A DNA stretch of 64,000 bases, from positions 92,995 through 156,994 of the forward strand of contig NZHD01000020.1 of assembly GCA_002691205.1 (NCBI GenBank), written 5' to 3'. This document shows, piece after piece, positions 1 to 64,000 of this stretch. The stretch's first letter is position 1, and each line of letters opens with the position of its first letter. The DNA comes from Deltaproteobacteria bacterium (lineage in GTDB: Bacteria > Myxococcota_A > UBA9160 > UBA4427). The position numbers were made by a program, and so were the translations under genes. The notes under the pieces were generated by a model, which was given only the letters and a program-made list of their open reading frames with translations, was not told the origin of the DNA and ran no database searches.

Positions 1-789
1 GTGAATCACAGGCAAGCCATCGAGATTCTCCACAGCGCTGTTCAATGTGGCGATTCGCATGAGGTCAGGAGCAATCATGACATTCACAACTTCATCTTCA
101 AGCTCACTCAAGATCTTATCTAGGAATTGGGATTCTTCACTCGATAGAGCCAGGATGACATAATCCACACGGTCTCTAGAGAGAATGGACTTGAGGTCGG
201 TGTACTGCCCAATCACATCCACAGAGCCAACCTTTCGCCCCGACAAGCCATTCGAAAGCGCACCCAGAATACGAAGCCCTGAGCCCAGTTGGCCTTGAAT
301 CCGCTCGATCACTTCCTCGGCCAGCCGACCTTCTCCTAAAACGAGCGCAAAGCGCTGATTGTACCCGCGACTACGCGCTGAACGAAGCACCTTCCGGAGT
401 ACAAACCGTGAGCTGACGAGAAGAAACGGAACCGTCGCTCCGAAAATAATTACGGCACCTCGAGAGTACGAGTAGCTTCGAATAAAGAAGGATAAAGCGA
501 GAAGGAGAACGATGGTCCCGAGAACTGTTCGACCAATATCCCAAGACTCCTCAACGAAAGTCCCCAACCTCTTTGCCTCATAGATCCGGTTACGTCTTGA
601 GAGCACGAACCAGAGAGGCAAGATCACACCCAGAGCCAGTGCATAGTCCTGAATTGGGGGCTGGCCCTTCGTGACCTCAAGTCCCGTCTCAAACCGAAGC
701 CAGTAGGCCAGCATCCAGGCAGCGGCCACCAAAACAAGATCCGCCCCCATAACGAGGCTGCGGAAAATTTCACTGTGGCGATACAGCAC
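1..789 (-). CDS. Undecaprenyl-phosphate glucose phosphotransferase (WcaJ-like), 5' part; runs off the window start
   Basis: Not in the ORF track; translated by hand. GTG at 789 after GAGGT gives MLYRHSEIFRSLVMGADLVLVAAAWMLAYWLRF, several TM helices, then RGYNQRFALVLGEG (CoA-binding-like domain). Confidence 0.8.
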   Translation of the reverse strand, partial: MLYRHSEIFRSLVMGADLVLVAAAWMLAYWLRFETGLEVTKGQPPIQDYALALGVILPLWFVLSRRNRIYEAKRLGTFVEESWDIGRTVLGTIVLLLALSFFIRSYSYSRGAVIIFGATVPFLLVSSRFVLRKVLRSARSRGYNQRFALVLGEGRLAEEVIERIQGQLGSGLRILGALSNGLSGRKVGSVDVIGQYTDLKSILSRDRVDYVILALSSEESQFLDKILSELEDEVVNVMIAPDLMRIATLNSAVENLDGLPVIH

Positions 790-904
790 CCATGGACCTC
801 ATTTAGAATTAAAACACTCTACAAGCGGGCGGCCTATCGCCCACCGCTTTAGGATAACGCTCCGAAGCTTCGAAATCTTCCTTTGGGAAATTTACCCGTT
901 TTCC

Positions 905-2140
905 TCAAATTCCCGCCTCCTCCGCATCCATCTCGATGGCATCGCGAAGCTCAGAAAGAAAGCTCGGCAAAGCCGAACTCACACGACTCCAGTTTGGAAT
1001 TTGCGGTGCACCCATGGGGTCTCGAACGAAGCTCAGACCTGCCGTCCGCAAGGCCCCCGAAAAAGTCTCCACTGCCACCTCTTCGGCGTGCCGATCAAAC
1101 TCGAGACCATTCAACTTCGCGTCGTTACTGAAGCTCGCAATCGCGTCCTGAGCAGTCCTAACGTATGAGGCGATCATTGTGTTCAAGAAGCCTGCCTCAA
1201 ACTCGACCCCATAACTGGCCAAATTCCGAATCAGGGAGGAGGCGATATCAACGACCATCCTATGAAGACCCGCGTTGGCGTCGTTTTCGGAAAGTTCACG
1301 ATGCTTATGTTCATAATTTTCGACGAGCTCAACCTGACAAACTCGCTTCAGCGCACTGTTGCGAAAGACCTCAGCCAACACGCCGATCTCTAGCCCCCAG
1401 TCCGCAGGGATCCGATTGGCTCGCACCAAATCTGTAGTCATTGAGCACTCTCCAGCAAGTGCGTAACGAAAAGACTCCAGGTATTCCAGAAGGGGGATGG
1501 GCCCCAACACCGCCTTCATCGAGCGAAGCAAAGGCATCATAAAAAGACGCGTCACACGACCGTGCAGCCGATCCGTGACTCGACTGTAATACCCCTTTGC
1601 AAACTCATAATTCATATTCGGATTAGCGGTGGGGTAACACAGCCGGGCCAGCAACTCTCGCTGATAGTTTCGAATATCGCAATCATGAATGGCGACCACA
1701 CGTGACTCTTGAGTCGCCAGCACGTAGCCATAGGCCACCCATGTCGCCAAGCCTTTTCCAGAAGGACCTGGATCCAAACCTTCCTCGCCTAACTGCCTCA
1801 TCAAGGCTTTGAGACGGGGGCCATCGTTCCAAATCACCACCGAGCCTTTGCCCTCAATACAGCGAACAGGCTCAAACAGGTCACGCATCTCTTTGAATTC
1901 ATTTAAGCCAGCGGTACCCGAAAGACTCACCACACATTGTCTCAGATAGGGAACCTGGGAAAGCTCATCTACGATTCCCTTGAGAGCTGGACCTCGCGCT
2001 TCCGAAAACAGGGAGGGCAGCACCAAGGCAATCGGCCTCTCCTCGGAGTAATCCAGGAGCTCTCTCTCTAAGCGCGGCAGATCGGGCTTTCCTAAGCGGT
2101 GCAAGGAAGTCACCACGCCGGTCTGATGAAAATCTGACAT
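905..2140 (-). CDS. gpgS: Glucosyl-3-phosphoglycerate synthase-like glycosyltransferase
   Basis: MSDFHQTGVVTSLHRL start, LVLPSLFSE, DxD motif (IHDCD), AKGYYSRV, YALAGE, DWGLEIGVL; start moved to the second Met. Confidence 0.75.
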   Translation of the reverse strand: MSDFHQTGVVTSLHRLGKPDLPRLERELLDYSEERPIALVLPSLFSEARGPALKGIVDELSQVPYLRQCVVSLSGTAGLNEFKEMRDLFEPVRCIEGKGSVVIWNDGPRLKALMRQLGEEGLDPGPSGKGLATWVAYGYVLATQESRVVAIHDCDIRNYQRELLARLCYPTANPNMNYEFAKGYYSRVTDRLHGRVTRLFMMPLLRSMKAVLGPIPLLEYLESFRYALAGECSMTTDLVRANRIPADWGLEIGVLAEVFRNSALKRVCQVELVENYEHKHRELSENDANAGLHRMVVDIASSLIRNLASYGVEFEAGFLNTMIASYVRTAQDAIASFSNDAKLNGLEFDRHAEEVAVETFSGALRTAGLSFVRDPMGAPQIPNWSRVSSALPSFLSELRDAIEMDAEEAGI

Positions 2141-2182
2141 GGTGCAAGCGTCGCACTCTCCTGCACCCGCTGTCAAGTTCAG

Positions 2183-2560
2183 CTAGTCGACTGCCAAAGC
2201 TTCATATTGAGACGTGATCCGCTCAAGCTTCGCCATGGACACCGAATCAGTCCGATCGAATTCAAACCCGATATCGGTCACCCAAGCATCGGTCTCAGTC
2301 GCCCACGCCACGCGCCCTGAGACGGTGAGCTGCTCTTGACCGATCTCAAACGTCACCGTCAAGACTTCGCCTAATTCGATTTCACACCCGGTCACCTGAA
2401 ACCGAATTCCACCGGCACTTACGTCACGTCCCTGGGCCAAGACCTGATCTCGGCCCGCGGGTGCAATGGTTAAAACCTGATCGGTGGGAATTCGCGGATA
2501 CTTCCGCCTTTCGGGTTCGGGCAAACCCATTAAACCTTGTTGAAACTGATTGTTTTTCAT
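2183..2560 (-). CDS. Single-domain PilZ protein (c-di-GMP receptor)
   Basis: RxxxR (RRKYPR) and DxSxxG (DVSAGG) motifs, followed by GRVAW...IGFEF. Confidence 0.85.
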   Translation of the reverse strand: MKNNQFQQGLMGLPEPERRKYPRIPTDQVLTIAPAGRDQVLAQGRDVSAGGIRFQVTGCEIELGEVLTVTFEIGQEQLTVSGRVAWATETDAWVTDIGFEFDRTDSVSMAKLERITSQYEALAVD

Positions 2561-2630
2561 GATCTCATGACATCGGCGTTAAAGGCCGCCAGCTTAAGGG
2601 GTGGGCGCTGAGGTCGAAGGAGTGAAGGTC

Positions 2631-3713
2631 TTACGCCTCAAACAAGTCAAGCTGAGCGTCTTTTTCCCCTGAAATCGCAACCAACCCGGCTGCCACCACC
2701 CCGAGCGAACGCACTTCCGTGACCAGACTCACTTCACACCGATCCAACAAAGACTGGACCGCTCGCTCAAGGTCAAAGCGACTCCCGATAGCGACCGTGA
2801 GAGTTTCGCTCCGAGTCAAACGTGTTTCATCCACGAGCCCCACACGCAGCGCCAAGCGACTTGTTTTCAAACCATGCCGAGCCAGACTTCCTTCAAGGGC
2901 CGTAGATAATCGGGCCAGACAGGCATCCAATGGGCTCCGATCTCGACTGGGGAGAGACAAAGTCTCCTTACGGCTAATCGTCTTCGGGAACCGCGTCGCA
3001 CGAATTACCGAACGATCCCGCCCAGCAGCCATTTCAAGAATAGCCAAACCGTGATTTCCCAACTCCTGCTCCACCACTTTCGTATCGAGTTGCAAAATTT
3101 GTCCCACCGTACGCGCGCCCATCTCTGCCAATCGACTCGCAGTCTTTACGCCAACCCGCGGCAAACGCGAAAGCGAGAGTGGCCCAAGAAAAGCCGCAAC
3201 ATCTGGAGCCTCAACCCATCCAATGCCCTGCTCGCCCGACTCCTCAGCTGCCAAACGTGCCAACATCTTTGAGGGAGCAATCCCGAGCTGAAGCGGAAGC
3301 CCCACCTCCGACCAAGTCAGCCGTACTACTTCTTCTGCCCAACTTGACACATCATGGGCTCGGACCGGGAGCGAACTATACACTTCGCCCAAACTCCCTA
3401 GTTCTAACTTTTGAAGATTTTCCCTCAGACAGCGCACGAGTACACTCGAAACTTCACGATAAAGATCCATACGAGTTGGGCGCACAATCGCATCGGGGCA
3501 AAGCTCAGCCGCCTCGAGCATCGTCATTCCTACGGAAACGCCGACATCTTGCGCTTGCCGGCTCGCCGATTGCACTTTCCCTTTTTTGCCTGGGTCACCT
3601 CCAACGAGGATAGGCTGGCCCACCAGTTTATCATCGGCGCGACGTTCCACCTCGGCATAGAAGTTAGAAACACCCGCAAAAACAATTCTCGCCCTCGACC
3701 CAACGGCTTTCAT
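2631..3713 (-). CDS. DinB/Y-family DNA polymerase homologue lacking catalytic acidic residues (probable pseudo-polymerase)
   Basis: FYAxVE, GIAPSKMLARLA, LPRVGVKTASRL, little-finger region and C-terminal QLDLF are present, but DMD is GVS and SLDE is SLGE. Confidence 0.85.
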   Translation of the reverse strand: MKAVGSRARIVFAGVSNFYAEVERRADDKLVGQPILVGGDPGKKGKVQSASRQAQDVGVSVGMTMLEAAELCPDAIVRPTRMDLYREVSSVLVRCLRENLQKLELGSLGEVYSSLPVRAHDVSSWAEEVVRLTWSEVGLPLQLGIAPSKMLARLAAEESGEQGIGWVEAPDVAAFLGPLSLSRLPRVGVKTASRLAEMGARTVGQILQLDTKVVEQELGNHGLAILEMAAGRDRSVIRATRFPKTISRKETLSLPSRDRSPLDACLARLSTALEGSLARHGLKTSRLALRVGLVDETRLTRSETLTVAIGSRFDLERAVQSLLDRCEVSLVTEVRSLGVVAAGLVAISGEKDAQLDLFEA

Positions 3714-6316
3714 CGAGTGGGCTCCAAGATGAGACGAGCGGTTGTCTCGTCCTCAACGAGCACTCGACTCATAAGCAGCAGGCCCGGCCGGCCCTTTGCC
3801 CAACCTTCCAACCCATCTCCGAAATGTGCACTCTCAGGGAATTCAGACTGACCAGGCGCCAAACTCGTCAGCATCCGGTCCGGAGCCGACAGGTCTACAG
3901 CCATCCGATAGAGGGTCGCTCTATCCGTTTGGAAATCTTCAGAGATTCCGAAAGCCGTTGAAGATAACGTGGCGTCCCCTCCGCCGACTCGGAGTTCAGG
4001 CAGTTGAAGAGAGCCAGAGGGGTCCGGCCCAAAGGCTTCAAACTCGAGACCATGCAGGCCTCCCCACTGCCAGTCTCGACGATCCGGCCCCAACCGTTGT
4101 GACAGCACAACCCATGTCTGTCTGAGCCCCTCATGCACGATTCGCGTGACGTGGTCTCGGTCGGTCCACCCTCCGGCTTCCATACGACGATCTGCAGCCA
4201 CCAAAACCCGCGCCACCAGCGACTGGGGGCGAACGCCGGGTAAAGCCAAATATCTTTCGAGGAGAACGTCTCCGAGAACAGGCCGAAACAGCCGATCGAA
4301 AATCGATTGGATGAGCACAGCGTAGGCTGCGGCTCCCTGACTTGAAGCCGAGAGCTCTCCATCCCAACGAGACAAAATAGACAGGATTTCCTTGGCCTCC
4401 GGACGAAGGGGAGCAACTTGATTTGCGATACTCGATATGGCAGGGACGACTTCGGTCGCCTCAACGTCGCGCACGTCCACTACTAATTCGGCTGCGCTCC
4501 GCAGATCAAGCCTTTCCGGAATTTGATTCGCTCCGGAGCCTTCAAATTCATTCGCCATCATTTCGATTAATATCCGCTCGAGACGTCGCTGGCGAACACC
4601 CGGCTGCCAAGACCATTCAATTTCTGCACGACTTAAACCTGCAGAAAGTCCGCCGTCGGCCACGGCGACCCAAGCACGCTCCGAACGGCCTTCCCCGAGT
4701 GCCTCGGTACCAAGACGAATGATTGGCAGATCCTCGTAAGGAATGGGCCCCCGCCAATCGTAAATTCTCATACGCCCAGGAACCGGCACCAACCGAGAAG
4801 GCAATGTTCTCCGGGGTAGCCAACCCGCCCATTGCATCCCGCCCTGCCCCTGATTGTCCGCGTAAACAACTGCAACCACCGGCTCGTGATGTGAACGCAA
4901 CGCAGCTACGAGTCCAGAGGCATCCCGTGCTTGGACAACTTCTAAAAACGAGGCGATCCCATTGCCCGGACGGGAACCCGTCCACGCCAAGGAGTGGGGT
5001 GGACGTTCCGTTAAGCCACGTGGCTTCAAGCCTTCGCGAGCCAAAGACAAAGAATCTGAAAATAAGCCATCGATAAGGGGACCGTGGCGAGTCGAGCGAA
5101 TACGAAACTCCTCCTCACCCAACCCTCCCGGCTTCAATATCCCAATCTTTTCCACTCGCTCTTCAAGATCCACCCAGCCCTGACCATCATGGTAGATCTC
5201 TCCCGATTGACGCAATGTCTCTTGATAGAGATCGGCCGTTACGGCCCCGGACGGAAGAGCGGCCCAAGCCAAATCCAAATTTCGCCCCGCCCAGAACACA
5301 GGGACACCCGGCACGGTCACACCGGCCACATTCAGAGAAGCCCCCTGAAGTTGAACCTGATAGAAGAGCGAAGGCACCGTCGGTGGCAGTTGATAATCTG
5401 CCACTAACGATGGAGCACCGCTCTCTGTATACATTCCGGCCAGAACCCAAGCCGTGCCGCCAAAAATCCGAGCTGCCTTTAAGAAGTCGGAAGACCCGAG
5501 CGAGGGCTCGCCTCGATTCAGCCCGTCCGGTACGTCTCGATACACCGGAGGCGAGCCTTCTGAATCCACGCCCGACGGGTCCCCTGCAATGCTCGCCGGT
5601 CTAAACAATCTCGCCCATCGACCTCCGAGGGATCGGATCAAATCATCCAGAACTAACTCTGTCTGAATCCCATTGCTCGTCTCCCACGCAATCAGCTTCG
5701 AAATCGCCAAACTATCTACAGGACCCCAGTCTTTCTCGACTTTTCCTGAGGCCCCGTTCAGTTCCTTGGCCACCCCACGATCCGTATCCCTCAGCCCCAA
5801 CCCCAAATTGACCCCGCGTGAGTAGGCCTCAAGGACTGACCGAGTCCTCTCATCCAACCGAGCCCATTCCTCCTGAGCGAGCTTCGCCAGTCCCAAAGTT
5901 CGGACCAATTGGTCGGTTCCAAGAGCCGATTCCCCGAGGACCTCCGAGATCGTCCCCTCCGCCAAGCGACGCAACCAAAGCATCTGAGATGGACGGTCAT
6001 AGGCGTGGGCGAGCCCTAAAGAGAGCCAGGCATCCATATCCTCTCGCGCTTCCACGTGCGGAACACCTCGGCCGTCCCACAAAATCTCGACCCTCGAGGA
6101 CAGGCCTCCTGTCACCTCTAGAGTAAGATCAAGCGGCGTCGAAGCACGCTTGACCCGCAGGTACTCTGCCCCCCAGCCCAAACCGAGCACAAGAACCACG
6201 AGTCCAAGAAGGATGGCCCCGATCCTCTGCGTACCGCCTCGCTCCGCAAAACCGCTCCAAATGCGACTCAGATTCAGGCCTTCGCTGCGTCCCACATTGA
6301 ACCCCACAATTGGCAA
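3710..6316 (-). CDS. Penicillin acylase family (S45, Ntn hydrolase) homologue with N-terminal TM anchor; nucleophile Ser absent
   Basis: DGRGVPHVEA, GLAHAYDR, PSLFYQ, GVTVPGVP, GRN..LAW, RSTRHGP, PGQSE motifs; GSNxW reads GGTAW. Start codon uncertain. Confidence 0.85.
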   Translation of the reverse strand: MPIVGFNVGRSEGLNLSRIWSGFAERGGTQRIGAILLGLVVLVLGLGWGAEYLRVKRASTPLDLTLEVTGGLSSRVEILWDGRGVPHVEAREDMDAWLSLGLAHAYDRPSQMLWLRRLAEGTISEVLGESALGTDQLVRTLGLAKLAQEEWARLDERTRSVLEAYSRGVNLGLGLRDTDRGVAKELNGASGKVEKDWGPVDSLAISKLIAWETSNGIQTELVLDDLIRSLGGRWARLFRPASIAGDPSGVDSEGSPPVYRDVPDGLNRGEPSLGSSDFLKAARIFGGTAWVLAGMYTESGAPSLVADYQLPPTVPSLFYQVQLQGASLNVAGVTVPGVPVFWAGRNLDLAWAALPSGAVTADLYQETLRQSGEIYHDGQGWVDLEERVEKIGILKPGGLGEEEFRIRSTRHGPLIDGLFSDSLSLAREGLKPRGLTERPPHSLAWTGSRPGNGIASFLEVVQARDASGLVAALRSHHEPVVAVVYADNQGQGGMQWAGWLPRRTLPSRLVPVPGRMRIYDWRGPIPYEDLPIIRLGTEALGEGRSERAWVAVADGGLSAGLSRAEIEWSWQPGVRQRRLERILIEMMANEFEGSGANQIPERLDLRSAAELVVDVRDVEATEVVPAISSIANQVAPLRPEAKEILSILSRWDGELSASSQGAAAYAVLIQSIFDRLFRPVLGDVLLERYLALPGVRPQSLVARVLVAADRRMEAGGWTDRDHVTRIVHEGLRQTWVVLSQRLGPDRRDWQWGGLHGLEFEAFGPDPSGSLQLPELRVGGGDATLSSTAFGISEDFQTDRATLYRMAVDLSAPDRMLTSLAPGQSEFPESAHFGDGLEGWAKGRPGLLLMSRVLVEDETTARLILEPTR

Positions 6317-6370
6317 GCCCCCAGTGTAGCGGGACCCGCCCGCTCAGACCCAAAATACGAAGCCGGAACA

Positions 6371-6399
6371 TTGTCGATTTCCGAAGCGACCGGTAGAAT
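6371..6399 (+). promoter_or_regulatory. Sigma70-type promoter for pgk operon
   Basis: TTGTCG (6371-6376), 17-nt spacer, TAGAAT (6394-6399), about 50 nt upstream of the pgk start. Confidence 0.55.
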
Positions 6400-6449
6400 G
6401 CCGCGCCGGCACAATCATGTGCCTTTTCCCCTAGAGAGGGTCACCCGAG

Positions 6450-7649
6450 TTGCACGTCACCAGCCTGGATGATTGGATTTCCCGAGCGAAGGACACCCCG
6501 CGTTCCCTGCGAGGTCGGAGGGTTTTTCTGCGAGCCGACCTGAACGTCCCTCTTGACGGCAATCGGGTCCGAGACGACACACGAATCAGAGCCTCCCTGG
6601 GCACGCTCACCCGACTCTTAAACGAAGGCGCCAGCGTGATTTTAGCGTCTCATCTCGGACGTCCTAAAGGGCAAGTCAATCCGAGCCTTTCCCTCGCACC
6701 CGTGGCAGTTCGTCTTTCCGAGCTTATTCCCAACCCAGTCCACTTCATAGCCGATTGCATTGGAAAAGAAGCCCAAACCGCAGCGGCCGCACTTAGCCCC
6801 GGAGAAGTTCTCGTCCTTGAAAATTTAAGGTTTCATCCAGGCGAAACCGAAAATGATCCCAAGTTTGCCGAAGAGTTGGCTCAGTTGGCCGAGGCCTATG
6901 TCAACGATGCATTTGGGACCGCTCATCGAGCCCATGCCTCAACGGTGGGGATCGTCCACCACCTGCCCGACGCAGTCGCCGGAGACCTCTTGCGTGCTGA
7001 ACTCTCTCACCTTGGAGTCGTCCTTGAGCCCCAGCGCCCTCTCCTATGCCTGCTGGGCGGAGCCAAGGTCTCAGATAAAATGGGCGTTCTTCGAGCCCTT
7101 TCAGAACGCGCAGATGTTCTCGCCATTGGAGGCGCAATGGCATACACCTTTCTCGCGGCCAAGGGACATAGCGTAGGCCAATCTCTGGTCGAAACGGATC
7201 GCATCGACGACAGCCTCAGCATCATGGAGGCCGCGAAAACCAACCAGTGCAAACTCCTCCTCCCCACCGATCACGTGATTGCACGTGGCCTAGAAGAAGA
7301 CAGTGAGACCCGGATCGAAAGTGAGATCCCAGAGGGCTGGATGGGGGTCGATATAGGTCCTATGACCGCGACCGCCTACGCCCATGAAGCCAAGCTCGCG
7401 CAAACCATCATGTGGAACGGACCCATGGGTGTCTTTGAGATCGTTTCTTTTGCCTCGGGTACACGTGAAGTTGCTCAAGCGGTGGCCGGCGCTTCGGCCA
7501 CTAGCGTGGTGGGGGGCGGAGATTCTCTCGCGGCCATCAATCAACTGGAGTTGGGCGATCAAATCAATCACTTATCCACAGGCGGAGGCGCGTCCCTCGA
7601 ATTTATTCAGGGCCTCACTCTTCCTGGCGTCGCAGCACTGGAGAAATGA
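6450..7649 (+). CDS. pgk: Phosphoglycerate kinase
   Basis: RADLNVP, SHLGRP, LLENLRF, NDAFGTAHRAH, GGAKVSDK, WNGPMG, GGGDS, STGGGASLE. Confidence 0.97.
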   Translation: MHVTSLDDWISRAKDTPRSLRGRRVFLRADLNVPLDGNRVRDDTRIRASLGTLTRLLNEGASVILASHLGRPKGQVNPSLSLAPVAVRLSELIPNPVHFIADCIGKEAQTAAAALSPGEVLVLENLRFHPGETENDPKFAEELAQLAEAYVNDAFGTAHRAHASTVGIVHHLPDAVAGDLLRAELSHLGVVLEPQRPLLCLLGGAKVSDKMGVLRALSERADVLAIGGAMAYTFLAAKGHSVGQSLVETDRIDDSLSIMEAAKTNQCKLLLPTDHVIARGLEEDSETRIESEIPEGWMGVDIGPMTATAYAHEAKLAQTIMWNGPMGVFEIVSFASGTREVAQAVAGASATSVVGGGDSLAAINQLELGDQINHLSTGGGASLEFIQGLTLPGVAALEK

Positions 7650-8428
7650 TGCGGACCTTAATTGTCGCGAATTGGAAAATGAATAAGAATCTCGCAGAAG
7701 CGAGTCAATTCATCCAAGACCTATTGGCGATTTGGAAAGCCGGAGGACCTGGAGCGCACTCCACTGAGGTCGTCATCGCACCGCCTTACACGGCGCTCTC
7801 CCCGACCGGAGAGGCCCTGACCGGGAGCCCCCTTCGGCTTGCCGCACAGGACGTGTCAGCCCACAAGGAAGGGGCTTTTACCGGTGAAGTCTCGGCCGGC
7901 ATGCTGGCGGACATCGGCTGTGAATACGGCTTGGTGGGGCACAGTGAAAGGCGCTCTGGGGCCTTTGAAAGCAACGCCATCGTGGCCCAAAAGGCCGAGC
8001 AACTGTGCCTGAACGGTCTCAAACCCATCGTATGCGTTGGAGAGACTCTTGGGGACCGGGAATCGGGAGACACTGCGGAGGTGGTCCTAGAAATGCTACG
8101 CTCCAGCCTGCCGCCCCCGGGAACTCCCGGTCGAGATAAATTGGTGGTAGCTTATGAGCCCGTGTGGGCCATCGGAACCGGGCTCACCGCTTCGCCGGAA
8201 CAAGCCCAGGCCGTGCATGCAATCATCCGGGACTGCCTTGAAGAGGAGATGGGTGAAGCCGGAAAAAGAACGCGAATTCTATATGGGGGGTCGGTAAACC
8301 CCCAAAATGTAAAATCAATCTTGAGCCAAAATGACATTCACGGTGTCCTCGTCGGGGGGGCGAGCTTGGATGCAATTGAGTTTGGCCGGATTTTCGGATA
8401 TTTAGACTCGGAGGACCTTCCATCATGA
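7646..8428 (+). CDS. tpiA: Triosephosphate isomerase
   Basis: ANWKMN, GAFTGEVS, GHSERR, AYEPVWAIGTG, YGGSV, LVGGASL. Confidence 0.97.
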   Translation: MMRTLIVANWKMNKNLAEASQFIQDLLAIWKAGGPGAHSTEVVIAPPYTALSPTGEALTGSPLRLAAQDVSAHKEGAFTGEVSAGMLADIGCEYGLVGHSERRSGAFESNAIVAQKAEQLCLNGLKPIVCVGETLGDRESGDTAEVVLEMLRSSLPPPGTPGRDKLVVAYEPVWAIGTGLTASPEQAQAVHAIIRDCLEEEMGEAGKRTRILYGGSVNPQNVKSILSQNDIHGVLVGGASLDAIEFGRIFGYLDSEDLPS

Positions 8429-8841
8429 TGACAGTGATTCTTGTACTGCACTTCATGGTCTGCTTTGTGCTGATCACAGTTGTGCTCCTTCAGCGAGGTA
8501 AAGGAGCCGACCTTGGGGCGGCCCTCGGCGGTGGCGGAGCCAACACTGTGTTCGGAAGCCGTGGCGCGGGCAACTTCCTGACCCGACTCACGACGGGCAG
8601 CGCTATTCTTTTCATGCTGACCAGCCTTTCACTCGCTTATATCGGCACCCACGAATCAGAAGTGGGTCTTTTTGACGAGAAAGCCCTCCAAGAGGAGCAA
8701 GCCGCGGAACAGGCTGGCAAAGCCGTTTTCGAGGAAGATGCTCAGAGCCTAGGCCTTGAGGACGTGGGCCTCGAAGAAGTAGGGGGACTTGAAGAAATCG
8801 ATCCTTCAGCCCAGAAGGAAGCGCAAACCCCCACCCCTTAA
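8425..8841 (+). CDS. secG: Preprotein translocase subunit SecG
   Basis: VLLQRGKGADLG...FGS...NFLTRLT with two TM segments; conserved tpiA-secG-tRNA-Leu order. Confidence 0.93.
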   Translation: MMTVILVLHFMVCFVLITVVLLQRGKGADLGAALGGGGANTVFGSRGAGNFLTRLTTGSAILFMLTSLSLAYIGTHESEVGLFDEKALQEEQAAEQAGKAVFEEDAQSLGLEDVGLEEVGGLEEIDPSAQKEAQTPTP

Positions 8842-8901
8842 AGGTGGAGTGGGCGAGACAAACGGAGTTGGGTATCCTCGGCCGACTTCAGAGATACGTG
8901 T

Positions 8902-8988
8902 GCGGCGGTGGCGGAACTGGTAGACGCGTCAGCTTGAGGGGCTGGTGGGGGCAACCCCGTGGAGGTTCGAGTCCTCTTCGCCGCACCA
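8902..8988 (+). tRNA. tRNA-Leu(GAG)
   Basis: GCGGCGG/TCGCCGC acceptor stem, TCAGC-TTGAGGG-GCTGG anticodon arm, long variable arm, GTTCGAGTC, encoded CCA. Confidence 0.95.
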
Positions 8989-9059
8989 TATCGAATAAAG
9001 CCGTGGGAATAAAAGAGATCCTTTTCTGAGAACCTCACCCCTGGGCTCAAAATACCGCT

Positions 9060-9084
9060 CCCCCAGTGATCACTGGGGGTTTTT
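9060..9084 (+). terminator. Intrinsic terminator between tRNA-Leu and convergent nadC
   Basis: CCCCCAGTGATCACTGGGGG followed by TTTTT. Confidence 0.75.
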
Positions 9085-9109
9085 CATGACTGAACAGCCC
9101 CATCCTGCG

Positions 9110-9985
9110 TCAGAGTGAGAGCGGAGAGTGGTCCAAGCCTAAATCTAAACAGGCGGCTGAGTGTGTGATCCAACCCACCGAAATTAAGTCGACCCCGGCA
9201 TCCGCCACTAAGCGAACCGTCTCAAGAGTGATGCCTCCCGAAGCCTCGAGCACGGCTCGGTTTTCATTTCGCTTTACCGCTTCTCGCAATGTTTCCGGCG
9301 ACATGTTGTCAAGCAAGATGATCTCTACACCCACTTCGAGCGCCTCATTCAACTGCTCGAGAGTGTCGACCTCAACTTCAATCCGAACCATATGACCCAC
9401 GTTGGCGCGAGCCGCCTCGACGGCCTGCCTCACCCCTCCGGCCATCGCGAGGTGGTTGTCTTTGATCAAAACTGCATCATCGAGTCCAAATCGATGATTT
9501 ACACCCCCTCCCATTCGAACGGCGTGCTTTTCGAACACTCGCATTCCCGGCGTCGTCTTGCGGGTGCAACAGATTTGCGCCGCCGTGCCTTCGACGGCTT
9601 GAACCAAACGGTGCGTCGCAGTGGCAATACCGGAGAGGTGCCCTAAAAAATTAAGCGCCGTTCTCTCTGCCGTGAGAATGGCACGCGCATTCCCATTTAG
9701 AATGAAAAGCGGATCGCCGGGAAGAACATCGCTTCCATCGCCCTTCTGAACCTCGATTTTGATCCCGCGATCAAGCTGCCTAAAAGAGGCCACCGCCAAG
9801 TCTACGCCGGCAATTCGGCCCGCTTCTCGCGCAGAAATTGTGCCGGAAAGCATAGCGTCCACGGGCACCACTGAGTTCGTCGTAATATCTCCCGCACGCC
9901 CGAGATCCTCGGCCAGCGCATGACGAACGGAATCTTCCACAGCCCCTACGGGCAAAGCACCCACCATTCTGGACGTATCACTCAT
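9110..9985 (-). CDS. nadC: Nicotinate-nucleotide diphosphorylase (carboxylating)
   Basis: LAEDLG, ERTALNFL, CTRKTTPG, HRFGLDDAVLIKDNH, EVEVDT, LLDNM, EASGGI; start moved to MSDTSR after GGAG. Confidence 0.95.
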   Translation of the reverse strand: MSDTSRMVGALPVGAVEDSVRHALAEDLGRAGDITTNSVVPVDAMLSGTISAREAGRIAGVDLAVASFRQLDRGIKIEVQKGDGSDVLPGDPLFILNGNARAILTAERTALNFLGHLSGIATATHRLVQAVEGTAAQICCTRKTTPGMRVFEKHAVRMGGGVNHRFGLDDAVLIKDNHLAMAGGVRQAVEAARANVGHMVRIEVEVDTLEQLNEALEVGVEIILLDNMSPETLREAVKRNENRAVLEASGGITLETVRLVADAGVDLISVGWITHSAACLDLGLDHSPLSL

Positions 9986-10014
9986 CGCTGCTCTCCACCT
10001 CAGAAAAAGATCTA

Positions 10015-11640
10015 TCACTTCAACGTAGCAAGAAATTGATTCGCCTCTTTGAGCGTGATCCAACTCCTTTTAGCCTGACCTAAATCCATCGAAGGAAAGT
10101 CAGCCCGGAAGTGACTCCCTCGACTTTCGCACCGAAGGTAAGCGGACGTTGCGATCAACCTCGCGGTTAATGCAGCGCTGGCAATCGAGCTGGAACGTCC
10201 ACTGGCCTCAGATTCAATTCGAGCGGTTTCTTTCACCGCGTGTTTCAGCCCGTCAGCTGTCCGGACCACTCCCACTGAATCCGACATGAGCGTACGCAGG
10301 GAATCGACGAGGACTGAGAGATCCGAATCCTGTCCGACTGCTCCATGGATTTTAGTTTTCGCCGGATCAATCTCGGGCACCGCGCCTACACTCGCCGCGA
10401 TAGAATCTGCGCAACGGGCGCTAAAGACAAGTCCCTCAAGCATGGAATTAGAAGCAAGTCGATTGGCTCCGTGCACACCGCCGGAGGCGGACTCGCCGCA
10501 CGCCCACAGGCCACTGACCGTGGTTCGCCCCTCTGCATCTGTGGCAATCCCGCCCATATGGTAATGCTCCGCAGGCGCAATTGGAATTCGCTCTGTCGCA
10601 GGATCAATCCCAACGCGTCGGCAAGACTCCGCAACCGTAGGGAAAGCCTCTTCAAAACGGCTGCCTATCGCCTCTCGACAATCAAGGAATGCCCCTTTTC
10701 CCCCTTGGAGTTGTTCATCGACACCGCGCGCGACCACATCACGAGGAGCCAGCTCTCCGGCGGGATGCAACTCGGACATAAAGCGGTCACCTGACTTCGT
10801 GACCAAAAGAGCGCCTTCGCCTCGAATGGACTCGGTTGCCAGAGGAGCGGGGGAAAGTCCAACATTCATCGCCGTCGGATGAAACTGCACAAACTCAAGA
10901 TCGGCCAGTTCAGCACCAACTCGAGCCGCCATGGCAATGCCCTCACCTATGGTCTCGGGGGGGTTTGTGGTCACTCGATAGAGACCTCCAATTCCCCCTG
11001 TGGCCAACAGCACCGCCTTAGCCAGAACTACGGTCTCGCCCGAAGGATTGCTCTTAGTGGCTTCACCGCGAACAAATGCACCTGACACGCGGTCACCGGA
11101 CATCACAAGCGCTTCAGCCGAAGCTTCCTCAATAATCCGAATTTTGTTTGAACTCCGAACCAGAGGAACGATCGTCTCCATAAACGCGCGACCTGTCCTG
11201 TCCCCCCCAACTCCAATCACACGATCGGCTTCATGTGCCGCCTCTCGATGAAGTCGAAACGAACCATCAGGATGACGATCAAATGGAACCCCCAGATCAA
11301 CCAGTTCCTGAATTCGCCCTGGCGCCTCGCGTGTCATCAATCCGACCACGTCCGGATCACAAATCCCTGCCCCTGCCGCCAAGGTGTCGTCAGCATGCTG
11401 GGTGACACTGTCATCCACCCCCAGAGCCGCCGCGAAGCCCGCTTGGGCCCAGGTGGTCGAAGACCCCACCGATAGGCTGGACTTAAGAATGAGCGTCACA
11501 GAAAGGGGGGCGAGACGTAGCGCGGTCATCAAACCAGCAATGCCGCCGCCTACGATCAACACATCACAACGAGCATGCACATAGGACGAAATCGTCACTG
11601 CGGTTTCTCTACCTGAAGAGGACACTACTCGATGAGTCAA
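10015..11640 (-). CDS. nadB: L-aspartate oxidase
   Basis: GGGIAG, WAQAG, EAAH, ATGGIG, QFHPT, LAPRD, AEHYHMGG, HGANRLASNS, ESRGSHFR. Confidence 0.95.
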   Translation of the reverse strand: MTHRVVSSSGRETAVTISSYVHARCDVLIVGGGIAGLMTALRLAPLSVTLILKSSLSVGSSTTWAQAGFAAALGVDDSVTQHADDTLAAGAGICDPDVVGLMTREAPGRIQELVDLGVPFDRHPDGSFRLHREAAHEADRVIGVGGDRTGRAFMETIVPLVRSSNKIRIIEEASAEALVMSGDRVSGAFVRGEATKSNPSGETVVLAKAVLLATGGIGGLYRVTTNPPETIGEGIAMAARVGAELADLEFVQFHPTAMNVGLSPAPLATESIRGEGALLVTKSGDRFMSELHPAGELAPRDVVARGVDEQLQGGKGAFLDCREAIGSRFEEAFPTVAESCRRVGIDPATERIPIAPAEHYHMGGIATDAEGRTTVSGLWACGESASGGVHGANRLASNSMLEGLVFSARCADSIAASVGAVPEIDPAKTKIHGAVGQDSDLSVLVDSLRTLMSDSVGVVRTADGLKHAVKETARIESEASGRSSSIASAALTARLIATSAYLRCESRGSHFRADFPSMDLGQAKRSWITLKEANQFLATLK

Positions 11641-11643
11641 TCA

Positions 11644-12762
11644 CTACGCGAAAGATCGCGCAACGCCTCCCACCAAAGCCACATCCTGACCCGTGCCGGT
11701 CAAGTTCCATGCCAAACGCCCCTCTGGAGGCGCTCCAATTTCCAACATCCGCTCCACTGATCGGCGTGCACGCACGGCCATCTCAGTGGGAACATTGACT
11801 TCGCCGTGACCGTAAACTAGAGAATCAAGAATCCGCGGCAACGTGATTCTTTTCATATGCGGGCAGAGATTACATGGGCGTACAAAATCAACGTCGGGTA
11901 ACTCAGCTGCCACGTTGTCGCTCATTGAACACTCGGTGAGCATGACCACGCGAGCCGGTCTCTTTTCTTGAACAAACTTGATCATGCCAGAAGTCGACCC
12001 TGCGAAGTCAGAGGCCTCCAGGACTTCAGGAGAGCACTCAGGATGAGCCAGCACCGTGAGATTCGGATCACTTGCTCGATAGGACTTAATCTCATCCGCG
12101 CTAAATCGCTCATGAACCTCACATCGGCCTCTCCAAGCCAAGATCTCAACATCTGTCTGCCGCGCCACATTCTGTGCCAAATATTCATCCGGCAAAAGAA
12201 GCACTCGATCTACACCGAGAGATTCAACCACGTGCAACGCATTCGAAGAGGTGCAGCAAACATCCGTTTCGGCCTTCACATCCGCAGGTGTGTTCACGTA
12301 ACTCACCACAGGCACGCCCGGGTATTCTGCCCGAAGCCGCCTGACGTCTGCGCCGGTCATTGACTCCGCCAGAGAACACCCGGCTCGCTGGTCCGGAATA
12401 AGCACCACTTTCTCAGGGTTAAGAATTTTGGCCGTCTCGGCCATAAAATGAACACCCGCGAGAACGATCACATCGGCATCGGTCTCAGCCGCTTCTTTCG
12501 CAAGGGCCAGGGAATCGCCGACGATGTCCGCGACGCCATGAAAGATTTCAGGTGTCATGTAATTATGCGCAAGAATGACGGCGTTTTTCTCACGCTTAAC
12601 TTCGTTGATGGCTTTCACGTAGGGCGCAAAGACAGGCCACTCCACCTCAGGAATGACCTGAGAGAGTCTTTCGTAAATCGGACGGACCGCCTTTTCGACC
12701 TCAGGCGTGTAATCAAGATTCGGCAGCTTCTCACCCTGATCTGAAACCTGAAAATTTGGCAT
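11644..12762 (-). CDS. nadA: Quinolinate synthase
   Basis: LAHNY, GDSL, GVHFMAE, GCSLA, YVNT, CCTSSNA, AHPEC, CPHMK; likely start MPNFQ at 12762 after AAGGGG. Confidence 0.95.
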
Positions 12763-12773
12763 GCCAAAGCCCC

Positions 12774-12794
12774 TTATGCTCAAAATGAGTATAT
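12774..12794. promoter_or_regulatory. NadQ-type operator
   Basis: TTATGCTCAAAATGAGTATAT matches the palindromic ttATRCTCannntGAGYATaa consensus; it abuts the nadA RBS and lies downstream of a NadQ-like gene. Confidence 0.8.
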
Positions 12795-12898
12795 ATGGAG
12801 TGGAACAATCTCCGATAAGGAGATCTGACAGTTTAATTCATGCAGTCGAGATACGCCACATCCGGACTCTCAGCGAGCTGCCCCACTCCTCTACTGCG

Positions 12899-13930
12899 TC
12901 ATGAAAACTTTCTCGGAGAAGAAACACGAACGCCCGGGGCCACAAGTTCGTGAACCACCTCGGGCCTATATCGAAACTCCGCAGCCGGCCGGCCACCGGT
13001 CTGATTTAACACCGCGCCAGTCGCCTCCACCAACCCGGCTCGCTCAACCAAGCGCCTGAAGTTCTGTTTGTGGACACGCACCCCTGAAACCGCTTCCACT
13101 GTGCGCTGAAGTTCAAGCAAGGTGAACGTGGGAGACATTAATTCAAAAACGACGGGTCGGTACTTTAACTTGGACCGGAGTCGACCCATTGCAGTTGCAA
13201 GGATGCGTCTATGGTCCGACATCATAGGCAGGCCTAGTTTTTCAGCTAAAACGTGAGCCGACGCCGAATGGTCTAACCCTGAACCGTCTCGCCGAGCCTC
13301 AGCCACCAGTCCAGCTTCATAAAGCAGTTCGTAACGCTCCAGAACCTTTTCTTCGTCCCAAACCGCAGCCTCTTGACCAAAACAACCCCGCATTCGACCA
13401 AGACGAAGTTCTTGGTCGTCTGAATCACTCGACTGCTTGGCCCAAGCTTTAAGAGCAGGCACGATTTCCTCGGCCACGACCTGAGGAGCGCCTTGCCGCC
13501 AATCCTCCCAGGGAAAATGAGCGTACATCGATTTCCAGTTGGCTCCGGACGGACTCTGCCCATCCGACATGTCGGAAAGCGCCAAATAACCCACAGAAAG
13601 CACGCGATGGCCTCCTTCGCGCTCAACAGGATGCCTACCCCGGTCGCCAAATGTATAGAGTTGCTCAACGTACCCTAAACGCACACCCGTCTGCTGATAG
13701 ACGAATGCACGCAATCCAATCTCAAGAGTCCGATGCTCTTCTGGGTCAAACTGCCCAGAAGGCAAGGCATCTCCCGCTACATCGAAGCCACGCCGAACGA
13801 AACGGGCTTGAGCCGCTTTCAATGAGCCTTCCTGGCGAACAAGGAAGCGTGGGGATTGGTCGCTCACCGTTACAGCTACGGCCCCAAGCTCGACAACAAC
13901 ACTTTCCGACTCATGACCCATTCTGGTCAA
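12899..13930 (-). CDS. nadQ: NadQ (COG4111, Nudix-like plus wHTH) NAD biosynthesis regulator
   Basis: LPSGQFDP..HRTLE, YVEQLYTFGDRGR, EEKVLERYELLYEAGL, DHRRILATAMGRLRSKLKYRP, FTL.ELQ, HKQNFRR, GGRPA; directly upstream of nadABC. Confidence 0.85.
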   Translation of the reverse strand: MTRMGHESESVVVELGAVAVTVSDQSPRFLVRQEGSLKAAQARFVRRGFDVAGDALPSGQFDPEEHRTLEIGLRAFVYQQTGVRLGYVEQLYTFGDRGRHPVEREGGHRVLSVGYLALSDMSDGQSPSGANWKSMYAHFPWEDWRQGAPQVVAEEIVPALKAWAKQSSDSDDQELRLGRMRGCFGQEAAVWDEEKVLERYELLYEAGLVAEARRDGSGLDHSASAHVLAEKLGLPMMSDHRRILATAMGRLRSKLKYRPVVFELMSPTFTLLELQRTVEAVSGVRVHKQNFRRLVERAGLVEATGAVLNQTGGRPAAEFRYRPEVVHELVAPGVRVSSPRKFS

Positions 13931-14008
13931 ACACTCCCAGCTCAGAACTCAAAGCATCCCGAGACCTTCAAGTTCCATCAAGCAAATCCAGCCCCGATAG
14001 AAAGAAGT

Positions 14009-14515
14009 CTAGTCGTCATCACTTTGCAACTGGCCCGCAGCCCGAGCCGCCTCCATCCGCGCTTCATTGCGCGCATCCATTTGCTCATCGGTCAAAACCA
14101 GATCGATTTTCCGTGCGAACCTTACATCTGGATCCATCTCGTCAGGGACCCAATAGATAAATAGAAACTGATTCTTTTCAATCTCGTTAATATCGACTCG
14201 CTGGCCGTCGAGAGCCACCGTCGTCCTCTTAAGGACCGATCCCTCAGGCTTCACCTTGAACGTGGCGCTCTTGCCGGTCTTGAGCTTCAACTTCTTGTTC
14301 TTTGGCCTCTTCCCAGTTTTCTTGACGCGCACCTCAAGCAGGTTTTTCTCCGTATCGAGAGAGACAAAAAAAGCTTCGGTCTTGATGCTCTTCGACTTAG
14401 AAGCTGCCCCTGCTGGAGGTGTCCAAAGCAGCAAAAGACCACTCAAGCTCAATATAAAGACTACTCCCAAGGCCCAATTACGCTGCATATACCGATCCAT
14501 AAAACCGCGGCTCAT
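14009..14515 (-). CDS. Secreted Lys-rich hypothetical protein (possible small OB-fold)
   Basis: GGAGG RBS before ATG 14515; hydrophobic signal ending PAGA; beta-rich mature region. Confidence 0.6.
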   Translation of the reverse strand: MSRGFMDRYMQRNWALGVVFILSLSGLLLLWTPPAGAASKSKSIKTEAFFVSLDTEKNLLEVRVKKTGKRPKNKKLKLKTGKSATFKVKPEGSVLKRTTVALDGQRVDINEIEKNQFLFIYWVPDEMDPDVRFARKIDLVLTDEQMDARNEARMEAARAAGQLQSDDD

Positions 14516-14698
14516 AACTTCCTCCGTAAACTCCAAAACTGAAATTCGATCACAAAGACAAAAACGCTAAAAATTCAAAGGTAAACAAATAAAGAACCAA
14601 CCCAATATTCAGCGCTCCTTCGTGCATTCGCGAGCCCAAGAATAGCGAAGGATTTGAATCCGCCGAACGATTGGGGCGAGGTTCATATTCTTGCAGAT

Positions 14699-15346
14699 TC
14701 AAGGGGCAGCCTTCGCTCGCCTTGAAAGGCTTCTCTCAATCCAGCGGCGATAAAGAGCCAAGGGATGGGCACCAACGATCACAGCCGAATTGCCAGCGAG
14801 TTGAACCGCAGGAACTCCCGTCGCGCCCTGATCAAGCGCTTCACGATATTCAGCCACTACTCGCTCTTGCGTTTCGGCACGTGTCGCCAAATCAAACCCT
14901 GAGACAGGAAGCCCTAACTCGCTCCACAATTTGCGCAGAACATCGAAGTCACTGATATCCTGACTCTCTTGAAAGTAAGCTCGCAGGAGACGGTCATGCA
15001 TCGCCGCGAAAGCATCTGCCCCAATCGCTTCGGCTGCCTTACTCACACAATGCGCGGGCAAACTGCTTGAAGGCGGCCCCTCATCGCTAGCCCAGACCTG
15101 AAAGTCTCCCCCGTCCCCCTCCCCGTCTTCCTGGACCTTAATCCAATGACGAGTGTAGGTGCGGAATTTCTCCAAAGATTTTTCTCGGTCAGAGTAAACC
15201 TTATGCTCTGGACGCAATAAATAGCTACGCCACTCCAGCTCCACTCGACCTGCATACTCTAATTCAAGAGCCCTCAACCGAACTGAACCGTTGTAACACC
15301 AGGGGCAAAGATAATCGAAATAGACAATGAACCTCAGAGGGCTCAC
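14699..15346 (-). CDS. DsbA/FrnE-family oxidoreductase
   Basis: YFDYLCPWCY, LEWRSYLL, GATGVP (cis-Pro loop). Confidence 0.85.
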   Translation of the reverse strand: MSPLRFIVYFDYLCPWCYNGSVRLRALELEYAGRVELEWRSYLLRPEHKVYSDREKSLEKFRTYTRHWIKVQEDGEGDGGDFQVWASDEGPPSSSLPAHCVSKAAEAIGADAFAAMHDRLLRAYFQESQDISDFDVLRKLWSELGLPVSGFDLATRAETQERVVAEYREALDQGATGVPAVQLAGNSAVIVGAHPLALYRRWIERSLSRRAKAAP

Positions 15347-15834
15347 TTATCCTCCTCAATCCGCATTTCTCGATACCCACCCTTCCAGTAAACCAGTGGC
15401 TGACGGTCATGGACTTCACTGGACTCCACTTGACCTAGGTAAATCACATGGTCACCCGCCGCATAGGTCGAAACGACCTTGCAATCAAGGTTGACAACAG
15501 CGCCCTCCAGCAAAGGCGAACCCGTTAAGCCCACTGTATACGGAACAGTTTCAAATCGAACATGTTCATATTTTTTAGATGCGAAACGATTTGAAATCTC
15601 TACCTGATCAGCTGCCAGAACATTCACTCCAAAACAATCACTCTCAGCAATCAGGTCTGTCGTAATTGATCCGAGTTGACAACAAACCGCCACCAAGGGC
15701 GGCGACAGAGAGGCCCCACTAAAATCGGAGACCGTCATCCCATGAATGCGGTCCCCGCTTCGACTCGTCAATACGGTCACACCACTGGGCCAAGCCGCAA
15801 GACTGTGCCGGAACTCATCCTCACCGATCGCCAC
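15343..15834 (-). CDS. Flavin reductase family protein
   Basis: FR..LAAWPSGVTV, GMTV, SLSPPLV, GSPLL, GDHVIYLGQV, PLVYWKGGY. Confidence 0.9.
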   Translation of the reverse strand: MAIGEDEFRHSLAAWPSGVTVLTSRSGDRIHGMTVSDFSGASLSPPLVAVCCQLGSITTDLIAESDCFGVNVLAADQVEISNRFASKKYEHVRFETVPYTVGLTGSPLLEGAVVNLDCKVVSTYAAGDHVIYLGQVESSEVHDRQPLVYWKGGYREMRIEEDK

Positions 15835-15902
15835 TTAACTCTCCTTCATAAACCCTGACAAACAAAGCTAACACGCCCACTCCTTGAGTCAGCCCCTGGT
15901 TC

Positions 15903-17228
15903 TCATTTTTCGTCAACCCACAAAAGCGCAAGGTCCATGACATTGGTGCCCGTTGGCCCGGCCGGCAGGCTTCCCCCGACCCTCGAAAAAAAACCATAGG
16001 AATCGTTCCTCTCCAACGCCTTCGAAGCCTCGAGCCCTAACTCCAGGCCGTGCCGCACTGTCTTCTCATCCGCGAAAGCACCCGTAGCTTCACTCTGGCC
16101 ATCCCGCCCATCGGTCCCAACAGATAAAATCGCCGCTTTTCGAACTCTCTTCATTCGATCCCACTCCAGGGCCGCAGACAGGGCAAGCTCCTGGTTTCGA
16201 CCTCCCCGCCCATCCCCAGTCACTCGAACGACTGTCTCACCGCCCGCGACCAGAAGGATTGGCTTCGCCCATCGTACCCCCTGACTTAAAGCAGCCAGGC
16301 GCGCTCCCATCACCCGAGCCTCGCCTTGCATAATTTCACCGAGGTCCACCGTACGCAGCCCCAGGCGTTGCCCCATCTGACACGCCGCAGATCGTGCATC
16401 TTGGTTCGACGCGATCACCCGATAGTGAACCCCTTGAAGCCCAGGAGCATCTGCTTGATGTGACTCTGGTCGTTTCCCCTGAACTCCCGCTTCTAGATAA
16501 TCTCGCAAAGGAGAGGCGATCCTTTCCGTCAGGCCGAAGCGATCAAGCACCTCTCGAGCATCGCTAAAAGTCGTCTCGTCTGCCGAACAGGGTCCAGATC
16601 CAATCACATCCACGCGATCCCCTGGCACGTCTGAGATGGCCAGCACCTCAATCTTTCGTGTGGCGGAAGCCACCGCGAGTCGCCCACCGGAGAAAGAGGA
16701 GCAATGTTTCCGGACAGAATTGACTTCCCCAATGTCAGCGCCACTGGCGAGAAGCATTCGCGTCGCCTCCTCCAGCTGAACCAACGTCAAACCTACAGCA
16801 GGACAAGCCGTCAGAGCCGAAGCACCGCCCGAAAGCAGAACGAGTAAAATATCCTCGTCGGGAATTCCTTGAACGATCTTTAACAAATCCCGCGCGGCTC
16901 GCTCACTGCGTTGATCGGGAAAAGGATGGCCTGCCTCCCGGCTCTCTAGACTGAGGCTGATGCCCTGGAAGTGACCCTCTGGCGAAACAACTAATCCGCC
17001 TCGAAGATGATCTCCCGAAACGGCTTCAACGGCCGCCGCCATATGGGGCGCCGCCTTACCCATGGCCGCCACCCAGAGCCCCGCTCGAGGAGGCAAAATT
17101 CGATCCCCTACCCGCAGCGATCCATTCGGCAGGCGTCTCACCCAACGAGACACAGCATTCCCGGAATGGACCGCCTCTAGCCCCGCTCTCATGATCGACT
17201 CGAGAGCCTCGCGAGACGAAGAACTCAT
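15903..17228 (-). CDS. Glycerate 2-kinase / hydroxypyruvate reductase (MOFRL family)
   Basis: GKAA, GHPFP, LLSGGASAL, SDVPGD..IGSGP, GGETVV, GRGGRNQE, GTDGRDG, TGTNVMD. Confidence 0.9.
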   Translation of the reverse strand: MSSSSREALESIMRAGLEAVHSGNAVSRWVRRLPNGSLRVGDRILPPRAGLWVAAMGKAAPHMAAAVEAVSGDHLRGGLVVSPEGHFQGISLSLESREAGHPFPDQRSERAARDLLKIVQGIPDEDILLVLLSGGASALTACPAVGLTLVQLEEATRMLLASGADIGEVNSVRKHCSSFSGGRLAVASATRKIEVLAISDVPGDRVDVIGSGPCSADETTFSDAREVLDRFGLTERIASPLRDYLEAGVQGKRPESHQADAPGLQGVHYRVIASNQDARSAACQMGQRLGLRTVDLGEIMQGEARVMGARLAALSQGVRWAKPILLVAGGETVVRVTGDGRGGRNQELALSAALEWDRMKRVRKAAILSVGTDGRDGQSEATGAFADEKTVRHGLELGLEASKALERNDSYGFFSRVGGSLPAGPTGTNVMDLALLWVDEK

Positions 17229-17232
17229 CTCG

Positions 17233-18174
17233 CTAGGGCTCGAGAGCGTCGGTTTGAGAGGAAAACACATCTTCACTCACAGTCTCTTTATCCTGCGGAC
17301 GAAGCCTGATCTCAATTCGACGATTTAGAGCACGCCCATCGACTGTTTCGTTTGTTGCAACAGGCCGCGACGATGACAATGAAGTTAAACTCAGACGTTG
17401 CGGTGAGATTCCGTCTTTCTCCAACAAACGAATCACCGCCGCCGCTCGCGCGGCCGCCAGATCCCAATTGCTCGGAAAACGCCCGGCGAGGCGATCGCTA
17501 ATCGCCCGATCATCTGTATGGCCCTGCACTTCAATCTGATGCTCCATGGTGGCCAACTGTTCAGAAAGCTTCAGGATCACTTCTCGCCCTGTCGGGTCCA
17601 ACCTCGCTGAACCCGAAGCAAATAGAATGTCATCCGAAACGGCGACCCGAACCCCCTCCTTGAGTTGGTCGATTCGAATTTGACCGGACGAAACCTCGCT
17701 CTCTAACTCGAGCATGAGCTCTCCGTACGTCGCGGTGATGGCATCCACCTCGCTTTTTACAGATTCGAGTTCTGATCGGGAACGCACCAACTCAAGGTTT
17801 TGAGCCTCAAGTTCAAGCGAGAGAGACCGCTCTGCCTCCTCCAAATCCTGGACTTCGCGATTCAGAATTTCACTTTCAATTCGCTCGTCCTCGACGGTTT
17901 CATAAATGTTCGCCAATTCCGCCTCAAGGCTGGCTACACTGGCTTCAAGTTGCTCAATGCGCACACTCTGCATGGCGTTCGCATCCCTGAGCTTTTCGCT
18001 CGCCGCCACGGCATCCCTGTACTGGCCCGAAAGCGCACAGCCAGAAGAGAGAACCAGAGCGACAAGACCGGTAAGAACCCGATAAAACCGACCTAGACTT
18101 TGACACGTCAAACTGAGGCGCTCACGCCGAAGACGCGATGGGACCGGACATGGTTTGTTTGAGAGCTTCATCAA
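17233..18174 (-). CDS. OmpA/MotB-family lipoprotein with long coiled coil; true start probably near 18111
   Basis: Lipobox-like LVLSSGC, heptad region, ILFASGSA, IEVQGHTD, NWDLAAARA, NRRIEI. Confidence 0.85.
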   Translation of the reverse strand: MMKLSNKPCPVPSRLRRERLSLTCQSLGRFYRVLTGLVALVLSSGCALSGQYRDAVAASEKLRDANAMQSVRIEQLEASVASLEAELANIYETVEDERIESEILNREVQDLEEAERSLSLELEAQNLELVRSRSELESVKSEVDAITATYGELMLELESEVSSGQIRIDQLKEGVRVAVSDDILFASGSARLDPTGREVILKLSEQLATMEHQIEVQGHTDDRAISDRLAGRFPSNWDLAAARAAAVIRLLEKDGISPQRLSLTSLSSSRPVATNETVDGRALNRRIEIRLRPQDKETVSEDVFSSQTDALEP

Positions 18175-20593
18175 GACTACTTACGTAGCTAAGTTCAAGC
18201 CCTTTAAGCAACTCTCCATCGATCTCTTCAACATCCCGACGATTTTGCTCTGGGAGCACCACTTTTTCGATGCCGGCCCGTTTGGCCGCCAAAACCTTTT
18301 CCTTAATGCCCCCCACCGGCAAAACCTTGCCCCGGAGCGTAATCTCGCCCGTGATGGCCGTTCCTGAACGCACGGGGCGCCCAGTCATCATGGACGTGAG
18401 GGAGGTCACCATCGCAATCCCAGCCGAAGGCCCGTCCTTAGGGATCGCCCCTGATGGAACATGAACGTGGATATCTCGGTCGTCAAAGTCTGCCTGTGGA
18501 TCCAAGCCATACTCTTGGGCGTGACTCCGAAGCCACGAACGTGCGGCCTCTACAGACTCTCTCATGACGTCGCCTAAGGAACCCGTAAGCTTCAATTGCC
18601 CTGCACCCTTCATCCCGGTTGACTCTACGAACAGAATGTCTCCTCCTGCCGGTGTCCAGGCCAACCCCATGGCGACACCGGGTTGCAGTTCCTCCTCCAC
18701 CACCCCGGACTCATATTTATAGGGGCCAAGCATCTCGGGAAGGTCCTCAGGGACAATCCGAATCGCTTCCGAAAATTCGGATGGGTCCGATTCAGCGACT
18801 CTCCGCGCAACCTTCCTGCACACTGAACCGATTTCTCTTTCGAGATTCCGCACGCCCGCCTCTCGGGTGTATCGTTCAATCACGAACCCTAAGGCTTCTC
18901 GCGTCAGTTCAAAATCAATTTCAGTAATTCCATTCTCTTTTACTTGGCGCGGCACCAGAAAGGTCTCCGCAATCTCAAGTTTCTCTTCCAGCGTGTAGCC
19001 CGGCAGTTCGAGAACTTCCATTCGGTCCCTCAAAGCAGCCGGTATCGGCTCCATCAAATTCGCCGTCGCGATAAAAAGGACTTGCGAAAGGTCAAAAGGC
19101 ACCTCAAGAAAGTGGTCGCTGAACTCCGTATTTTGCTCCGGATCAAGAACCTCGAGAAGGGCTGACGAGGGGTCCCCACGTCCATCGGCTCCAATCTTGT
19201 CAATCTCATCGAGCATCATTACAGGATTCCGAGTTCCCGCCTTCCGAACGGATTGGATAATCCTCCCCGGCATTGCCCCGATGTATGTTCTACGGTGACC
19301 GCGAACCTCAGCCTCATCCCGAACGCCGCCTAATGAGAAACGAACAAATTCTCGATTCAGTGCCCTGGCGACCGACTTCCCGAGAGATGTCTTCCCCGTT
19401 CCTGGAGGACCTACAAGACACAGAATAGGTCCCTTGAGATCTTTTTTGAGGGACAAGACGGCAATGTATTCGAGAATTCGATCTTTGACTTTTTCAAGTC
19501 CGCAGTGGTCTTGATCGAGAATCTCGCGAGCCGACTGAATATCAAGACGGTCCTCACTGGCGTTCGACCAAGGGAGGTCCGTCATCCACTCGAGATAACT
19601 CCGTATAACACTATGCTCGGCCGCCGCAGGAGGCGTCTGAGAGAACCTTTCCAGTTCCCGTCTCGCCTGCTTGTCAGCTTCCTCGGGCATCTGAAGAGCG
19701 TCGATTTTATCTCCGAAGCGCTCAACCCCCTGTTCGCCCTCCTCGCTTTCACCAAGCTCCCTGCGAATCGCCTCAAGTTGCTGACGCAGCATGTATTCCT
19801 TCTGCGTCTTGCCCATATCACTCTGGACTTTTTCTTTAATCTCGGTCTCAATCTCGAGAGCTTGTCCTTCCTTAGTCAGTTGTGCCAAAACGAGCTTCAG
19901 CCGCTCCGGCACATCTAAGGCCGCCAGCACCTTTTGCTTGCCCGAAATATCCAGTTCTAAATTCGAAGCGACTAAATCAGCGAGCTTGGAAGGATCGTCT
20001 AGATTTGCGACCAGCACTTGAAGGTCATCGCTTAAACGAGCCGTTTCGGTGACAAGCATTCCGAATTGCTGAGAAACATTTCGAGTAAGCGCCTCGACTT
20101 CAACTGAATCCAAATCACCGGATTCAACTACATTTTTAATTTGCGCTCTCAGGTAGGGCTGATCGTCAATCAAAGAGTCAATAGAGACGCGAGCCACACC
20201 TTGGACCAGTAAACGATACGAGTCATCTGGAAATTTGAGCATCTTAACGACCCGCAGAACCGTTCCAACATCAAAAATATCGTCAAAGGTCGGCGGCCCT
20301 TCGATCTCTCTTTTCAAGGCTGCGCAAACCAAGAGCCGATCGGGCCGGAGCAAAACGTCATCAATTAATTCTTGAGAGGCCGGTGTGTTCACTAACAGCG
20401 GGGACAAAAGAAATGGAAAAAGAACCGTATTTTTAAGAGGTAAGATCGGAAGTTCCGAGGGGATATCCACCGGGTCAATCTGTCCGCCGCCCAGATCGCC
20501 TGATTCAACGCGCACCTCTACTCCGCCCGGAAGCACCGCCGAAGCCGGTTGCAGGACTTCATCTTCACTTCGGTCTTTATTTTCGTCGCTCAT
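18122..20593 (-). CDS. lon: ATP-dependent Lon protease
   Basis: LPILPL N-domain, GPPGTGKTS, RRTYIGAMPG, LDEIDK, DGPSAG (catalytic Ser), GGIKEK. Confidence 0.97.
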   Translation of the reverse strand: MSDENKDRSEDEVLQPASAVLPGGVEVRVESGDLGGGQIDPVDIPSELPILPLKNTVLFPFLLSPLLVNTPASQELIDDVLLRPDRLLVCAALKREIEGPPTFDDIFDVGTVLRVVKMLKFPDDSYRLLVQGVARVSIDSLIDDQPYLRAQIKNVVESGDLDSVEVEALTRNVSQQFGMLVTETARLSDDLQVLVANLDDPSKLADLVASNLELDISGKQKVLAALDVPERLKLVLAQLTKEGQALEIETEIKEKVQSDMGKTQKEYMLRQQLEAIRRELGESEEGEQGVERFGDKIDALQMPEEADKQARRELERFSQTPPAAAEHSVIRSYLEWMTDLPWSNASEDRLDIQSAREILDQDHCGLEKVKDRILEYIAVLSLKKDLKGPILCLVGPPGTGKTSLGKSVARALNREFVRFSLGGVRDEAEVRGHRRTYIGAMPGRIIQSVRKAGTRNPVMMLDEIDKIGADGRGDPSSALLEVLDPEQNTEFSDHFLEVPFDLSQVLFIATANLMEPIPAALRDRMEVLELPGYTLEEKLEIAETFLVPRQVKENGITEIDFELTREALGFVIERYTREAGVRNLEREIGSVCRKVARRVAESDPSEFSEAIRIVPEDLPEMLGPYKYESGVVEEELQPGVAMGLAWTPAGGDILFVESTGMKGAGQLKLTGSLGDVMRESVEAARSWLRSHAQEYGLDPQADFDDRDIHVHVPSGAIPKDGPSAGIAMVTSLTSMMTGRPVRSGTAITGEITLRGKVLPVGGIKEKVLAAKRAGIEKVVLPEQNRRDVEEIDGELLKGLELSYVSSLDEALKQTMSGPIASSA

Positions 20594-20928
20594 TCTTTCT
20601 CCACCGGCACGGATCTTCCTGACGGCGTCACCTTGGGAAGCGAAATCGACAGAAAGCCATCCACTAAATGTGCACTGACTCGATCTTGATCGAAAGGAAC
20701 CGAAATTTTGATTTCCCGATGGAAAGGCCCAAAAGCAATCTCCATCTGGTGGAGCCTGGCCACGTCCAATCCCTCAGGCGTGCGGCGAACACCCCCTATA
20801 CGAATGAGATCAGCGTCAGTATTGACCTTGATATCTTCGCTACTCACGCCAGGTAACTCCACCCGGATGATCACCGCACTTCCCGTTTCGAAGATGTCCA
20901 ACGCTGGCATCCATGCATCCCCCCTCAT
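20590..20928 (-). CDS. Hsp20/alpha-crystallin small heat shock protein
   Basis: PALDIFET, ELPGV, I.GVR, EIAFGPFHR, GFLSISLPK; first plausible ATG after the dnaK stop is 20928. Confidence 0.88.
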   Translation of the reverse strand: MRGDAWMPALDIFETGSAVIIRVELPGVSSEDIKVNTDADLIRIGGVRRTPEGLDVARLHQMEIAFGPFHREIKISVPFDQDRVSAHLVDGFLSISLPKVTPSGRSVPVEKE

Positions 20929-20948
20929 TCGGTCGGAATACTCGCCAT
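20925..20948 (-). other. 7-codon upstream ORF (MASIPTE) whose TGA overlaps the hsp20 ATG
   Basis: GAGGAGGTTCCT-ATG GCG AGT ATT CCG ACC GAA TGA, read directly from the sequence. Confidence 0.6.
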
Positions 20949-20980
20949 AGGAACCTCCTCTAGGGAGTTGGCCTGCTCTT

Positions 20981-22891
20981 TCAGGAATCGGTCTTCTCCT
21001 CCGTGTATTCAGCATCGATGACATCTTCATCTGCGCCCTGCTCCGACGAAGCCTCCTCGGTAGGTGCACCCTCTGCCTGAGCGGCCTCCGCCTTGTAGAG
21101 AGACTCTGTCACTTGATGAAGAGCCGCTTCTAGACTCTGCTTTCCACTATCCAGACGAGCCACATCGTTCGTTTCAAGATCTTTCTTGGCGTCTTCTATG
21201 GCAGAGGTCAGAGTCTGCTTAGCTTCTTCATCCATCTTCTCATCGTTATCAGTAATCAGCTTCTCCGCCTGGTAGATCATGCTGTCGAGTTGATTGTGCT
21301 TCTCAATCGTCTCTCTTCTGGAAGAGTCTTCGCTGGCGTGAGACTCTGCGTCCTTCACCATCCGGTCAATTTCTTCGTTCGCAAGACCGCCACTCCCTTC
21401 AATCCGAATCGACTGATCCTTGCCCGTGGCTTTATCCGAAGCTGTCACGGATAGGATTCCATTCGCATCGATGTCGAAGGTGACCTCAATCTGAGGAACT
21501 CCACGAGGCGCCGGTGGAATGCCATCGAGAATAAACTGACCCAACTCTCGGTTATCTGCGGCCATTTCACGCTCGCCCTGCAGAACTCGAATTTCCACTT
21601 GCGGCTGACTATCCGATGCCGTCGAGAACACATTCTGTGCTTTGGTGGGAATCGTCGTATTCCGTTCGATGAGACGTGTATTTACGCCGCCCAACGTCTC
21701 AATTCCCAAGGACAGCGGGGTTACATCAAGCAACAGAACATCCTTGACGTCGCCCGCCAGAACGCCGCCCTGAACGGCCGCACCCACGGCCACCACTTCA
21801 TCCGGATTCACGGTCTGGTTAGGCTCCTTGCCGAACAGCGCCTCTACCTTTTGCCTAACGAGAGGCACGCGAGTCGAACCACCGACGAGAACCACCTCAT
21901 CAATTTCTCCGGCCTTGATCCCCGCATCCGCAAGAGCTTTTCGGCAAGGCTCAAGGGTTCGCTCCACCAACTCTTCCACCAACTGCTCAAATTTAGCCCG
22001 GGTCAACTTCAGAGTGAGATGCTTGGGTCCAGTCTGATCAGCGGTGATGTAGGGAAGATTGATGTCCGTTGCTTGCGCAGACGAAAGCTCCATCTTCGCC
22101 TTCTCCGCAGCTTCGCGCAGACGCTGAAGGGCCATGGCGTCTTGAGTCAGGTCGATTCCTTGATCCTTTTTGAACTCGTCGACCAAGTACTCAATCACAC
22201 GCTGGTCAAGATTGTCTCCACCAAGATGCGTGTCTCCGCTCGTCGCCTTCACCTCAACCACGTTCTCGCCGACTTCAAGAATAGAGATATCAAAAGTACC
22301 ACCGCCAAAATCGTAGACGGCGATCTTCTCATCTTCTTCCTTGTCCAACCCATAGGCCAAAGCTGCGGCGGTCGGTTCATTGATGATGCGCTTGACCTCT
22401 AGGCCCGCAATCTTTCCGGCGTCTTTCGTCGCCTGCCTCTGAGCATCATTAAAATACGCGGGCACGGTAATCACAGCGTCAGTGACCTCGCCCCCAAGAT
22501 GCGATTCGGCCGCATCCTTCAACTTTGCAAGCGTCATGGCCGAGATCTCTGGCGGTGTGTAGTTCTGCCCATCAATTTCAACGACCACACTGCCTTCTTT
22601 TCCCTCAGCAACGGTGTAGGGAATCAAACTCACTTCGTCTGACACCTCAGACAAACGACGTCCCATAAACCTCTTCACCGAATAGATCGTCTTCTCCGGA
22701 TTGGTCACGGACTGGCGCTTGGCAATCGCACCCACCAGCCGCTCGCCCTCATCCGAAAAACCAACGACCGAAGGGGTTGTCCGCCCGCCCTCTTCATTCG
22801 CGATCACGGTGGGCTGTCCGCCCTCCATCACGGCCACAACCGAGTTCGTCGTGCCTAGATCAATCCCAATTACTTTTCCTGAATTCGCCAT
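20981..22891 (-). CDS. dnaK: Chaperone DnaK
   Basis: [59 protein letters not shown] tail. Confidence 0.98.
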
Positions 22892-23574
22892 GTTTCCCTT
22901 CCTGAATGAGCTTTTCCTCGTCCTTGGACAGAACGTCTACGAAAAGCTCTCCTTTTGAATGTCCTGTGGCCTACGCTTCGTTCGCGATAGACCATCTCCT
23001 ATAATTTTCCACCGAGCAGTGCGTCGGCTCCACTTCTGCTCGAACGAACCCTCGCAAGTTTGAACCCAAACGTTGAATGTCAACGCCTGAGAGCGAAATC
23101 ATCTTGAGTAAATGTCAAAACCTGGAACAAAACAGTGTTCGTTTACCCCTCGGGGCACCTCATTCTCGGAACGGAGCCCAATCGCACGGGTTCTCTTTAA
23201 ACATCGGCCACAATCACAACGGACTCCACTCTGAGAAGCATCCGCGACAAAAGGACTAACCCGCCGAAATCCCGACAAGTTTTTTTGGAGGCAGGACGTC
23301 GTGCAGCTATATTTCCTTCGGGTGAGACGGCAGGGGCAAGTGGCCAGTCGGTAAAGGAAGTTTCGTCAAATCAGAGCGTTTCCGTGAAACTGCGTTCGGG
23401 CCTCAACGGCCGAATCAGCCGGTGCCGCGAAGCCGAAAGTGTAATCTAGGCCTCTGCCTGAGGGGCATCTTTTCGTTGGTCGCGGTTCGCGGACAACCCC
23501 CGATAGAAGGAAATTCAATGCAGTCCTCCAGCACAAAGATGAAGGCGTACAAAAGTTTGGAGACTCATTAATCC

Positions 23575-24489
23575 ATGTCCGTGCTCGGCATCCGCCTCGC
23601 AAATATGGCCCTCTTTTTGATGGCGACATGGTTGACGGCTGACGTCGTCACTGACGTGGCGGCGTCCATTCTGATCCCGACGGCCGCCTCTTCCCAGGCT
23701 CGCTCAGCGCCCCCTCCAGCGACAACTCAACCCTGGTCCACCCGCCAAGCCATCCTGGACCGTAATCTCTTCGGGGCCCAAGTCATGGGCGACGACCTCC
23801 TTATCGAAGAAGAACCTGACGAGGAACTCCAAGAGACAAAACTCCCGCTTAAATTACTGGGCACAATCGCATCAAACGACCAAGTGGTCGCCAGCGCAGC
23901 CATCGAAAATAGTCGAAAACGAACTCACGAGGTTGTCAAAGTCGGCGATCGGCTCATGGACTTCAAGGAGGTTGTCGTCTCTCGAATTGATCGAGGCCGT
24001 GTCGTCCTTCAGAACGGAGCCAACCGGGAAGAGCTCAAGATGGGTGAAGAACTTATGGCCCAGGCCAAAGTCAAAGCGTCCAAGCCTAAACCTCGTCCAA
24101 GTCGCCGGCGAGCATCCAAACAAAAATCGAACGAAACCGTCCAAGACCGACTCAAGAGCCTGGCCGACAACTCTGGCATAAGCGGAGCAGCCGCTCTTTT
24201 GTCCCAAGCCCGAGTTCTTCCAAAGTACGAAGATGGAAAGATGGTGGGAATCGAACTGTCGCAGATCGAGTCCAACAGCCTCTATCAAAAAGTAGGGCTT
24301 CAAGACGGAGACATGCTCACAAGTGTGAATGGCGTCACCATTGACAATCCCGCCGCTAGCCAGGAACTACTTAAAGCCCTGACGGAATCCCCCGCACTCG
24401 TCGCAGAGGTGCTAACACCCAACGGGGAAGGAAAAGTGATTACCATCCCTCAAGAGCAATTGGCCGAACTTATGCAAGGAGCAGAGTAG
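23575..24489 (+). CDS. gspC: Type II secretion protein GspC with PDZ domain
   Basis: N-terminal TM, LPLKLLGT HR domain, GLQDGD..VNG PDZ; first gene of the gsp operon. Confidence 0.88.
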   Translation: MSVLGIRLANMALFLMATWLTADVVTDVAASILIPTAASSQARSAPPPATTQPWSTRQAILDRNLFGAQVMGDDLLIEEEPDEELQETKLPLKLLGTIASNDQVVASAAIENSRKRTHEVVKVGDRLMDFKEVVVSRIDRGRVVLQNGANREELKMGEELMAQAKVKASKPKPRPSRRRASKQKSNETVQDRLKSLADNSGISGAAALLSQARVLPKYEDGKMVGIELSQIESNSLYQKVGLQDGDMLTSVNGVTIDNPAASQELLKALTESPALVAEVLTPNGEGKVITIPQEQLAELMQGAE

Positions 24490-24495
24490 CTACCC

Positions 24496-27042
24496 GTGGA
24501 GAATTCGATACGGAGCATGAACCACCGCGCTGGTCTATTGGCGTTCGCAATCAGCGTTGCCCTTTTGGTATCGGGAACGGCATTCAGTCAGATAGGCCCG
24601 CAAGGTGGCCCCGGCGGCAATCGCTTCAGCCAGGGCGATGAGCTCGTGCAAATCGACTTCAAGGACGTAGAACTCACCGTAGTCATTGAGACGATTGCTC
24701 GAATCACCGGAAAAAACTTCATCTACGACGATCGCGTCCGCGGCCGGGTCACGATCGTTTCTCCATCAGAAGTTTCCGTCGACCAAGCCTTCGCCGTTTT
24801 TGAGTCGGTCCTCAAAATAAAAGGTTTCACTGCCATCCCGGGTCCAGGCGGTGCTCTCAAGATTGTCCCGATTCGAGATGCAAAAGAGTCGAGCCTCGAA
24901 ACCATTCAGGGAAGTCGACCCAGCCCAAACCGAGACATGTTCGTCACTCGACTTGTGCCTCTGCTGTATATAGATGCTGAAGGCATCACAAACACGATCA
25001 AACCACTGGTCTCCAAGGATGCTTCAATGGTGGCCTACGCTCCAACGAACACCATCATCCTTACAGATACCGAAGCCAACATCCGTCGACTGATGTCGAT
25101 CCTTGATGCCATTGACGTTGAAACTCATAAAGAAGAGCTGGCGGTCATCAAAATCGAGTATGCCGATGCGGCTACGCTCGGCGACCAAATATCTGAAATC
25201 TACGGCGCCGAGATGACGGAAACAGGCTCCAACGCTGCAAACCGGTCGCGACGTCGCACAAGCCGACGAACGAACAGCAGCAACAATTCGACTCCGAGCA
25301 CACTCGCCCCAGGCGCTAAATCTAAAGTTCGCATTATGACCGATGACCGCACCAATTCGCTTCTGGTGCTTGCCTCACGAAGCGCCCTTGGAGAGATACG
25401 AAGCCTCATCAAAAAATTAGATGTCCCTCTGGTAGGCGGCGGACGCATTCATGTGTACTACTTGAAGCACGCCGACTCAGAAGAACTCAGCAATACATTG
25501 AGCAGCATGCTCTCGGGAAAAACCGGCGGCTCCCCGTCCGGGCCCGGGCGTACCGGAACCACCGGCAATACGGGCCAGAGCCTGCGCTCCCAAGTTACGG
25601 AACTGGCTGAAGGCATCACCATGAGCGCCGACCCCGCGACCAATTCACTGGTCATCCAAGCGAGCAAGGAAGCCTACGAAGTTCTCACCGCAGTCATCGA
25701 GCAACTCGACATTGAAAGGCCCCAGGTCCTCGTCGAAGCGCTGATTCTTGAAGTGGATGTCACCGACAGCATCACCCTCGGAATGGACTGGCTCATCACG
25801 ACAATGAACGCGGATCAGCAATTCGTCTTCAGCACAGCCGCTGCCGCTGGATCTGGCTTAGGCGCACCTGAAGTACTCGGATTCATTTCAGGCGGACTCG
25901 ACCGCGACCCTGCCACCGGCGAACTCGTCCCAGGGCAGGACGGCACAGAGGTACAGTCCTTTATCCGCGCTCAAGCTCAGAATGGGAACATCAATATTGT
26001 CTCCGCGCCTCATATCTTAACTTCGGATAACGAAGAAGCCGAGATCAAAATCGGCGACAACATCCCAATCATCACAAGCCGAGTCCAGCAGGCGACGGGA
26101 AATACAACCGGCCTAGGCACGTCGGTAAACGTTGAGCGGCAAGACATCGGAGTCACCCTCCGAGTCACTCCTCAGATCAGCGAAGGCGACAACCTTCGTC
26201 TAAAGATTTTTCAGCAAATCGAACTGCTTAATCCGGGCATCCAGGGCGACATTGGAAGCGTCGAGGAAGTCGGTGTCGCTCTCTCAAATCGTAAAGTCGA
26301 GAACACAGTCGTAGTCAACGACAATGAGACTGTGGTCATCGGTGGACTCATTAGTGACCAATGGACAGAGAACGAGAGCAAGGTTCCCTTCCTCGGAGAC
26401 ATCCCTGGATTAGGCTGGGCGTTCAAGTCCAAGTCGAAGAGCCTGGTTAAAATCAATCTTCTCATTTTCCTCACGCCTCACATCGTACGCACCGAAGATG
26501 ATATCGAGTACGAGACCATCACAAGGCGAGAAGAATTCCGCAAAAGCGTTGACGAGACGTACTCCATGGATGTCGATAAATCGACCATGGATACAGGCAC
26601 CGAAGCGCCCAACGACCCTGTCGCCAAAGCCCTCAGAGAGCATACGCTCGACTACCCCATTACACGCAAAGAGCAACTCGATGCCGAGTACGCGCGAAAG
26701 CGACAAGAAGAAAAAGAAGCACTCAGGGCCCAAAATCAGTTGGCCACAAACGGTTACATGGTGAGGGCCAAAGTCTTCCAGCAGGAAGGTAAGGCTGCAG
26801 ATATGCTGACACGACTCCTCGATGCGGGCTACGAAGGATCATTAGTCTCGGGCGAGAGCGGAGCGAGCTTAATCTACGAACTTCTCGTCGGCCCCTACCA
26901 AGACCTATCGCGGGCCAAGAATGTCGCGAAGACACTCGGAGAAACCTACAACTTTTCGCCTTCAATTTTGCTCATAGAACTCCCAAAAACGACTCCACCG
27001 GGAACCGAAGAGGGGAAACCGGGATCGGAACCAACGTGGTAA
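24496..27042 (+). CDS. gspD: Type II secretion secretin GspD with C-terminal SPOR-like domain
   Basis: IDFKDVEL, NFIYDDRVRG, TNSL, LDIERPQVLVEA, SAPHILTSDNEEA, VPFLGDIPGLG, LLIFLTPHIV, plus a long C-terminal extension. Confidence 0.95.
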   Translation: MENSIRSMNHRAGLLAFAISVALLVSGTAFSQIGPQGGPGGNRFSQGDELVQIDFKDVELTVVIETIARITGKNFIYDDRVRGRVTIVSPSEVSVDQAFAVFESVLKIKGFTAIPGPGGALKIVPIRDAKESSLETIQGSRPSPNRDMFVTRLVPLLYIDAEGITNTIKPLVSKDASMVAYAPTNTIILTDTEANIRRLMSILDAIDVETHKEELAVIKIEYADAATLGDQISEIYGAEMTETGSNAANRSRRRTSRRTNSSNNSTPSTLAPGAKSKVRIMTDDRTNSLLVLASRSALGEIRSLIKKLDVPLVGGGRIHVYYLKHADSEELSNTLSSMLSGKTGGSPSGPGRTGTTGNTGQSLRSQVTELAEGITMSADPATNSLVIQASKEAYEVLTAVIEQLDIERPQVLVEALILEVDVTDSITLGMDWLITTMNADQQFVFSTAAAAGSGLGAPEVLGFISGGLDRDPATGELVPGQDGTEVQSFIRAQAQNGNINIVSAPHILTSDNEEAEIKIGDNIPIITSRVQQATGNTTGLGTSVNVERQDIGVTLRVTPQISEGDNLRLKIFQQIELLNPGIQGDIGSVEEVGVALSNRKVENTVVVNDNETVVIGGLISDQWTENESKVPFLGDIPGLGWAFKSKSKSLVKINLLIFLTPHIVRTEDDIEYETITRREEFRKSVDETYSMDVDKSTMDTGTEAPNDPVAKALREHTLDYPITRKEQLDAEYARKRQEEKEALRAQNQLATNGYMVRAKVFQQEGKAADMLTRLLDAGYEGSLVSGESGASLIYELLVGPYQDLSRAKNVAKTLGETYNFSPSILLIELPKTTPPGTEEGKPGSEPTW

Positions 27043-27057
27043 ATTTGAACCAAAATC

Positions 27058-28821
27058 ATGCGCACGGTCAGGATTCACATGAGTGAGGCCCCCTTGTCAG
27101 GCGATCTCGAACTTGGACAGATCCTTTTGCGAACGACTCGTTTGTCTCCGGAGCAGCTGGCTCGAGCCCGCTCATGCCAAGACGAGCGGGCCGAAAGGCT
27201 CAGCGAGGTGCTTATTGAAGAAGGCATGCTCAACTCAGACGAAGTCCTGCACGCTTTAGCCGAGCAGTTCGGACTCAACGTACAACAAACGATTTCACTC
27301 GAGGACATCGACGAGGAACTAGCGCATCAGGTTCCAATCGGCTTCGCAAAGCAACACCGGGTTTTGCCGACCTCCATGGATGAAAACCGAGGCATCATCC
27401 ATGTAATCGCCGCCGACCCTCTAGACCCCGGCCCCATTGATGATTTGCGAATCCTTTTCAACGGAGCCGATGTCGAGCTAAGCCTAGCGAGCGAGAGCGT
27501 CATTCTCTCGGCCATCAACCAAGTCTATGATCGAGGTGGCGTTTCCACGGATCAACTCGCGGAGGAGGCCAACGAAGACCTCGATGCTCTAGCCGATAGA
27601 GCATCCAATGAGCCCCAGGACCTCCTTGAAGCCACAGACGACGCTCCGATTATTAAACTCGTCAACTCCATGCTGCAGCACGCTGTAAAAGAACGCGCCA
27701 GCGATGTTCACATCGAACCCTTCGAGAAAGAAATCCGCATTCGCTTTCGAATCGACGATGTCCTTTACGAACCGATGAAGCCGCTCCCCAGAAGCTTGCA
27801 GGCCAGTATTGCCTCCCGGATCAAGATCATGGGGGGACTCGACATCGCCGAAAAGCGACTCCCTCAAGACGGTCGGATACGGCTCAAAATCGCAGGTCGG
27901 GATTATGATGTTCGACTCTCTACACTTCCTGTTGCCTTCGGTGAAAGGTTAGTCCTTCGCCTTCTGCCAGATAGCCAAGCCCTACTCGACCTCCCAAAGA
28001 TTGGCTTCGGCGAAGAGATGATTCGAGTTCTTGACCGAATCATCCGGCGACCGAACGGCATCTTCCTCGTCACCGGCCCCACCGGTAGCGGAAAAACCAC
28101 CACTCTACATGCATGTCTCTCCGAGATTAATGATTCTGAAAAGAATATTATTACGATTGAAGAACCTGTCGAAATCACGCAAGAGGGCATCGGGCAGATC
28201 GAGGTGAATCCAAAAGTCAACCTAACCTTTGCGACAGGACTCAGGGCCATCCTCAGGCAGGACCCCAACGTGGTGCTCGTAGGCGAAATCCGTGACAAAG
28301 AGACCGCGGACATTGCCATTCAGGCCTCACTCACCGGGCACTTGGTTTTATCAACCCTGCACACAAATGATGCTGCGAGCGCTATTACTCGACTTGTGGA
28401 TCAAGGCGTGGAGCCGTTTCTGGTTGGCTCGTCTCTCGTTGCGGTCCTAGCCCAAAGGCTCGTTCGCATTCTGTGCACCGAGTGCCGTGAAGCTTATACG
28501 GCGACAAACGATGAACTGATTGAGATGGGCGTCGAGCCATCGGGGCAGCCGGTCACACTCTACAAGGCAACGGGTTGCACTGCCTGCGTCCATACGGGAT
28601 ACCGAGGTCGGATCGGAATTTTTGAGTTGATGGTCGTCGACGATAATATTCGGGGAATGGTTTCACAAAATGTCGACGCAAAAACGATCAAGAAGCAAGC
28701 CGTCAATCAAGGCATGGGGACACTTCGTGCCGACGGGGCCCGCAAGGTTCTCAATGGACTCACCTCGTTGGCCGAACTCATGCGTGCTACTGAAGAGGAA
28801 GGCACGGTCGACCAGATTTAA
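27058..28821 (+). CDS. gspE: Type II secretion ATPase GspE
   Basis: ASDVHIEP, RLPQDG, GPTGSGKTTT, RQDPNVVLVGEIRD, TLHTND, CxxC/CxxC, YRGRIG; the start may be ATG 27079. Confidence 0.96.
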   Translation: MRTVRIHMSEAPLSGDLELGQILLRTTRLSPEQLARARSCQDERAERLSEVLIEEGMLNSDEVLHALAEQFGLNVQQTISLEDIDEELAHQVPIGFAKQHRVLPTSMDENRGIIHVIAADPLDPGPIDDLRILFNGADVELSLASESVILSAINQVYDRGGVSTDQLAEEANEDLDALADRASNEPQDLLEATDDAPIIKLVNSMLQHAVKERASDVHIEPFEKEIRIRFRIDDVLYEPMKPLPRSLQASIASRIKIMGGLDIAEKRLPQDGRIRLKIAGRDYDVRLSTLPVAFGERLVLRLLPDSQALLDLPKIGFGEEMIRVLDRIIRRPNGIFLVTGPTGSGKTTTLHACLSEINDSEKNIITIEEPVEITQEGIGQIEVNPKVNLTFATGLRAILRQDPNVVLVGEIRDKETADIAIQASLTGHLVLSTLHTNDAASAITRLVDQGVEPFLVGSSLVAVLAQRLVRILCTECREAYTATNDELIEMGVEPSGQPVTLYKATGCTACVHTGYRGRIGIFELMVVDDNIRGMVSQNVDAKTIKKQAVNQGMGTLRADGARKVLNGLTSLAELMRATEEEGTVDQI

Positions 28822-28831
28822 ATTTTCAGAT

Positions 28832-28860
28832 CGAGTCGCCCTGCCCTAAAAAGCGACTCG
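28832..28860. repeat. Intergenic inverted repeat between gspE and gspF
   Basis: CGAGTCGC-N13-GCGACTCG with no U-tract. Confidence 0.5.
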
Positions 28861-28985
28861 GCCTACATTTTTGATAAAAAATCTCTAAATGATGCCACCC
28901 AGCGACACGAAAAGTGCGTTTGCCAACTTAACGACCTGAATGCTACCGCGCACGAGTCAAAAGTTCGGTTCAAAGGAATTACACC

Positions 28986-30218
28986 GTGCCTACTTACTCT
29001 TACAAAGGCGTGTCCAATGCGGGAAAAACCGTAAAAGGAAACGTCAGCGCCGAGAACATTAAGGCGGCTAGAACACGTGTAAGGAGTGACGGAGTCATCC
29101 TCACGGACCTGATTGAAAACGACGCTTCAAATGACGCACAAAAAAAAGAATCGTTCGGACCCAGCTTTGAATTTGAGTTTCTATCACGAATTCCAGCGAC
29201 AGAGCGATCCATCGCAACTCGACAGCTCGCCACTCTTATTTCCTCGGGGATCCCGCTCGTTGAGTCCCTCAGCGCCCTAGTTGAACAAATCGAGCATCGC
29301 GGTCTAAAGAACGTCATTTCTCAAGTTCGAGATCGCGTCAACGAAGGAGCATCCCTCGCGGAAGCGTTGTCGGCGTCTGGCAAGTTCGACACGCTCTACA
29401 TCAGCATGGTGAGAGCCGGTGAAGCCAGCGGCGCACTTGACACAGTGTTAGCCCGAATGGCCGACTACTTAGAGGACCAAGTTCGACTCTCCGGCAAAGT
29501 AACTTCGATCCTTGTATACCCCGCCTCGATGCTCGCGTTTACTCTTTTGGTGGTGGCCTTGCTAGTCACCGTCGTTCTTCCGCAAATCAACGACCTGCTC
29601 CTATCACTCGGAGGAGAGCTGCCTTTTTTTACTCGTGTCATCATTAGCGGTTCGGACTTTATCTCCGCCTGGTGGTGGCTCATCCTGATCGGCATCATTG
29701 CTTTGCTTGTAAGCTTTCGAGCCTACAAAAAAACCGAGCAAGGGCGAATCGCCGTCGATCGCTTCATTTTAAAACTGCCCATCATTGGCAGAGTCTCTCG
29801 AACAATTGCCATCGCACGCTTCTCGCGAACTTTCTCGTCCCTTCTCTCGGGCGGCGTGAGCATCATCCAAGCCTTGGATATCTCTCGCCATGTTGCCCGG
29901 AACGCCGTCATTGAAGAGGCCGTTGAGAACGCACGCACAAGCGTTCTTGAAGGAGCCTCCCTGGCTCAACCACTCAGAGCCAGCGGCCAATTTCCGCCCA
30001 TGGTCCTTACCATGGTCGAAGTGGGAGAACGTGCCGGTGAACTTGAGTCGATGCTGGTCAAAGTCGCTGAAACCTACGACGAGCAGGTCGAAACCACCAT
30101 CACAAAGCTCACATCCCTGATGGAGCCCCTTCTCATCCTCATCATGGTCGGAATCGTACTCTTTATTATTATGGCTACCCTTATGCCATTGATGTCCGTC
30201 ACAAACTCACTGGGCTAA
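28986..30218 (+). CDS. gspF: Type II secretion inner membrane protein GspF
   Basis: RQLATLISSGIPL, AGEASGAL, YP, GERAGELE, MEP motifs. Confidence 0.96.
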   Translation: MPTYSYKGVSNAGKTVKGNVSAENIKAARTRVRSDGVILTDLIENDASNDAQKKESFGPSFEFEFLSRIPATERSIATRQLATLISSGIPLVESLSALVEQIEHRGLKNVISQVRDRVNEGASLAEALSASGKFDTLYISMVRAGEASGALDTVLARMADYLEDQVRLSGKVTSILVYPASMLAFTLLVVALLVTVVLPQINDLLLSLGGELPFFTRVIISGSDFISAWWWLILIGIIALLVSFRAYKKTEQGRIAVDRFILKLPIIGRVSRTIAIARFSRTFSSLLSGGVSIIQALDISRHVARNAVIEEAVENARTSVLEGASLAQPLRASGQFPPMVLTMVEVGERAGELESMLVKVAETYDEQVETTITKLTSLMEPLLILIMVGIVLFIIMATLMPLMSVTNSLG

Positions 30219-30277
30219 TGCCCGCACAATTCATCGAGAAAGACACCAACAGTCTCGAAGTCAGAAAGGAAAACATC

Positions 30278-30769
30278 GTGCATACCCAAAAACACATCGC
30301 AGTCCATCCATCGAAAAAAGTGCTCAATCACGGATTTACATTGATTGAGATTATGGCCGTGGTTCTCATTATGGGACTGCTGATGGGAATTATCGGCGTA
30401 AGCATCAGTGGCCAAATCGACAAAGCTCGATCAGCCACAGCTCGAGCGCAGATCAGTCAACTGGAAAGCGCACTTGAGTTCTACCGGATGGACAATGGAC
30501 GCTACCCCAATACAGCTCAGGGACTCGATGCCCTCGTCAACCGTCCGACCTCGGAGCCCGAACCCCGCAACTATCCGACCGGGGGGTACCTCAAAAAATC
30601 AAATGCCATCCTAGATCCCTGGGGAGAACCCTTTCAATACGAATATCCTGGATCACGAAACGCTCACTCTTTTGACGTCTGGACGCAGGGAGCCGATCAA
30701 TCCCCCGGCGGCGAAGGTGGAGATGGAGACATCGGGAACTGGGAAGCCGAGAAATTCGAGGGAGCCTAG
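30278..30769 (+). CDS. gspG: Major pseudopilin GspG
   Basis: G|FTLIEIMAV, ALEFYRMDNGRYP, DPWG, GADQ..GGEG..DIGNW; GTG start after AAGGA. Confidence 0.95.
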   Translation: MHTQKHIAVHPSKKVLNHGFTLIEIMAVVLIMGLLMGIIGVSISGQIDKARSATARAQISQLESALEFYRMDNGRYPNTAQGLDALVNRPTSEPEPRNYPTGGYLKKSNAILDPWGEPFQYEYPGSRNAHSFDVWTQGADQSPGGEGGDGDIGNWEAEKFEGA

Positions 30770-30772
30770 TTC

Positions 30773-31378
30773 TTGGGAAACCAAGGCCGTACCTCTCAAG
30801 AGGGCTTTACACTCATTGAAATGATGGCGGTGGTCGCCATCATCGGTTTGATGTTGGGCGTCATGTTGCCCAATTTGACAGCCACGAGAGGGTCCGAACT
30901 CAAAAGACAGGCTCAAGACCTAGCCTCCTATTTAGAACTCGCTCGAGAGAGAGCCATCGTAACGAGCTCACCTCATCGAGTCTGGATCGAAATGGAGGAA
31001 GGCGCTTTTCGAGTAGATTGGTGGGTGAGCGAGGAGAAGGCCTTTGGCGAGCTCGAAGAAGGAGAAAATCTCAATTCACAAGCCTCCATCCAGACAGACC
31101 GATACTCACTCACACCGCCCGCGGCTGAATATCGAGACTACTTCCCCATCCCTTCTCGGTTCGGACGCGAGCAATGGCTTGAAGACGATACATTTTTTGA
31201 GGGAATCAATACGGAAACAGGCTGGGTAACCGAAGGTGAAGTTCAACTCGTCTTTCAAACAGATGGAAGCACAGACTATGCAGAGCTCACCCTCACCGAT
31301 GATTGGGGAAACCAAGTGATTCTTGAGGTCCAACCCTTGCTCGATTACGTTCGCGTTCATAGAGTTGAAGAGGATTAG
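30773..31378 (+). CDS. gspH: Minor pseudopilin GspH
   Basis: G|FTLIEMMAV and position in the operon. Confidence 0.8.
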   Translation: MGNQGRTSQEGFTLIEMMAVVAIIGLMLGVMLPNLTATRGSELKRQAQDLASYLELARERAIVTSSPHRVWIEMEEGAFRVDWWVSEEKAFGELEEGENLNSQASIQTDRYSLTPPAAEYRDYFPIPSRFGREQWLEDDTFFEGINTETGWVTEGEVQLVFQTDGSTDYAELTLTDDWGNQVILEVQPLLDYVRVHRVEED

Positions 31379-31383
31379 TCTTC

Positions 31384-32037
31384 GTGCTCCCCCGAGTCAC
31401 CCGTCACGCTTCGCCTGCGAAAAGAAACCAAGGATTTACCCTTCTTGAAGTCCTAGGAGCAGTCGCCGTTCTCGGGATTTGGTATTTCGTTCTCGCCGCC
31501 TTAGCGACGGATGGACTGCTCAAACAAGGTCAGAATCTAAGAAAGCTCCAAGCTGGAATCATCGCGGACCGGGTCCTCGCTGAACTGGAAGTCAGCTCCC
31601 TGGGCGGCTCTGTCCCTGAGAGGATGGACGAGACGCTTGAGGGCGAACTTCCCGAGGATGAGATTTTCACGATTCGCAAACAGGTCCACGAATTCACCCT
31701 TGACTATCGCCCCGCCAATGCCCCAAGAGAAGAGCTCGTTCTCTATGGCGCTACTCCGGACGAGAGGCTTCCCCTCCCAAACCTCCTCGGTCAAAATATT
31801 CCAGGCTTCGCTCAGCACCTGTATACGGTGAAGGTTCAAGTTTCATGGACTGAAGGATTCATGGCAGCAGAGAGCGTACATCGCACCAGTTACGTCTTTG
31901 ACATGCTTTCCGCTGCCGAAGTCTACGAGTCCGCCGAAATAAAGGAAGCAGACGAGGCCGACGAAGAGGATCAAGCCGAGGAGGAAGAACCTAGTTCCGG
32001 GCGCAACTCTAAAAGTCTTGAGGAGCAAGCAGAATGA
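31384..32037 (+). CDS. gspI: Minor pseudopilin GspI-like, acidic C-tail
   Basis: G|FTLLEVLGA and position in the operon. Confidence 0.72.
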   Translation: MLPRVTRHASPAKRNQGFTLLEVLGAVAVLGIWYFVLAALATDGLLKQGQNLRKLQAGIIADRVLAELEVSSLGGSVPERMDETLEGELPEDEIFTIRKQVHEFTLDYRPANAPREELVLYGATPDERLPLPNLLGQNIPGFAQHLYTVKVQVSWTEGFMAAESVHRTSYVFDMLSAAEVYESAEIKEADEADEEDQAEEEEPSSGRNSKSLEEQAE

Positions 32038-33044
32038 AAGCCACCTCCCAGAGTTCTGCAGTCCACGGCTTTACGCTGCTTGAGGTCTTAGCCGCAATTT
32101 TCCTGACTTCGGTCATCACCGCTTTTGCCGTTGGATTCTATATCAACCTCTCAGATTCGAGTTCACGAGCCACCGAAGTCATGCGAGAAGGCATCCGGGC
32201 CACCGCCGTCCTCAATCGCATCGCAAGAGATCTGGACAGCGCCACCCTCATGGTGAAAGCCGAAGAAGCAGACCCGCTCACACACCCCTGGTACTTCGTC
32301 GCCGAAAGTGACTTTGCCTTTGATGGGGCTGACCGAATCAAATTTATCTCACGCAACCATAAGCCCACAGCGAGTTCAACTCATACCTCGGATCTCATCC
32401 AAGTGGCCTATCAAACCACTCCAGAAGAGGACGAAACCCTGAGCCTCTATCGCTGGATCAGCCCCGCTCTGCCCGAAGGGTATGATGGATCTTTTCCTAG
32501 CCTAGATGATCCTCAAAGCTTCATTGTCGCTGAAGGACTCTCATCGTTCTCGATGCAATTTCTCACCTCCGAGGGTGAGTGGGTTGAGCAATGGGACTCC
32601 ACACAACTTGAAAGATCTGGCCAGCTCCCCATGGGCATCAGAATTAACTTATCCCTTTCTACGGAAGAAGAGGGCCCGATGGATCAACTCGAAGAGCCCC
32701 GCCTATACTCGCGGCACCTCAACCTCCGGAACACGCCGATTAATCTAGAACAGATGCTTTTAGCCAAAATGGAGGCCGAAAATGGTGGTCCTCGAGAAGC
32801 CAGGCGAGGCGGATTGGGCAATGAAGAGGGGATTGATCTAGATGGCGACGGCGAACCTGATGTTCTAAGCGGAGATTCCAACAACCCGAACTCTCCAGCT
32901 GCACCCGGCTCTGTTGCGGACTGCATACGAAAGAACTGGGATCAATGTTCCACACGATTTGGGACGGCCAACTGTAGTCAGTGGTCCACGCTGTCTCAAT
33001 CTCAAGTCAGTAGTTTCGGAATTGATTTATCATGGTGCCAATAA
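32034..33044 (+). CDS. gspJ: Minor pseudopilin GspJ-like with C-terminal extension
   Basis: G|FTLLEVLAA, RIARDL, GQLPMGIRINL and position in the operon. Confidence 0.78.
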   Translation: MKATSQSSAVHGFTLLEVLAAIFLTSVITAFAVGFYINLSDSSSRATEVMREGIRATAVLNRIARDLDSATLMVKAEEADPLTHPWYFVAESDFAFDGADRIKFISRNHKPTASSTHTSDLIQVAYQTTPEEDETLSLYRWISPALPEGYDGSFPSLDDPQSFIVAEGLSSFSMQFLTSEGEWVEQWDSTQLERSGQLPMGIRINLSLSTEEEGPMDQLEEPRLYSRHLNLRNTPINLEQMLLAKMEAENGGPREARRGGLGNEEGIDLDGDGEPDVLSGDSNNPNSPAAPGSVADCIRKNWDQCSTRFGTANCSQWSTLSQSQVSSFGIDLSWCQ

Positions 33045-34129
33045 TGAAACCCACCAGCAAGCGCCTACAGGGAGTGGTCCTTCCGCTTGTACTCATTATC
33101 GGACTTCTGCTGTCTGCAGGGATTTTTACTTTCGTTCGTCGAAGTATTGTAGACGGCATCCTCGTGGCCAATCGCGACAACGGTGCGGCCGCTATGGCCC
33201 TTGCGCGAGGCGGAGTGCAGATCGGAACGGCCGTTCTCTATCAACAAAGATACTCCTCACAAATTCAAGCGATGGAAGGTCGAGATCCAGGGGCGACACT
33301 TGATGACTTCTGGGCCCAAATCAGGCACAGCAACCTGACCACCGAATGGGGCGGAAGCCTCGTCATCGAAATCGAAGATGCAGGTGCCCGGCTGAATCTC
33401 AACTCGCTTGTCCCGCACGCCGTTCCAAACGAGGAGGGTGAAGTCAGTGCTGAATCTCAGGCCTCAGAGGACACGGAAGAATTTCTCGTTGAATTGCTCC
33501 GAAAAATCATCTCCGAAATTCCACCGAACTCTGGCGAAGAACTCGTCTATGACGAAAGAGAGCTAGCACGAAACCTCATCGACTACCTCGATGCTGATGA
33601 TGTCGCAATCAACGGCCGAAACGAAAACGACTATTACCTAAGCCAGAATCCACCCCATTCCCAAGCCAACGGCCCCATCCTAAGCATGGAAGAGGTCGCT
33701 ATGATCGAAGGTTTTGATGCCCGGCTCGCAGAGGCAATGAAGCCCTACATCACAGTTTATCCTCTCTTCGGAGAAGAAGGGATCAACCTCAATACTGCAC
33801 CCAGTCATGTGCTTTCTCTGATCTACCATGGAAGCAGCGGTGACATGCGACTGGCCAGCGAGGCGATGGTGGGAGACATCATGCAAGCCCGGGAAACCGA
33901 CCGCTTTGTCTGCAGTCAAACGGAGAGTGATCCAGACAAATGCATCTCCCTCACCGAAGTTGGACTGGGCGAGGGTGGAATTTTCCCCCCAGTCACCCTG
34001 CCGCAGGTTTCCCTTGTCTTCAAAATTACTTCTCGGGGGGAAGTCAACCAGGTGGCGAAGACCGTCGAGGCCGTAATCGATCTGACGAACAGAGAATCAC
34101 CACAGCTGCTATCTTGGAAATCCAATTAG
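33044..34129 (+). CDS. gspK: Minor pseudopilin GspK
   Basis: QG|VVLPLVL, IEDAGARLNLN, IDYLDADD, EEVAMIEGF, INLNTAP; ATG overlaps the gspJ stop. Confidence 0.9.
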   Translation: MKPTSKRLQGVVLPLVLIIGLLLSAGIFTFVRRSIVDGILVANRDNGAAAMALARGGVQIGTAVLYQQRYSSQIQAMEGRDPGATLDDFWAQIRHSNLTTEWGGSLVIEIEDAGARLNLNSLVPHAVPNEEGEVSAESQASEDTEEFLVELLRKIISEIPPNSGEELVYDERELARNLIDYLDADDVAINGRNENDYYLSQNPPHSQANGPILSMEEVAMIEGFDARLAEAMKPYITVYPLFGEEGINLNTAPSHVLSLIYHGSSGDMRLASEAMVGDIMQARETDRFVCSQTESDPDKCISLTEVGLGEGGIFPPVTLPQVSLVFKITSRGEVNQVAKTVEAVIDLTNRESPQLLSWKSN

Positions 34130-34152
34130 AGGGCCGAAAAGAGAGACCAACG

Positions 34153-35727
34153 ATGCCAATGCTCAAAAATGTACTCGGGCTAGACCTGGGATCACAAGCC
34201 TTCAAGGCCGTGGAGTTCAAACAAACCCTACGAGGACTTGAACTCGTGCAGATGAGGATTCACTCTCGCGCTTCTGATGAAATTGACTTTTCCGAGCAGG
34301 TCCGTGATTTCATTCAGCAAAATGAATTCTCCACCGAGTACGTCTGCTCAGCAGTCCCCGGAAGCCTCGTCTCAAGCCGGACCGTCGATTTTCCGTTCCG
34401 CGATCGAAAAAGGCTTAATCAAGCCGTTCCGTTTCAAGTCGAAGGCGATATCCCCTTCGATATCGAGGACGTGCTCATCGAGTGGCAAATCATCGGTGGT
34501 GATCGAAACCACTCCACGGTCAACACGAGTGTCGCTCAGCGAAGCCACATCTCCGAACTCGTCGAGAAACTCGCAGAGGCCAACGTACAGTCCCGAGTCA
34601 TTGAGTCAGGGGGGCTCGTCCTTGCAAATCTGACGACACTTTTTGAACTTGAGGGAAGTCGAGTTCTCGTCGATCTGGGTCATACCCAAACCACTTTCTG
34701 CCTGCTACGTGACGGCCAACCCATTGGAACCCGAACGGTCCCAGTTGGAGGGCGAGCGATTACCCAAGCCATGGCCAGTGATCGGGGGCTAGACCTGACG
34801 GATGCAGAAAGACTCAAATGCGAACAAGGTATTTTTGAAGAAGGTTGGGGAAGTCCCTATCCCAACGCGGTGGCCGCGGTCGATCGAATTGCCAGAGAAA
34901 TTCTGAGAAGTATCGAGGGCTCCAGCACCCCAACCGGTGAGCCCGCAAATCCGTCCATGTTCGAGATCACGCTCATGGGAGGAGGAGCACATCTCAAGGG
35001 GATCTCTGAATATCTAAGTGAGCGTACAGGGATTCATACTTCTCTAATTGCCGCCCCTGAAGATAGTGAAGAGGCCCAACTCGCCTCGGGAGGAGACCCC
35101 GTTCTCTTCGGACCCGCCATTGCGCTCGCTCTTCGAGGCACATCGCGTGCGACTACCCAATCCAACTTTCGAAAAGAAGACTTCGCGTTCAAGACGGACT
35201 ACGGCTGGTTACGTAGCAAGGAGCTACGGCCTACCCTTGTGCTCGCCGGCCTGACACTCCTGCTCCTTGGGGCCTCTAGCATTGCTTCCATCAGCATAGA
35301 ATCCAATCGTGCCGATAGAATGGAAAGACAGATCGCAAGTCAATATGGCCGAGCCTTCCCTGGCGAACCCATCCCGAATCGTCCTGTCGCCGCTATGCGA
35401 CAAGCCGTAGATGATGCACGCGAACGGGCTGATTTTCTGGGACTCTACGGAGGCAACCTGTCCGCACTCGACCTCTTGTCTCTCCTCTCGGAGAAAATTC
35501 CACCAGATTTAAAAATACGCTTCGAAGAAGTAAACATCGACCGAAATGTGATTCGAATTAAGGTCGTTGCCGAGAATTATGAGTCACAGGATCGAATGGA
35601 AAACTTACTCCGGTCGGAGACCGTTTTCTCGGAAGCGAATGTCTCAGGAAGTGCCAAACGGATGAAGGATGGCAGCGTCACTTTCGCGCTGAGCATTCCA
35701 CTTGAACAGGTGGGGGAAGAATCGTGA
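34153..35727 (+). CDS. gspL: GspL/PilM-like actin-fold assembly protein with TM and periplasmic domain
   Basis: LGLDLGS, VDLGH..T, GGRAIT, LMGGGA, then a TM helix; start moved to MPMLKNV. Confidence 0.85.
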   Translation: MPMLKNVLGLDLGSQAFKAVEFKQTLRGLELVQMRIHSRASDEIDFSEQVRDFIQQNEFSTEYVCSAVPGSLVSSRTVDFPFRDRKRLNQAVPFQVEGDIPFDIEDVLIEWQIIGGDRNHSTVNTSVAQRSHISELVEKLAEANVQSRVIESGGLVLANLTTLFELEGSRVLVDLGHTQTTFCLLRDGQPIGTRTVPVGGRAITQAMASDRGLDLTDAERLKCEQGIFEEGWGSPYPNAVAAVDRIAREILRSIEGSSTPTGEPANPSMFEITLMGGGAHLKGISEYLSERTGIHTSLIAAPEDSEEAQLASGGDPVLFGPAIALALRGTSRATTQSNFRKEDFAFKTDYGWLRSKELRPTLVLAGLTLLLLGASSIASISIESNRADRMERQIASQYGRAFPGEPIPNRPVAAMRQAVDDARERADFLGLYGGNLSALDLLSLLSEKIPPDLKIRFEEVNIDRNVIRIKVVAENYESQDRMENLLRSETVFSEANVSGSAKRMKDGSVTFALSIPLEQVGEES

Positions 35728-36281
35728 ATAGTATCCTCGAGCAGTTGCGCTCGACTTGGACAAACCTATCGCCTAGAGAGCAAATCCTTCTCGGAGTTCT
35801 GGGCGTCGGACTGGGGCTCAGCATTCTCCTCTTCGGGATGATCATGCCATTCGTGCAAATGGCGGATCGTGCAGAGGAGCGAGTCGATTCGGCGCAGCGT
35901 CAAGCCCAGCTCATGCAACGGTTAAGTGCAGAGCACAGCGAGATCCAAAACCGACTCTCTGGTGTAGAGCAACGGATACAAACTCAAGGAGGTCGACAAA
36001 ATATAAAAACGCTCCTTGAAAGCCTGGCTCAAAAATCCTCTGTACGAATCGCATCCATGGAAGAGCGTCAAGCGGGCAAGAACAACCAGTATCGAGAAAC
36101 CAAGGTAGAAGTCACGTTAAAAGGGGTCTCTCTAGGGCAGACCATTCGATACCTTCACAACATCGAAGACTCAAACCAACAACTCTCAGTGAAGGGGCTT
36201 CGAATTAAATCAAAGAAGTCGGGTAACGAAGCGCAACTTCTCGATATCACCTTTTCTGTTTCCTCTTTCGAAGCGGCCTAA
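35724..36281 (+). CDS. gspM: Type II secretion protein GspM
   Basis: LSPREQILL + TM + coiled coil + ferredoxin-like C-terminus. Confidence 0.85.
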   Translation: MNSILEQLRSTWTNLSPREQILLGVLGVGLGLSILLFGMIMPFVQMADRAEERVDSAQRQAQLMQRLSAEHSEIQNRLSGVEQRIQTQGGRQNIKTLLESLAQKSSVRIASMEERQAGKNNQYRETKVEVTLKGVSLGQTIRYLHNIEDSNQQLSVKGLRIKSKKSGNEAQLLDITFSVSSFEAA

Positions 36282-36298
36282 GGCCGCGCAGGACTTAG

Positions 36299-37153
36299 AT
36301 GATCAACCTACTCAGAGACCCCCTTCCAAAATCCCTAATCTGGATCGGGATGCCCATCATCGCCATCGTATTGATCATCCTGTTGTTTTTTATACGCTTC
36401 CCTTACGATGAGTTCCGCGTACCTCTTCAAAATCAATTAAGCCAAATCTCGAATGCCGAAGTTCGAATCGGTACCATAGAACCCGCTTTCACTTGGGCTG
36501 GACCCGCACTCGCTGCAGTCGATGTGAATTTTATCCAGCCCAACCAGCCCAGAATGACTTTGGAGCGAATTCAGCTTCGGCCGGCTTGGTCTTCCGGTTG
36601 GTTCAACTTAGCCCCAACCTTAGACGTCGGAATCACCAGCCCACTCGGTTCAGCCCAAGGCATGCTTTCACTTGGAAGTGCTCCTCGCTGGACAGGCACC
36701 ATCAACCTCCCTGATCTCTCAGCCCTCCCTCTGCCTGAAACAATCCCAGTGGGCCTGACGGGCTCTCTCATCGCAGAGGCAGATCTCCAACTTCGAGCCG
36801 GTCAGGCAGCGGGTCCTGTGGAGTTCGAAGCGCTAGCCGGCAGTTTTAGCCATCCAGAGATCCCCATCCCCGTCGAATTCAAACGGCTGATCGGCGAACT
36901 CGCCTTGGGAGGCCAGAATCTACTGGAAGTCAAAGAACTCCTCCTCGATGGCCCCGTCATCGCCGCCGATATTGGCGGAGTCATTCAAAATCCAACCCAA
37001 GGGATGGCTCCAGCCATCGACCTTGATGTCATCATTGAGGTCAAGAGTCCTCCTCTGAGGGCTATGCTTATGGGAATGGGTGTGCAGTTAGACCGAGCCG
37101 GACGGACGTCCATCGAACTCGGCGGCACTCTCACCCGGCCCATCACACGTTGA
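36299..37153 (+). CDS. gspN: Type II secretion protein GspN
   Basis: TM followed by RFPYDE, beta-rich body, GGTLTRP terminus. Confidence 0.8.
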   Translation: MINLLRDPLPKSLIWIGMPIIAIVLIILLFFIRFPYDEFRVPLQNQLSQISNAEVRIGTIEPAFTWAGPALAAVDVNFIQPNQPRMTLERIQLRPAWSSGWFNLAPTLDVGITSPLGSAQGMLSLGSAPRWTGTINLPDLSALPLPETIPVGLTGSLIAEADLQLRAGQAAGPVEFEALAGSFSHPEIPIPVEFKRLIGELALGGQNLLEVKELLLDGPVIAADIGGVIQNPTQGMAPAIDLDVIIEVKSPPLRAMLMGMGVQLDRAGRTSIELGGTLTRPITR

Positions 37154-38142
37154 GTATGCCCGAAACGGCCACCGAGAAACTACAGCGCATCTTTAAGACC
37201 CTCTCTGATCCAACGAGGATGAGAATCCTCCGTCTTCTCAAGAGCGAAGAGCTTATGGTTCAGGAACTCATGGAGGTTCTTGGCATGGCCCAATCTCGAG
37301 TCTCTCGGCATCTATCGATCCTTAGAGAAGCTGGCCTGCTCGCCGACCGGCGAGATGGGACCTACGTGTTCTATCGATTCGTACACCAAGAGGATGAGCC
37401 GTGGCAAACGGGATGGAAACTTGTCGAAAGTCAACTTAGACAAGACACCACGGCCCAGCGTGACGATGCCTTACTCGGTCAAGTGATTGAAAAAAGATCT
37501 TTCCAGACGCGAAATTTTTTCGAGGCCATTGGTCCAGAGTGGGATGCGCTCAGAAAAGTCTTCAACGACGAGGCCTTGAGAGCCCGTGCCATTAGCCGTC
37601 TTGTCCCCCAAAGCCTGAAAGTCGCTGATGTCGGTACGGGCACCGGAATTCTTGCTCTTGAATTAGCTCGCCTGGGGCTCGAAGTTCTCGGCATTGACCG
37701 ATCTCCTCGAATGCTGGAGGCCGCACGAAACAACATTCGAGAAGAAACTTTTCCGGCCCCTGGTTCCATCCAACTCGAACTTGGAGAGGCCTACCAAATG
37801 CCCGTTTCTGACCAAGTCATGGATGCGGCCTTCGCCCACATGGTGCTTCATTACGTTCAAAGCCCCGAAGATGTCGTAAAAGATATGGCGAGAATCGTGA
37901 AACCGGGTGGTCACATTGTCATCGTGGAATTCACAGAACACAGCAACGACTGGATGACGCAGGAATTAGGCGTGATCTGGAAAGGCTTCAACCTTGAAGA
38001 CGTTCGAGGTTGGTTTGAATTGGCAGGTCTCAGCAACTTCCGTCACGAACAGTCCGTAGCTTTGGGCTCTGATCGAAAACTGCCCGCCGCATTTATCGCC
38101 TCTGCTCAAGTCCCTCTTTCAGGCTCTTCGGCGTCTAGATAA
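37150..38142 (+). CDS. ArsR-family HTH fused to a class I SAM-dependent methyltransferase (SahR-like)
   Basis: LSDPTRMRIL, QSRVSRHL, RRDG; DVGTGTG, AHMVLHY, VKPGG. Confidence 0.88.
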   Translation: MSMPETATEKLQRIFKTLSDPTRMRILRLLKSEELMVQELMEVLGMAQSRVSRHLSILREAGLLADRRDGTYVFYRFVHQEDEPWQTGWKLVESQLRQDTTAQRDDALLGQVIEKRSFQTRNFFEAIGPEWDALRKVFNDEALRARAISRLVPQSLKVADVGTGTGILALELARLGLEVLGIDRSPRMLEAARNNIREETFPAPGSIQLELGEAYQMPVSDQVMDAAFAHMVLHYVQSPEDVVKDMARIVKPGGHIVIVEFTEHSNDWMTQELGVIWKGFNLEDVRGWFELAGLSNFRHEQSVALGSDRKLPAAFIASAQVPLSGSSASR

Positions 38143-38563
38143 TTTACACTGAAGTTCCGGGCTCTGATCGCAGAGACAAGCTGGACCCTTCGTCCGGCGG
38201 GCGTCCGACCTCGGCCGGCCAAGCACAAACCCGAATCAAAAAACGTTCGAATAACTTTAAGCTGTGCCTGCGAGGTCTCATTTAAAGCCCTGAAATTGCT
38301 CAGTTTATTAAAATTTTCAGACTTCGATGCTGAACCCCTTGGGTCTCACCAGCGCGAATAAAACCCGAGAGCCCCACCCCTGGAGCTAAAGACAGGTCGA
38401 CCTTTGCTTTCCAAATTGACCTTTTCGTCAACGGCTTGTCTCTCCCATTTTATTGACCCTTCATATTGCGAAGAACCCCACCCCCCCGACATCGATGCGG
38501 GGGCTCGCTACCCTGACTTTGCTAAAGCGCTTCCGCGACAAAACGCGCAACCGGAGACAAAAA

Positions 38564-40030
38564 ATGGCCGACAATGAAAACGCTGCTCCCCTCGCCAGTC
38601 GCGAGGGCGCACTCGAATTCTTTCGAGAGCGCTATGGGCTCGACAATCAAAGCCTCACAGACACACTCGGAGTCGCTCTTGAGCGTCAAGTTGACTATGC
38701 GGACATCTACTTTGAGCACTCCTCTCTCGACTCCGTATCTCTCGAAGAGGGAATCGTCAAAAGCGGAAGTCGACACTTGGAACAAGGTGTCGGGGTACGA
38801 GCCTTGTCAGGAGAACGCCAAGGATATGCCCACTCGGACGAAATCAGCCTTGAAAGTGCCCGCCTGGCGGCAGGCACCGCTCGCGCCATCTCGGCCGACA
38901 CCGGCGCCTCACACAAAATTTCGGTGGCTGGCCAAACTGGACACGACCTCTACCCCATGGAGCAGTCATCCTCTGAGCTCCCTGTTGAAGAAAAGATTTC
39001 CTTTCTCAGTGAGCTGGATAGCTATGCGAGACGAAAAGATTCTTGCGTTGAGCAAGTCATGGCCAGCGTCATCACCCACAATCGAAAGATCCTGGTGTGC
39101 TCAAGCGACGGCATCTTGGCCGCCGACATGCAGCCCCTTGTAAGACTCAATGTCCAAGTCATCGCAGCCGACGGCAGCCGACGTGAAGTCGGCTACGAAG
39201 GAAGAGGTGGCCGTCACGAACTCCAACGAATGATGGAACCCCAGGTTTGGCAAGAGATGGTCGACGAAGCCATCCGTGTGGCACGCCTCAATTTAAGTTC
39301 CGTGCCCTGCCCTGCCGGCAGCATGACGGTGGTACTGGGCCCCGGTTGGCCCGGCATTCTTCTGCACGAAGCCATCGGACATGGGCTCGAAGGCGATTTC
39401 AATCGCAAAAAAACATCGGCCTTTTCGGATCGAATCGGCCAGCGGGTCGCTGCTCCGGGCGTGACTGTGGTGGACGACGGCACTCTTCCTGAGCGCCGAG
39501 GCTCGATCAATTTCGACGATGAAGGGACCCCATCCCAACGCAATACCCTCATCGAAGACGGAATTTTAGTGGGCTATCTGCACGATAAACTCAACGCTCG
39601 ACTGATGGGAACTGAGCCCACAGGCAACGGTCGCAGGGAAAGTTACGCTCACGTTCCTCTTCCGCGCATGACGAACACCTTCATGCTGGGCGGAGAAGAT
39701 GACCCTGAGGAAATATTAAAGTCCGTCAAGAAGGGGCTCTACGCCGTGTCATTCGGTGGCGGACAAGTCGATATCACAAGCGGTAAATTCGTATTCAGTG
39801 CCAGCGAAGCGTATCTGATCGAAGACGGTCAAATCGGCGCGCCCGTAAAAGGGGCCACGCTCATTGGCAATGGCCCCGATGTGCTAACTCGAGTGGACCG
39901 TATCGGGAATGATCTCGCGCTCGATCGAGGGGTAGGAACCTGCGGCAAAGACGGGCAAGGGGTTCCCGTTGGAGTGGGCCTGCCTACGATCCGCGTTAAT
40001 GACTTGACCGTCGGAGGCACAGAGGGATGA
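38564..40030 (+). CDS. tldD: Metalloprotease TldD
   Basis: GVGVRA, HEAIGHGLEGDFNRK, DDEG, GNGRRES, PRMTNT, GTCGK.GQ; start after GGAG. Confidence 0.95.
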   Translation: MADNENAAPLASREGALEFFRERYGLDNQSLTDTLGVALERQVDYADIYFEHSSLDSVSLEEGIVKSGSRHLEQGVGVRALSGERQGYAHSDEISLESARLAAGTARAISADTGASHKISVAGQTGHDLYPMEQSSSELPVEEKISFLSELDSYARRKDSCVEQVMASVITHNRKILVCSSDGILAADMQPLVRLNVQVIAADGSRREVGYEGRGGRHELQRMMEPQVWQEMVDEAIRVARLNLSSVPCPAGSMTVVLGPGWPGILLHEAIGHGLEGDFNRKKTSAFSDRIGQRVAAPGVTVVDDGTLPERRGSINFDDEGTPSQRNTLIEDGILVGYLHDKLNARLMGTEPTGNGRRESYAHVPLPRMTNTFMLGGEDDPEEILKSVKKGLYAVSFGGGQVDITSGKFVFSASEAYLIEDGQIGAPVKGATLIGNGPDVLTRVDRIGNDLALDRGVGTCGKDGQGVPVGVGLPTIRVNDLTVGGTEG

Positions 40031-41397
40031 CCGCTCTTACAAACACCCATGATCTAGAACTCATCAACCTGGCCATTGAACGAGCCCGCAAAGCTGGCGC
40101 AGATCAAGTAGACGCCGTCCTGATTCGTGCGGACTCAAGAGAAGCCCGAGTCCGAGGCGAAGAAATCGAATTCGTCAAGCAAGCCTCGGAATGCTGTCTT
40201 GGGATTCGAGCCATGATGAAACATACCACGGGGCGATCGACAGCCCTCAGTTCGACCAGTGACCTATCTCCCCATGCTGTCGAACAAATCGCAGTGGATG
40301 TTGTAACACTCGCCCAAGCGACAGCGCCCGATGAACATGCGGGATTACCGGACGGTGGGTTCGCAAAAGATCTCCCTGACTTGGCCATGCATGATTCGGG
40401 AGACCAGAATGTTTCAATTGAGGCACGAATTGAGGATGCGCGCACCACAGAGCAAGCAGCGCGCACCTTCGACCCCAGGATCAACAACTCCGAAGGAAGT
40501 CAGGCCAGCTCAGATTTCTCAGAGGTCAACTACGGAAACTCGGCCGGCTTCTCTGCCAGCTATAAGAGTACCTACCATTCACTTTTCAGTTCACCTCTAG
40601 CCACCGAGGGAGAGAGCAAGCAGGTGGACTACTGGTCCACCGTGGGGCGTCGCCTCGTCGACCTTGAAGACCCAGCCAGCGTTGGGCGTCGAGCCGCCGA
40701 AAGAGCGATCGGCCGCCTAGGCGCAAGGCGAGTCCCCACTTGTGAAGCGCCCGTCATCTTCGACAGCCTGATCGCGCCAAGCCTCCTCGGTCAAGTCACA
40801 TCTTGCTTAAACGGCTACTCGGTTTACCGAAAATCGTCTTTTCTCGCCGATCAAATGGGAACACAAATCGCCTCAGACTTGGTCACTGTCATCGACGATG
40901 GCCGTATGATGGGAGGCTTGGGAAGCAAACCGTTTGATGGAGAGGGCCTCGCCACTCGACGCAATATCCTCATCGAAAACGGAATCCTCCGCTCGTGGCT
41001 ACTCGACACCTATTCGGGTCGAAAATTAGGGATGGCTTCCACCGGGAGCGCATCTCGCTCGGTAGGCAGCGGCCCGAGCGTCTCCACCACCAACTTGTGG
41101 GTCACGCCGAACGCAGGAACTCTCGACGAAATCGTCCATGAAACCGGTCGGGGCCTACTGGTCACAGGACTCATGGGAATGGGCTTCAACCCCACCACAG
41201 GCGACTACTCTCAAGGGGCAAGTGGATACTGGATCGAGGGGGGGAAGATTGCCTTTCCCGTGGAGGAAATCACCATCGCCAGTAACCTGGGAACAATGCT
41301 GAAAACCATTGATGCAGTGGGAGAAGAGCTTGTTTGGCGAGGAAGAACAGCCTCGCCTCCGCTTCGCATTCAGCAGATGACCATCGCGGGAGAGTAA
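40027..41397 (+). CDS. pmbA: TldE/PmbA
   Basis: NSEG, PFDGEG, LLDTYS, TGDYSQGASG, VEEITIA; coupled to tldD. Confidence 0.92.
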   Translation: MTALTNTHDLELINLAIERARKAGADQVDAVLIRADSREARVRGEEIEFVKQASECCLGIRAMMKHTTGRSTALSSTSDLSPHAVEQIAVDVVTLAQATAPDEHAGLPDGGFAKDLPDLAMHDSGDQNVSIEARIEDARTTEQAARTFDPRINNSEGSQASSDFSEVNYGNSAGFSASYKSTYHSLFSSPLATEGESKQVDYWSTVGRRLVDLEDPASVGRRAAERAIGRLGARRVPTCEAPVIFDSLIAPSLLGQVTSCLNGYSVYRKSSFLADQMGTQIASDLVTVIDDGRMMGGLGSKPFDGEGLATRRNILIENGILRSWLLDTYSGRKLGMASTGSASRSVGSGPSVSTTNLWVTPNAGTLDEIVHETGRGLLVTGLMGMGFNPTTGDYSQGASGYWIEGGKIAFPVEEITIASNLGTMLKTIDAVGEELVWRGRTASPPLRIQQMTIAGE

Positions 41398-41400
41398 ACC

Positions 41401-42288
41401 ATGTGCGGAGATTCAAAGAGCAGCCCAGACGCGAGCGTGATGCTGGGCATGCAAATGCCAAATACCGACAAATGGTCTCAACGGGTCACGACTGCACTGG
41501 GTCAAAATCCCAGCGCCTTTACAGGCCCCGGCACCAACACCTACCTCGTGGGCACCGGGGAAGAACGAATTCTTCTTGACACGGGGGACGGGCGCCCCGA
41601 GTACCTCCCCGTTCTTGAAGAAGCGATTGAGCAATCCGGATGCCGATCGATTCAGGAGATCGTACTCACACATGGGCACCCCGATCATATTGGTGGGGTC
41701 CAGTCCATCTTCGATCATTTTGGCCCGTGTCGGGTGACCAAGATGAAATACGATGCTTTTGATTCGCCCTACGACTTCGAAATCCACGAAATTGCAGACG
41801 GTGATCAGATCTCGACGGAAGGAGCTACCTTACATGCGCTTCATGCTCCCGGGCATGCTCCCGATCATATCTGCTTTATGCTCGAGGAGGAACGCGCTCT
41901 TTTTACGGGCGACAACGTCTTGGGTGTAGGCACGACCATTATCCCGGCGGATTCGGGCAGCCTCGCCGACTACATGGACTCCTTACATTACCTCCTCGCC
42001 CAAAAACCTGAGCACTTATTCCCGGCTCACGGTCCGCTCGTGACCAACGGCATGGAGAAAATTCAGGAATACATCGACCACCGCCTAAACCGCGAGCAGC
42101 AGATATTAGCAGCGATGCAGCAAGGCGCAGAAAACGTACAGGCCATCGTTGAGATCATTTATGCTGCCTATCCGAAGTCTCTACATGCGGCTGCCGGTCA
42201 ATCAGTGACATCTCATCTCATCAAGCTCGAAAGTGAAGGCCAAGTCCAATCCGTTCCAAATACGCAGCAAGGCTGGACTCTTTTGTAA
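41401..42288 (+). CDS. MBL-fold metallo-hydrolase (LACTB2-like) with C-terminal wHTH
   Basis: GPGTNTYLVG, THGHPDH, PGHAPDH, FTGD, PAHG. Confidence 0.9.
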   Translation: MCGDSKSSPDASVMLGMQMPNTDKWSQRVTTALGQNPSAFTGPGTNTYLVGTGEERILLDTGDGRPEYLPVLEEAIEQSGCRSIQEIVLTHGHPDHIGGVQSIFDHFGPCRVTKMKYDAFDSPYDFEIHEIADGDQISTEGATLHALHAPGHAPDHICFMLEEERALFTGDNVLGVGTTIIPADSGSLADYMDSLHYLLAQKPEHLFPAHGPLVTNGMEKIQEYIDHRLNREQQILAAMQQGAENVQAIVEIIYAAYPKSLHAAAGQSVTSHLIKLESEGQVQSVPNTQQGWTLL

Positions 42289-42392
42289 AAAAATTGGTTT
42301 CTGCATTTCGAAGAATTCTTTTAAAAAATCTCATCCTTAAACCGACTGCAGCTTGAATCATATCCAAAACGACCTTCAGAGAGGAAGATCCG

Positions 42393-42668
42393 ATGGAACC
42401 GAACAGCGAGTCCGAAAACATCGTAAAAGAATTCAGCCAACAAAGTGACGCGATCTGCAGCGAACTGAGCCGTCTTCGCGAGGTCTCCGACTCCAACCAG
42501 AGCGAGGCCGTCAGCGTACTCGAAGAGACTTTACAGGTGCTGCAAAAAATTGAATCTCGAATAGAAGCTTCCGACGAAATGCTAAACAAGGGAATGAGCC
42601 TTATCTTCTGGGTGCAACTCGCCACCCTAGCCGCTTTTCTCGCGATGGGATTTTTCTTTCTCCTCTAA
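42393..42668 (+). CDS. Small coiled-coil protein with C-terminal TM helix
   Basis: GAGG RBS; fills the gap between the MBL hydrolase and maf; no family recognised. Confidence 0.55.
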   Translation: MEPNSESENIVKEFSQQSDAICSELSRLREVSDSNQSEAVSVLEETLQVLQKIESRIEASDEMLNKGMSLIFWVQLATLAAFLAMGFFFLL

Positions 42669-42689
42669 CCCGATTGATCTGCCTCTAAA

Positions 42690-43349
42690 ATGAATTCACC
42701 CACCGACACATGGATCAATCCGTCGCCTCTTGCTCCCGGGACTCTCATTCTTGCAAGCGCATCGCCCCGAAGACGGGAACTTCTCAGCCAACTCGGCCTC
42801 GAATTCGAAATCCGACCAGCGAATATCGATGAATCACCCCAGGTAGGAGAGGTTCCTTTTGACCTCGTTCGCCGGCTAGCCCTCGAGAAGGCCACCGCTA
42901 TTGCTCAGGAAGATCAAATCGGCGATCGGCGCTTCGTGCTCGGCTCGGACACGTTGGTCGTTCTTGACAACGAGCCCATAGGAAAGCCTGCCGATGAATC
43001 CGAAGCCGTTCGCATGCTGCAGCGGCTAACAGGACGCACCCATACTGTCATGACCGGTATTGCTGTGGTCGATGCCCATACGGGCTCGATGCTCGCCGAG
43101 GTTGTGGAGTCCTCCGTCGAAATGCGAACAGCGCCCCTGGAGGAACTGCAGGCGTATGTCGCCACCGGCGAATCTCTTGATAAAGCCGGGGCCTACGCGC
43201 TGCAAGGAGGCGGGCGAAGGTTTGTGAATCAGGTCCGAGGCAGTGAATCGAACGTCATCGGTCTTCCGCTTGAAGAAACACGTACGCTCCTTCATCTGGC
43301 TCGAGGGCTTTCCGAACCAAAAGAAAGCGACTCGGAGTCACAAATTTGA
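42690..43349 (+). CDS. maf: Maf nucleotide pyrophosphatase
   Basis: LASASPRRRELL, EKA, GSDT, GKP, DKAGAY, NVIGLP. Confidence 0.93.
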   Translation: MNSPTDTWINPSPLAPGTLILASASPRRRELLSQLGLEFEIRPANIDESPQVGEVPFDLVRRLALEKATAIAQEDQIGDRRFVLGSDTLVVLDNEPIGKPADESEAVRMLQRLTGRTHTVMTGIAVVDAHTGSMLAEVVESSVEMRTAPLEELQAYVATGESLDKAGAYALQGGGRRFVNQVRGSESNVIGLPLEETRTLLHLARGLSEPKESDSESQI

Positions 43350-44101
43350 GCGCCCTCATCGACCCCATGGTTCTTCGCGATGCCGCTGAGCGCTTGGCCG
43401 TCGTTCAGGCTCGCATGGAGAAGGCCTGCAAAGCCGCCGGACGAGACGTCTCTGAAATCACCCTCGTCGGCGCCTGTAAACGTCAGCCCGTAAATAAAAT
43501 TGCAGCCAGCCTTTTCGCGGGGCTCCGAAATCTCGGCGAGAACTACATACAGGGAGCTGAAGCGACCCAGATCACTTTGCCACAGTTCTTATCGGAACCC
43601 TCAAATGGGACCCCGCCGCCGCTTCCTAGGTGGCACATGATCGGGCATTTGCAACGCAATAAAGCCAAGCAGGCCGTCGAGAACTTTGAAACCGTGGACA
43701 GTCTAGACAGCCCCCGTCTAGCCAAAGCTCTCCACCGCCGAGCCGAGGAATTGAACCGAACGATTGAGGTCTGTATCCAAGTGAATCTCAGCGGAGAAAG
43801 CACGAAGTCAGGCACATCTCCAGCCGAGCTTCCAGAACTCATCTCCACTCTCGCGGAACTCAGCCGCGTCAGAGCCATTGGCCTCATGACCATGCCGGCT
43901 CCGGGGACTGAAGCCTCTCGGCATGACTTTGCAGAACTTCGAGAACTTCGAGATCAGCTACGCGACCAACCCGGATGTGAAAGCCTCACCGAGCTCAATA
44001 TGGGAATGTCCGGCGATCTAGAGATCGCAATCAAAGAAGGCGCCACGATCGTCCGAATCGGAACAGACCTTTTTGGTGAACGAAAAACCCCGAGCGAATA
44101 A
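43346..44101 (+). CDS. yggS: PLP homeostasis protein YggS
   Basis: GEN, WHMIGHLQRNKAK, QVN, GLMTM, MGMSGD, GATIVRIGT. Confidence 0.95.
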   Translation: MSALIDPMVLRDAAERLAVVQARMEKACKAAGRDVSEITLVGACKRQPVNKIAASLFAGLRNLGENYIQGAEATQITLPQFLSEPSNGTPPPLPRWHMIGHLQRNKAKQAVENFETVDSLDSPRLAKALHRRAEELNRTIEVCIQVNLSGESTKSGTSPAELPELISTLAELSRVRAIGLMTMPAPGTEASRHDFAELRELRDQLRDQPGCESLTELNMGMSGDLEIAIKEGATIVRIGTDLFGERKTPSE

Positions 44102-44128
44102 TCCTAAAGATCAGCCAGTGAGGACTCT

Positions 44129-44965
44129 ATGAAAAGCGCATTGCAAACTCAGAAAATCGGATTCATTGGCTGTGGCGCGATGGCCAGCGCACTGGCCGGA
44201 GGGCTCGCCCGAATGGGCATCCCTCTGGATCAGATGTGTGCAGCCGATCCAGACTTGTCTCAACGCGAACGATTCGCCTCCTCGTTGGGGATCCGCACCT
44301 TGGCCGACAATTCCGCTTTGGTTGAACAATCGGAGATCGTCGTTCTCTGTGTAAAACCCGTGATGGTTGTTCGCGTTCTTTCCAACCTACCCAAAAGCAT
44401 CCACTTGGAACGTCCTCTCTGGATCTCAATCGCCGCAGGGGTCCGACTCATTTCGCTCGAGGCGGCGCTGCCCGACGGCGCCCGAATCGTACGAGCCATG
44501 CCGAACACACCCGCCCTCGTCGGCGAAGGCGCAACCGCCTACTTCGCCAATGCAGCCACCCGTCCAGAGGAATTTAGAACAGCGGAAACACTCTTTTCCT
44601 CCGTCGGGGCCACTTGGCTAAGTCAAACCGAAGGACAACTCGATGCCGTGACTGGACTTTCGGGAAGCGGCCCTGCGTATGTGTTCCTCTTCCTTGAGGG
44701 GCTGATCGAAGCCGGACTCAAGGAGGGTTTGCCCGAAGAAGCAGCCGAAAAGTTAGCCTTTCAAACGGTCCTTGGCGCAGCGCGATTGGCCATCGAAGAC
44801 GAGCGAAAACCCGGAGTTCTCAGAGAACAGGTCTCCTCTCCCGGCGGGACGACGGTGGCAGGACTGGGCGAGCTTAACGCCGGAGACCTCAAAGGAATCC
44901 TCAACAAGGCTGTCAGTGCTGCCACGCGTCGCTCACAAGAACTCTCAAGCGAGAGCGGCGACTAA
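44129..44965 (+). CDS. proC: Pyrroline-5-carboxylate reductase
   Basis: IGCGAMA, VKP, SIAAG, RAMPNTP, GSGPAY, SPGGTT. Confidence 0.95.
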   Translation: MKSALQTQKIGFIGCGAMASALAGGLARMGIPLDQMCAADPDLSQRERFASSLGIRTLADNSALVEQSEIVVLCVKPVMVVRVLSNLPKSIHLERPLWISIAAGVRLISLEAALPDGARIVRAMPNTPALVGEGATAYFANAATRPEEFRTAETLFSSVGATWLSQTEGQLDAVTGLSGSGPAYVFLFLEGLIEAGLKEGLPEEAAEKLAFQTVLGAARLAIEDERKPGVLREQVSSPGGTTVAGLGELNAGDLKGILNKAVSAATRRSQELSSESGD

Positions 44966-45031
44966 ACGTCTGCCTCAAGGGTTGAGTCCCGATGACCGAT
45001 AAGACGTTATCTACTTGGGAGTAGGCATCTT

Positions 45032-45547
45032 ATGCGCATGACGCCCCTCGACATACAAAGTCATCAATTTAGTCGACGGATACGTGGCTTTGACCGGGAC
45101 GAAGTCGAAGCGTTCTTACAGATGGTGACGGAGGACTACGAAGCCCTCGTCATTGAAAATGCCGAACAACGTGAACGCATACGGCGCTTGGAAGAGCAGA
45201 TCCACCAATTTAAAAATCAAGAAAAGCTACTTCGAGAAACCTTGACTTCCGCCCAGGCAGTGAGCGAGCGGATGCACAACACAGCCGAAAAAGAGTGCCA
45301 AGCAAGAGTCAGTGAGGCTGAAACTCAAGCTCTCAAAATGACCCAACAGGCGCACAGCGAAGTCGCCCGTCTCGCTGAAAATATCAGAGAACTGAGAGGG
45401 ACTCGGGCACAGATAGCGGAGTGCCTCCGAACGACCTTGAGAACTCATATGGACTGGGTGGACTTGCTCTCGGTCCAGGAGAAAGAACAGCCGACCTGGG
45501 AACAAAAGAGCCTGACTGAAACGCGCCCGACGTCCAGAAGGCCTTAA
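45032..45547 (+). CDS. divIVA: DivIVA domain protein
   Basis: MTPLDI..QF.R.RGFD.DEV..FL followed by a coiled coil. Confidence 0.9.
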   Translation: MRMTPLDIQSHQFSRRIRGFDRDEVEAFLQMVTEDYEALVIENAEQRERIRRLEEQIHQFKNQEKLLRETLTSAQAVSERMHNTAEKECQARVSEAETQALKMTQQAHSEVARLAENIRELRGTRAQIAECLRTTLRTHMDWVDLLSVQEKEQPTWEQKSLTETRPTSRRP

Positions 45548-46070
45548 GCTTTAGTCTGTCAGGCCTTAAAAAAAGCCTCATCGATTAAAGAGGTCCGCCG
45601 GCCGCCTCAGACTCATCCCGATTTGTCCCATGGGCCAGAAAACCGGTATGCCCGCATCCGCCCCAAAGCGACCCGCAACAGGCTCTCATTCGCTTAGGCC
45701 CAAGAGCGCCCATCCGTTTACAGCCAAAAGAGCGAAGGAGACCTTCCTGCCCGCTCTTGAGAGCCCTTGGAGGTTCCATTCGGCCCCATATTGACCTGAT
45801 TGGTCTTTCACGGCGGCACAGGCTGATCCTGCCAGAGGCCCATGGACTCCGAAGAAATTTCCCGAATCGTGAAAAACCGAATCCCCTTGCCAAAGCCGTT
45901 CATACTGACCCCAGAAATCACACTCAGCCCATTTCCGGTCCGTTCCTGCTGGCAAGCGAGCCCCGAATTAGATAAAACACACCCTCGGACCGACGTTTTG
46001 GGAGAATGGATTTCCCAGCCTCGATTCGCGGTTTGCGGTCGCCCTTGGGGTGGCCAAATCGGAGCCCCTG

Positions 46071-46415
46071 ATGCCCATCTACGAATATGAATGTGCAAAA
46101 TGCGGTCACCAGTTTGAGCGGGAGCAGCGGATGTCTGACTCCCCCGTCAAAACGTGCCCAGTGTGTAAAGCGCGAAAAGTCAACAAACTGATTTCCCGCA
46201 GTTCTTTCGTCCTGAAGGGCGGCGGCTGGTACGCGGACGGTTATGCAGATGCCTCCGGGGCCAAAGATACGTCTGATGCGAAGGATGCCTCTAAGGACAA
46301 GGCGGAATCCAGCACAGTCGAAACCAAAAGCGCCGACGCCAAACCGGCTAAAAACCAGTCGAAAAAACAAAAAAAAGCCACAAAGAAAAAAGGCTCAAGC
46401 AAGAGCGCAGCCTGA
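46071..46415 (+). CDS. FmdB-family zinc-ribbon protein with Lys-rich tail
   Basis: [23 protein letters not shown]. Confidence 0.9.
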
Positions 46416-46524
46416 CTCCCCTCGCCTTCCGGCGGTCAGAGCTTCTTTTCAATTCAACGTCATCCCATTCACTCAAGGCATTTAACCGCAGCCCGGGTCG
46501 CGGAAAGGCCTTTCGGAGATCAAC

Positions 46525-47400
46525 ATGAGCGACTCCACAGAGGCAACTGACACCGAAGTTCTCGACGGTCTCGGCCTCGCCAATCAAATCCGGGCTGAAT
46601 TGGCCGATGAAATCAGTCAACTGGTGGCCGCCGGCCACCGCGCCCCTCGCCTCGTGGTGATTCTCGTGGGCGACGACCCCGCGAGTCGTTCTTACATTAA
46701 GGGCAAGCAACGTGCCTGCAGCCGAATTGGGATGGAATCGCTCGAGCATCTCTTGCCCGAAAGCACCACTGAAGCCGAACTCCTTGAACTCATCCGTGAA
46801 TTAAACCGTGACGACGAGGTCGACGGCATTCTCGTGCAGCTGCCCCTTCCAAATGGGATCTCGGCCGCGCGCGTTGCCGAAACGGTCAGCCCCGAAAAAG
46901 ATGCCGATGCTTTGCACCCGATCACCTCCGGCCAGCTCATGGCGGGCACCGCCGAGCTCATCTCGTGCACCCCCCTTGGAGTCATGGCCGCTTTAGACCA
47001 TCACGCCATTCCCATGGAGGGAGCCCATGCGGTGGTCATCGGAAGAAGCAACATCGTGGGCAAACCAGTCTCTCTTCTGCTGCAACAACGAAATGCCACA
47101 GTCACCATGTGCCATTCACGGACACGTGACCTCGCTTCCGTTTGCCGAAGTGCTGATATTCTCGTGGCCGCGACGGGTCGTCCGCGAATGGTCAAGGCAG
47201 ACTGGGTCAAGCCCGGGGCCGCGGTCATCGATGTCGGGGTCACCGAAGTCGACGGGAAGCTGGTTGGAGATGTGGATTTTGAGGCCATGCTCGGACACGC
47301 TCGATTGGTAACCCCTTCTCGCAGGGGAATCGGGCCGTTAACCATCACCATGTTGCTGCGAAACACTCTGCACGCATACCGGTCACGAAAAAACATATGA
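46525..47400 (+). CDS. folD: Methylenetetrahydrofolate dehydrogenase/cyclohydrolase
   Basis: SRSYIKGK, GILVQLPLP, CTP.G, GRSNIVGKP, IDVG, GDVDF, GP.TI.ML. Confidence 0.96.
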   Translation: MSDSTEATDTEVLDGLGLANQIRAELADEISQLVAAGHRAPRLVVILVGDDPASRSYIKGKQRACSRIGMESLEHLLPESTTEAELLELIRELNRDDEVDGILVQLPLPNGISAARVAETVSPEKDADALHPITSGQLMAGTAELISCTPLGVMAALDHHAIPMEGAHAVVIGRSNIVGKPVSLLLQQRNATVTMCHSRTRDLASVCRSADILVAATGRPRMVKADWVKPGAAVIDVGVTEVDGKLVGDVDFEAMLGHARLVTPSRRGIGPLTITMLLRNTLHAYRSRKNI

Positions 47401-48503
47401 GCTCAACTTTGCGTACACCTCTGTACGCTCGTCACGTTGAGCTTGGGGCAAAAATGATGGAGTTTGCTGGCTTCTCCATGCCTGTGCACTACTCCTCAAT
47501 CAAGATCGAGCACGCCGCGGTCCGTGAATGCGCTGGAGTCTTCGACGTCTCCCACATGGGCCAAATCAGTATTCAGGGCCCCCAAAGCGTTCCATTTCTC
47601 GAGTCTCTCCTGACCTGCCACATCTCCACGCTGGAGCCTGGGCAGGTTCGATATGGCTTGATGTGTAATGAGGATGGGGGCTGCGTGGACGATGTCACGG
47701 TCTACCGCCGGGCCGAGCATGACTTCTTCCTGTGCGTCAATGCAGCCAACCTCCAGTCTGGACTCGGGTGGATCCTTGAGCACCGGCCCCAGGGCTGCAC
47801 AGTCCACGACGAAAGCTCTTCCACGGGCTTAGTTGCCCTCCAGGGACCGCACTCGGCTCGAATCCTGGACCAACTGATTGCCACCAACGACTCCGTCAAG
47901 CCCAGCGCTCTCAAGCGCTTCCGGTTTTCGACCTGGAGCTGGGAGCAGACTTCCCTTTGCGTCTCACGCACGGGCTACACCGGCTCAGACGGCTTTGAGA
48001 TCTATATCGACTCATCTGCAACGCCCAACTTCTTTGACGCGCTCATGGAGACTGGAGCCCCTCTCGGACTGGTTCCCGCTGGTCTCGGCGCGCGAGACAC
48101 CCTACGTATCGAAGCCGCCCTCCCCCTTTACGGCCATGAACTTGACTCTGAGACTTCGCCTCTCGACGCCGGTCTGGAGAAGTTCATTAAACGCAAAGAC
48201 GGGGGATTCCTTGGACATGAGGCCATGGAGCGCAGGGCCACTGACCCAGCACGCCCCCACCTGATCGGCTTCGAGCTCATCGACCGAGGCGTCGCCCGAG
48301 CCGGCTATCCCATCTACTCCGAAGAAAAAGTAATTGGCCATGTCACGTCGGGAACGCCGTCTCCCACTCTGGGCAAATCCATCGGCCTCGGCTTCGTGCC
48401 CCATGATCAAGCCAAGGAAGGTCTCGTTTTCAGTATTGATGTCCGAGGTCGCAAAATTGCCGCTCAAAGGACGAAGATTCCCTTCGTCGTAAAACCTAAA
48501 TAA
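47397..48503 (+). CDS. gcvT: Glycine cleavage aminomethyltransferase T
   Basis: FAGFSMP, FDVSHMG, DD, ALQGP, RTGYTG.DGFE, GLGARDTLR.EA...LYG. Confidence 0.96.
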   Translation: MSSTLRTPLYARHVELGAKMMEFAGFSMPVHYSSIKIEHAAVRECAGVFDVSHMGQISIQGPQSVPFLESLLTCHISTLEPGQVRYGLMCNEDGGCVDDVTVYRRAEHDFFLCVNAANLQSGLGWILEHRPQGCTVHDESSSTGLVALQGPHSARILDQLIATNDSVKPSALKRFRFSTWSWEQTSLCVSRTGYTGSDGFEIYIDSSATPNFFDALMETGAPLGLVPAGLGARDTLRIEAALPLYGHELDSETSPLDAGLEKFIKRKDGGFLGHEAMERRATDPARPHLIGFELIDRGVARAGYPIYSEEKVIGHVTSGTPSPTLGKSIGLGFVPHDQAKEGLVFSIDVRGRKIAAQRTKIPFVVKPK

Positions 48504-48545
48504 CGCAATGACTCAGCTCAAAGGCGTACGCCCAAGGAGATAGAA

Positions 48546-48947
48546 ATGGCAGACTACAACCTTCCGTCGGAACACCGTTACAGTTCAGACGATGAATGGG
48601 CCAGCCTCACCACTGAAGGCCAGTACCTCATCGGCATTAGCGACTACGCACAACAACAACTGGGCGACATCGTCTTTGTTGAGCTGCCCACCCCGGGTGA
48701 TGTAGTCACGGCCGGACGCCCTCTGGGCGTGATCGAGTCCGTCAAGGCCGTCTCTGATATTGTCTCTCCCCTATCAGGTGAGATCATCTCCATCAATGAA
48801 GATCTGGCTGACAATCCGGAAAGAATCAACGAGGACTGCTACAGCTCAGGCTGGCTCATCTGCATCGAACCCTCGGAACCGGCCGAGTTCAACGAATTGA
48901 TGAACGCGGATGAATACCTCACTCACATTGAAGAGCGTGAGGACTAA
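48546..48947 (+). CDS. gcvH: Glycine cleavage H protein
   Basis: GISDYAQ..LGDIVFVELP, lipoyl ESVKA, GWL. Confidence 0.95.
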   Translation: MADYNLPSEHRYSSDDEWASLTTEGQYLIGISDYAQQQLGDIVFVELPTPGDVVTAGRPLGVIESVKAVSDIVSPLSGEIISINEDLADNPERINEDCYSSGWLICIEPSEPAEFNELMNADEYLTHIEERED

Positions 48948-49004
48948 CCGACCTAAAGAGAACGAGGACAACAAGAACGAGGATCCTGAGCGCTCTCGAA
49001 AAAA

Positions 49005-49904
49005 TCAACCCTCTTGTTGGTCATCCTGTGTCTTTGAGACACGCATCTTCGCAATATCCGACCATGCTCCTGAGCTATCGACTTTTAAGTATTGCTTCCA
49101 ATGCTTCCGAGCTTGCGCTGGACGTGAAAGCTTCTCGAAAAGCAGTGCCAAGTTGATATGAAGGTCAGGGTAAAGAGGATCAGCCGCTAGAGCCCGCCTG
49201 TAATGATGCAGCGCCCCATCGTCTTCCCCCACCTCCTCGAGGAGGTTACCGAGGTTAAAGTTCGCCTCAAGATGATTTGAATCGAGCTTGAGGCACGCTT
49301 CGAAGTACCCGCGCGCCATAACGCGTTCGCCGCGATTGTAATAAACGGCTCCCAGATTGCAGTGACAGTCCGCAAAGTCTGGCGCGAGTTCAAGGCCAAG
49401 CAAATAACACTCGATAGCCTGACTGAGTGTGGCTGGGTCCGAATCCAATTCACAGCCCTTTGCAAAAAGAGCTTCGGCCTCCTCACTCACGGTCAGCTCT
49501 CTCTCCGCCTGAGGATCAAAATGAGCGACTTTTGGCTTCTGGTCTCGACTCACCCCTGCGAAATCTAAAACCGTCTGCCCACTCGGCTCAAGCAAGGCTC
49601 CTTCGTGTCGAACCACAATGCGATCAGACCCTTCAAGCCACACACGCAGCGAACGAACAGGATCATCCAAATCGGGCAAGTGTTCTCGAACGGCCTCCAC
49701 CTGCCTACGAATGCGATGCAGAGAGATGCCCTGCTCCAGCAAGGACAACACGCCACGAACGCTCACAAGATCAGCAAACCCAAAGCGCGGTTTCTCTTCT
49801 CCATCGAACTGCGGAGACACCAACGCTGTGCGTTCCCAGTAGCGAAGACGCGCCGGGGAAACCTTGAGGATCCTTGCGGCATCAGGGAGCGAATAAAAGC
49901 TCAC
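49005..49904 (-). CDS. MerR-type HTH protein with C-terminal TPR repeats
   Basis: AARILKVSPARLRYWER, FGFADL, then repeated A..NLG..Y TPR motifs; likely GTG start. Confidence 0.85.
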   Translation of the reverse strand: MSFYSLPDAARILKVSPARLRYWERTALVSPQFDGEEKPRFGFADLVSVRGVLSLLEQGISLHRIRRQVEAVREHLPDLDDPVRSLRVWLEGSDRIVVRHEGALLEPSGQTVLDFAGVSRDQKPKVAHFDPQAERELTVSEEAEALFAKGCELDSDPATLSQAIECYLLGLELAPDFADCHCNLGAVYYNRGERVMARGYFEACLKLDSNHLEANFNLGNLLEEVGEDDGALHHYRRALAADPLYPDLHINLALLFEKLSRPAQARKHWKQYLKVDSSGAWSDIAKMRVSKTQDDQQEG

Positions 49905-50021
49905 GGCCGGAATAGTACACAGAACAATCGCGGGAGGAAACCATCGCCTCTTATTTTTCCAAAACATCTCGATTCACCGAGATCAATTCACACGGAGCAT
50001 AGGCACGCTAGTCTTGGAGGT

Positions 50022-50120
50022 GGCGGGGTTTCCGCGGCTGGTGCCCGGCCTCGACTTCAAATCGAGTGTGGAGCGTGTCGCCACGTTCTAGGCGGGTTCG
50101 ATTCCCGTCCCTCGCCGCCA
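50022..50120 (+). tRNA. selC: tRNA-Sec(UCA)
   Basis: CTCGA-CTTCAAA-TCGAG anticodon arm, TGGT D-loop with long D-stem, 9-bp variable arm, TTCGATT T-loop, G discriminator, CCA; 99 nt. Confidence 0.92.
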
Positions 50121-50557
50121 ACAAAAGCTTCAAAAAAAATCGCCTGGGCTTTCCCCTCGATGATCAAAGTGCCATTGGGGCAAAAAAAACCCAGCTGAAA
50201 TCTCATTCAGGGTAAGCTCACCCACCCTTCAACACAGTGAAGCCTATCTGGCCCTATAAAATCCATCGTCGCAAGTCTCTGCGGATAGTGCCTTTGAACT
50301 TTATGATTTGGTTACGCCCTCAAGTCAAAACCTGCCGGAACCTCAACTCCGGCCTAATCTGGCTCAAACGCAATACAGACAGCTTTCACCTGTGTGGTAT
50401 CCTATCAGGTGAGTGATGTGGAAACAGCGGAAGAAACGCCTTTCAAGACCCCAGCCCGCTACGACCCCAGGTCGTAGCCGCACGGGCCTCCCCCGCTCTG
50501 AGCCATCCACATCCTCCATTCACCCTGGGCGCCCTGCGTCCAACATGGAGGAACACT

Positions 50558-50902
50558 ATGACCGAATCTGCCCGAATCCAAACCCATTGGCGGAATCTGC
50601 CCGCCGACGAACTCACAAATCAATACCTCGCCCGTCGCTGTGATCAACTCACTGCGGAATTTCCCGAGGCTGATAGCTTTGAAATCAGCCTCCAAGTCGA
50701 GGGGAAGCAAGTCGAGGGCCACGCACATGTTGATGGAAAGCGTACGCGTCTCGCGGCGCACACCCGCGGCGCGTTGAGTTCGCGGCAGGCGGCGGAGCGT
50801 GTTCTCGACAAGCTTGAACGTGAAATGAGAAAAGAACATGACAAACGAATTTTCAGCGCCCGTAGAAAGGCACAGAAATCGCAAGTCAAACGCCAAGAAT
50901 AA
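50558..50902 (+). CDS. HPF/RaiA-like ribosome hibernation factor (divergent)
   Basis: GGAGG RBS; beta-alpha-beta-beta-beta-alpha pattern ending AAERVLDKLEREMRKEHDK with a basic tail. Confidence 0.65.
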   Translation: MTESARIQTHWRNLPADELTNQYLARRCDQLTAEFPEADSFEISLQVEGKQVEGHAHVDGKRTRLAAHTRGALSSRQAAERVLDKLEREMRKEHDKRIFSARRKAQKSQVKRQE

Positions 50903-50972
50903 TTCTTTAGTCGGAAACGAAACCGACGGCTGCTCGAGTACCCTGGACCCCTTTGAGGCACGAGAGAGGGGT

Positions 50973-53771
50973 TCAGGCTCGAAGGGCTTCCGCCGTGTAG
51001 GAGACCTCGCTCATCATGAGATCCTCAGGGGGCCCCTCCGCCACAATTTCACCTCCCCCCGGCCCACCTTCAGGTCCGACATCAATCACCCAATCAGCGC
51101 GACGAATCAGGTCCAGATTGTGCTCCACCACAATCACGCTCCCACCCTGGTCGATCAGTTCAGCGAGACAACCGAGCAAAATCTGAACATCCGATGCATG
51201 CAGGCCCGTCGTCGGTTCATCAAAGACATAAAGGCGCCCCTTCGCGGACTCTGTGAGAGCCAGAGCCAATCGAATTCGCTGATGTTCGCCCCCCGACAGC
51301 GTAGATAGCGGCTGCCCCAAAGTGAGGTAGCTCAGACCCACTTGTGACAAAGGAGCCAGCTTCGATTCGATTCGAGTATCTCCTGCAAAGAACTCGAGGG
51401 CCTCGCGAATCGTCATCTCTAAAACATCGACGACCGAGCGGCCATCTAACTTGATACTCAAAACTTCCTTGCGGTAGCGCCTCCCTCCGCACGCATCACA
51501 GGGCATGTGAACATTGTCCAGAAACTGCATATCCACCACCACCTCGCCTGAACCTTCGCAACTATCACAGCGCCCTCCCGGCACATTGAATGAGAACCAA
51601 CCCGGGCCAACCCCCAATGCGCGTGCCTGACGTGTTGCAGCGAAGCGTTGACGTATGCCGTCAAAGGCCTTGCAGACCGTCGCCGGATTAGATCGAGCGC
51701 TTCGAACCGCCGGAGTCTGATCCACTACCACAACCCCCGACACCTTCTCAGCACCCTCAATTCGATCACACTCACCAGGAGGATCTCGACGTCCATTCTG
51801 GTCAGCCAAATTTCCAACCAAGACCGATTGAATCAGAGTCGACTTCCCGGCGCCTGAAACACCTGTGACCGCCACCATGCAGTGCAAGGGAATATTTACC
51901 GTCACTGATTTCAGGTTGTTCGCCCGAGCCCCCACAATTCGCAGGCTGTCCATTTTTTCAAGAACTCCCGCCGAACGAGGTTTTCCACTGGACTCAAATT
52001 CACCGCGAAGAAGCTTTCCTGTCTCCGAAGAAGGGTGACCTCTTACCGCGTCAAGCGACCCTTCAACGAGAAGTTGTCCTCCCAGCCTCCCCGCACCCGG
52101 ACCTAGATCGATCACATGATCGGCCGCTGCTAGAATTTCAACCGCATGCTCAACAACCACCACTGTGTTTCCCTGATCCCGGATGGCCATCAAAACGTCG
52201 ATGAGACGACGCATGTCTCGCGAATGCAATCCCACGGAGGGTTCATCTAAGACGTACAAAGAGGCCGTCAATCCACCGCCAAGTGCAGTGGCCAATTGAA
52301 TCCTCTGGGCTTCCCCTCCTGAAAGTGTTCGCATAGGTCGATCAAGTGAGATGTACCCCAAGCCCACAGCATCCAGCGTCGCCACGCGCGTCTGTAACAT
52401 TTCCGGGAGTCGGCCTGCAATCTCTTGCTCTTTTTCTGTGAGTTCCAGCGCATCGATCCATGCCGCAAGAGAAGCCACATCAAAGGTACTGAGCTCGCCC
52501 ACATGAACCCCTGCAACCTCAATGGATCGCGCCTCAGGACAAAGTCGCGACCCCTCACACTCATCGCATAAAATATAGGTTCGATAGCGCGCAATCAGAA
52601 CACGGCTTTGCACCTTGTACCGACGTCCTTCAAGCCAATCAAAAAAGCCCTGCACGCCGTACCAGCCCTCTTCATCGCCCTCCAGAACCCAGGCCCTGTC
52701 AGCCTCCTCAAGTTCAGACCAAGGCAATTCAACGGGGACACCTCGGATCTCACAGGCTGAGAGAAGGTCGCGCTCTAGGCTCCGGCCCATCGGGGTTGCA
52801 AAGGGGGCGATCGCATGATCTTTCAAACTCACATCCTGATCGGGTACCACGCGCCCCCAGTCGATCGTCGCTTGACGGCCGAACCCTTGGCAGGCCTCAC
52901 AAGCCCCCAACGGACTGTTAAACGAAAGCCGAGCAGGCTCCGGATTTGGGAAACGACGCCCACACCCCTGACATGCGAACCCTTGACGAAAGAAGGCTAA
53001 ATCGTTCTCGCCCTCACCGTGCAGAGCCACAATCAATTCGCCCTCTCCGCGCATAAAGGCGGCCGCAATCGCCTCCGAAAGGCGTGTTAATTCAGAATCC
53101 CTGGACTCCTCTGAATCTCCGTGTGTGGCCCGAATCGCCAATCGATCGATCAACAGGAAGCCCTTTGAAACCAAAGACTCAAGTACGACGATCGGTGACT
53201 CCATCCAGTCCACTACGGCCCCAGATGCATCGACCATCCGAGTAAATCCCTCAGAACAGTAACGATCTCTCAAATCCTGAAGATTCTCGCCCGTCGCTTC
53301 CGGAAGGCGAACGCCGATTAAAATTCGCTGCCCCTTAAATCGCTCTAAAATACGCTGGGCGATATCCGGAACCGTTCCTCTCTCAACCAAAAGGTCGCAG
53401 TCCGGACAACGCGTACGCCCCAGTTTCGCAAAGAAGAGACGGAGAGCATCCAAGACCTCACTGGCCGACCCGACTGTGCTGCGCGCCTGAGTGACACGGT
53501 TCACCTGCTCTATCGCAATGGCTGGAGGCAAACTCGAAATTCGGTCCACCGCCGGCCGAGGCAACCTCTCGAGAAATTGTCGAGCATACGTGGAGAGCGA
53601 ACTGACGTAGCGTCGTTGCCCCTCCGCATAAAGGGTATCGAAGGCCAACGTTGATTTGCCCGAGCCCGAAACCCCCGTAATCACTGTCAGAGATCTCAAC
53701 GGGATACGGCAGTCCACGCCCTTTAAATTGTGAGAACGGGCGTTCTCAATGAGAATCTCAGTCTGTGCCAT
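50973..53771 (-). CDS. uvrA: Excinuclease ABC subunit A
   Basis: HNLK, GVSGSGKS, LAFDTLYAEGQRRY, Zn fingers, LSGGE x2, DEPSVGLH, DEPTTGLH. Confidence 0.95.
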   Translation of the reverse strand: MAQTEILIENARSHNLKGVDCRIPLRSLTVITGVSGSGKSTLAFDTLYAEGQRRYVSSLSTYARQFLERLPRPAVDRISSLPPAIAIEQVNRVTQARSTVGSASEVLDALRLFFAKLGRTRCPDCDLLVERGTVPDIAQRILERFKGQRILIGVRLPEATGENLQDLRDRYCSEGFTRMVDASGAVVDWMESPIVVLESLVSKGFLLIDRLAIRATHGDSEESRDSELTRLSEAIAAAFMRGEGELIVALHGEGENDLAFFRQGFACQGCGRRFPNPEPARLSFNSPLGACEACQGFGRQATIDWGRVVPDQDVSLKDHAIAPFATPMGRSLERDLLSACEIRGVPVELPWSELEEADRAWVLEGDEEGWYGVQGFFDWLEGRRYKVQSRVLIARYRTYILCDECEGSRLCPEARSIEVAGVHVGELSTFDVASLAAWIDALELTEKEQEIAGRLPEMLQTRVATLDAVGLGYISLDRPMRTLSGGEAQRIQLATALGGGLTASLYVLDEPSVGLHSRDMRRLIDVLMAIRDQGNTVVVVEHAVEILAAADHVIDLGPGAGRLGGQLLVEGSLDAVRGHPSSETGKLLRGEFESSGKPRSAGVLEKMDSLRIVGARANNLKSVTVNIPLHCMVAVTGVSGAGKSTLIQSVLVGNLADQNGRRDPPGECDRIEGAEKVSGVVVVDQTPAVRSARSNPATVCKAFDGIRQRFAATRQARALGVGPGWFSFNVPGGRCDSCEGSGEVVVDMQFLDNVHMPCDACGGRRYRKEVLSIKLDGRSVVDVLEMTIREALEFFAGDTRIESKLAPLSQVGLSYLTLGQPLSTLSGGEHQRIRLALALTESAKGRLYVFDEPTTGLHASDVQILLGCLAELIDQGGSVIVVEHNLDLIRRADWVIDVGPEGGPGGGEIVAEGPPEDLMMSEVSYTAEALRA

Positions 53772-53802
53772 ACCCTAGAGCCTACACGCCCTGAAAAAGC
53801 CC

Positions 53803-54153
53803 TCAATGCTCAGCGTCGCCCACACGTGCTTGTCGACGCGCCGTCTCCGAGTAGATCGTCTTGCCGGCTTTTTCGGCCGCTTCGGCCAATTTAAGCCATC
53901 GGTCCGATGAAAAATCTCGGCCCAGAGCCTGCCCCACTTGCTTAAGAAGAAAGGCGTCTCCTTCGCCCACCGCTTGTTCAGCAAGGGCCTCAAGTCGGTC
54001 GGTGGCGTTCGCTTTTGAGAGGAAAACAATTCCCTCCTGAATTCGACCGGCTTCCATGTAGGCGTCTGCGAAAGCAAGACTCTCTGCATCGCTCATTTCT
54101 TGCTCAATAAAGTCTCTTCGCTTGAGGGAATTGGGGATCACTGTTTGTTTCAT
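53803..54153 (-). CDS. Helical hypothetical protein
   Basis: GAGG RBS before ATG 54153; lies between moeZ and uvrA; no family recognised. Confidence 0.6.
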   Translation of the reverse strand: MKQTVIPNSLKRRDFIEQEMSDAESLAFADAYMEAGRIQEGIVFLSKANATDRLEALAEQAVGEGDAFLLKQVGQALGRDFSSDRWLKLAEAAEKAGKTIYSETARRQARVGDAEH

Positions 54154-54225
54154 TCTGCGCCTCGTCTCCTCACCTTGTTTTAGGGCCTTGTACAACTCGC
54201 ATCTCAGGCCAATCGCCCGGGGTCC

Positions 54226-55389
54226 TTAATATCTAGGCACCTGATCATCCACAGTCAAAGACCAGGCTTCGATGCCTCCATCGAGATTTTTAACTTGCTC
54301 AAAGCCCGCTTCCATCAGCCTTTCGCAGACGCCCTGACTTCGCCCTCCTTTGTGGCAATGCACAATGATGGGCTTGTGCTTCCAAGCCTCCAAGCCAACT
54401 AGTCCGGCTTCAAAGTCAGAAAGGGGAATCCACTGAGCCCCCTCTATGCGAGCACAGGCGACTTCGTCGGCTTCGCGAACGTCGACCAAGAGCAACTCTT
54501 CCCCACGCTCCATCTGAGCATGCACTTCATCCGCCGAAACCGTTTCCACCCTCTCGTGCCCCGCGGAAGGAACCGCGCCACAGAAGTCGAGATAGTCAAT
54601 CAATTCAGTCACGGTGGGGTGCTCACCGCAGACCGGACAGTCCGGATCCTTTTTGAGCTGAAACTCAGTCCATTCCATGGCCAGGGCATCATAAATCAAC
54701 AAACGTCCCACCAAAGAACGACCCAATCCTGTGAGTAATTTAATAGTTTCTGTCGCCTGAACCGTCGCAATCAAACCTGGCAGAACGCCCAAGACGCCTC
54801 CTTCCGCGCAGGAGGGAACAGACCCTGGCGGGGGCGGTTCGGGGAATAAGCATCGATAACACGGCCCCGAGCGAGCATCAAAAACACTCGCCTGGCCATC
54901 AAAACGAAAAATCGAACCATAGACATTGGGCTTGCCGAGAAGAACACACGCGTCGTTAGAAAGGTAACGCGTCGGAAAATTGTCGGTTCCATCGACAATC
55001 ACATCGTAGTTCTTAAAGATTTCCAGAGCATTTCCTGAATCCAGACGCAGCTTATGCACCTCAACTTGGATGTCAGGATTCAGAGCCCGTACGCGCTCTT
55101 GGGCCACGTCCACTTTCGCTCGACCGATATCGGCCGTGCTGTAAAGAATCTGGCGCTGAAGATTAGAGAGGTCGACGACATCGTCATCCAGCAATCCGAG
55201 ACGCCCAACTCCGGCCGCTGCAAGGTAAAGAGCCAAAGGGCACCCGAGCCCTCCAGCGCCGATCAACAAAACGCTGGCCTCAAGCAAACGCTCTTGGCCC
55301 TCGATTCCCATCTCAGGGAGACTGAGGTGCCTGCGGTAACGTTCAAACTGGTCGGGACGAAGTAGACCTTTACGAGCACCCATAGGCAT
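54226..55389 (-). CDS. moeZ: MoeB/ThiF adenylyltransferase fused to rhodanese (MoeZ-like)
   Basis: RYRRH, GAGGLG, SNLQRQ, DGTDNF, CYRC, CAEGG, CPVC, rhodanese CHKGGRS. Confidence 0.92.
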   Translation of the reverse strand: MPMGARKGLLRPDQFERYRRHLSLPEMGIEGQERLLEASVLLIGAGGLGCPLALYLAAAGVGRLGLLDDDVVDLSNLQRQILYSTADIGRAKVDVAQERVRALNPDIQVEVHKLRLDSGNALEIFKNYDVIVDGTDNFPTRYLSNDACVLLGKPNVYGSIFRFDGQASVFDARSGPCYRCLFPEPPPPGSVPSCAEGGVLGVLPGLIATVQATETIKLLTGLGRSLVGRLLIYDALAMEWTEFQLKKDPDCPVCGEHPTVTELIDYLDFCGAVPSAGHERVETVSADEVHAQMERGEELLLVDVREADEVACARIEGAQWIPLSDFEAGLVGLEAWKHKPIIVHCHKGGRSQGVCERLMEAGFEQVKNLDGGIEAWSLTVDDQVPRY

Positions 55390-55495
55390 ACCCTATCCAA
55401 ACCTCACCCATTGGGCGAGGAGTCACCGTTGGCCTCTCTGCCCCATCAGGCATATCCCATTCATCCCGACAAAAGGAGTTGGGAGGGCGGGTCAA

Positions 55496-55816
55496 TCAAT
55501 CCTCTTCTTCTTTCGGCGGCAAGACCTTAATCTTGTAAGCCTTTCGGGGCTTGTCGATAAACTTCCAAGAGACCGTGACCCAATCCTTCTTTTTGAGTTC
55601 TTTCCACTCCGTCTTGCCCTCGCCCGAAACTTCGGAGGGATCGGCTGGCACAAACGACACTTTGTCACCCATGCGGTTGTCGACGATCATCCGCTTCTTG
55701 CTTACTCGATCAATCCGTCCCGTAAATTCTCTCATCTGCGCTTGAACGAGGGCCGGTCCCAAAAGAAGACTGACCACAATGAGCGAAAGACCCAGAACAC
55801 GACTCAACTTCATCAT
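55496..55816 (-). CDS. Secreted Lys-rich hypothetical protein (possible small OB-fold)
   Basis: AGGTG RBS; signal peptide ending VQA; beta-rich mature region. Confidence 0.65.
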   Translation of the reverse strand: MMKLSRVLGLSLIVVSLLLGPALVQAQMREFTGRIDRVSKKRMIVDNRMGDKVSFVPADPSEVSGEGKTEWKELKKKDWVTVSWKFIDKPRKAYKIKVLPPKEEED

Positions 55817-55915
55817 TCTCACCTTTTTCATTAAAATTCTCTCTTCTCTCCGAGCCCTCCTGAAGGCTCGTAGCACCTGTCCGAGGGCTTGGGAGACTCA
55901 GCCTACGGTAAACTG

Positions 55916-56002
55916 TGGTGCCGGAGGCGGGATTCGAACCCGCACGGCCTTGCGACCGGGGGATTTTGAGTCCCCTGCGTATACCAGTTTCGCCACTCCG
56001 GC
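55916..56002 (-). tRNA. tRNA-Leu(CAA)
   Basis: Reverse complement GCCGGAG...GGGGA-CTCAAAA-TCCCC...GTTCGAATC...CTCCGGC-ACCA. Confidence 0.95.
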
Positions 56003-56068
56003 AGCGGGCTGCATCATAACGCACGACCGATTTGTTTTCCGGCTAGGACGCTTTCAAAAAATGCCCCT

Positions 56069-56098
56069 TTGACAAGACCCCATGCGGCGGGTTAGCCT
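56069..56098 (+). promoter_or_regulatory. Sigma70 promoter for tRNA-Ala
   Basis: TTGACA-N18-TAGCCT, 13 nt before the tRNA. Confidence 0.6.
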
Positions 56099-56111
56099 GC
56101 CCATCCCGTGT

Positions 56112-56187
56112 GGGGCCGTAGCTCAGTTGGGAGAGTGCCTGAATGGCATTCAGGAGGTCGCCGGTTCGATCCCGGCCGGCTCCACCA
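56112..56187 (+). tRNA. tRNA-Ala(GGC)
   Basis: GGGGCCG/CGGCTCC acceptor stem with G3:U70, CCTGA-ATGGCAT-TCAGG anticodon arm, CCA; 76 nt. Confidence 0.96.
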
Positions 56188-56432
56188 GGGACCGCTTCTT
56201 CAAGGGCGTGCAGAAAACACAATCGAAGCCGCCCACCGAAAGGCCTCTGGCTTTTCCCCGCGGGTCCCCAGCCCTGCCCCAACCGCTCATGCTCGGCACT
56301 GCATGGCCCCTCAAGTACGCCACGAGCCCCGCTCAACTCTGGATTCAGAACTTTTGCCATGAGCTGGAAGCCGCCCCGATCCAGATGCCCTGGAACATGC
56401 ATTTTGAAAGACCCGACGCCCTGTCACGCCCG

Positions 56433-56446
56433 TAGAACGTGTTCTA
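56433..56446. promoter_or_regulatory. KstR-type operator within a putative sigma70 promoter
   Basis: TAGAACGTGTTCTA fits TnnAACnnGTTnnA; it lies between CTGTCA (56421-56426) and TAATAT (56445-56450). Confidence 0.7.
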
Positions 56447-56529
56447 ATATCGGCGCCGTTCGGCTCGGCCCTTTGGCGCCGGCGCCGCTTTCATCGACGG
56501 ACCACACGACCTTGAAGCAGGAGTTCCTC

Positions 56530-57510
56530 ATGAGCCATCCGACCCCCGAAACGGACGTCATCCTCTCAGCACCTCACGTGCTTGAGTATGATTATCGCCG
56601 TTCCCTAGGTCCCGTTCTCAGCCATTTTTTTTCGGCGCTCCGAGAAGGCCAAATACACGGGGTCAAGACAAAAAGCGGCCGAGTGTTAGTTCCGCCGGCC
56701 GAGTACGACCCCGAAACCGGCGAATCTACAACCGATGAATTCGTCGCGGTAGGGCCAGGAGGCGTTGTCGAAAGCTGGGCCTGGGTGGGAACGCCGCGAA
56801 AGAACCATCCCATCGCTCACCCCTTTGCGTTTGCTCTCATTAAGCTTGATGGAGCGGACACGGCCCTTCTTCACGCAGTGGATACACGAGACGAAAGTCT
56901 GATGGCCTCCGGCATGCGAGTCACGCCGCGCTGGGCCGCTACGCCCGAAGGAGGCATCACAGACCTCTGCTGTTTCGTCCCTGAAGACCAAGGCGTACAA
57001 ACCGTCGAGGCTCCCGATGAAGTCTCAGAACCCACTCAGAGCATCGTCACCCCAGTGAATGTCGAATACGTCTATTCTCCCGGGAAGGCGGCCACTCGAT
57101 ACCTCCAAGGCCTGAAACAGGGCAAGTTTTTGGGACAGGCCTCGGATAGCTCCGGGCTCGTCTACATCCCTCCACGCGGCGCCTGTCCCCGTGACGGCGT
57201 CCCCACCAGTCGAGAGGTCGAGGTCTCGGGCAAAGGCACCGTCGTCACCCTGACCATCGTTCGCGTGCCCTCTGCGAACATTACAGTCGACCTTCCTTAC
57301 TGCACGGCCAATATTCTTTTAGACGGGGCCGACATCAGCTTTACGGGCCTTCTTCAAGAGTGCCCCTTAGAGGATGTCCGAATCGGAATGCGAGTCGAAG
57401 CGGTTTGGGTCGATTCCTCTGAATGGGATTACAGCTCCGAGAACATCAAATACTTTAGACCTATCGATGAACCCGATCTGCCCTTCTCAGAAATCAAGGA
57501 GTACTGCTGA
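56530..57510 (+). CDS. Tandem DUF35 OB-fold protein (Rv3521-like aldolase partner)
   Basis: Two repeats of VPP....P..G, G.G.V..W, A.I.LDGAD, GMRV...W; start after AGGAG. Confidence 0.85.
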   Translation: MSHPTPETDVILSAPHVLEYDYRRSLGPVLSHFFSALREGQIHGVKTKSGRVLVPPAEYDPETGESTTDEFVAVGPGGVVESWAWVGTPRKNHPIAHPFAFALIKLDGADTALLHAVDTRDESLMASGMRVTPRWAATPEGGITDLCCFVPEDQGVQTVEAPDEVSEPTQSIVTPVNVEYVYSPGKAATRYLQGLKQGKFLGQASDSSGLVYIPPRGACPRDGVPTSREVEVSGKGTVVTLTIVRVPSANITVDLPYCTANILLDGADISFTGLLQECPLEDVRIGMRVEAVWVDSSEWDYSSENIKYFRPIDEPDLPFSEIKEYC

Positions 57511-58565
57511 TGCGTGATGTAGCCATTGTCTCCTATGCCCAGAGCCCTTCGGTTCGCACGCAGCAAGACGAGAACGAAGTCGAAATGTTGATGCCTTTGA
57601 TCAAGGAGGCGGTGGAAGGCTCGGGGATTGCCAAGCAAGATATTGGATTCACTTGCTCCGGCAGCACCGACTACCTTTCAGGTCAGTCCTTTGCCTTTGT
57701 GATGGCCGTCGATGCCGTCGGAGCATGGCCGCCGATCAACGAAAGCCACGTTGAGATGGATGGCGCGTGGGCGCTGTATGAGGCCTGGATTAAAATCCAA
57801 TGCGGCGAAGCCGACTCTGCTCTCATTTTTAGTTTTGGTCGGTCTTCCATGGGCGAAACCGCGGAAACCCTCGGACTTCAGCTCGACCCCTACACCCTCG
57901 CGCCGCTTAAGGCCGACGCGATCAGCTTGGCTGCACTTCAAGCCCGTGCCGGACTGGATGCAGGCAAATGGACTGAGCGCGAGATGGCCGAAATCGCGGT
58001 TCGGTGCCGGGCTCAAGCCAAAGACAATCCGGACGCGCAGCTCTCAGGGGACTTTGAAACCGACCAACTTTTAGCCGACCCATACCTGGTCTCGCCTCTG
58101 CGCAAGCACGACTGTCCGCCCGTTTCCGATGGTGCGGCCGTCATGGTGATCGCCGCAGAAGAAGTTGCTCGAAAGGGGCCTAATCCGCCCGTCTGGATCC
58201 GCGGATTGGAGCATCGTCTGGACTCCCACCAGCCTGGAGGACGAGATCTGACCCTCTCCCCTTCGACTTCTCTCGCGGCCCAGGCCGCCGGAGTGGCTGA
58301 TGGCCCCATCGATTTTGCCGAACTGCACGCGCCGTTCACACATCAAGAAGTCATCTTGCGAGAAGCCCTGGGGCTTGGGCCTGATGTTCTCATCAATCCA
58401 TCTGGAGGCCCACTCAGTGGGAATCCAATCATGGTGGCCGGTCTTGCTCGGCTCGGTGAGTCCGCACGCCGCCTTTGGGCAGGTCATGGAAAACGAGCAG
58501 TCGCCCACGCCACCTCGGGCCCTTGTTTGCAGCAGAACTTGGTCTGCGTCCTGGAGGGAGAATAG
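57510..58565 (+). CDS. Thiolase-like lipid-transfer protein (Ltp4-like)
   Basis: MRDVAIVS, SGSTDYLSG, ESHVEMDGAWALYEAW, DGAA, NPSGG, HATSGPCLQQNLV. Confidence 0.85.
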   Translation: MRDVAIVSYAQSPSVRTQQDENEVEMLMPLIKEAVEGSGIAKQDIGFTCSGSTDYLSGQSFAFVMAVDAVGAWPPINESHVEMDGAWALYEAWIKIQCGEADSALIFSFGRSSMGETAETLGLQLDPYTLAPLKADAISLAALQARAGLDAGKWTEREMAEIAVRCRAQAKDNPDAQLSGDFETDQLLADPYLVSPLRKHDCPPVSDGAAVMVIAAEEVARKGPNPPVWIRGLEHRLDSHQPGGRDLTLSPSTSLAAQAAGVADGPIDFAELHAPFTHQEVILREALGLGPDVLINPSGGPLSGNPIMVAGLARLGESARRLWAGHGKRAVAHATSGPCLQQNLVCVLEGE

Positions 58566-58567
58566 AT

Positions 58568-59728
58568 ATGGCAGAACATGCAGCCGTGATTGGCATTGGC
58601 CAGACCGACTTTGACGCGAAACGCGTGGATGTCTCTCAAGTTGGCTTAATCCGCGAGGCCGCCTTACGGGCCCTAAAGGATGCTCAGCTAGAATGGAGTG
58701 ATATTGATGCCGTGGTGATCGGCAAGGCCCCGGACATGTTTGAAGGCGTCATGATGCCCGAACTCTTCTTGGCCGAAGCCCTGGGTTGCGTTGGCAAACC
58801 CATGCTCCGCGTCCACACCGCGGGCAGTGTCGGTGGATCCACCGCCATTGTCGCCGCCAGTCTGGTTCAGAGCGGGATCCACAAGCGGGTCTTGACGGTC
58901 TCCTATGAAAAGCAGAGCGAAAGCAATGCCATGTGGGCCCTCTCCATCAAGCTCCCCTTCTCACAAACGCTGGTCGCCGGGGCTGGAGGATTCTTTGCCC
59001 CGCTCATCCGTGGGTATATGGCGCGCTCTGGGGCGCCCGAAGACACCGGAATTCGCGTCGCACTCAAAGACCGTCTGAATGCGCTCAAGAACCCAGTGGC
59101 GCACCTGAAGCTCCCTGACGTCACTTTTGAAATGATCGCAAACTCGCCCATGCTGTGGGATCCCATTCGCTATCTGGAAACCTGCCCGTCTTCAGACGGA
59201 GCCTGCGCTCTCATTATTGGCGACTCAGCAGCCGCGAAGCAGTCACGCAGCCATCCCCCCGCCTGGATTCACGCCACACAGATGAAGACCGAACCCACGA
59301 TGTTTGCCAAGCGCGACCAGGTCATGCCTCAGGCGGGACTTGACTGTTCGGCCGCCCTTTACAAAAAGGCAGGCATCACCGACCCACGCAAAGAGATCGA
59401 CTGCGCTGAGGTCTACGTTCCCTTTAGCTGGTTTGAACCCATGTGGATGGAAAACCTCCACTTCGCCCCGCCCGGCGAAGGCTGGCGCATGACCTACGAA
59501 GGAGCCACGGCCCTCGACGGAGACCTGCCCATCAACATGTCGGGCGGCGTTCTTTGCACGAATGCCATTGGCGCCTCGGGAATGGTTCGCTTTGCCGAAG
59601 CCGCCATGCAGGTGCGCGGTCAAGCGGGCGAGCATCAGATCGATGGGGCAAAAAAAGCCCTCGGTCATGCCTACGGTGGAGGATCACAATATTTCTCCAT
59701 GTGGATCGTCGGAGACCAACCGCTCTGA
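58568..59728 (+). CDS. Thiolase-like lipid-transfer protein (Ltp3-like)
   Basis: GKAPDMFEGVMMPE, HTAGSVGGST, TCPSSDGACA, YVPFSWFE, SGGVL, HAYGGGSQY. Confidence 0.88.
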   Translation: MAEHAAVIGIGQTDFDAKRVDVSQVGLIREAALRALKDAQLEWSDIDAVVIGKAPDMFEGVMMPELFLAEALGCVGKPMLRVHTAGSVGGSTAIVAASLVQSGIHKRVLTVSYEKQSESNAMWALSIKLPFSQTLVAGAGGFFAPLIRGYMARSGAPEDTGIRVALKDRLNALKNPVAHLKLPDVTFEMIANSPMLWDPIRYLETCPSSDGACALIIGDSAAAKQSRSHPPAWIHATQMKTEPTMFAKRDQVMPQAGLDCSAALYKKAGITDPRKEIDCAEVYVPFSWFEPMWMENLHFAPPGEGWRMTYEGATALDGDLPINMSGGVLCTNAIGASGMVRFAEAAMQVRGQAGEHQIDGAKKALGHAYGGGSQYFSMWIVGDQPL

Positions 59729-59767
59729 ACCAACTTTACTTTTCACCAATCCACCCGGAGACACCCT

Positions 59768-61315
59768 ATGGCTGAACTCGGCTTCTGGAACTTTGCATCA
59801 CAAAACCCCGAGCCATTGGCTCTCGTCGACCCGAACCTAAAGGAGTGGAGTCGAGGCGAGTTGCTGGCCGAGACCAACAAGATCGCCCATGGCCTTCGAA
59901 GCCTCGGGCTGACACGCGGCGATTGCGTGGCCATTGTGATGGAAAATTCAGCCGAGTTTTTTCAAATTTACTTGGCCGTGACACAAATCGGCCTTTACCT
60001 CACGCCCATTAACAATCATCTCACCGGGCCAGAGATTGCCTACATCATCAAGGACAGCGACGCGAAAGTCTTTTTCGGGTCGGCTCGTTTCAAGCCCGCT
60101 TGTGTCGCCGCGCGAGAAGAACTGGACTTCCCTGAGAGCCGTTCCTTCTCACTGGGCGCAGTGCCGGGATTCAGAGCCCTTGAAGAGCTCAAACACGGGC
60201 AGCCGGAAGGACTGCCCGAGGAGCGCTCGGCAGGTCAGGTCATGAACTACACCTCAGGCACGACGGGACGCCCCAAGGGTGTCCGGCGGCCGCTTGTAGA
60301 CATCTCCCCTGATCTCGTGGCCACGCTCACCACAGGCTTCTTGGGCATGTTTGGCGTTCAGCCTGAAGATGACAACGTCCACATCTGCGGCTCACCGCTC
60401 TACCATACGGCCGTCTTGATGTTCAGCGGCAGCTCCATGCACATGGGGCATACCGTGGTCCTCATGGAAAAATGGCTACCTGAAGAAATGCTGCGCTTGA
60501 TCGAGAAGTATCGCGTTACCCATAGCCACATGGTCCCTACCCAGTTTCATCGACTCCTTAAGCTCGATGAAAAGATTCGCAGCCAATACGACATGTCTTC
60601 GTTGCGCACAATGGTGCATGCCGCAGCGCCGTGCCCGATGGAAACCAAACGAAAAATGCTCGACTGGTGGGGGGATGCGATTTTTGAATATTACGCGGCC
60701 ACCGAAGGCGGCGGGACTCTGGTCACACCCCAAGAGTGGCGAAAATACCCAGGCACCGTCGGCAAAGCCTGGACGAACTCGGATATCAAAATTTATGATG
60801 AAGACGAAAACGAACTTGGCCCGAACCAAGTGGGCACCGTCTACATGCTCCTTGGACAAGCGGACTTTAAGTACAAAGATGCTGAGAAGAAAACCCGCGA
60901 CAATCGGATCGGCAATTACTTCACTGTGGGCGACGTCGGAGAACTTAACGACGAAGGCTACCTCTTCCTTCGAGACCGAAAGACGGACATGATCATCTCA
61001 GGCGGAGCCAATCTCTATCCCGCCGAAATCGAGTCCGAGCTAATCCAACACCCCAAAGTGGCCGACGTCGCCGTCTTTGGCATCCCCAACGACGATTGGG
61101 GAGAGGAAATCAAAGCGGTCATTCAACCCATGGACGGGGTCGAGGCCAACGAGAACCTCACCGACGAAATTTTCAGCTGGTGCGAATCCAGGCTCGCCAA
61201 AATGAAGACGCCCCGCTCCATCGACTACGTCGTTGAATTGCCCCGGGACCCCAATGGCAAGCTCTACAAACGAAAGCTGAGGGATCCCTACTGGGAAGGC
61301 CGAAGCCAGATTTAG
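59768..61315 (+). CDS. Acyl-CoA synthetase (FadD family)
   Basis: YTSGTTGRPKG, PLYH, EYYAATEG, GDVG, DRKTDMIISGG, GKLYKR. Confidence 0.92.
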   Translation: MAELGFWNFASQNPEPLALVDPNLKEWSRGELLAETNKIAHGLRSLGLTRGDCVAIVMENSAEFFQIYLAVTQIGLYLTPINNHLTGPEIAYIIKDSDAKVFFGSARFKPACVAAREELDFPESRSFSLGAVPGFRALEELKHGQPEGLPEERSAGQVMNYTSGTTGRPKGVRRPLVDISPDLVATLTTGFLGMFGVQPEDDNVHICGSPLYHTAVLMFSGSSMHMGHTVVLMEKWLPEEMLRLIEKYRVTHSHMVPTQFHRLLKLDEKIRSQYDMSSLRTMVHAAAPCPMETKRKMLDWWGDAIFEYYAATEGGGTLVTPQEWRKYPGTVGKAWTNSDIKIYDEDENELGPNQVGTVYMLLGQADFKYKDAEKKTRDNRIGNYFTVGDVGELNDEGYLFLRDRKTDMIISGGANLYPAEIESELIQHPKVADVAVFGIPNDDWGEEIKAVIQPMDGVEANENLTDEIFSWCESRLAKMKTPRSIDYVVELPRDPNGKLYKRKLRDPYWEGRSQI

Positions 61316-61391
61316 GAGCTCTCCCCCAAACTAGCTTTCTGACGAAGAGTCAAAACCCTCTAAGTTAGCTAAGGCCCCCAGGGACCCTATT

Positions 61392-61583
61392 TCAATCGAC
61401 GAGTTGGATAGCCTGGCGAGGGCAGAGTCGCTCGGCTTCTTGGGCTGTTTCCTTGAACTCGGCCGGGACCTCTTCCATTAGCACCGTCAACGTATCATCG
61501 TCTTCAACGCGAAAAATCTCTGGAGCCTGCTCCATACAAATCGCATTGGCCTCACAGAGATCGTAGTCAACGACTACCTTCAT
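61392..61583 (-). CDS. Ferredoxin, FdxD/3Fe-4S type
   Basis: VVD.D.CEANAIC...APEIF...CP.QAI; AAGGAG RBS. Confidence 0.9.
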   Translation of the reverse strand: MKVVVDYDLCEANAICMEQAPEIFRVEDDDTLTVLMEEVPAEFKETAQEAERLCPRQAIQLVD

Positions 61584-61735
61584 AACGTTCTCCTTAAAAG
61601 CGGCCCTCTAACCGGGCCTTTTCTTAAACAGCGTTGATGCTCCACCCCTTTTGGTGCGTCCTAGTCTAGGGCCAAACCTCCGGCCTTGCTCGACTTTCTG
61701 AAATTCAACAGAAAATCGAGACAGGAGGGCTTTGG

Positions 61736-62653
61736 CTAAGCGGGAGGAACAATAAAACTATCTCGAACAGGGTCTCGCTGAGCCAGCCAAGGAGTCAAGG
61801 CGTCATCGACATTCTCATACGTCCAAGATTCGGAGACCTCAAAATCAGACGCATAACCGGGTTTCTCTAGAACTCGAATTGAGCGCCCCCAGATCACATA
61901 CACATTCCCGGAGCTACGCTCCGACGCCGGCGAAGCCAAATAGCCCACAAGCGGCGCCACATGTTCGGGCGCAAACGTGTCAAACCCATGTTCGGGTTCT
62001 GCGAAAAAAGCCGCCGTGGGGCCGTCGGTGGTCATGCGCGTGCGCGCTCGAGGCATGATGGTATTCGCAGTCACGCCGTACCGCTCCAGCCCCTGGGCGG
62101 CGGCCCCCGTCAATGCAACGATTCCCGCCTTTGCAGCGGCATAATTCGGTTGACCCACTGAAGCAAAAATAAAAGCCTCAGAGGAGGTACTCACAATCCT
62201 CCCGTAGGTCGGGCTTCCCATGGATTTTGACTTATTGCGCCAATATTCTGCGGCGTGGCGCATGCCGACAAAATGGCCTTTGACATGAACTCGCATCACG
62301 TCGTCAAAATCTTCTTCTGTCATTGAAAAAAGCATCTTGTCCCGACAGAAGCCTGCATTGTTGACCAGGATATGAAAATCGCCCCACGTCTCCAGCGCTT
62401 TCTCAATCATAGCCTTCGACTCGTTCCAGTCGGCCGCGTCGCCGTGATGAGCCACGGCCTCTCCGCCCGCCGAGAGAATTTCCTCCACCACGGACTCAGC
62501 GCCGTCCGCACTCGCTCCTCGCCCGGCTCCATCTGTTCCTAGATCAGAAACAACCACTCGCGCACCTAAGCGAGCCAATTCCAAAGCCTCGACTCGCCCC
62601 AGTCCGCGGCCCGCCCCGGTCACTGCGGCCACGCGTCCCTCTAAAACCGTCAT
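61736..62653 (-). CDS. Short-chain dehydrogenase (Hsd4A-like / 3-oxoacyl reductase)
   Basis: TGAGRGLG, NNAG, SSEA, YAAAK, APEHVAPLV. Confidence 0.88.
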   Translation of the reverse strand: MTVLEGRVAAVTGAGRGLGRVEALELARLGARVVVSDLGTDGAGRGASADGAESVVEEILSAGGEAVAHHGDAADWNESKAMIEKALETWGDFHILVNNAGFCRDKMLFSMTEEDFDDVMRVHVKGHFVGMRHAAEYWRNKSKSMGSPTYGRIVSTSSEAFIFASVGQPNYAAAKAGIVALTGAAAQGLERYGVTANTIMPRARTRMTTDGPTAAFFAEPEHGFDTFAPEHVAPLVGYLASPASERSSGNVYVIWGRSIRVLEKPGYASDFEVSESWTYENVDDALTPWLAQRDPVRDSFIVPPA

Positions 62654-62704
62654 TCCGCCTCTCCTTCAAATTCTCAACAGTCGATCTCGCAATTCAACGC
62701 CAGA

Positions 62705-63874
62705 CTAACCTTGTCCGAGCACCATCCCGCTGGTCGGCACACCCACTCCGGCCGTCACGAGAACATGCTCATTTTTATCGGGCTGGCTTGAAGACGTGCC
62801 TCGAATCAAACGAACGCCTTCGTTGACGCCATTCATCCCGTGCAAGTAAGCCTCAGACAGTTGCCCACCATGCGTATTGGAAGGAAGCCTTCCGCCCAAA
62901 CGAAGATTTCCGTCACGAACGAAATCCTTAGCTCGCCCCTTCTCACAGAAACCAAAACTCTCCAATTGAAAAAGAACATTTGAGGAAAAAGCGTCGTACA
63001 TCACAGCGGCGTCCACATCATCGGGGCCAAGCCCTGAAATCGCCCAACACTGTTTGGCAACAAGATCCATCTCGGGCAAATCTGACAGACTGGGCCGATA
63101 AAAACTCGTCATGGACTCTTGGTCACCGGCTGCGCCTTGGGCCACCGCCCGAATCATGGCCGGAGCATGAGGCAGCTCGCGTGCCATCTCCGGGCTCACC
63201 ACCACACACGCCGCACCCCCATCTGTTTCCTGACAGCAGTCATATAAACGCAAAGGCTCCACGATCGGTCGCGCACTCTGATGCTCTTCAAAGGTCAGGG
63301 GCTTCTCGTAAAAAAACGCGCGAGGGTTTTTGACGGCATGATCTCTCTGGGAGAGGCAAACCTCAGCCAGATCCTCTCCCGTGCAGCCGTAGTCATGCAT
63401 GTAGCGCTGGGTATACATGGCCACCCAACTCGCGGGGGTCATTAAACCGGACGGCATATACCAACTCCAGTGAATCAGGTCGGACGTCGTGGGGCCTCCT
63501 GAAACACCTTCGCTGTAGCGGGAGCCTGAACGTCCATTCAGAGCTCGATAAACCACCACCGCCTTCGCACTTCCCGTGGCGACGGCCATCGCCGCTTGAT
63601 GCATGACACCAATCGCCGCTCCACCCCCATGAGGCGTTCGACTAAAAAATGTCAGATCCTTCACGCCCACGGCCCGGGCCACCTCTATTTCATCACTGTT
63701 GTCCATGGTAAATGTCGTCATGCCGTCGATATCGGCCGGTGTCAAACCGGCATCACTAATCGCTGCAGCACAGGCTTCGCTAGCCAAGGAAAGCTCCGAC
63801 CGACCCGAATTTTTTGAGTATTCGGTTTCTCCAATTCCAACGATGGCCGCTTGGTCCTTCAGCGTCGTCGGCAT
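62705..63874 (-). CDS. ltp2: Ltp2-like steroid side-chain aldolase (thiolase fold)
   Basis: AAIVGIGET..SK.SGRSEL, HGGGAA, DCCQETDGG, YDAF, NTHGGQL.EAY.HG, TAGVG.PTSG. Confidence 0.85.
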   Translation of the reverse strand: MPTTLKDQAAIVGIGETEYSKNSGRSELSLASEACAAAISDAGLTPADIDGMTTFTMDNSDEIEVARAVGVKDLTFFSRTPHGGGAAIGVMHQAAMAVATGSAKAVVVYRALNGRSGSRYSEGVSGGPTTSDLIHWSWYMPSGLMTPASWVAMYTQRYMHDYGCTGEDLAEVCLSQRDHAVKNPRAFFYEKPLTFEEHQSARPIVEPLRLYDCCQETDGGAACVVVSPEMARELPHAPAMIRAVAQGAAGDQESMTSFYRPSLSDLPEMDLVAKQCWAISGLGPDDVDAAVMYDAFSSNVLFQLESFGFCEKGRAKDFVRDGNLRLGGRLPSNTHGGQLSEAYLHGMNGVNEGVRLIRGTSSSQPDKNEHVLVTAGVGVPTSGMVLGQG

Positions 63875-63875
63875 C

Positions 63876-64000
63876 TTAATTCGCCTCCCTGGGCAAGATC
63901 AAGCCCACCGTTCCCGTCACATGATTCCCCCATGCATTCTTGCCAGTCACCTCAACGGTCACGGAGCCTTCCTGATCATTTTTCTCAATGACGGCCCCGG
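63876..64000 (-). CDS. C-terminus of a MaoC-like hydratase (ChsH1-like), partial
   Basis: Hand translation GAVIEKNDQEGSVTVEVTGKNAWGNHVTGTVGLILPREAN*; stop 1 nt before the ltp2 start, as in the chsH1-ltp2 order. Confidence 0.65.
   Translation of the reverse strand, partial: GAVIEKNDQEGSVTVEVTGKNAWGNHVTGTVGLILPREAN

Follow-up and report, generated by a model that had tools for sequence, protein, structure and literature searches.

Why would a bacterium hold on to two enzyme homologues that have both apparently lost catalytic residues, and do so in one row of genes with a predicted c-di-GMP receptor and enzymes of sugar transfer? The question was raised by a first-pass annotation of the window analysed here, a 64,000-nucleotide stretch of DNA from a member of an uncultured Myxococcota class. 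Open reading frame calls and direct reading of the sequence confirm the layout that it described: five genes on the minus strand in the order acylase-like, dinB', pilZ, gpgS-like and the 5' part of a WcaJ-like gene. The acylase stop and the DinB' start overlap in an ATGA (3710-3713, minus strand); the overlap is 4 nt in 40 of 66 distinct orthologous loci and 1 nt in 5, and the spacing between these two genes is below 50 nt in every one of the 66. The DinB'-PilZ gap is 70 nt in the window (orthologous median, 91 nt), the PilZ-GpgS gap is 42 nt when counted from the ATG at 2140 (orthologous median, 64 nt) and the GpgS-WcaJ gap is 115 nt. Metatranscriptome contigs from two runs, few in number and with a depth of 2-6, cross the pilZ-gpgS junction (2099-2336 and 2101-2251); among these few low-depth contigs, none covers the acylase-dinB' or dinB'-pilZ junctions. 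Prediction gave no convincing terminators or promoters at the cluster, and the dinB'-pilZ and pilZ-gpgS spacers are long enough that they could hold promoters of their own. Back-to-back with the cluster lies a divergent lower-glycolysis operon, pgk-tpiA-secG (6450-8841, plus strand; Pfam PGK, TIM and SecG), which includes gap in other families and is a constant neighbour, adjoining the cluster in nearly all loci.

The synteny comparison that the first-pass annotation had suggested refutes a loss of gene order in relatives. About 100 loci representing both orders of the class share the order acylase>dinB'>pilZ>gpgS, transcribed away from (gap-)pgk-tpiA-secG (19 of 19 relatives from 12 families, 80 further loci and the second order of the class). 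DinB' is present in 135 of 151 genomes of the class, those absences that were checked being contig breaks, and within the phylum the orthologue of the GpgS-like protein is found only in this class, the same restricted range as that of DinB'. The WcaJ-like gene (1-789, minus strand, cut by the window start) had been counted as part of the cluster and is a variable neighbour rather than a constant member. The complete gene encodes a polyprenyl-phosphate hexose-1-phosphate transferase of 463 aa (L031:12393-13784; CoA_binding_3 PF13727 and Bac_transf PF02397, E 2.6e-65), and in relatives either kdsA and a GT-C gene lie between gpgS and WcaJ or WcaJ is absent from the cluster; the gene downstream of gpgS elsewhere is kdsA, a GT-C gene or lon. 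The best reading of this distribution is that the cluster is a vertically inherited, operon-like mark of the class with a constant core of acylase, dinB', pilZ and gpgS-like. All four of these genes are under purifying selection. The dN/dS values are 0.07-0.30 for DinB', 0.13-0.29 for the acylase (0.13-0.26 within the clade that lacks its nucleophile serine) and 0.02-0.16 for the GpgS-like gene, and those of DinB' and the acylase are like the values of PGK (0.10-0.27) and TIM (0.10-0.36) in the same genomes.

To account for this conservation, we propose that the genes may form a co-regulated, operon-like cluster whose members serve one lifestyle or stress programme rather than act as subunits of a single scaffold. 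Within it, the pseudo-polymerase would dock on the sliding clamp, and PilZ would be an adaptor of the GpgS-like enzyme. We give this proposal about an even chance. A possible but distinctly less probable explanation is that the neighbourhood is inherited with no shared function. Two or three units independent of one another, acylase-dinB', pilZ-gpgS and the envelope glycan genes, would then simply share a rearrangement-poor region beside gap-pgk-tpiA-secG, with DinB' active in DNA metabolism only, like a solo ImuB, and PilZ restricted to the transferase or to a target outside the locus. The divergent housekeeping operon is indeed as constant in position as the cluster, so part of the synteny is perhaps simply inherited, a point against our proposal. 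In addition, dinB' and pilZ can be separated by inserts of 1-4 kb (L086 and L117), as can pilZ and gpgS in the second order of the class, the region 3' of gpgS is fluid, and PilZ showed no evolutionary-rate covariation with any neighbour. However, the genes are still in the same order and on the same strand where DinB' proteins share 30-47% identity and dS is saturated, and unrelated neighbouring genes are usually shuffled at such distances. Moreover, the flanks past secG and past gpgS do differ among loci, and DinB' and the GpgS-like orthologue share their class-restricted distribution.

The first gene encodes a penicillin-amidase (Ntn-hydrolase) homologue of 868 aa (3710-6316, minus strand) whose Pfam match (Penicil_amidase PF01804, E 6.9e-134) spans residues 76-844, that is, homology over the full length. 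A single hydrophobic segment at residues 32-50 (6167-6223, minus strand; mean Kyte-Doolittle 2.24) could be a signal anchor or a signal peptide; such a segment is present near residue 20 in 67 of 67 orthologues, with ambiguous flanking charge, and the N-terminal tail is not conserved. By analogy with the orientation of characterised family members, the acylase domain is most likely extracytoplasmic. In alignment with D-succinylase (7eby), Gly287 (5456-5458, minus strand; GSNNW versus GGTAW) occupies the place expected for the N-terminal nucleophile Ser-beta1, and Gln309 (5390-5392, minus strand; NDPH versus ADYQ, hence DPH to DYQ) replaces His-beta23. Given that both residues are missing, the acylase of the window's family should be able neither to process itself nor to hydrolyse a substrate, and by sequence it is a pseudoenzyme. 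This loss is confined to the window's family. The nucleophile column is Ser in 48 of 67 orthologues and Gly, Ala or Val in the other 19, which have no conserved Ser/Thr at +1, and D-x-H is kept in every Ser-bearing orthologue and decayed in the Ser-less clade. Since 48 of the 67, all from other families, retain both G-S-S and D-x-H, the ancestral cluster held a probable enzyme.

These observations bear on the reading first offered for the locus, in which the inactive acylase would bind acyl ligands while anchored in the membrane, the inactive polymerase would bind the clamp or DNA and PilZ would read c-di-GMP, the three forming one non-catalytic sensor or scaffold complex that controls polysaccharide or compatible-solute synthesis. 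In favor of such a complex, the translational overlap of acylase and dinB' is conserved, every gene lies on the same strand and is under selection, and evolutionary-rate covariation is highest for acylase-DinB' among all pairs (r = 0.46-0.57), a value that is only suggestive given that controls reach r = 0.12-0.48. Against it, the acylase keeps Ser and His in most orthologues, WcaJ is not a constant member, and in about five lineages (L025, L064, L077, L105 and L112) the acylase is deleted or truncated while dinB'-pilZ-gpgS is intact. Because the acylase domain is most likely outside the cytoplasm, beyond an unconserved tail, a physical acylase-DinB'-PilZ scaffold is unlikely, and we consider the complex as a whole improbable.

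The second gene, dinB' (360 aa; 2631-3713, minus strand; Pfam IMS, IMS_C and HhH), encodes a Y-family polymerase paralogue without catalytic residues. Its AF2 model (pLDDT 92.3, pTM 0.85) predicts the palm-fingers-thumb-little-finger fold of the Y family with all four domains complete, and the top 50 Foldseek matches to this model are all Y-family, the best being DinB/Dpo4 (E 1e-30 to 7e-35). The HhH and little-finger motifs are retained. In alignment with E. coli DinB, motif I (3645-3680, minus strand) is remodelled from HVDMDCFFAAVE to FAGVSNFYAEVE, with G14 at the D8 position and S16 at the D10 position, and motif III (3378-3395, minus strand) reads SLGEVY for SLDEAY, with G109 at the D103 position. 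The SYEAR that holds the dNTP-contacting Tyr and Arg has become SRQAQ, and EEAGxxG has replaced the KPxG of the KP(N/D)G block. The canonical DinB encoded in the window's genome (G000) spells SYEAR exactly so. Across 85 DinB' orthologues, the D8 column holds Glu in 54, Gln, Asp and Thr in 5 each and others besides, the D103 column Gly in 41, Ala in 16, Glu in 12 and Asp in 11, and the E104 column Ala in 67, Gly in 10, Ser in 7 and Glu in 1; the Tyr and Arg columns are variable. That one Glu is E110 of the window protein, and the earlier statement that both enzymes lack catalytic residues thus holds for the Ser and His of the acylase and for D8 and D103 of DinB', but not for E104. We infer that DinB' cannot polymerise DNA and is dead across the class. 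The adjacent inactivation that had been suggested was therefore not one event, DinB' being dead class-wide and the acylase inactive in the window's family only.

DinB' also carries a C-terminal QLDLF (residues 354-358; 2640-2654, minus strand) that fits the beta-clamp-binding pentapeptide consensus. The QLxLF columns are Q in 85/85, L in 83/85, L in 85/85 and F in 85/85 orthologues, and the orthologues end 0-12 residues past the motif, which in the window protein lies in a low-pLDDT tail two residues from the end; we regard it as a putative sliding-clamp hook. A canonical DinB and imuA-imuB (contig C101) are encoded elsewhere in the window's genome. In our tree, the DinB' orthologues form a single clade (support 95/100), one supported branch parts them from the sampled canonical DinBs, and a very long branch sets the ImuB of the same genome apart from these two groups. 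DinB' is thus a third, monophyletic Y-family paralogue.

It is very improbable that DinB' has kept nucleotidyl transfer or another catalytic activity by relying on substitute residues, such as the Glu that 54 of 85 orthologues carry at the D8 position. Its fold is fully intact, and motif I is remodelled rather than decayed, being the best-conserved block of the protein (family consensus VPxFYAEVER) with Pro in 84 of 85 orthologues at the D10 position. However, the D103 column and the triphosphate-contacting Tyr and Arg columns vary, the E104 column is mostly Ala, the KP(N/D)G block is gone, and the window protein has Gly at both Asp positions. Recent decay, in which the two genes would be young pseudogenes still open by chance, is suggested by nothing beyond the missing catalytic residues and is refuted by the class-wide inactivity of DinB', the absence of any in-frame stop from these full-length genes and dN/dS values far from the neutral value of about 1, which bears out the earlier view that both are intact.

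The remaining core genes suggest what the cluster may do. PilZ (125 aa; 2183-2560, minus strand, with a likely alternative start at Met11, 2530) is a stand-alone domain protein (PF07238, E 1.2e-14, 54.8 bits versus a cut-off of 22.5). It contains RRKYPR (R19-K-Y-P-R23; 2492-2509) and DVSAGG (D46-V-S-A-G-G51; 2408-2425), matching the RxxxR and [D/N]xSxxG motifs, and across 80 orthologues the conservation of RRKYxR and SxGG is 90% or higher; PilZ is thus a predicted c-di-GMP receptor. The GpgS-like protein is a GT-A glycosyltransferase of 411 aa (905-2140, minus strand) with a DCD (DXD) motif at 1676-1684 and 66-81% identity across the order. Its longest ORF (905-2176) would give 423 aa; in relatives, and by gene calling, the protein begins with MSDFHQ, at 2140. 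The first-pass annotation had listed it with WcaJ as a sugar-phosphate transferase, and we find instead a glycosyltransferase whose acceptor is phosphorylated. A Myxococcota protein with 48% identity to it is encoded in a gpgP-gpgS operon next to a GH13 gene, and in a Myxococcota genome from outside the class a GGDEF gene heads a gpgP-gpgS operon, an independent link to c-di-GMP. That kdsA and a GT-C gene come next after gpgS in sister families hints that the product is a glycoconjugate rather than a free solute. Judged from the gene neighbourhood, a link of the cluster to compatible-solute or glycan synthesis is plausible.

Our preferred explanation, the operon-like cluster with a common programme, can then be worded as follows. 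DinB' would be a non-enzymatic occupant or adaptor of the beta sliding clamp, probably binding DNA as well, and would modulate clamp traffic instead of synthesising DNA. PilZ would be a single-domain c-di-GMP adaptor whose likeliest client is the adjacent, probably co-transcribed GpgS-like glycosyltransferase, with DinB' as a second possible client. The GpgS-like enzyme may use 3-phosphoglycerate to make glucosyl-3-phosphoglycerate or a related glycoside. The acylase, probably coupled in translation to DinB' and dispensable for the remaining genes, would be an extracytoplasmic Ntn-hydrolase that works as an enzyme in most of the class and binds a ligand in the window's family. A more far-reaching version, which we think unlikely, is that c-di-GMP-loaded PilZ binds DinB' and gates its docking on the clamp, such that the messenger throttles fork or translesion traffic while the operon switches on GpgS-dependent glycoside synthesis and envelope remodelling.

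The arrangement acylase-dinB'-pilZ-gpgS is real, and the claim that it is undescribed stands, since we found no published description in the literature searched; a joint function is what we would read from it. The same literature yielded no link of PilZ or c-di-GMP to glucosylglycerate synthesis or to Y-family proteins. Inactive Y-family polymerases have so far been seen as components of DnaE2/ImuA or RecA mutasomes. DinB' is a compact dead paralogue, the size of DinB, that bears a clamp motif and lies outside any mutasome context; it has been held through the whole history of the class between an acylase homologue and a predicted c-di-GMP receptor, and it evolves as slowly as glycolytic enzymes. 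The cluster is a clean natural case of pseudoenzyme retention and includes a dated second event, in that one family later lost the acylase nucleophile. It raises the hypotheses of clamp binding without catalysis and of PilZ control over the GpgS-like transferase, the pseudo-polymerase or both. If PilZ does act on GpgS, compatible-solute or glycoconjugate synthesis would join the outputs of c-di-GMP; if it gates DinB' docking, c-di-GMP would for the first time be tied directly to the sliding clamp, and a dead polymerase would be seen in a new role, away from the DnaE2 mutasome.

Each protein can be compared with a known system. Single-domain PilZ adaptors (for example, MapZ-CheR1) and PilZ-gated glycosyltransferases (BcsA and Alg44) provide precedent for c-di-GMP-dependent binding of a partner enzyme, and here too a small PilZ with RxxxR and D/NxSxxG is encoded next to a glycosyltransferase. 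With the GpgS-GpgP glucosylglycerate pathway of the Methanococcoides/Persephonella type, the GpgS-like protein shares the DXD motif and a full-length match to GpgS_Meth (NF040724, E 9.6e-101). In contrast to that pathway, its score is half the equivalog cut-off (337 versus 700 bits), and a search with the GpgP-like protein of L119 found no HAD-type (HAD-IIB) GpgP homologue at E <= 1e-5 in the window's genome and 20 relatives, that is, in 21 genomes of the class. Full-length PF01804 homology and an N-terminal export-type hydrophobic segment are common to the acylase and to penicillin G acylase, PvdQ and the AHL and cephalosporin acylases, and its sister-family orthologues retain G-S-x and D-x-H as these Ntn-hydrolases do; unlike them, the window's family lacks Ser-beta1 and His-beta23, yet is under purifying selection. 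DinB' resembles DNA polymerase IV (DinB) in length, four-domain architecture, HhH and little-finger motifs and C-terminal QLxLF (26-36% identity), but lacks the catalytic Asp/Asp/Glu family-wide and the dNTP-binding Tyr/Arg, and scores 130-168 bits against the NCBIfam Pol IV models, under all of their cut-offs (256-399). The scDinB2-like, gbDinB2-like and Kyrpidia-type groups of inactive PolY proteins (Timinskas and Venclovas 2019; NAR 2026; PMC6511836, PMC12926913) are, like DinB', catalytically inactive, DinB-like and nearer to the PolY core than ImuB; by comparison with their descriptions only, DinB' is set apart by its fixed place between an acylase homologue and PilZ. ImuB has a Y-family fold without catalytic carboxylates, keeps a beta-clamp motif and is presumed to be a non-enzymatic clamp-docking hub (PMC10421592, PMC6511836). 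DinB' shares the fold, the missing carboxylates and the clamp motif and would presumably act in the same way, but it is DinB-sized (about 350-365 aa), has neither an ImuB-C domain nor a RecA-NT motif and, rather than lying beside imuA or dnaE2, is adjoined by the acylase and PilZ in about 100 loci.

The row of five same-strand genes described in the first-pass annotation is found in the order stated by reading of the ORFs, all on the minus strand: acylase-like (3710-6316; PF01804, E 6.9e-134), DinB-like, here DinB' (2631-3713; IMS, IMS_C and HhH domains), PilZ (2183-2560; PilZ domain, E 1.2e-14), GpgS-like (905-2176; GpgS_Meth NF040724, E 9.6e-101, with a score half of the cut-off) and WcaJ-like (1-789; the first 263 codons, a WcaJ/EPS sugar-transferase N-terminus). 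On the contig, the last gene encodes 463 aa with CoA_binding_3 and Bac_transf domains. These sequence-based family assignments are firm. Direct reading confirms the overlap of the acylase and dinB' genes (ATGA at 3713-3710), and the gaps agree with those first reported, at 70 nt (DinB'-PilZ), about 42 nt (PilZ-GpgS) and 115 nt (GpgS-WcaJ). The GpgS-like gene most likely starts at the ATG at 2140, which matches relatives and public gene calls.

We find that this gene order is conserved across related MAGs. The row acyl>dinB'>pilZ>gpgS lies on one strand in 19/19 relatives from 12 families, and is also held in a second order of the class and in 80 further public-MAG loci of uncultured Myxococcota (marine, sediment and soil samples); these 80 came from an alignment-based scan, while a related-locus search with a single protein gave none. 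A DinB' orthologue is present in 40/41 sampled relatives and 135/151 genomes of the class, and those absences that were checked are contig breaks with the flanking genes at contig ends. In several MAGs (G004, G027, G033 and G041) the contig breaks at or beside the dinB' gene, and the acylase gene and gpgS are found at contig ends. The acylase stop and DinB' start share a 4-nt overlap in 40/66 distinct loci, and the median spacer is 91 nt for dinB'-pilZ and 64 nt for pilZ-gpgS. Locus L092 (6998-9457) is the only one without PilZ between dinB' and gpgS, a single case whose DinB' has QPELF as its clamp motif and a longer tail, and whose acylase lacks the His; only in locus L048 (7855-8211) is PilZ inverted relative to dinB'. 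The region 3' of gpgS is fluid and holds kdsA with PMT_2/GT-C and wcaJ, kdsA alone, wcaJ directly (the arrangement of the window's family) or a convergent lon. In other families kdsA (KDO-8-phosphate synthase) often overlaps the gpgS stop by 4 nt, and in L017, L019, L021, L025, L032 and many of L040-L111, kdsA and a PMT_2/ArnT-like GT-C glycosyltransferase gene lie between gpgS and wcaJ. The kdsA and GT-C genes beyond gpgS place the cluster at the border of envelope-glycan genes.

The chief rival to a shared role is that the row was inherited as a neighbourhood whose genes have no common function. On the divergent side the neighbour is always (gap-)pgk-tpiA-secG, and because this housekeeping neighbour is equally conserved, the rival stays alive. 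The acylase-DinB' pair has the highest rate covariation of mirror-tree residuals (r = 0.46-0.57; housekeeping controls 0.12-0.48), which is suggestive only, and PilZ shows no rate covariation in these residuals.

Alignments to D-succinylase 7eby and E. coli DinB bear out the earlier claim that the acylase and DinB' are missing catalytic residues. DinB' has HVDMDCFFAAVE in place of FAGVSNFYAEVE of E. coli DinB (D8 to G14, D10 to S16; alignment to DinB structures) and SLGEVY in place of SLDEAY (D103 to G109, E104 retained), and SRQAQ replaces the canonical SYEAR (taken from the same genome's own DinB), with the dNTP-contacting Tyr and Arg gone. Across 85 distinct DinB' sequences, in E. coli numbering, the D8 position is variable (E54, Q5, D5, T5, V4, others), D10 is Pro in 84/85, D103 is variable (G41, A16, E12, D11) and E104 is Ala in 67/85, the sole Glu being that of the window protein. 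The beta-clamp motif Q-L-x-L-F is retained (Q 85, L 83, L 85, F 85). DinB' forms a single clade with a long branch to canonical DinBs (support 95/100), and when 1.84 billion representative proteins were searched with a profile, its VPxFYAEVE signature appeared in just ~30 clusters, of which all but a few fragments outrank every canonical DinB. A confident AF2 model (pLDDT 92.3) matches DinB, Dpo4 and MsDpo4, its last residues forming a flexible tail. A solid result is that DinB' constitutes a new, non-catalytic subfamily of the Y family whose clamp motif is conserved.

The window's genome also holds a canonical DinB (DMD, SYEAR, SLDEAF, QLSLF, C-terminal tail) convergent to imuA-imuB, which makes DinB' an additional paralogue and not a sole copy that has degraded. 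At that locus (L123, G000:C101:7000-15128; 1098-4859) are imuA (RecA-like, 273 aa), imuB (529 aa) and the canonical DinB (442 aa), which has all catalytic motifs and QLSLF; the dinB/imuB pairing also occurs in relatives. The closest active relative, P0271, has unrelated gene neighbours (LarA, FAD oxidase), and an "active" form of the cluster was therefore not found. An unrelated-looking Y-family representative, P0322 (471 aa), reads HIVLDDFYPSVE / SAQAA / GLDRFF yet retains QLSLF, and may be another independent dead DinB. Two apparent anomalies were rejected: "in-frame stops" in the DinB' of one genus arose where the alignment overran the natural stop codon, and public protein P0047 (521 aa), a seeming Rosetta-stone PilZ+IMS fusion, is a frameshifted DinB' read-through into pilZ, with a low-complexity junk linker mid-protein and the little finger lost, which we take to be an assembly or frameshift artefact.

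In the acylase, GGTAW aligns with GSNNW of 7eby (nucleophile Ser to G287) and ADYQ with NDPH (His-beta23 to Q309). G-S-(S/A/T) and D-x-H are retained in 48/67 distinct orthologues; the 19/67 that lost them have variable replacements with no conserved Ser/Thr at +1 and are essentially the window's family. That the acylase became a pseudoenzyme later, and specifically in this family, is likewise solid. What had been described as adjacent inactivation is not one event but two independent losses, that of DinB' class-wide and that of the acylase limited to 19/67. L064, L077, L105 and L112 lack the acylase, and just its last 67 codons are left in genome G025; in all of these except L112, where the contig ends inside dinB', dinB'-pilZ-gpgS is intact with QLDLF. 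The acylase itself is predicted to be extracytoplasmic. A single non-catalytic scaffold complex of acylase, DinB' and PilZ, as first proposed from the adjacent inactivation, is disfavoured because the acylase was ancestrally catalytic, is dispensable and probably sits in another compartment, and on the same grounds we favour a co-regulated programme.

Recent decay is excluded by dN/dS (Nei-Gojobori, unsaturated pairs, genes compared within the same genome pairs), which is 0.07-0.30 for DinB', 0.14-0.29 for the acylase and 0.13-0.26 for the four least saturated pairs of the nucleophile-less acylase clade (0.13-0.29 for acylases overall), so both genes are selected, not decaying. The values for PilZ, GpgS-like, PGK and TIM are 0.04-0.38, 0.02-0.16, 0.10-0.27 and 0.10-0.36. 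That a class-wide gene row is under selection is a solid result.

For the co-regulated programme, we propose that PilZ, in which RxxxR and DxSxxG are both present and conserved in 80 orthologues, would bind c-di-GMP and act on the GpgS-like enzyme and/or DinB', and that DinB' itself would dock on the clamp and DNA. A DXD motif is present in the GpgS-like protein, which is encoded by the slowest-evolving gene of the row and is class-restricted within the phylum (38/38 sampled class members versus 1 of ~163 other genomes). In that one out-of-class Myxococcota genome (L119, G232:C3:567000-586000; 6159-12064), an operon encodes GGDEF (6159-7112), an unknown gene (7209-8207), a HAD/S6PP-like, GpgP-like phosphatase (8204-9043) and GpgS (9036-10268), with a GH13 alpha-amylase-family gene convergent. 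The arrangement is that of a classical glucosylglycerate locus headed by a diguanylate cyclase, an independent hint of c-di-GMP control. No homologue of this HAD phosphatase was found in 21 genomes of the class; given this absence and the kdsA/GT-C genes next in sister families, the GpgS-like product may end up in a glycoconjugate and not as a free solute.

In two marine metatranscriptome runs, contigs cross the pilZ-gpgS junction, and fragments also match DinB' and wcaJ, all at very low depth. A promoter/terminator scan gave counts equal to shuffled expectation, Rfam found no riboswitch or other RNA in window 1-9000 except one tRNA (8902-8985, plus strand; RF00005, 46.5 bits) directly 3' of secG, and PADLOC gave no defence-system match. 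By eye, no shared LexA-box motif was recognised upstream of the acylase, canonical dinB and imuA. Upstream k-mer footprinting recovered the motif G[CG]AATGTACC, which in ~18/67 loci lies between the acylase and the divergent gap-pgk genes. Its window form, ACAATGTTCC (~6365-6385), overlaps the -35 of a pgk promoter-like site (plus strand, 6371-6399), and it is therefore probably not an acylase regulator site.

Our literature search found no paper linking PilZ or c-di-GMP with glucosylglycerate or Y-family proteins, and a Bdellovibrio PilZ/DnaN paper was rejected as precedent, since PilZ there is merely a cytoplasmic label. Published surveys of the bacterial Y family cover ImuB together with several inactive PolY groups, and all of these are tied to dnaE2 and/or ImuB-C and have a RecA-NT motif (PMC6511836, PMC12926913). 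In contrast to those descriptions, DinB' stops right after the clamp motif and stands outside any dnaE2, ImuB-C or RecA-NT context.

Follow-up and report, generated by a model that had tools for sequence, protein, structure and literature searches.

What does a protein built like DNA polymerase IV do once its catalytic residues are gone, and is the one considered here a damaged polymerase, a form of the mutasome protein ImuB, or a lineage of its own? Most of what is known about non-catalytic Y-family proteins comes from ImuB, which serves as a scaffold and recruits DnaE2 to the sliding clamp by way of its C-terminal modules. The gene that raises the question lies in the window, by which we mean the whole stretch of 64,000 nucleotides that was analysed. 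Its product (P0001) is referred to, together with its close relatives, as iPolY, and the gene has the following features.

2631..3713, minus strand: iPolY gene (P0001), encoding a disabled DinB-like protein of 360 aa (open reading frame, Pfam, AlphaFold2, Foldseek)
3722..3725, minus strand: GGAG Shine-Dalgarno sequence, 8 nt 5' of the ATG and within the 3' end of the upstream gene (sequence reading)
3666..3674, minus strand: motif I codons G14-V15-S16, equivalent to E. coli D8-M9-D10, with both Asp gone (4ir1 alignment)
3384..3389, minus strand: motif III codons G109-E110, equivalent to E. coli D103-E104 (4ir1 alignment)
3234..3257, minus strand: degenerate form of the nucleotide-phosphate-binding stretch KxxAKxASDxxKPxG, from R153 (K150) to G160 (K157) (comparison with canonical DinBs)
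2640..2654, minus strand: QLDLF beta-clamp-binding pentapeptide, residues 354-358, two residues short of the stop (clade alignment)

P0001 belongs to the Y-family superfamily by both sequence and predicted structure. Pfam assigns it an IMS domain (2.9e-26) and an IMS_C domain (3.6e-11), with weaker HhH matches, and the NCBIfam DinB models align with it from end to end, yet none comes near its curated cut-off: the two best reach 168 bits where 389 are required and 165 bits where 256 are required. The UmuC model reaches just 36 bits. The phmmer match to the E. coli DinB structure 4ir1 has an E-value of 3e-30. An AlphaFold2 model, with an alignment of 54 clade sequences (A2) as input, has a pLDDT of 91.4 and a pTM of 0.83, with low pLDDT only in the first 5 and the last ~10 residues (~50 in the last 10), and Foldseek matches this model to DinB, Dpo4, Dbh and MsDpo4 over ~345 columns with a probability of 1.0. 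As modeled, the four domains of the Y-family fold, that is, palm, fingers, thumb and little finger, are all complete.

The catalytic pocket tells a different story from the canonical polymerases. In the phmmer alignment IIHVDMDCFF of E. coli DinB is paired with IVFAGVSNFY of P0001, and SLDEAY with SLGEVY. The DinB triad D8-D103-E104 accordingly reads G14, G109 and E110: both aspartates have been replaced by glycine (codons 3674-3672 and 3389-3387), which bears out the residues and coordinates given for these losses in an earlier note on this DNA, and E104 is retained as E110. The losses go beyond those listed in that note, and D10 has become S16. The dNTP-phosphate ligands are replaced as well (Y46 by R52, R49 by Q55 and K157 by G160), and K150 corresponds to R153. 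With the pocket for metal and dNTP dismantled to this extent, P0001 is most likely incapable of polymerisation.

These replacements are a property of a clade. A protein search with P0001 recovered ~55 clusters at 36-59% identity, all of 340-383 aa (clade members as a whole measure about 350-377 aa), and the few named members among them come from Myxococcota MAGs; below these clusters identity drops to canonical DinBs at <=34%. When a profile was searched against 1.84 billion representatives, only ~30 clade-type clusters (at 50% identity) preceded the first canonical DinBs. In alignment A2 the D8 position is Glu in 35 sequences, Ala in 9, Asp in 5, Val in 2, and Gly and Cys in 1 each; Pro stands at the D10 position in 50 of 54; the D103 position is Gly in 46, Glu in 4, Ala in 3 and Gln in 1, with Asp in none; and the E104 position is chiefly Ala. 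We compared 85 clade sequences with 165 canonical DinBs carrying the D-D-E triad. D8, D10, Y46, D103, E104 and K157 are 99-100% conserved in the canonical set (Asp in 100%, 99% and 100% at the D8, D10 and D103 positions, and Lys in 100% at K157) and replaced in the clade, where the K157 position is basic in just 5%, the R49 position is basic in half only, and K150 has become Arg. A complete D-D-E triad was found in no clade sequence, and reading frames are intact in all that were examined. Thus, the orthologues with D8 and D103 that would have pointed to a lesion particular to this strain did not appear, and the proposal of a conserved, catalytically disabled Y-family paralogue stands. The clade has been conserved under long-term purifying selection alongside active DinB and ImuB.

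The clade profile was also run against 401 Myxococcota genomes, and matches of the clade type turned up in ~73 of the 78 sampled genomes of the window's class, across 11 of 11 families sampled. Members from the deepest family (f11) have a motif I that reads FHVPGFY or FVLVPGLY, a motif III that reads GLDSSY, GVDGTF or GLEGNF, and a QLRLF tail; despite these substitutions of their own they are, judging by the motifs, likewise inactive. The best-scoring matches from other Myxococcota classes are canonical in all 22 of the 22 that were translated (VDMDAF, SLDEAY, KPxG). In this sample of ~400 Myxococcota genomes, the clade does not extend beyond the window's class, within which it is nearly universal.

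Other parts of the protein have been kept. P0001 ends in ...DAQLDLFEA, the terminus in which the earlier note had recognised a clamp motif, and all 54 sequences of A2 have the Q, L, L and F of QLxLF, behind a linker that varies. Low pLDDT in the last ~10 residues is expected for a flexible tail with a short motif, and a variable linker, a low-confidence tail and an invariant pentapeptide together make up what reads as the usual layout of a clamp-binding motif. As in DinB, then, a C-terminal beta-clamp-binding motif is present at the sequence level, and QL[DE]LF in the clade is best read as the inherited clamp motif of DinB ancestors, drifted towards the clamp consensus. The comparison of the 85 clade sequences with the 165 DinBs shows that the hydrophobic core, the GVG of the HhH, K146, Y79, F12 and the TR motif of the little finger are kept as well. 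Basic residues are retained at positions 150, 180, 191, 241, 289, 300 and 330. The DinB-conserved basic residues R232, R273 and K278 are lost in the clade, and P0001 additionally lacks K291; the net charge of the little finger is +1.7 in the clade as against +4.4 in DinB. Newly conserved, and specific to the clade, are K43, Q48, T80, R86, R238 and R286. The lower charge of the little finger and these new conserved residues may point to changed DNA contacts or to a surface for a new partner, and DNA binding of iPolY may be weakened or changed relative to DinB.

Based on these features we favor, as reasonably probable, the hypothesis that iPolY is a third, non-catalytic Y-family paralogue that occupies the cleft of the clamp and there either gates other clamp clients or tethers a partner. 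According to this hypothesis, a DinB-like (PolY-core) ancestor would have given rise to the third paralogue in the common ancestor of one marine Myxococcota class; the fold would have been kept and the metal and dNTP pocket dismantled, with synthesis lost as the result. The QL[DE]LF tail, whose consensus is optimal, would dock in the cleft of the beta sliding clamp, and the retained basic residues of the thumb and little finger would hold primer-template DNA, so that the clamp would probably be occupied at the primer terminus. Clamp-bound iPolY could in this way gate the access of Pol III, DinB or ImuB-DnaE2, or tether something else, and it would work without the RecA-NT and ImuB-C modules on which ImuB and the further inactive Y-family proteins described so far rely. 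Binding to the clamp, binding to DNA and a regulatory or adaptor role are all steps that we infer from sequence. The earlier note's suggestion of a clamp adaptor or a competitor of translesion polymerases is plausible in view of the invariant QLxLF tail and the retained fold. A functional analogy comes from the laboratory, in that dead variants of E. coli DinB (e.g., D103N) or over-produced DinB act as a clamp-dependent brake on replication. The analogy would lie in a DinB that binds clamp and DNA and interferes with other clamp clients without synthesis; it differs in that the E. coli cases are laboratory mutants or over-expression, whereas iPolY is a natural, conserved gene. A polymerase pared down to its fold and a clamp peptide, with no partner-binding module, and kept class-wide beside DinB and ImuB, would offer a natural test case for what a dead polymerase does alone on the clamp, be it competition, gating or tethering.

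The genes around iPolY bring another set of possibilities into view. The gene lies in a string of genes on one strand, of which the others are as follows.

3710..6316, minus strand: upstream gene, an 868-aa membrane-anchored protein of the penicillin-acylase family (Pfam Penicil_amidase, 6.9e-134)
2183..2560, minus strand: downstream gene, a stand-alone PilZ protein of 125 aa, after a 70-nt gap (Pfam PilZ, 1.2e-14)
905..2176, minus strand: GpgS-like glycosyltransferase of 423 aa (NCBIfam NF040724, 337 bits over the full length, below the cut-off of 700)
1..789, minus strand: WcaJ/EPS-type polyprenyl-phosphate sugar phosphotransferase at the end of the string, running off the window (TIGR03023 and TIGR03025, ~124 bits for the partial protein)

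The acylase-like and iPolY genes overlap by 4 bp (ATGA), and the same overlap occurs in the four other loci for which gene coordinates were read (L007, L008, L010 and L011). A common gene order unites relatives at ~40-45% identity, genus g4 and family f11: a divergent secG-tpiA-pgk, then the acylase, iPolY, PilZ, a GpgS-like gene of ~410 aa (407-415 aa in the relatives) and a WcaJ-type gene, the sugar transferase of the relatives consisting of CoA_binding_3 and Bac_transf. PilZ keeps its position directly after iPolY in these relatives, and 6 orthologues share its c-di-GMP-binding motifs RRKYPR (RxxxR) and DVSAGG (DxSxxG). An N-terminal transmembrane helix can be read from the translation of the acylase-like protein, which is probably periplasmic. 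Aligned with the D-succinylase 7eby, the protein encoded in the window has GGTAW in place of GSNNW and ADYQ in place of NDPH, so that the nucleophile Ser is Gly; the acylase-like proteins of the window's order have Gly or Ala for this Ser and have lost NDPH, whereas those of f11 retain both. Pfam and NCBIfam searches of the conserved neighbours of iPolY revealed no DNA-related function, and a scan of positions 700-6600 found no terminator between the acylase-like, iPolY, PilZ and GpgS-like genes, nor a sigma-70-like promoter for the operon, a scan that is uninformative for this phylum. None of the sampled sequence words occurs in the only three metatranscriptomes listed for the same samples. 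The operon context gives a replication or repair role no support.

Could the fold have been recruited outside DNA altogether? On that account iPolY would be a cytoplasmic partner or regulator in a module concerned with c-di-GMP and envelope polysaccharide, and QLxLF would bind a partner other than DnaN. The order acylase-like, iPolY, PilZ, GpgS-like and sugar transferase does hold from the window's family down to the class's deepest branch, and so does the 4-bp overlap in the four loci named above, and the loss of several DNA-contacting basic residues, together with the conserved newcomers among clade residues (the six listed above), would agree with such a recruitment. We nevertheless consider it unlikely. 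The pentapeptide that follows the flexible linker is the inherited clamp motif by our reading, and lies nearer to the clamp consensus than its ancestors did; the HhH and the TR motif of the little finger have been retained; the probable periplasmic location of the acylase-like protein makes direct contact with iPolY unlikely; and one f11 genome has an IS element inside its acylase gene, with the iPolY and PilZ genes intact. Gene order inside a single class may, moreover, simply be inherited, and the string may have been passed down as a transcription unit without being a functional module.

The clamp-gating hypothesis could also be joined to the PilZ gene. iPolY and PilZ would then form a regulated 'clamp plug' that couples c-di-GMP levels to access to the beta clamp, either as a brake on replication or TLS or as a clamp-tethered adaptor. 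If this were true, second-messenger signaling would be linked to the replisome by a route not described before; we weigh this reading jointly with the descent from a short sister of ImuB discussed below, and the two together are given little probability. A 521-aa IMS-PilZ 'fusion' (P0043), a candidate for Rosetta-stone evidence, was rejected as the product of a frameshift in a G-run, and in a three-frame translation of the locus (L010) frame +1 contains QLDLF together with the little finger, with PilZ in the original frame.

The relation of iPolY to ImuB has to be judged against the other Y-family genes of the same genome. The assembly, which is 94% complete, contains three IMS matches, namely DinB, P0001 and ImuB. 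The intact DinB (442 aa, C101:10530-11858) shares 28% identity with P0001 and has the motifs ADMDAF, SLDEAF, KPDG and QLSLF, the last with a 60-aa tail behind it. ImuB (529 aa, C101:8915-10504) is preceded by a 273-aa RecA-like gene (imuA), has relatives that carry the source name 'protein ImuB', and is 21% identical to P0001 with an E-value of 0.005; the clade HMM gives DinB 234 bits as against 68 bits for ImuB. Both imuA and imuB adjoin the intact dinB on contig C101. There are two dnaE genes, of 1174 and 1086 aa, and dnaE2 lies on contig C43, remote from imuAB. The absence of imuA and dnaE2 that had been noted for the window therefore holds for the window itself and fails for the genome, where imuA-imuB are found on C101 and the second dnaE on C43. 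Given that the genome encodes imuA-imuB, a remote dnaE2 and an ImuB of its own, P0001 is a third paralogue. Across the class, ImuB is present in 73 of 81 genomes, usually beside a canonical dinB, and the iPolY gene is always elsewhere; four genomes (G108, G168, G173 and G188) have iPolY and no ImuB match. Positional orthology of iPolY with an active DinB is unsupported: in two other Myxococcota classes the canonical dinB lies in other surroundings, with genes for an SF1 helicase and a sigma-54 activator at L049 and no recognisable neighbors at L048. An element, CGAAMAnAnnnCGAAA, is common to the upstream regions of imuA and dnaE2 and has 7 copies in the genome. None of the 7 lies in the iPolY operon, and the element scan thus shows no sign of co-regulation with the mutasome there, which is a weak negative.

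P0001 resembles ImuB in having a Y-family fold without the catalytic carboxylates together with a beta-clamp-binding motif, and motif I of the Myxococcota ImuBs (VPDF...ERR) resembles that of iPolY. It differs in its length (360 aa as against ~500-530 aa) and in ending 2 residues past QLDLF, without the RecA-NT and ImuB-C extension, the modules that bind ImuA/RecA and DnaE2 (PMC6511836, PMC11791113). It also lies away from imuA and dnaE2, with the acylase-like and PilZ genes as neighbors, co-exists with a genuine ImuB in one genome, and is much closer to DinB than to ImuB in both identity and clade HMM score.

Phylogenetic analysis places the iPolY clade on a long stem as a monophyletic group (SH-aLRT 97-100 in the quick trees and 93/96 in the careful tree), separate from the DinB clade of the same class. 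ImuB sequences from Myxococcota, Nitrospirota and three Alphaproteobacteria are likewise monophyletic (100/99, with a stem of 1.73). It is a robust result that the clade is not nested within ImuB, and the two are at most sister groups; P0001 is thus distinct from ImuB, as had been proposed, and the placement inside the ImuB clade that would have contradicted the proposal was not found. A first quick tree, in which a single ImuB fell inside the clade on a branch 6.8 long, was deemed unreliable, and larger sets of ImuB sequences together with AU tests took its place. ImuB is the sister of the clade in the best ML trees, with a joint node of UFBoot 100 / SH-aLRT 99. From the thumb and little finger alone, support for the sister node is 42, and a tree with ImuB outside DinB plus the clade is 29 log-likelihood units better in the first data set (p-AU 0.85) and 12.5 units worse, yet not rejected, in the second (p-AU 0.26). 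Two lineages that each lack catalysis are expected to attract one another in trees. ImuB is therefore a possible sister group of the clade, a relation that is not secure because support falls to 42 without the catalytic half, the ImuB-outside trees are unrejected, and mutual attraction is expected.

The joint node nonetheless lends itself to the view that iPolY is a short, C-terminally truncated relative of ImuB and an alternative clamp adaptor for the DnaE2 of the genome, that is, a mutasome variant. Motif I of the genome's own ImuB (LLVPDFPLCAERRAHPEL) is like the clade consensus AEVPDFYAEVERRxxPxL, dnaE2 is remote from imuAB and hence not bound to one operon, and ImuB, like iPolY, is near-universal in the class. 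We find this view improbable, given that P0001 lacks precisely the RecA-NT motif and ImuB-C domain with which ImuB binds its partners, that a full-length ImuB already stands beside imuA in the genome, and that the two groups are each monophyletic. Furthermore, the sister signal comes chiefly from the catalytic half, the unrejected ImuB-outside trees fit an attraction between two lineages that have each lost catalysis, the four genomes named above have iPolY without an ImuB match, and the element upstream of imuA and dnaE2 is missing at the iPolY operon. A related reading, the one weighed jointly with the c-di-GMP coupling and sharing its low probability, is that the clade is a surviving short sister lineage of the ImuB core. 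If so, it would represent in living organisms the inactive PolY, not yet fused, from which ImuB has been proposed to derive, and the iPolY clade may in this respect bear on how ImuB originated.

Returning to the non-catalytic paralogue that we favor, inactive Y-family homologues are already known besides ImuB, and they tend to resemble PolY-core (Timinskas & Venclovas 2019, PMC6511836; a 2026 survey of 3070 complete genomes, PMC12926913). As a rule inactive PolY groups have a clamp motif (PMC12926913), and the scDinB2-like and Kyrpidia-type groups have a RecA-NT motif and adjoin dnaE2 and/or a stand-alone ImuB-C (PMC6511836, PMC12926913). P0001 is like these two groups in appearing inactive and nearer to PolY-core than to ImuB; compared by description, it differs from them in having no sequence past the clamp motif, hence no RecA-NT, and in its unrelated neighbors. 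With DinB/Pol IV it shares its length class, the four-domain fold, its best sequence and structure matches and a C-terminal motif of the QLxLF type, and it differs in the replacement of the catalytic triad and dNTP residues across the clade and in scoring below every NCBIfam DinB cut-off. A full-text literature search for inactive, dead or pseudo-polymerase DinB paralogues returned nothing that describes this clade; both surveys of inactive PolY proteins used complete reference genomes. What is new is therefore not inactivity as such but a 'solo' inactive PolY, class-wide in marine Myxococcota.

It might still be argued that iPolY is an active polymerase with non-canonical metal ligands. E110, the equivalent of E104, is retained in P0001, Glu occupies the D8 position in 35 of 54 clade members, and a few clade members keep Asp at one position. 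Against this, two of the three triad carboxylates are Gly in P0001, the D103 position is never Asp in A2, and the dNTP-phosphate ligands Y46, R49 and K157 have gone too. Single substitutions of D8, D103 or E104 are enough to abolish the activity of E. coli DinB. We consider residual polymerase activity of this kind very improbable.

The gene itself is authentic. At least 20 marine metagenome runs contain this locus, and contigs from runs of three independent studies carry the P0001 gene with 0 differences. A fourth run contains a strain variant with 8 coding SNPs, 6 of them synonymous and 2 non-synonymous, none in catalytic codons. The catalytic-site changes in P0001 are neither chance nor sequencing error. 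An apparent pseudogene signal in relatives ('1 TGA/TAG' inside matches) was rejected, as these are natural stops directly after QLxLF that fall within the matches because the clade model extends 1-2 positions beyond that motif. Damage confined to one strain, a faulty assembly or a gene in decay might be suspected for P0001, whose terminal branch is the longest in the subclade (0.93-0.99) and whose motif I has degenerated furthest, with G14 and S16 against a consensus of E and P. We give this next to no credence: the sequence is identical across the three studies, the SNPs of the strain variant are 6 synonymous and 2 non-synonymous, the frame is intact in P0001 and in all relatives checked, and the clade has been conserved since the ancestor of the class. 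In public records the members of this clade appear as 'DNA polymerase IV' or 'hypothetical protein', and annotation of iPolY in this way inflates by one the TLS polymerase counts of genomes in the class.

In the window's genome (G000), the canonical dinB adjoins imuA-imuB in a conserved 'TLS island' (contig C101, 8097-11858), where dinB is convergent with imuA-imuB, and dnaE2 lies at a separate site. imuA-imuB is likewise found beside dinB in the sampled genomes G073, G103, G223, G051, G243, G178 and G078. The following upstream elements were found in G000:

C101:8073-8088, 5' of imuA, just before the start codon: CGAACAAAAGACGAAA
C43:2655-2670, 5' of dnaE2, just before the start codon: CGAAAACAGAGCGAAA

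These are near-identical and have the common form GAAM-N7-GAAA, and this loose pattern has only seven matches in the whole genome. The element common to imuA and dnaE2 is a candidate damage-response operator. In a pattern search of the G000 genome, it was not found in the operon of the catalytically disabled DinB-like protein iPolY.

Directly upstream of iPolY in the window lies a second gene with altered catalytic motifs:

3710-6316, minus strand, penicillin-acylase-family protein

We compared this protein with its counterparts at the loci of iPolY relatives L007, L008, L010, L011, L042 and L045. In the window protein, Gly aligns with the Ser nucleophile that forms the N-terminus of the beta chain (GGTAW vs GSNNW), and NDPH is replaced by ADYQ. 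The nucleophile is also Gly or Ala in relatives from the window's order, and both GS.. and NDPH are kept at L045, from the class's deepest family. Given this loss beside iPolY, two successive genes in the window's order look like pseudo-enzymes. At L046 (genome G193), an IS element (DUF772 and DDE transposase, 4446-6493) splits the acylase gene directly 5' of the dead polymerase, and yet the polymerase and PilZ genes are unbroken. This natural insertion hints that the two are independent of the acylase.

The window iPolY is the most divergent within its subclade (terminal branch ~0.95) and has lost the clade-conserved Glu14, Pro16 and Arg55 and is no longer basic at the K291 position, which points to relaxation or specialisation having gone further in the window's genus. 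Residue 14, at which the window copy was compared with the clade, is encoded at 3672-3674.

An apparent 521-aa IMS and PilZ single chain in the database (P0043, L010 6001-7566) was rejected as an artefact of a frameshift in a poly-G run; the +1 frame carries the rest of the polymerase, that is, the little finger and QLDLF.

The operon also includes a GpgS-like gene:

905-2176, minus strand, 423-aa GpgS-like protein, NF040724 match

A Pfam search with this protein gave no match. NF040724, the archaeal-type glucosyl-3-phosphoglycerate synthase model, covers it full-length at half the cut-off score, and the product is possibly a divergent glycosyltransferase for compatible solutes or glycolipids.

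Follow-up and report, generated by a model that had tools for sequence, protein, structure and literature searches.

We found that the open reading frame at positions 3710 to 6316 (minus strand) of the window, a 64,000-nucleotide stretch of contig NZHD01000020.1 from a Deltaproteobacteria bacterium, encodes a penicillin acylase homologue with glycine in place of the serine nucleophile of family S45. Most likely, this acylase-like protein is a "dead enzyme" that has been conserved for a nonhydrolytic job.

Results

The acylase-like gene and its predicted fold

The frame is 868 codons long from a TTG at 6316. The likely start is the GTG at 6307 (865 amino acids), 3 codons past the TTG, and this is where the database copy of the protein begins. 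Using a full-length match as the criterion for family membership, we found that the PF01804 (Penicil_amidase) HMM covers the frame over profile positions 2 to 663 of 675 with 448.8 bits (E 6.9e-134; gathering score, 21.3 bits). At E <= 0.001, the family as a whole counts 12,505 representative proteins. The source genome contains no other PF01804 gene (n = 1). Assignment to the PvdQ equivalog was rejected because the NCBIfam match is weak and partial, scoring 19 bits where the cut-off is 950. For membership in a defense system, PADLOC gave no match for the acylase-like protein or for the IMS-like, PilZ, and GpgS-like proteins encoded nearby.

The AF2 model (pLDDT 89.6, pTM 0.91) predicts the two-domain acylase fold, with a helical alpha domain and an alpha-beta-beta-alpha Ntn core. 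Foldseek matched the model with a probability of 1.00 to D-succinylase, the cephalosporin acylase precursor, penicillin G acylase (PGA), PvdQ, and MacQ. The best match in both sequence and fold was the D-succinylase of Cupriavidus sp. P4-10-C, an S45 Ntn hydrolase (PDB 7eby/7ea4; Foldseek to 7eby, E 2e-45, TMt 0.83; phmmer E 6e-20; profile E 3e-154), although the identity is only 22%. In both proteins, the alpha domain is followed by a spacer and then by the beta domain. In the acylase-like protein, the alpha-chain-like helical domain comprises residues 76 to 240 (5597 to 6091, minus strand), as placed by Pfam and PDB alpha-chain alignments, with a pLDDT mostly above 90. It is followed by a variable, low-confidence linker equivalent to the spacer (residues 241 to 285; 5462 to 5596, minus strand; pLDDT 56 to 71) and by a beta-chain-like domain (residues 287 to 868; 3713 to 5458, minus strand), which was delimited by profile alignment to beta chains, AF2, and Foldseek. 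The linker is not shorter than in Ser-bearing relatives, the median being 43 to 49 residues in every class.

The sequence-only reading had proposed a membrane anchor, and the predictions agree with this. A hydrophobic helix at residues 32 to 50 (6167 to 6223, minus strand; Kyte-Doolittle mean, 2.37; AF2 helix, 29 to 58) is probably an uncleaved signal anchor with its N terminus inside and the domain outside, and the relatives have Arg-rich N-terminal flanks. PGA-type acylases, in contrast, have a cleaved signal peptide.

Replacement of the nucleophile and both oxyanion elements

Next, we placed the catalytic positions. Four alignments agreed on the register beta1 = G287, beta23 = Q309, beta68 = L354, beta69 = P355, beta241 = D554, and beta263 = R575. 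In phmmer, GSNNW of D-succinylase pairs with GGTAW, and in a profile of 124 sequences, the Gly287 column (position 257) coincides with the first residue in about 40 solved beta chains. The same mapping came from hmmalign and from MAFFT run with the verified sequence of 1gk9_B. The four motifs described in the sequence-only reading were all found as claimed: G286-G287-T288-A289-W290, with codon GGC at 5456 to 5458 (minus strand) at the Ser-beta1 position; V305-A-D-Y-Q-L310; W351-A-A-L-P355; and A553-D554-G555. Within VADYQL, however, Gln309 should not be counted as a loss, since E. coli PGA also has Gln-beta23.

The active site of E. coli PGA (EcPGA) consists of Ser-beta1, Ala-beta69, and Asn-beta241 (PMC9340067). 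On the basis of the alignments, the acylase-like protein is confirmed to lack all three. MEROPS describes the active Ntn hydrolases of S45 by a Ser, Thr, or Cys nucleophile at beta1 after Gly, by the Asn-beta241 oxyanion side chain, and by the backbone NH at beta69. The acylase-like protein has Gly287 at the first of these positions and, at the second, Asp554 (4655 to 4657, minus strand), where 81 of 81 canonical relatives have Asn. Proline has no amide proton, and Pro355 (5252 to 5254, minus strand) occupies the Ala-beta69 position, the backbone NH of which is part of the oxyanion hole. This contribution would thus be lost as well. The loss of both the nucleophile and the oxyanion motif, as first read from the sequence, is therefore borne out by alignment with PGA and other acylases.

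Compared with E. coli PGA (1gk9) and the cephalosporin, PvdQ, and MacQ acylases, with which it is homologous over both chains, the acylase-like protein retains Trp-beta4, Gln-beta23 (as in PGA), and Arg-beta263 (Arg575; 4592 to 4594, minus strand). In addition to the three replacements above, its calcium-site Asp-beta73 is Val. Where D-succinylase has GSNNW and ANENN, the acylase-like protein reads GGTAW and ADGG, and its beta69 is Pro. The same kind of beta1 substitution has been engineered in KcPGA S1G (PDB 4pem, which was among the Foldseek matches of the model) and in MacQ S210A. However, both of these were made in the laboratory from active enzymes, whereas the substitution described here is natural, conserved in a clade, and accompanied by further active-site changes.

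A Ser-less clade nested among Ser-bearing acylases

To place the loss, we used a tree of 244 sequences in which each tip represents a sequence cluster. The canonical Ser/Asn pair is present in 81 sequences and Ser/Asp in 43, and 116 lack Ser. The acylase-like protein lies inside a clade of 100 tips in which Ser occurs in 0 of 100 and beta1 is always Gly, Ala, or Val. This clade is nested within a Ser-keeping Asn241-to-Asp clade, which in turn lies within the canonical GSN/ANN acylases. Fitch parsimony gave seven changes between Ser and non-Ser, with Ser at the root. Within the Ser-less clade, beta69 is Pro in 95% and Thr-beta68 is gone. Of the sporadic, independent Ser losses, P0258, P0252, and P0239 have also replaced His23, Thr68, Asn241, or Arg263, and P0181 and P0138 show such further replacement only in part. 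Decay of the catalytic site therefore repeatedly follows loss of the nucleophile.

These data also bear on whether Gly287 is a sequencing or assembly artifact or the gene a decaying pseudogene. GGC is one base from the Ser codon AGC. Nevertheless, the codon is unchanged in metagenome contigs of three independent marine runs (X1, X3, and X4), every clade tip has a small residue of the kind listed above, the frame of 868 codons has no interruption, the fold is predicted with confidence, and conservation is at the level of triosephosphate isomerase (TIM). The contigs of the three runs, the divergence, and the clade-wide beta1 states refute this explanation, to which we give practically no weight. 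The sequence-only reading had also looked ahead to Ser turning up in reads or in orthologues. The contigs of the three runs have none, and among orthologues Ser occurs only in more distant syntenic ones, which indicates an evolutionary loss in place and not a sequencing error.

A second explanation, put forward in the sequence-only reading as its alternative, is that the chain is cut between Gly287 and Thr288, with Thr288 taking over as the nucleophile one residue further on. The nearest subclade, of 18 tips, does conserve this Thr, as GGT or GAT. However, position 288 varies among G (about 40%), S, T, A, and H over the Ser-less clade as a whole, both oxyanion-hole elements are gone as well, and a shift of one residue along a beta strand would turn the side chain the opposite way. 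A shifted Thr is thus very improbable, and we did not retain it.

Over the same genome pairs, identity is 43 to 64% for the acylase-like protein, 46 to 71% for TIM, and 60 to 74% for phosphoglycerate kinase (PGK), and divergence between Ser-less proteins is no faster than within the Ser-keeping pair. The protein has therefore diverged since the loss of Ser at the rate of a housekeeping enzyme. Divergence on par with TIM implies purifying selection on the acylase-like protein. Together with its status as the sole PF01804 gene of the genome, this TIM-like divergence led us to reject a redundant, decaying paralogue.

Residues retained and lost in the clade

Arg-beta263, Gln/His-beta23, Trp342, and Leu317 are still conserved, which is consistent with a cleft that is still in use. 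Among polar residues that would lie near the old site, the clade keeps Asp554, Arg575, and His/Gln309, and most members have Glu825, His826, and His829. These six might make up an alternative catalytic site or a metal site. Column 185, presumably an alpha-chain calcium ligand, is Glu in 96% of canonical relatives and Ala or variable in the clade; the acylase-like protein keeps Glu185. Its own sublineage has lost clade-conserved residues through R80W, Q106Y, R571Q, H826F, and H829S. The function of the clade, whatever its nature, may thus have been altered again in this sublineage.

Such residues raise the question of whether the protein is still an enzyme, though not of the Ntn type. In that case, Asp241 and new Glu and His residues, acquired while Ser was still kept, would have supported general-base or metal-assisted chemistry and made Ser dispensable. 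The tree places the Ser-keeping Asp241 clade before the loss of Ser, and the Asp241 and Ser-less clades share the gains Asp554, Glu825, His826, His829, His476, Arg515, and Arg571. The divergence rate is also unchanged after the loss, and uncleaved MacQ S210A still degrades several AHLs (PMC5566955), so loss of the nucleophile is not strict proof of a total loss of activity. However, His826, His829, and Arg571 are replaced in the sublineage of the acylase-like protein, and such a site would therefore be broken here. Furthermore, Asn at position 555 and Thr354 decay after the loss of Ser, and a full-text literature search revealed no S45 protein that works in this way. A non-Ntn enzyme is therefore unlikely, and residual noncanonical catalysis in the acylase-like protein is possible.

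Ser-bearing orthologues at the same locus

In all 14 related loci (at least 36% identity; 14/14), whether Ser bearing or Ser-less, pgk lies upstream of the acylase-like gene and an IMS-like gene immediately downstream. The negative set came from a family-wide pattern search of genome contigs and, among the matches listed, was made up mostly of canonical acylases of other phyla. Among these matches, the IMS-like gene was present at 0 of 73 more distant loci (33% identity or less), and there was no cultured close relative. Ser-bearing syntenic orthologues occur in other Myxococcota metagenome-assembled genomes (for example, P0108 and P0045; loci L007, L008, L010 to L013, and L015) and share the pgk/acylase-like/dead IMS/PilZ/GpgS-like neighborhood with the locus studied here. 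They are 41 to 47% identical to the acylase-like protein, and both have Asp at beta241 and an N-terminal anchor. As a difference, the Ser-bearing set still reads Gly-Ser where processing occurs and has Thr-beta68 in 17 of 17 and Asn555 in 15 of 17; among the loci named above, Thr-beta68 is not kept at L010, L011, L013, and L015. Thus, the Ser-bearing and Ser-less proteins are positional orthologues.

The downstream gene (2631 to 3713, minus strand) encodes a Y-family-polymerase-like protein in which the catalytic acidic residues are absent and which bears a clamp motif and ends in QLDLFEA. Its start overlaps the acylase stop in an ATGA at 3710 to 3713. The conservation of this overlap suggests that the acylase-like and dead polymerase genes are coexpressed, which does not by itself establish a joint function.

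Discussion

Taken together, these results make it probable that the acylase-like protein is an unprocessed, nonhydrolytic binding or scaffold protein. It would be a single chain of the S45 fold (penicillin/cephalosporin/AHL acylase), probably anchored by its N-terminal helix with the domain facing the periplasm. With no side chain at beta1, there should be no N-to-O acyl shift and no autoproteolysis, and the spacer would remain attached. The uncleaved state proposed in the sequence-only reading is thus favored by analogy with the MacQ S210A nucleophile mutant, which is uncleaved (PMC5566955), and we infer that autoproteolytic release of the spacer is absent. Ntn-type amide hydrolysis would no longer be performed, and the protein may have been retained to hold a ligand in the preserved hydrophobic cleft or to act as a structural partner. 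The suggestion of the sequence-only reading that it may bind acyl-amides such as AHL-like signals is purely speculative.

A broader proposal is that the acylase-like protein and its translationally coupled, clamp-motif-bearing dead polymerase form a conserved module of two pseudoenzymes that is specific to this myxobacterial superclade. The function of this module would never have needed amide hydrolysis, and the S45 fold would serve as a receptor or scaffold on the envelope side, for example, for an acylated molecule. We regard this as speculative and quite unlikely; if true, it would account for repeated loss of the nucleophile without a change in rate.

S45 acylases have been studied as enzymes in beta-lactam manufacture, quorum quenching, and siderophore maturation. 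In a full-text literature search, we found no description of natural nucleophile-less S45 members or of such a clade. Here, in an old, whole clade of marine Myxococcota, the sole S45 homologue is a Ser-less protein constrained at the level of a housekeeping enzyme, and Ser-bearing orthologues occupy the same locus in sister lineages. One consequence is that automatic labels of "penicillin acylase family protein" over-call the quorum-quenching or antibiotic-degrading potential of metagenomes. The sequences also form a natural series, from canonical enzymes through Asn241-to-Asp proteins that keep Ser to loss of Ser and then further remodeling, which can be used to ask what role the Ntn-hydrolase fold has once catalysis is gone.

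An intact penicillin acylase homologue has glycine at the nucleophile position

The acylase-like open reading frame (reverse strand, 3710 to 6316) has 868 codons in an intact frame. The database copy begins at GTG 6307, three codons further in, for which GGGGG upstream is better spaced; we number residues from TTG 6316. The protein matches PF01804 (penicillin amidase) end to end in Pfam (448.8 bits, E = 6.9e-134) and is the only PF01804 member in its genome. The DNA comes from a planktonic marine bacterium that has not been cultured, and close homologues come from metagenome-assembled genomes (MAGs) that carry the labels Myxococcota or Deltaproteobacteria.

The motifs named in the sequence-only reading (G-T-A-W, VADYQL, WAALP, and ADG) were all found as quoted, at G286-G287-T288-A289-W290, V305 to L310, W351 to P355, and A553-D554-G555. 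Its observation of a lost nucleophile was confirmed, and its interpretation was partly supported. Gly287 is encoded by GGC (reverse strand, 5458 to 5456). The stretch turned up in marine and aquatic metagenomes, in at least 20 runs in all, and contigs from three independent marine runs (X1, X3, and X4) all keep the Gly codon.

All four alignment methods concurred on which penicillin G acylase (PGA) residues are replaced. With phmmer, GRSLGSNNWVIAG of D-succinylase pairs with ARIFGGTAWVLAG of the window protein. The Gly287 column, position 257 in a profile built from 124 relatives, coincides with the first residue of about 40 different beta chains of solved structure, among them those of PGA, cephalosporin acylase, and PvdQ. 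A MAFFT alignment of 244 sequences, including an E. coli PGA beta chain identical to 1gk9_B, and hmmalign gave the same mapping: Ser-beta1 corresponds to Gly287, Asn-beta2 to Thr288, Trp-beta4 to Trp290, Gln-beta23 to Gln309, Thr-beta68 to Leu354, Ala-beta69 to Pro355, Asn-beta241 to Asp554, and Arg-beta263 to Arg575. BetaS1, betaA69, and betaN241 make up the described E. coli PGA active site (PMC9340067), and all three are replaced here. Pro at beta69 would take away one of the two halves of the oxyanion hole, a backbone amide proton. Gln309, in VADYQL, is no defect, because PGA itself carries its counterpart, Gln-beta23.

The acylase fold and an N-terminal helix are predicted to be kept

AlphaFold2, run with the 124-sequence alignment, gave a mean pLDDT of 89.6 and a pTM of 0.91, with a long N-terminal helix (residues 29 to 58) followed by a helical alpha domain, a linker of low confidence (241 to 285), and a beta domain modelled with confidence. 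This linker, the spacer, is variable but not shortened. The best Foldseek match was D-succinylase (E = 2e-45, TMt 0.83); PGA, PvdQ, MacQ, and cephalosporin acylase precursors were also hit, and every one of these matches had a probability of 1.00. Segment 32 to 50 has a mean Kyte-Doolittle value of 2.37 and is kept across all classes of relatives. Because the flanks N-terminal to it are Arg rich in relatives, the sequence indicates an N-in, domain-out topology, and we saw no good signal peptidase site after the helix on reading the sequence. The membrane anchor proposed earlier is thus supported.

The nucleophile was lost in place

Word-index and exhaustive HMM searches gathered 262 relatives, and a FastTree phylogeny of 244 near-full-length sequences resolved three nested states. 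Canonical sequences (n = 81) have GSN, His23, Thr68, Asn241-Asn, and Arg263, with Ser1 and Asn241 in all of them; 94% carry Asp73, a calcium ligand of PGA. Support is 0.999 for a derived clade whose 43 Ser-bearing sequences retain Ser but have Asp at beta241; there Asp73 is gone and a GQSEHPxHPH-type segment replaces GQSG. In the innermost clade (support, 1.0), beta1 is Gly, Ala, or Val in nearly all members, beta69 is Pro in 95%, and Thr68 has become Val, Ile, or Leu. The tree contains 116 Ser-less sequences overall; the window protein's clade has 100 tips, none with Ser. Within the Ser-bearing sister group (P0108, P0045, P0127, and about 40 other proteins; loci L007, L008, L010 to L013, and L015), most members also lack Glu at residue 185 of the window protein. 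A 47-tip sister subclade (P0063, P0080, P0085, and about 44 others; locus L006) has the motif P-[TS]-G-G-A-W, in which Thr or Ser immediately precedes the old nucleophile site, together with Gln at 555 and Trp at 557.

Fitch parsimony gave seven changes between Ser and non-Ser, with Ser at the root. Five isolated Ser-less proteins (P0258, P0252, P0239, P0181, and P0138) are single-lineage losses inside otherwise canonical clades. The first three are also altered at His23, Thr68, Asn241, or Arg263, and the last two only in part (P0181 retains Asn241 and P0138 retains Arg263). Because these positions changed there too, nucleophile loss, which recurs in the tree, is repeatedly accompanied by decay of the remaining catalytic set. 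Within the orthologue group, the columns tracking Ser presence are Thr354, Asn555, His376/Asp377, and Arg798.

Loci with Gly-, Ala-, "PTGG"-, and Ser-type homologues have one arrangement in common. On one flank, secG-tpiA-pgk(-gap) is divergently transcribed; on the other, the acylase-like gene is followed by a Y-family polymerase-like (IMS-like) gene, PilZ, a conserved gene of about 410 codons, and sugar transferase genes. In seven gene-called loci the IMS-like gene abuts or overlaps the acylase-like stop by up to 4 nt, and the window junction (reverse strand, 3710 to 3713) reads ATGA. We ran tblastn on 87 fetched loci. In each of the 14 that were at least 36% identical to the query, pgk lay upstream and the IMS-like gene came directly after the acylase-like gene (7 Ser bearing, 7 Ser-less); among the matches listed, the IMS-like gene was absent from all 73 loci with an identity of 33% or below. 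Because the arrangement is shared by all 14 related loci, the Ser-less proteins are positional orthologues of the Ser-bearing ones, with Ser lost in place. The Ser in orthologues that the sequence-only reading had counted against itself does occur, in seven syntenic loci, and we read it as this in-place loss. MAGs labelled "uncultured Spirochaetales" or "Spirochaetaceae" (L011, L012, L014, and L015) share the pgk/acylase-like/IMS-like order with Myxococcota MAGs; these labels may be wrong.

Eight genomes were compared, represented by the window and seven other loci, of which two have identical acylase genes. PGK identity was 60 to 74%, and acylase-like identity was 43 to 64%, close to the 46 to 71% for triosephosphate isomerase in the same genome pairs. 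Ser-less pairs (44 to 64%) were no more diverged than the Ser-keeping pair (51%), and 207 columns are conserved at 85% or more in the Ser-less clade. The gene is thus not in decay. A pseudogene or sequencing error was excluded by the codon in three runs, the triosephosphate isomerase-like divergence, and the 100-tip Ser-less clade. The window sublineage (P0001 with P0003 to P0007) deviates at 19 to 29 of the conserved columns, where the median is 8.5, with changes including R80W, Q106Y/R, L569S, R571Q, H826F/R/K/D, and H829S, as if the protein had been remodelled a second time.

Neighbouring genes

The IMS/DinB-like protein (reverse strand, 2631 to 3713; 360 amino acids), also present in L002 to L015, has neither the motif I Asp pair nor the SxDE acidic pair at any aligned locus, Ser-keeping ones included, and its C terminus is always a QL[DE]LF beta-clamp-type motif. 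The protein is akin to ImuB but shorter, and its DNA polymerase IV scores fall under the NCBIfam cut-offs (168 versus 389 bits). Beyond a PilZ domain protein (reverse strand, 2183 to 2560) lies a 423-amino-acid protein (reverse strand, 905 to 2176) that matches NF040724, glucosyl-3-phosphoglycerate synthase (E = 1e-100), at 337 bits versus a cut-off of 700, with no Pfam match. Its gene, the best conserved of the cluster (70 to 89% identity across loci), sits close to gap-pgk-tpiA, genes of the pathway around 3-phosphoglycerate. After it comes the N-terminal part of a WcaJ/EPS-type polyprenyl glycosylphosphotransferase (reverse strand, 1 to 789); this gene and the PilZ gene share orientation, and their order is kept in relatives, some with an extra PMT_2 gene. 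Just past secG is nadC-nadB-nadA (reverse strand, 9110 to 12783), which also flanks L002.

A probable noncatalytic homologue

The window protein is conserved and lacks three catalytic elements. Self-cleavage of Ntn acylases requires the beta1 side chain. The window protein would therefore stay in one piece, spacer included, form no acyl-enzyme, and be retained for binding or scaffolding. A MacQ S210A mutant is likewise uncleaved (PMC5566955). The PGA acyl pocket positions remain hydrophobic (Leu310, Phe457, and Val481), some highly conserved (Trp342 and Leu317, each 97%), and Arg575 and His/Gln309 persist, which fits a cleft that may still be in use.

Thr288 as a shifted nucleophile, the alternative offered earlier, is unlikely: about 40% of the clade has Gly at position 288, and the remaining members have Ser, Thr, Ala, or His there. 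Catalysis by a non-Ntn mechanism would accord with a report that MacQ S210A still degrades some AHLs (PMC5566955) and with an Asp554/Glu825/His826/His829/His476 set that predates Ser loss and was conserved afterwards; we consider it improbable, and the window sublineage has itself replaced His826, His829, and Arg571, which speaks against such catalysis in this protein.

A structure of the S1G mutant of KcPGA has been solved (4pem); in the window protein, Gly at beta1 is natural. Because its sequence departs at three positions (beta1, beta69, and beta241) from what an active MEROPS S45 Ntn hydrolase requires, the protein should be filed as a putatively noncatalytic PF01804 homologue and not as a penicillin or AHL acylase. 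Full-text literature searches turned up no account of S45 proteins that naturally lack the nucleophile. Taken together, these results suggest a new, noncatalytic variant of a well-known enzyme family, conserved in a large clade of marine Myxococcota that have not been cultured. The Ser-bearing Asp241 sister group represents an uncharacterised S45 state and may be an unusual enzyme itself.

Follow-up and report, generated by a model that had tools for sequence, protein, structure and literature searches.

How a secretin channel passes through the peptidoglycan (PG) mesh and remains anchored there is incompletely understood, and the known answers to the anchoring problem are almost entirely gammaproteobacterial: pilotins, GspAB, OutB, the AMIN domains of PilQ and the N-terminal SPOR domain of LspD. 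Previous studies have established that secretins need to be anchored to PG, a need served by AMIN in PilQ, by SPOR in LspD and by the GspA/GspB proteins (PMC9239104, PMC5285504). The closest described case is LspD of Legionella pneumophila, a T2SS secretin whose SPOR domain has been suggested to attach to PG and to aid localisation, in an organism that is without homologues of a pilotin, GspA or GspB (PMC6617341, PMC9239104, bioRxiv 10.1101/525063). A paper of 2022 described LspD as the only T2SS secretin known to possess a dedicated PG-binding domain (PMC9239104). This published secretin, whose SPOR domain is N-terminal, was overlooked in the original prediction for the locus described here, and it was the only case found when the literature was searched for a C-terminal SPOR domain on a secretin.

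The window, a stretch of 64,000 nucleotides from a 120-contig MAG of an uncultured marine Myxococcota, holds a gspC-D-E-F-G-H-I-J-K-L-M operon in which the T2SS genes gspC, gspD and gspE to gspM lie contiguously from 23575 to 36281 (Table 1). The gspD product scores above the cut-off of 351.35 bits for the equivalog HMM TIGR02517, and its Pfam architecture comprises N0 (residues 53-123), three Secretin_N domains, Secretin (493-665) and SPOR (751-815), with a secretin domain that aligns to XcpQ (5WLN), E. coli GspD (5WQ7) and PulD (6HCG). Nothing other than a signal peptide precedes N0, and this peptide is of the Sec type (MNHRAGLLAFAISVALLVSGTAFS followed by Q, with the cleavage site between AFS and Q). 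Because there is no Cys in residues 1-45, and hence no lipobox Cys, GspD is not a lipoprotein, which rules out a liposecretin or self-piloting secretin of the HxcQ or XpsD type. Further along the operon, the listed start of gspL overlaps gspK by 190 nt, and the true start therefore probably lies further downstream. The peptides quoted in the original prediction are present as given, with LLIFLTPHIV at residues 655-664 followed by a charged stretch and then by GYMVRAKVFQQEGKAADMLTRLLDAGYEGSLVSGESGASLIYELLVGPYQDLSRAKNVAKTLGETYNFSPSILLIE; the tail start that it placed at 26520 is out of the gspD frame, in a register that contains stops, and the in-frame tail runs from 26470.

Table 1. Positions in the window of the T2SS genes and of the parts of GspD discussed in the text
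Feature	Position	Strand	Evidence
gspC (T2SS protein C + PDZ domain)	23575..24489	+	Pfam T2SSC 48 bits; PDZ matches below or near cut-off
gspD, 848 aa	24496..27042	+	TIGR02517 533.7 bits; Pfam domains; N-terminus inspected
Secretin domain (outer-membrane barrel + gate), residues 493-665	25972..26490	+	PF00263, 160 bits
Helix H1, residues 667-690 (EDDIEYETITRREEFRKS...), S-domain-like by position, family motif EDLE..SIRKREEF	26494..26565	+	AF2 helix at tail residues 9-32
Variable acidic disordered segment, residues 691-707	26566..26616	+	pLDDT < 50; pairwise identity 0.18
Long helix H2, 42 residues, 708-749	26617..26742	+	AF2 helix at tail residues 50-91, pLDDT 78-93
SPOR domain, residues 751-828	26746..26979	+	HMM, tail profile, AF2, Foldseek
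C-terminal end, residues 829-848 (LPKTTPPGTEEGKPGSEPTW), Pro/Gly/Glu-rich	26980..27039	+	Poorly conserved
gspE ATPase	27058..28821	+	T2SSE 465 bits + MshEN
gspF platform protein	28986..30218	+	T2SSF 203 bits
gspG, gspH, gspI, gspJ, gspK pseudopilins	30218..34129	+	T2SSG, GspH, N_methyl, T2SSJ, T2SSK matches
gspL (PilM/FtsA-like N-terminal domain + GspL_C) and gspM	33940..36281	+	Pfam matches
Candidate gene at gspN position, 284 aa	36299..37153	+	Position only; weak YhdP/AsmA-like N-terminal match, 27.9 bits vs cut-off 46

The proposal that GspD ends in a SPOR domain is confirmed by profile searches and by fold comparison, two of the checks suggested with it (a SPOR HMM on the tail and structure prediction) having both come out positive. 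Pfam SPOR (PF05036) matches the whole protein at E=4.5e-5 (24.1 bits, gathering cut-off 21) and the last 99 residues at E=1.7e-6 (28.7 bits, within a range of 27.6-28.7 bits for the tail), and it matched all 24 of the aligned tails of relatives, with a best E of 3.2e-16. A phmmer search with the single tail sequence gave no matches among PDB sequences, and a profile built from the relatives' tails returned the SPOR chains of FtsN, CwlC and RlpA as its best matches in the PDB. In the SPOR fold, two helices pack against one face of an antiparallel sheet of four strands. AlphaFold2 (AF2) places the beta-alpha-beta-beta-alpha-beta topology of SPOR on the tail with a pLDDT of 94-98, the elements being beta1 752-761 (94-103 in tail numbering), alpha1 764-776 (106-118), beta2 781-788 (123-130), beta3 791-801 (133-143), alpha2 804-818 (146-160) and beta4 823-828 (165-170). 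In Foldseek comparisons this model matched the RlpA SPOR domain 6I05 with a TM of 0.84 and an rmsd of 1.6 A over 74 columns, other matches being CwlC 1X60 (TM 0.72) and DedD 6ZTG. The whole-protein SPOR score of this particular GspD exceeds the Pfam cut-off only modestly.

The stretch between the barrel and SPOR was originally described as a charged helical linker, but it is more than a linker, holding both a conserved S-domain-like helix and an NPV..YPxER motif. Helix H1 has the highest mean pairwise identity within the tail (0.52 in the alignment of relatives); we call it S-domain-like from its position and from full-length GspD alignments to 5WQ7 and 6I1Y, which extend to residues 689 and 701, and a search for stand-alone sequence similarity of H1 or H2 to S-domains in the PDB found none. 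The first half of H2 carries the conserved motif NPV...L..H..RYPxERxxEIE, in which Y720, R724 and E729 are nearly invariant, and the remainder is a charged spacer rich in Lys, Glu and Arg. SPOR and these two spacer motifs are conserved above the rest of the tail. The spacer from barrel to SPOR is ~90 residues long in this GspD; among 58 relatives it measures ~85-104 residues in 49, and the tight distribution has a median of ~100.

Only two relatives were recovered by a word-index search with the tail, whereas an exhaustive search gave 94 representative clusters, with the N0-N1-3-secretin-SPOR order in every full-length one tested. Matches to the entire tail profile (positions 1-181, E 1e-32 to 1e-71) came from 73 of the 401 genomes of the phylum searched, all 73 from the host's class; outside that class this set gave generic small SPOR proteins only. 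None of the GspDs examined from the phylum's other classes has the complete tail; they have an S-domain-like stretch and an acidic disordered end without SPOR. The GspD tails of nine Binatia loci gave neither a Pfam match nor a PDB fold match. A Desulfobacteraceae MAG encodes a GspD with a C-terminal SPOR tail that is unrelated to this one, and such tails may have independent origins in several phyla.

The original prediction held that the operon lacks gspA, gspB and gspS, and all three are indeed absent from it, but a GspA/ExeA-type protein of 598 aa (AAA_22 at 42-170, PG_binding_1 at 524-576) is encoded on another contig of the genome. Its gene is translationally coupled to a 347-aa bitopic ORF of GspB-like layout that has no HMM match and gave none in a relaxed Pfam scan; a search of the genome for GspB (PF16537) was also without a match, as was its control. 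For the pilotins, the genome (94% complete) gave a single 14.8-bit match to PF09691 (PulS/OutS), in a frame with stops, and no match to PF16549 (AspS), for which the control matched in E. coli. A GspA-like protein is present in 78 of the 81 genomes of the host's class. This unlinked, class-wide GspA-type protein argues against SPOR as a replacement for GspAB, and the earlier idea of a secretin that is self-anchoring in place of ExeAB is accordingly not supported. The GspA-like protein and its GspB-like neighbour probably still act in assembly, so that SPOR would add to the GspAB route rather than replace it.

SPOR domains have a single highly conserved glycan contact, the Gln at HMM position 8 (RlpA Q270, FtsN Q251), which touches NAM/NAG (PMC6895207). 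In this GspD the canonical Gln is not kept, position 8 being R757, and across the family the position is occupied by Q in 34 members, L in 21, R in 20, T in 9, V in 6, S in 5 and E in 3, with Gln making up only ~31%. The canonical basic residue on beta3 (FtsN R285, RlpA R309) is likewise not kept, being E795 here and Glu in 87 of 127 family members (~70%); one outward-facing position further along beta3, most members have R, Q or H and this GspD has Leu. Other key positions are retained, among them G799-P800 (the GP motif) and F761, which stands at HMM position 12, an aromatic position (RlpA F274) where 92 of the 112 members aligned have Phe or Tyr. A second SPOR protein of the same genome keeps the canonical YLIQVGAF..WRVRVGP. 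With the canonical Gln and Arg both replaced, the binding face of the GspD domain has been remodelled, and its ligand specificity could differ.

The best explanation, to which we assign a probability of about two in three (0.68), is that this is the GspD of a complete T2SS, extended at its C-terminus by four elements (H1, the acidic disordered segment, H2 and SPOR), with SPOR stapling the pore to the cell wall; judged from sequence, PG tethering is the likeliest role of the SPOR tail. The C-terminus of a secretin subunit leaves the barrel on its outer, periplasmic side, immediately beneath the outer membrane (OM). In the binding and geometry that we infer, the spacer would let the SPOR domain of each subunit span the distance from there to the wall and attach to its glycan strands, with a fully extended reach of ~6 nm for the helix plus up to 6 nm for the disordered part. 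Solved GspDs are pentadecamers, and if this one is built likewise, up to 15 weak binders per pore would act together. The outcome would be a staple between pore and cell wall, which may also bias the site of pore assembly. A more ambitious version, in which the C-terminal module (S-domain-like helix, fixed-length NPV..YPxER helix and SPOR) would be a ruler for OM-PG spacing at the T2SS pore and would couple pore assembly to wall remodelling at the division site, alongside the GspA/GspB-like pair, is tentative and rather unlikely.

Several rival accounts of the tail have to be set against tethering. The gene comes from a MAG in 120 contigs, where a mis-assembly or frameshift might have merged gspD and a distinct small gene for a SPOR protein, but the same continuous ORF architecture and spacer length recur in >70 independent genomes, single-contig assemblies included, which effectively refutes a gene-fusion artefact and leaves it a negligible probability. 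Targeting to the septum or pole is possible, though we rate it below even odds, and it can coexist with simple anchoring: SPOR would recognise glycan that amidases have denuded where the cell divides, and GspD multimers would be inserted into this zone of wall remodelling and reach the new poles, a course already proposed for PilQ with its AMIN domains. Every SPOR domain characterised so far goes to the division site, the AMIN domains of PilQ bring the T4P machine to places where the cell will later divide (PMC5285504), and the same idea has been suggested for LspD in the Legionella literature; these precedents have to be balanced against the replacement of the canonical Gln and Arg contacts here and against the up to 15 copies per pore, whose combined avidity could let them bind at any point on the wall. 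Moreover, a GspA-type assembly factor with a PG-binding domain occurs throughout the class, so that septal remodelling would not be the sole route through the wall.

The remodelled beta-sheet face, with Arg at position 8 and a conserved Glu on beta3, would also fit a SPOR fold re-used for another partner. Candidates include PG that is modified or carries peptides, a different polysaccharide, and proteins such as the GspA/GspB-like pair or a lipoprotein. Retention of Glu at the FtsN R285 position in spite of its surface exposure suggests selection for a different interface, and the covariation of basic residues between beta1 position 8 and beta3 is only weak (Fisher p ~0.05, with no correction for phylogeny). 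However, SPOR domains share <20% identity and yet bind denuded glycan in every case tested, the basic patch being formed from differing residues (PMC6895207), and in this GspD F761, the GP motif and the entire fold are retained, while R757 and K759 on beta1 might, from their place in the sequence, supply such a patch. We consider a change of partner improbable.

A C-terminal SPOR domain on a T2SS secretin is an incremental rather than a conceptual advance, a real but modest variation on the SPOR-secretin theme. The presence of C-terminal SPOR on a constant spacer throughout a marine Myxococcota class indicates that a secretin can also carry this PG-binding fold at the other, OM-proximal end of the channel. 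Such a GspD provides a simple, testable system for the spacing of pore, outer membrane and wall beside a GspA-type factor, and the altered binding face may broaden the ligand rules for SPOR domains. If the ruler reading and the independent gains were both true, C-terminal fusion of a PG binder would be a general and overlooked means of secretin anchoring outside the Gammaproteobacteria.

Compared with FtsN, DamX, DedD, RlpA and CwlC, the domain described here belongs to the same Pfam family and has the same fold, but the Gln and Arg of FtsN-type SPOR domains have become Arg and Glu, and it is carried by an outer-membrane pore rather than by a division protein or lytic enzyme. The GspA/GspB proteins (ExeA/ExeB, OutB) have the same proposed job, coupling of secretin to PG during or after assembly (PMC9239104), but they are separate inner-membrane proteins that use a PG_binding_1 domain or a C-terminal extension; in this GspD the PG module is built into the secretin itself. 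Since a GspA-type protein also occurs here, GspA/GspB and a secretin SPOR domain are not alternatives in the host's class. The PilQ secretins of P. aeruginosa and M. xanthus resemble this GspD in carrying their own module for septal or denuded PG, which serves anchoring and division-site recruitment (PMC5285504); they differ in using AMIN instead of SPOR, at the N- instead of the C-terminus, and in T4P instead of T2SS. The PilQ-type secretin of the same genome has the AMIN + STN + secretin arrangement, with AMIN N-terminal. Nearest of all is LspD, a GspD-family T2SS secretin that is, as here, covalently fused to SPOR. In LspD, however, SPOR is N-terminal, before N0 and at the inner-membrane-proximal end of the channel, whereas here it lies past the secretin domain and the S-domain-like helix, a spacer away from the OM-proximal end, in a genome that keeps the GspA-like protein missing from Legionella. 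The two SPOR fusions are clearly independent events.

The plus strand of the window, at ~54% G+C, carries an unbroken type II secretion operon running from gspC to gspM, and the gspD product scores 533.7 bits against the GspD equivalog TIGR02517 (NCBIfam; cut-off 351). It has a Sec-type signal peptide with no lipobox cysteine, and the Pfam domains N0 (residues 53-123), three copies of Secretin_N, and Secretin (493-665). The gspL ORF as listed (window 33940-35727, 595 aa, a PilM/FtsA-like N-domain plus GspL_C) shares 190 nt with gspK, and translation probably begins further downstream than the listed ATG. The ORF in the gspN position, which has only a sub-threshold YhdP/AsmA-like N-terminal match, is followed by an ArsR-HTH and SAM-methyltransferase fusion protein (both in 36299-38142). 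A minus-strand heat-shock cluster encoding Lon protease, Hsp20 and DnaK (window 18122-22891) is divergent from the gsp operon, with an intergenic region of ~680 bp between them.

Features of the gsp operon, the GspD tail and related genes of the same genome (G000, the MAG of the window organism; C17 and C25, its contigs; L-handles, fetched loci; tail identities are from family alignments, segment by segment)
Feature	Location	Strand	Remarks
gspC	window 23575..24489	+	
gspD	window 24496..27042	+	848 aa
gspE, gspF, pseudopilins gspG-K, gspL, gspM	after gspD, end 36281	+	in this order
ORF in gspN position	window 36299-38142 region		284 aa; next after gspM
H1 helix	directly after FLTPHI		EDLE..SIRKREEF; identity 0.52, conserved
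Acidic segment	after H1		identity 0.18, variable
Start of long helix			NPV...L..H..RYPxERxxEIE; identity 0.44
Rest of long helix			charged helical spacer, poorly conserved; identity 0.18
SPOR domain			identity 0.39
GspA-like protein	G000:C25:87619-89415 = L083:1120-2916	+	598 aa
GspB-like ORF	L083:2913-3956	+	347 aa
PilQ-type secretin	L061:2795-5953	-	1052 aa, AMIN + STN; same contig as gspD, ~60 kb upstream
Second GspD-like secretin	L062:1701-3956	-	751 aa; adjoins TPR protein
Other SPOR protein	L063:1428-1994, C17	-	188 aa, bitopic; just downstream of argS

The original prediction that GspD ends in a SPOR domain was borne out by Pfam PF05036 and by the predicted fold; the peptides that it quoted are found exactly in the gspD translation, although its start at 26520 is out of frame and the in-frame tail begins at 26470. 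The PF05036 match covers residues 751-815, with 24.1 bits for the whole protein and 28.7 bits for the last 99 residues (gathering score 21), and at the level of sequence it is modest alone, but relatives strengthen it greatly: each of the 24 tails in the family alignment matches SPOR (best E 3.2e-16), the score among full-length relatives reaches 47.7 bits, and the best matches of the tail profile to PDB sequences are the SPOR chains FtsN 1UTA, CwlC 1X60 and RlpA 6I05. The 190-residue tail was modelled with AlphaFold2 from the 24-sequence alignment (mean pLDDT 82.5); the model consists of a helix at tail residues 9-32, a disordered segment at 33-49, a long helix at 50-91 and, at 94-170, a beta-alpha-beta-beta-alpha-beta domain whose pLDDT is 94-98 (protein residue = tail residue n+658). 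With Foldseek this domain superposes on RlpA-SPOR (TM 0.84, rmsd 1.6 A, 74 columns), CwlC (TM 0.72) and DedD, and far more poorly on the other ferredoxin-like folds PII and ACT (TM 0.3-0.47). The SPOR fold and family membership are secure.

The pattern of conservation shows more than a plain linker between barrel and SPOR. Y720, R724 and E729, in the motif that begins the long helix, are nearly invariant, and in 49 of 58 proteins SPOR begins 85-104 residues after the LTPHI motif (median near 100). Full-length alignments with solved GspDs (E. coli 5WQ7; 6I1Y) extend to residues 689-701, which fits H1 in the S-domain position; because no PDB chain is detectably similar to the H1 segment by itself, H1 would be an S-domain by position only.

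An exhaustive phmmer search with the tail against 1.84 billion representatives returned 94 matches, and every full-length secretin tested among them has the layout N0, three Secretin_N, Secretin and C-terminal SPOR. Close relatives in GTDB species genomes are MAGs labelled Myxococcota or Deltaproteobacteria, several bearing marine-survey-style isolate names, and all relative loci with a complete 3' end carry the ~185-aa tail. When 401 genomes of the phylum were searched with a tail profile, complete tails (profile positions 1-181, E 1e-32 to 1e-71) were present in every one of the 26 genomes sampled from the window's family, in 33 of the 38 genomes with any match in its order, and in all 14 genomes listed for the second family of its uncultured class, within ORFs of ~820-1,640 aa, or shorter if cut by a contig end. 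Outside the class, this search matched the SPOR part alone, and the ORFs concerned are small (200-500 aa) and resemble ordinary SPOR proteins.

In 14 genomes of the phylum's other classes, the GspD orthologues have in common the conserved proximal sequence FLTPYIIRD..DLR.IFERKM.ERQEF.DRYFVF...DYSRTRGLV; beyond it lies a disordered acidic or proline-rich end, and no SPOR was found in them. Since these proteins are extended but lack SPOR, the domain seems to have been added specifically in the window's class, to a C-terminus that was extended beforehand. The GspD of a Desulfobacteraceae MAG, with a core 31% identical, joins an unrelated 124-residue linker to a canonical SPOR (FTIQVGSF..WYRLRVGYY, 59.9 bits), which points to a second, independent C-terminal fusion.

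Other secretin tails were encountered. GspD loci of Binatia MAGs (L050-L059, for example L050:8206-8889) encode a different, strongly conserved C-terminal domain of ~105 residues (RYVLLAAFAE.GTPPPGLQ...YPEG.PVD...LHWR), confidently folded at pLDDT ~90; it has neither a Pfam match nor a fold match in the PDB, which makes it an uncharacterised appendage of these secretins. Four non-Myxococcota GspD loci (L033, L041, L045, L046) have tails of 73-357 aa, three of them long and Pro-rich, and all end in the shared motif PAPGSR....L.Y, which may serve as a C-terminal signal for sorting or docking.

Self-anchoring had been proposed because gspA, gspB and gspS were missing; none of the three is found in the operon, but the argument from a missing ExeAB fails at the genome level. 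A protein of GspA/ExeA architecture (AAA_22 42-170, C-terminal PG_binding_1 524-576) is encoded on a different contig, unlinked to the gsp operon and translationally coupled, through a 4-bp overlap, to an ORF whose product has a short head in the cytoplasm, a single TM helix, a linker rich in Pro and Ala, and a C-terminal domain of ~60 residues, which is GspB-like by layout alone, with no HMM match. Of 81 genomes of the class, 78 encode the GspA-like protein, which makes SPOR an unlikely substitute for GspA; two small genomes (G108, G188) lack both the GspA-like protein and the GspD tail. No pilotin of the PulS/OutS or AspS type was found in the window organism's genome. Its second GspD-like secretin has a ~115-aa tail with no recognised domain and no recognisable PG module.

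In RlpA-SPOR/glycan structures the single highly conserved glycan-contacting side chain is Gln at HMM position 8 (RlpA Q270, FtsN Q251), position 12 favours Phe, and the domains always have a basic patch, though its residues differ (FtsN R285, RlpA R309, DamX R380/K418; PMC6895207). The window SPOR has Arg757 at position 8, Phe761 at position 12 and Glu795 as the equivalent of FtsN R285. Among 127 family members, position 8 is Q in 34, L in 21, R in 20, T in 9 and V in 6; 87 have Glu at the R285 position, and the next outward-facing beta3 residue is R/Q/H in 89, with Leu in the window. A test for compensating basic residues gave a weak signal. Judged by these residues, the face that binds the ligand is remodelled. 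The genome encodes one other SPOR protein, probably an FtsN/DedD-like division protein, which retains the canonical YLIQVGAF...WRVRVGP. SPOR domains are <20% identical, yet every one tested binds denuded glycan (Kd 1-10 uM). PG binding is still the most likely function of the GspD SPOR, at a probability of roughly two-thirds; its specificity could differ. Septal or polar targeting, originally suggested on the model of PilQ-AMIN, would be a compatible reading, which the altered binding residues weaken.

In solved GspD pentadecamers the chain exits the barrel at the periplasmic outer surface near the outer membrane and is followed by the S-domain. From this exit, the flexible 17-residue segment (up to ~6 nm if extended) and the 42-residue helix (~6 nm at 1.5 A per residue) could together span up to ~12 nm if fully extended, which is of the order of the outer membrane-peptidoglycan distance, so that every subunit could set its SPOR on the wall. 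Provided that the pore forms a pentadecamer, as the solved homologues do, it would gain strong avidity from as many as fifteen binders in the micromolar range. That the spacer keeps a constant length and carries the conserved NPV..YPxER motif hints at a defined geometry or a surface for docking. These steps, from reach to avidity and geometry, are inferred.

Two further matches of the exhaustive search, a T6SS DotU/TssL protein whose C-terminal part carries three SPOR domains (P0058) and a PDZ protein with three SPOR domains (P0082), make it seem that SPOR has been re-used as a wall anchor in other envelope machines. For secretins, PF05036 is already annotated automatically by Pfam on at least one database relative, and no account of a C-terminal SPOR came up in full-text literature searches. 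The nearest published counterpart is Legionella LspD, considered in 2022 the sole T2SS secretin known with a dedicated PG-binding domain (PMC9239104). In LspD the SPOR is N-terminal to N0, whereas in the window GspD it is C-terminal; the two share the concept and the domain family, and the window GspD differs in its opposite topology, its structured spacer and its class-wide conservation.
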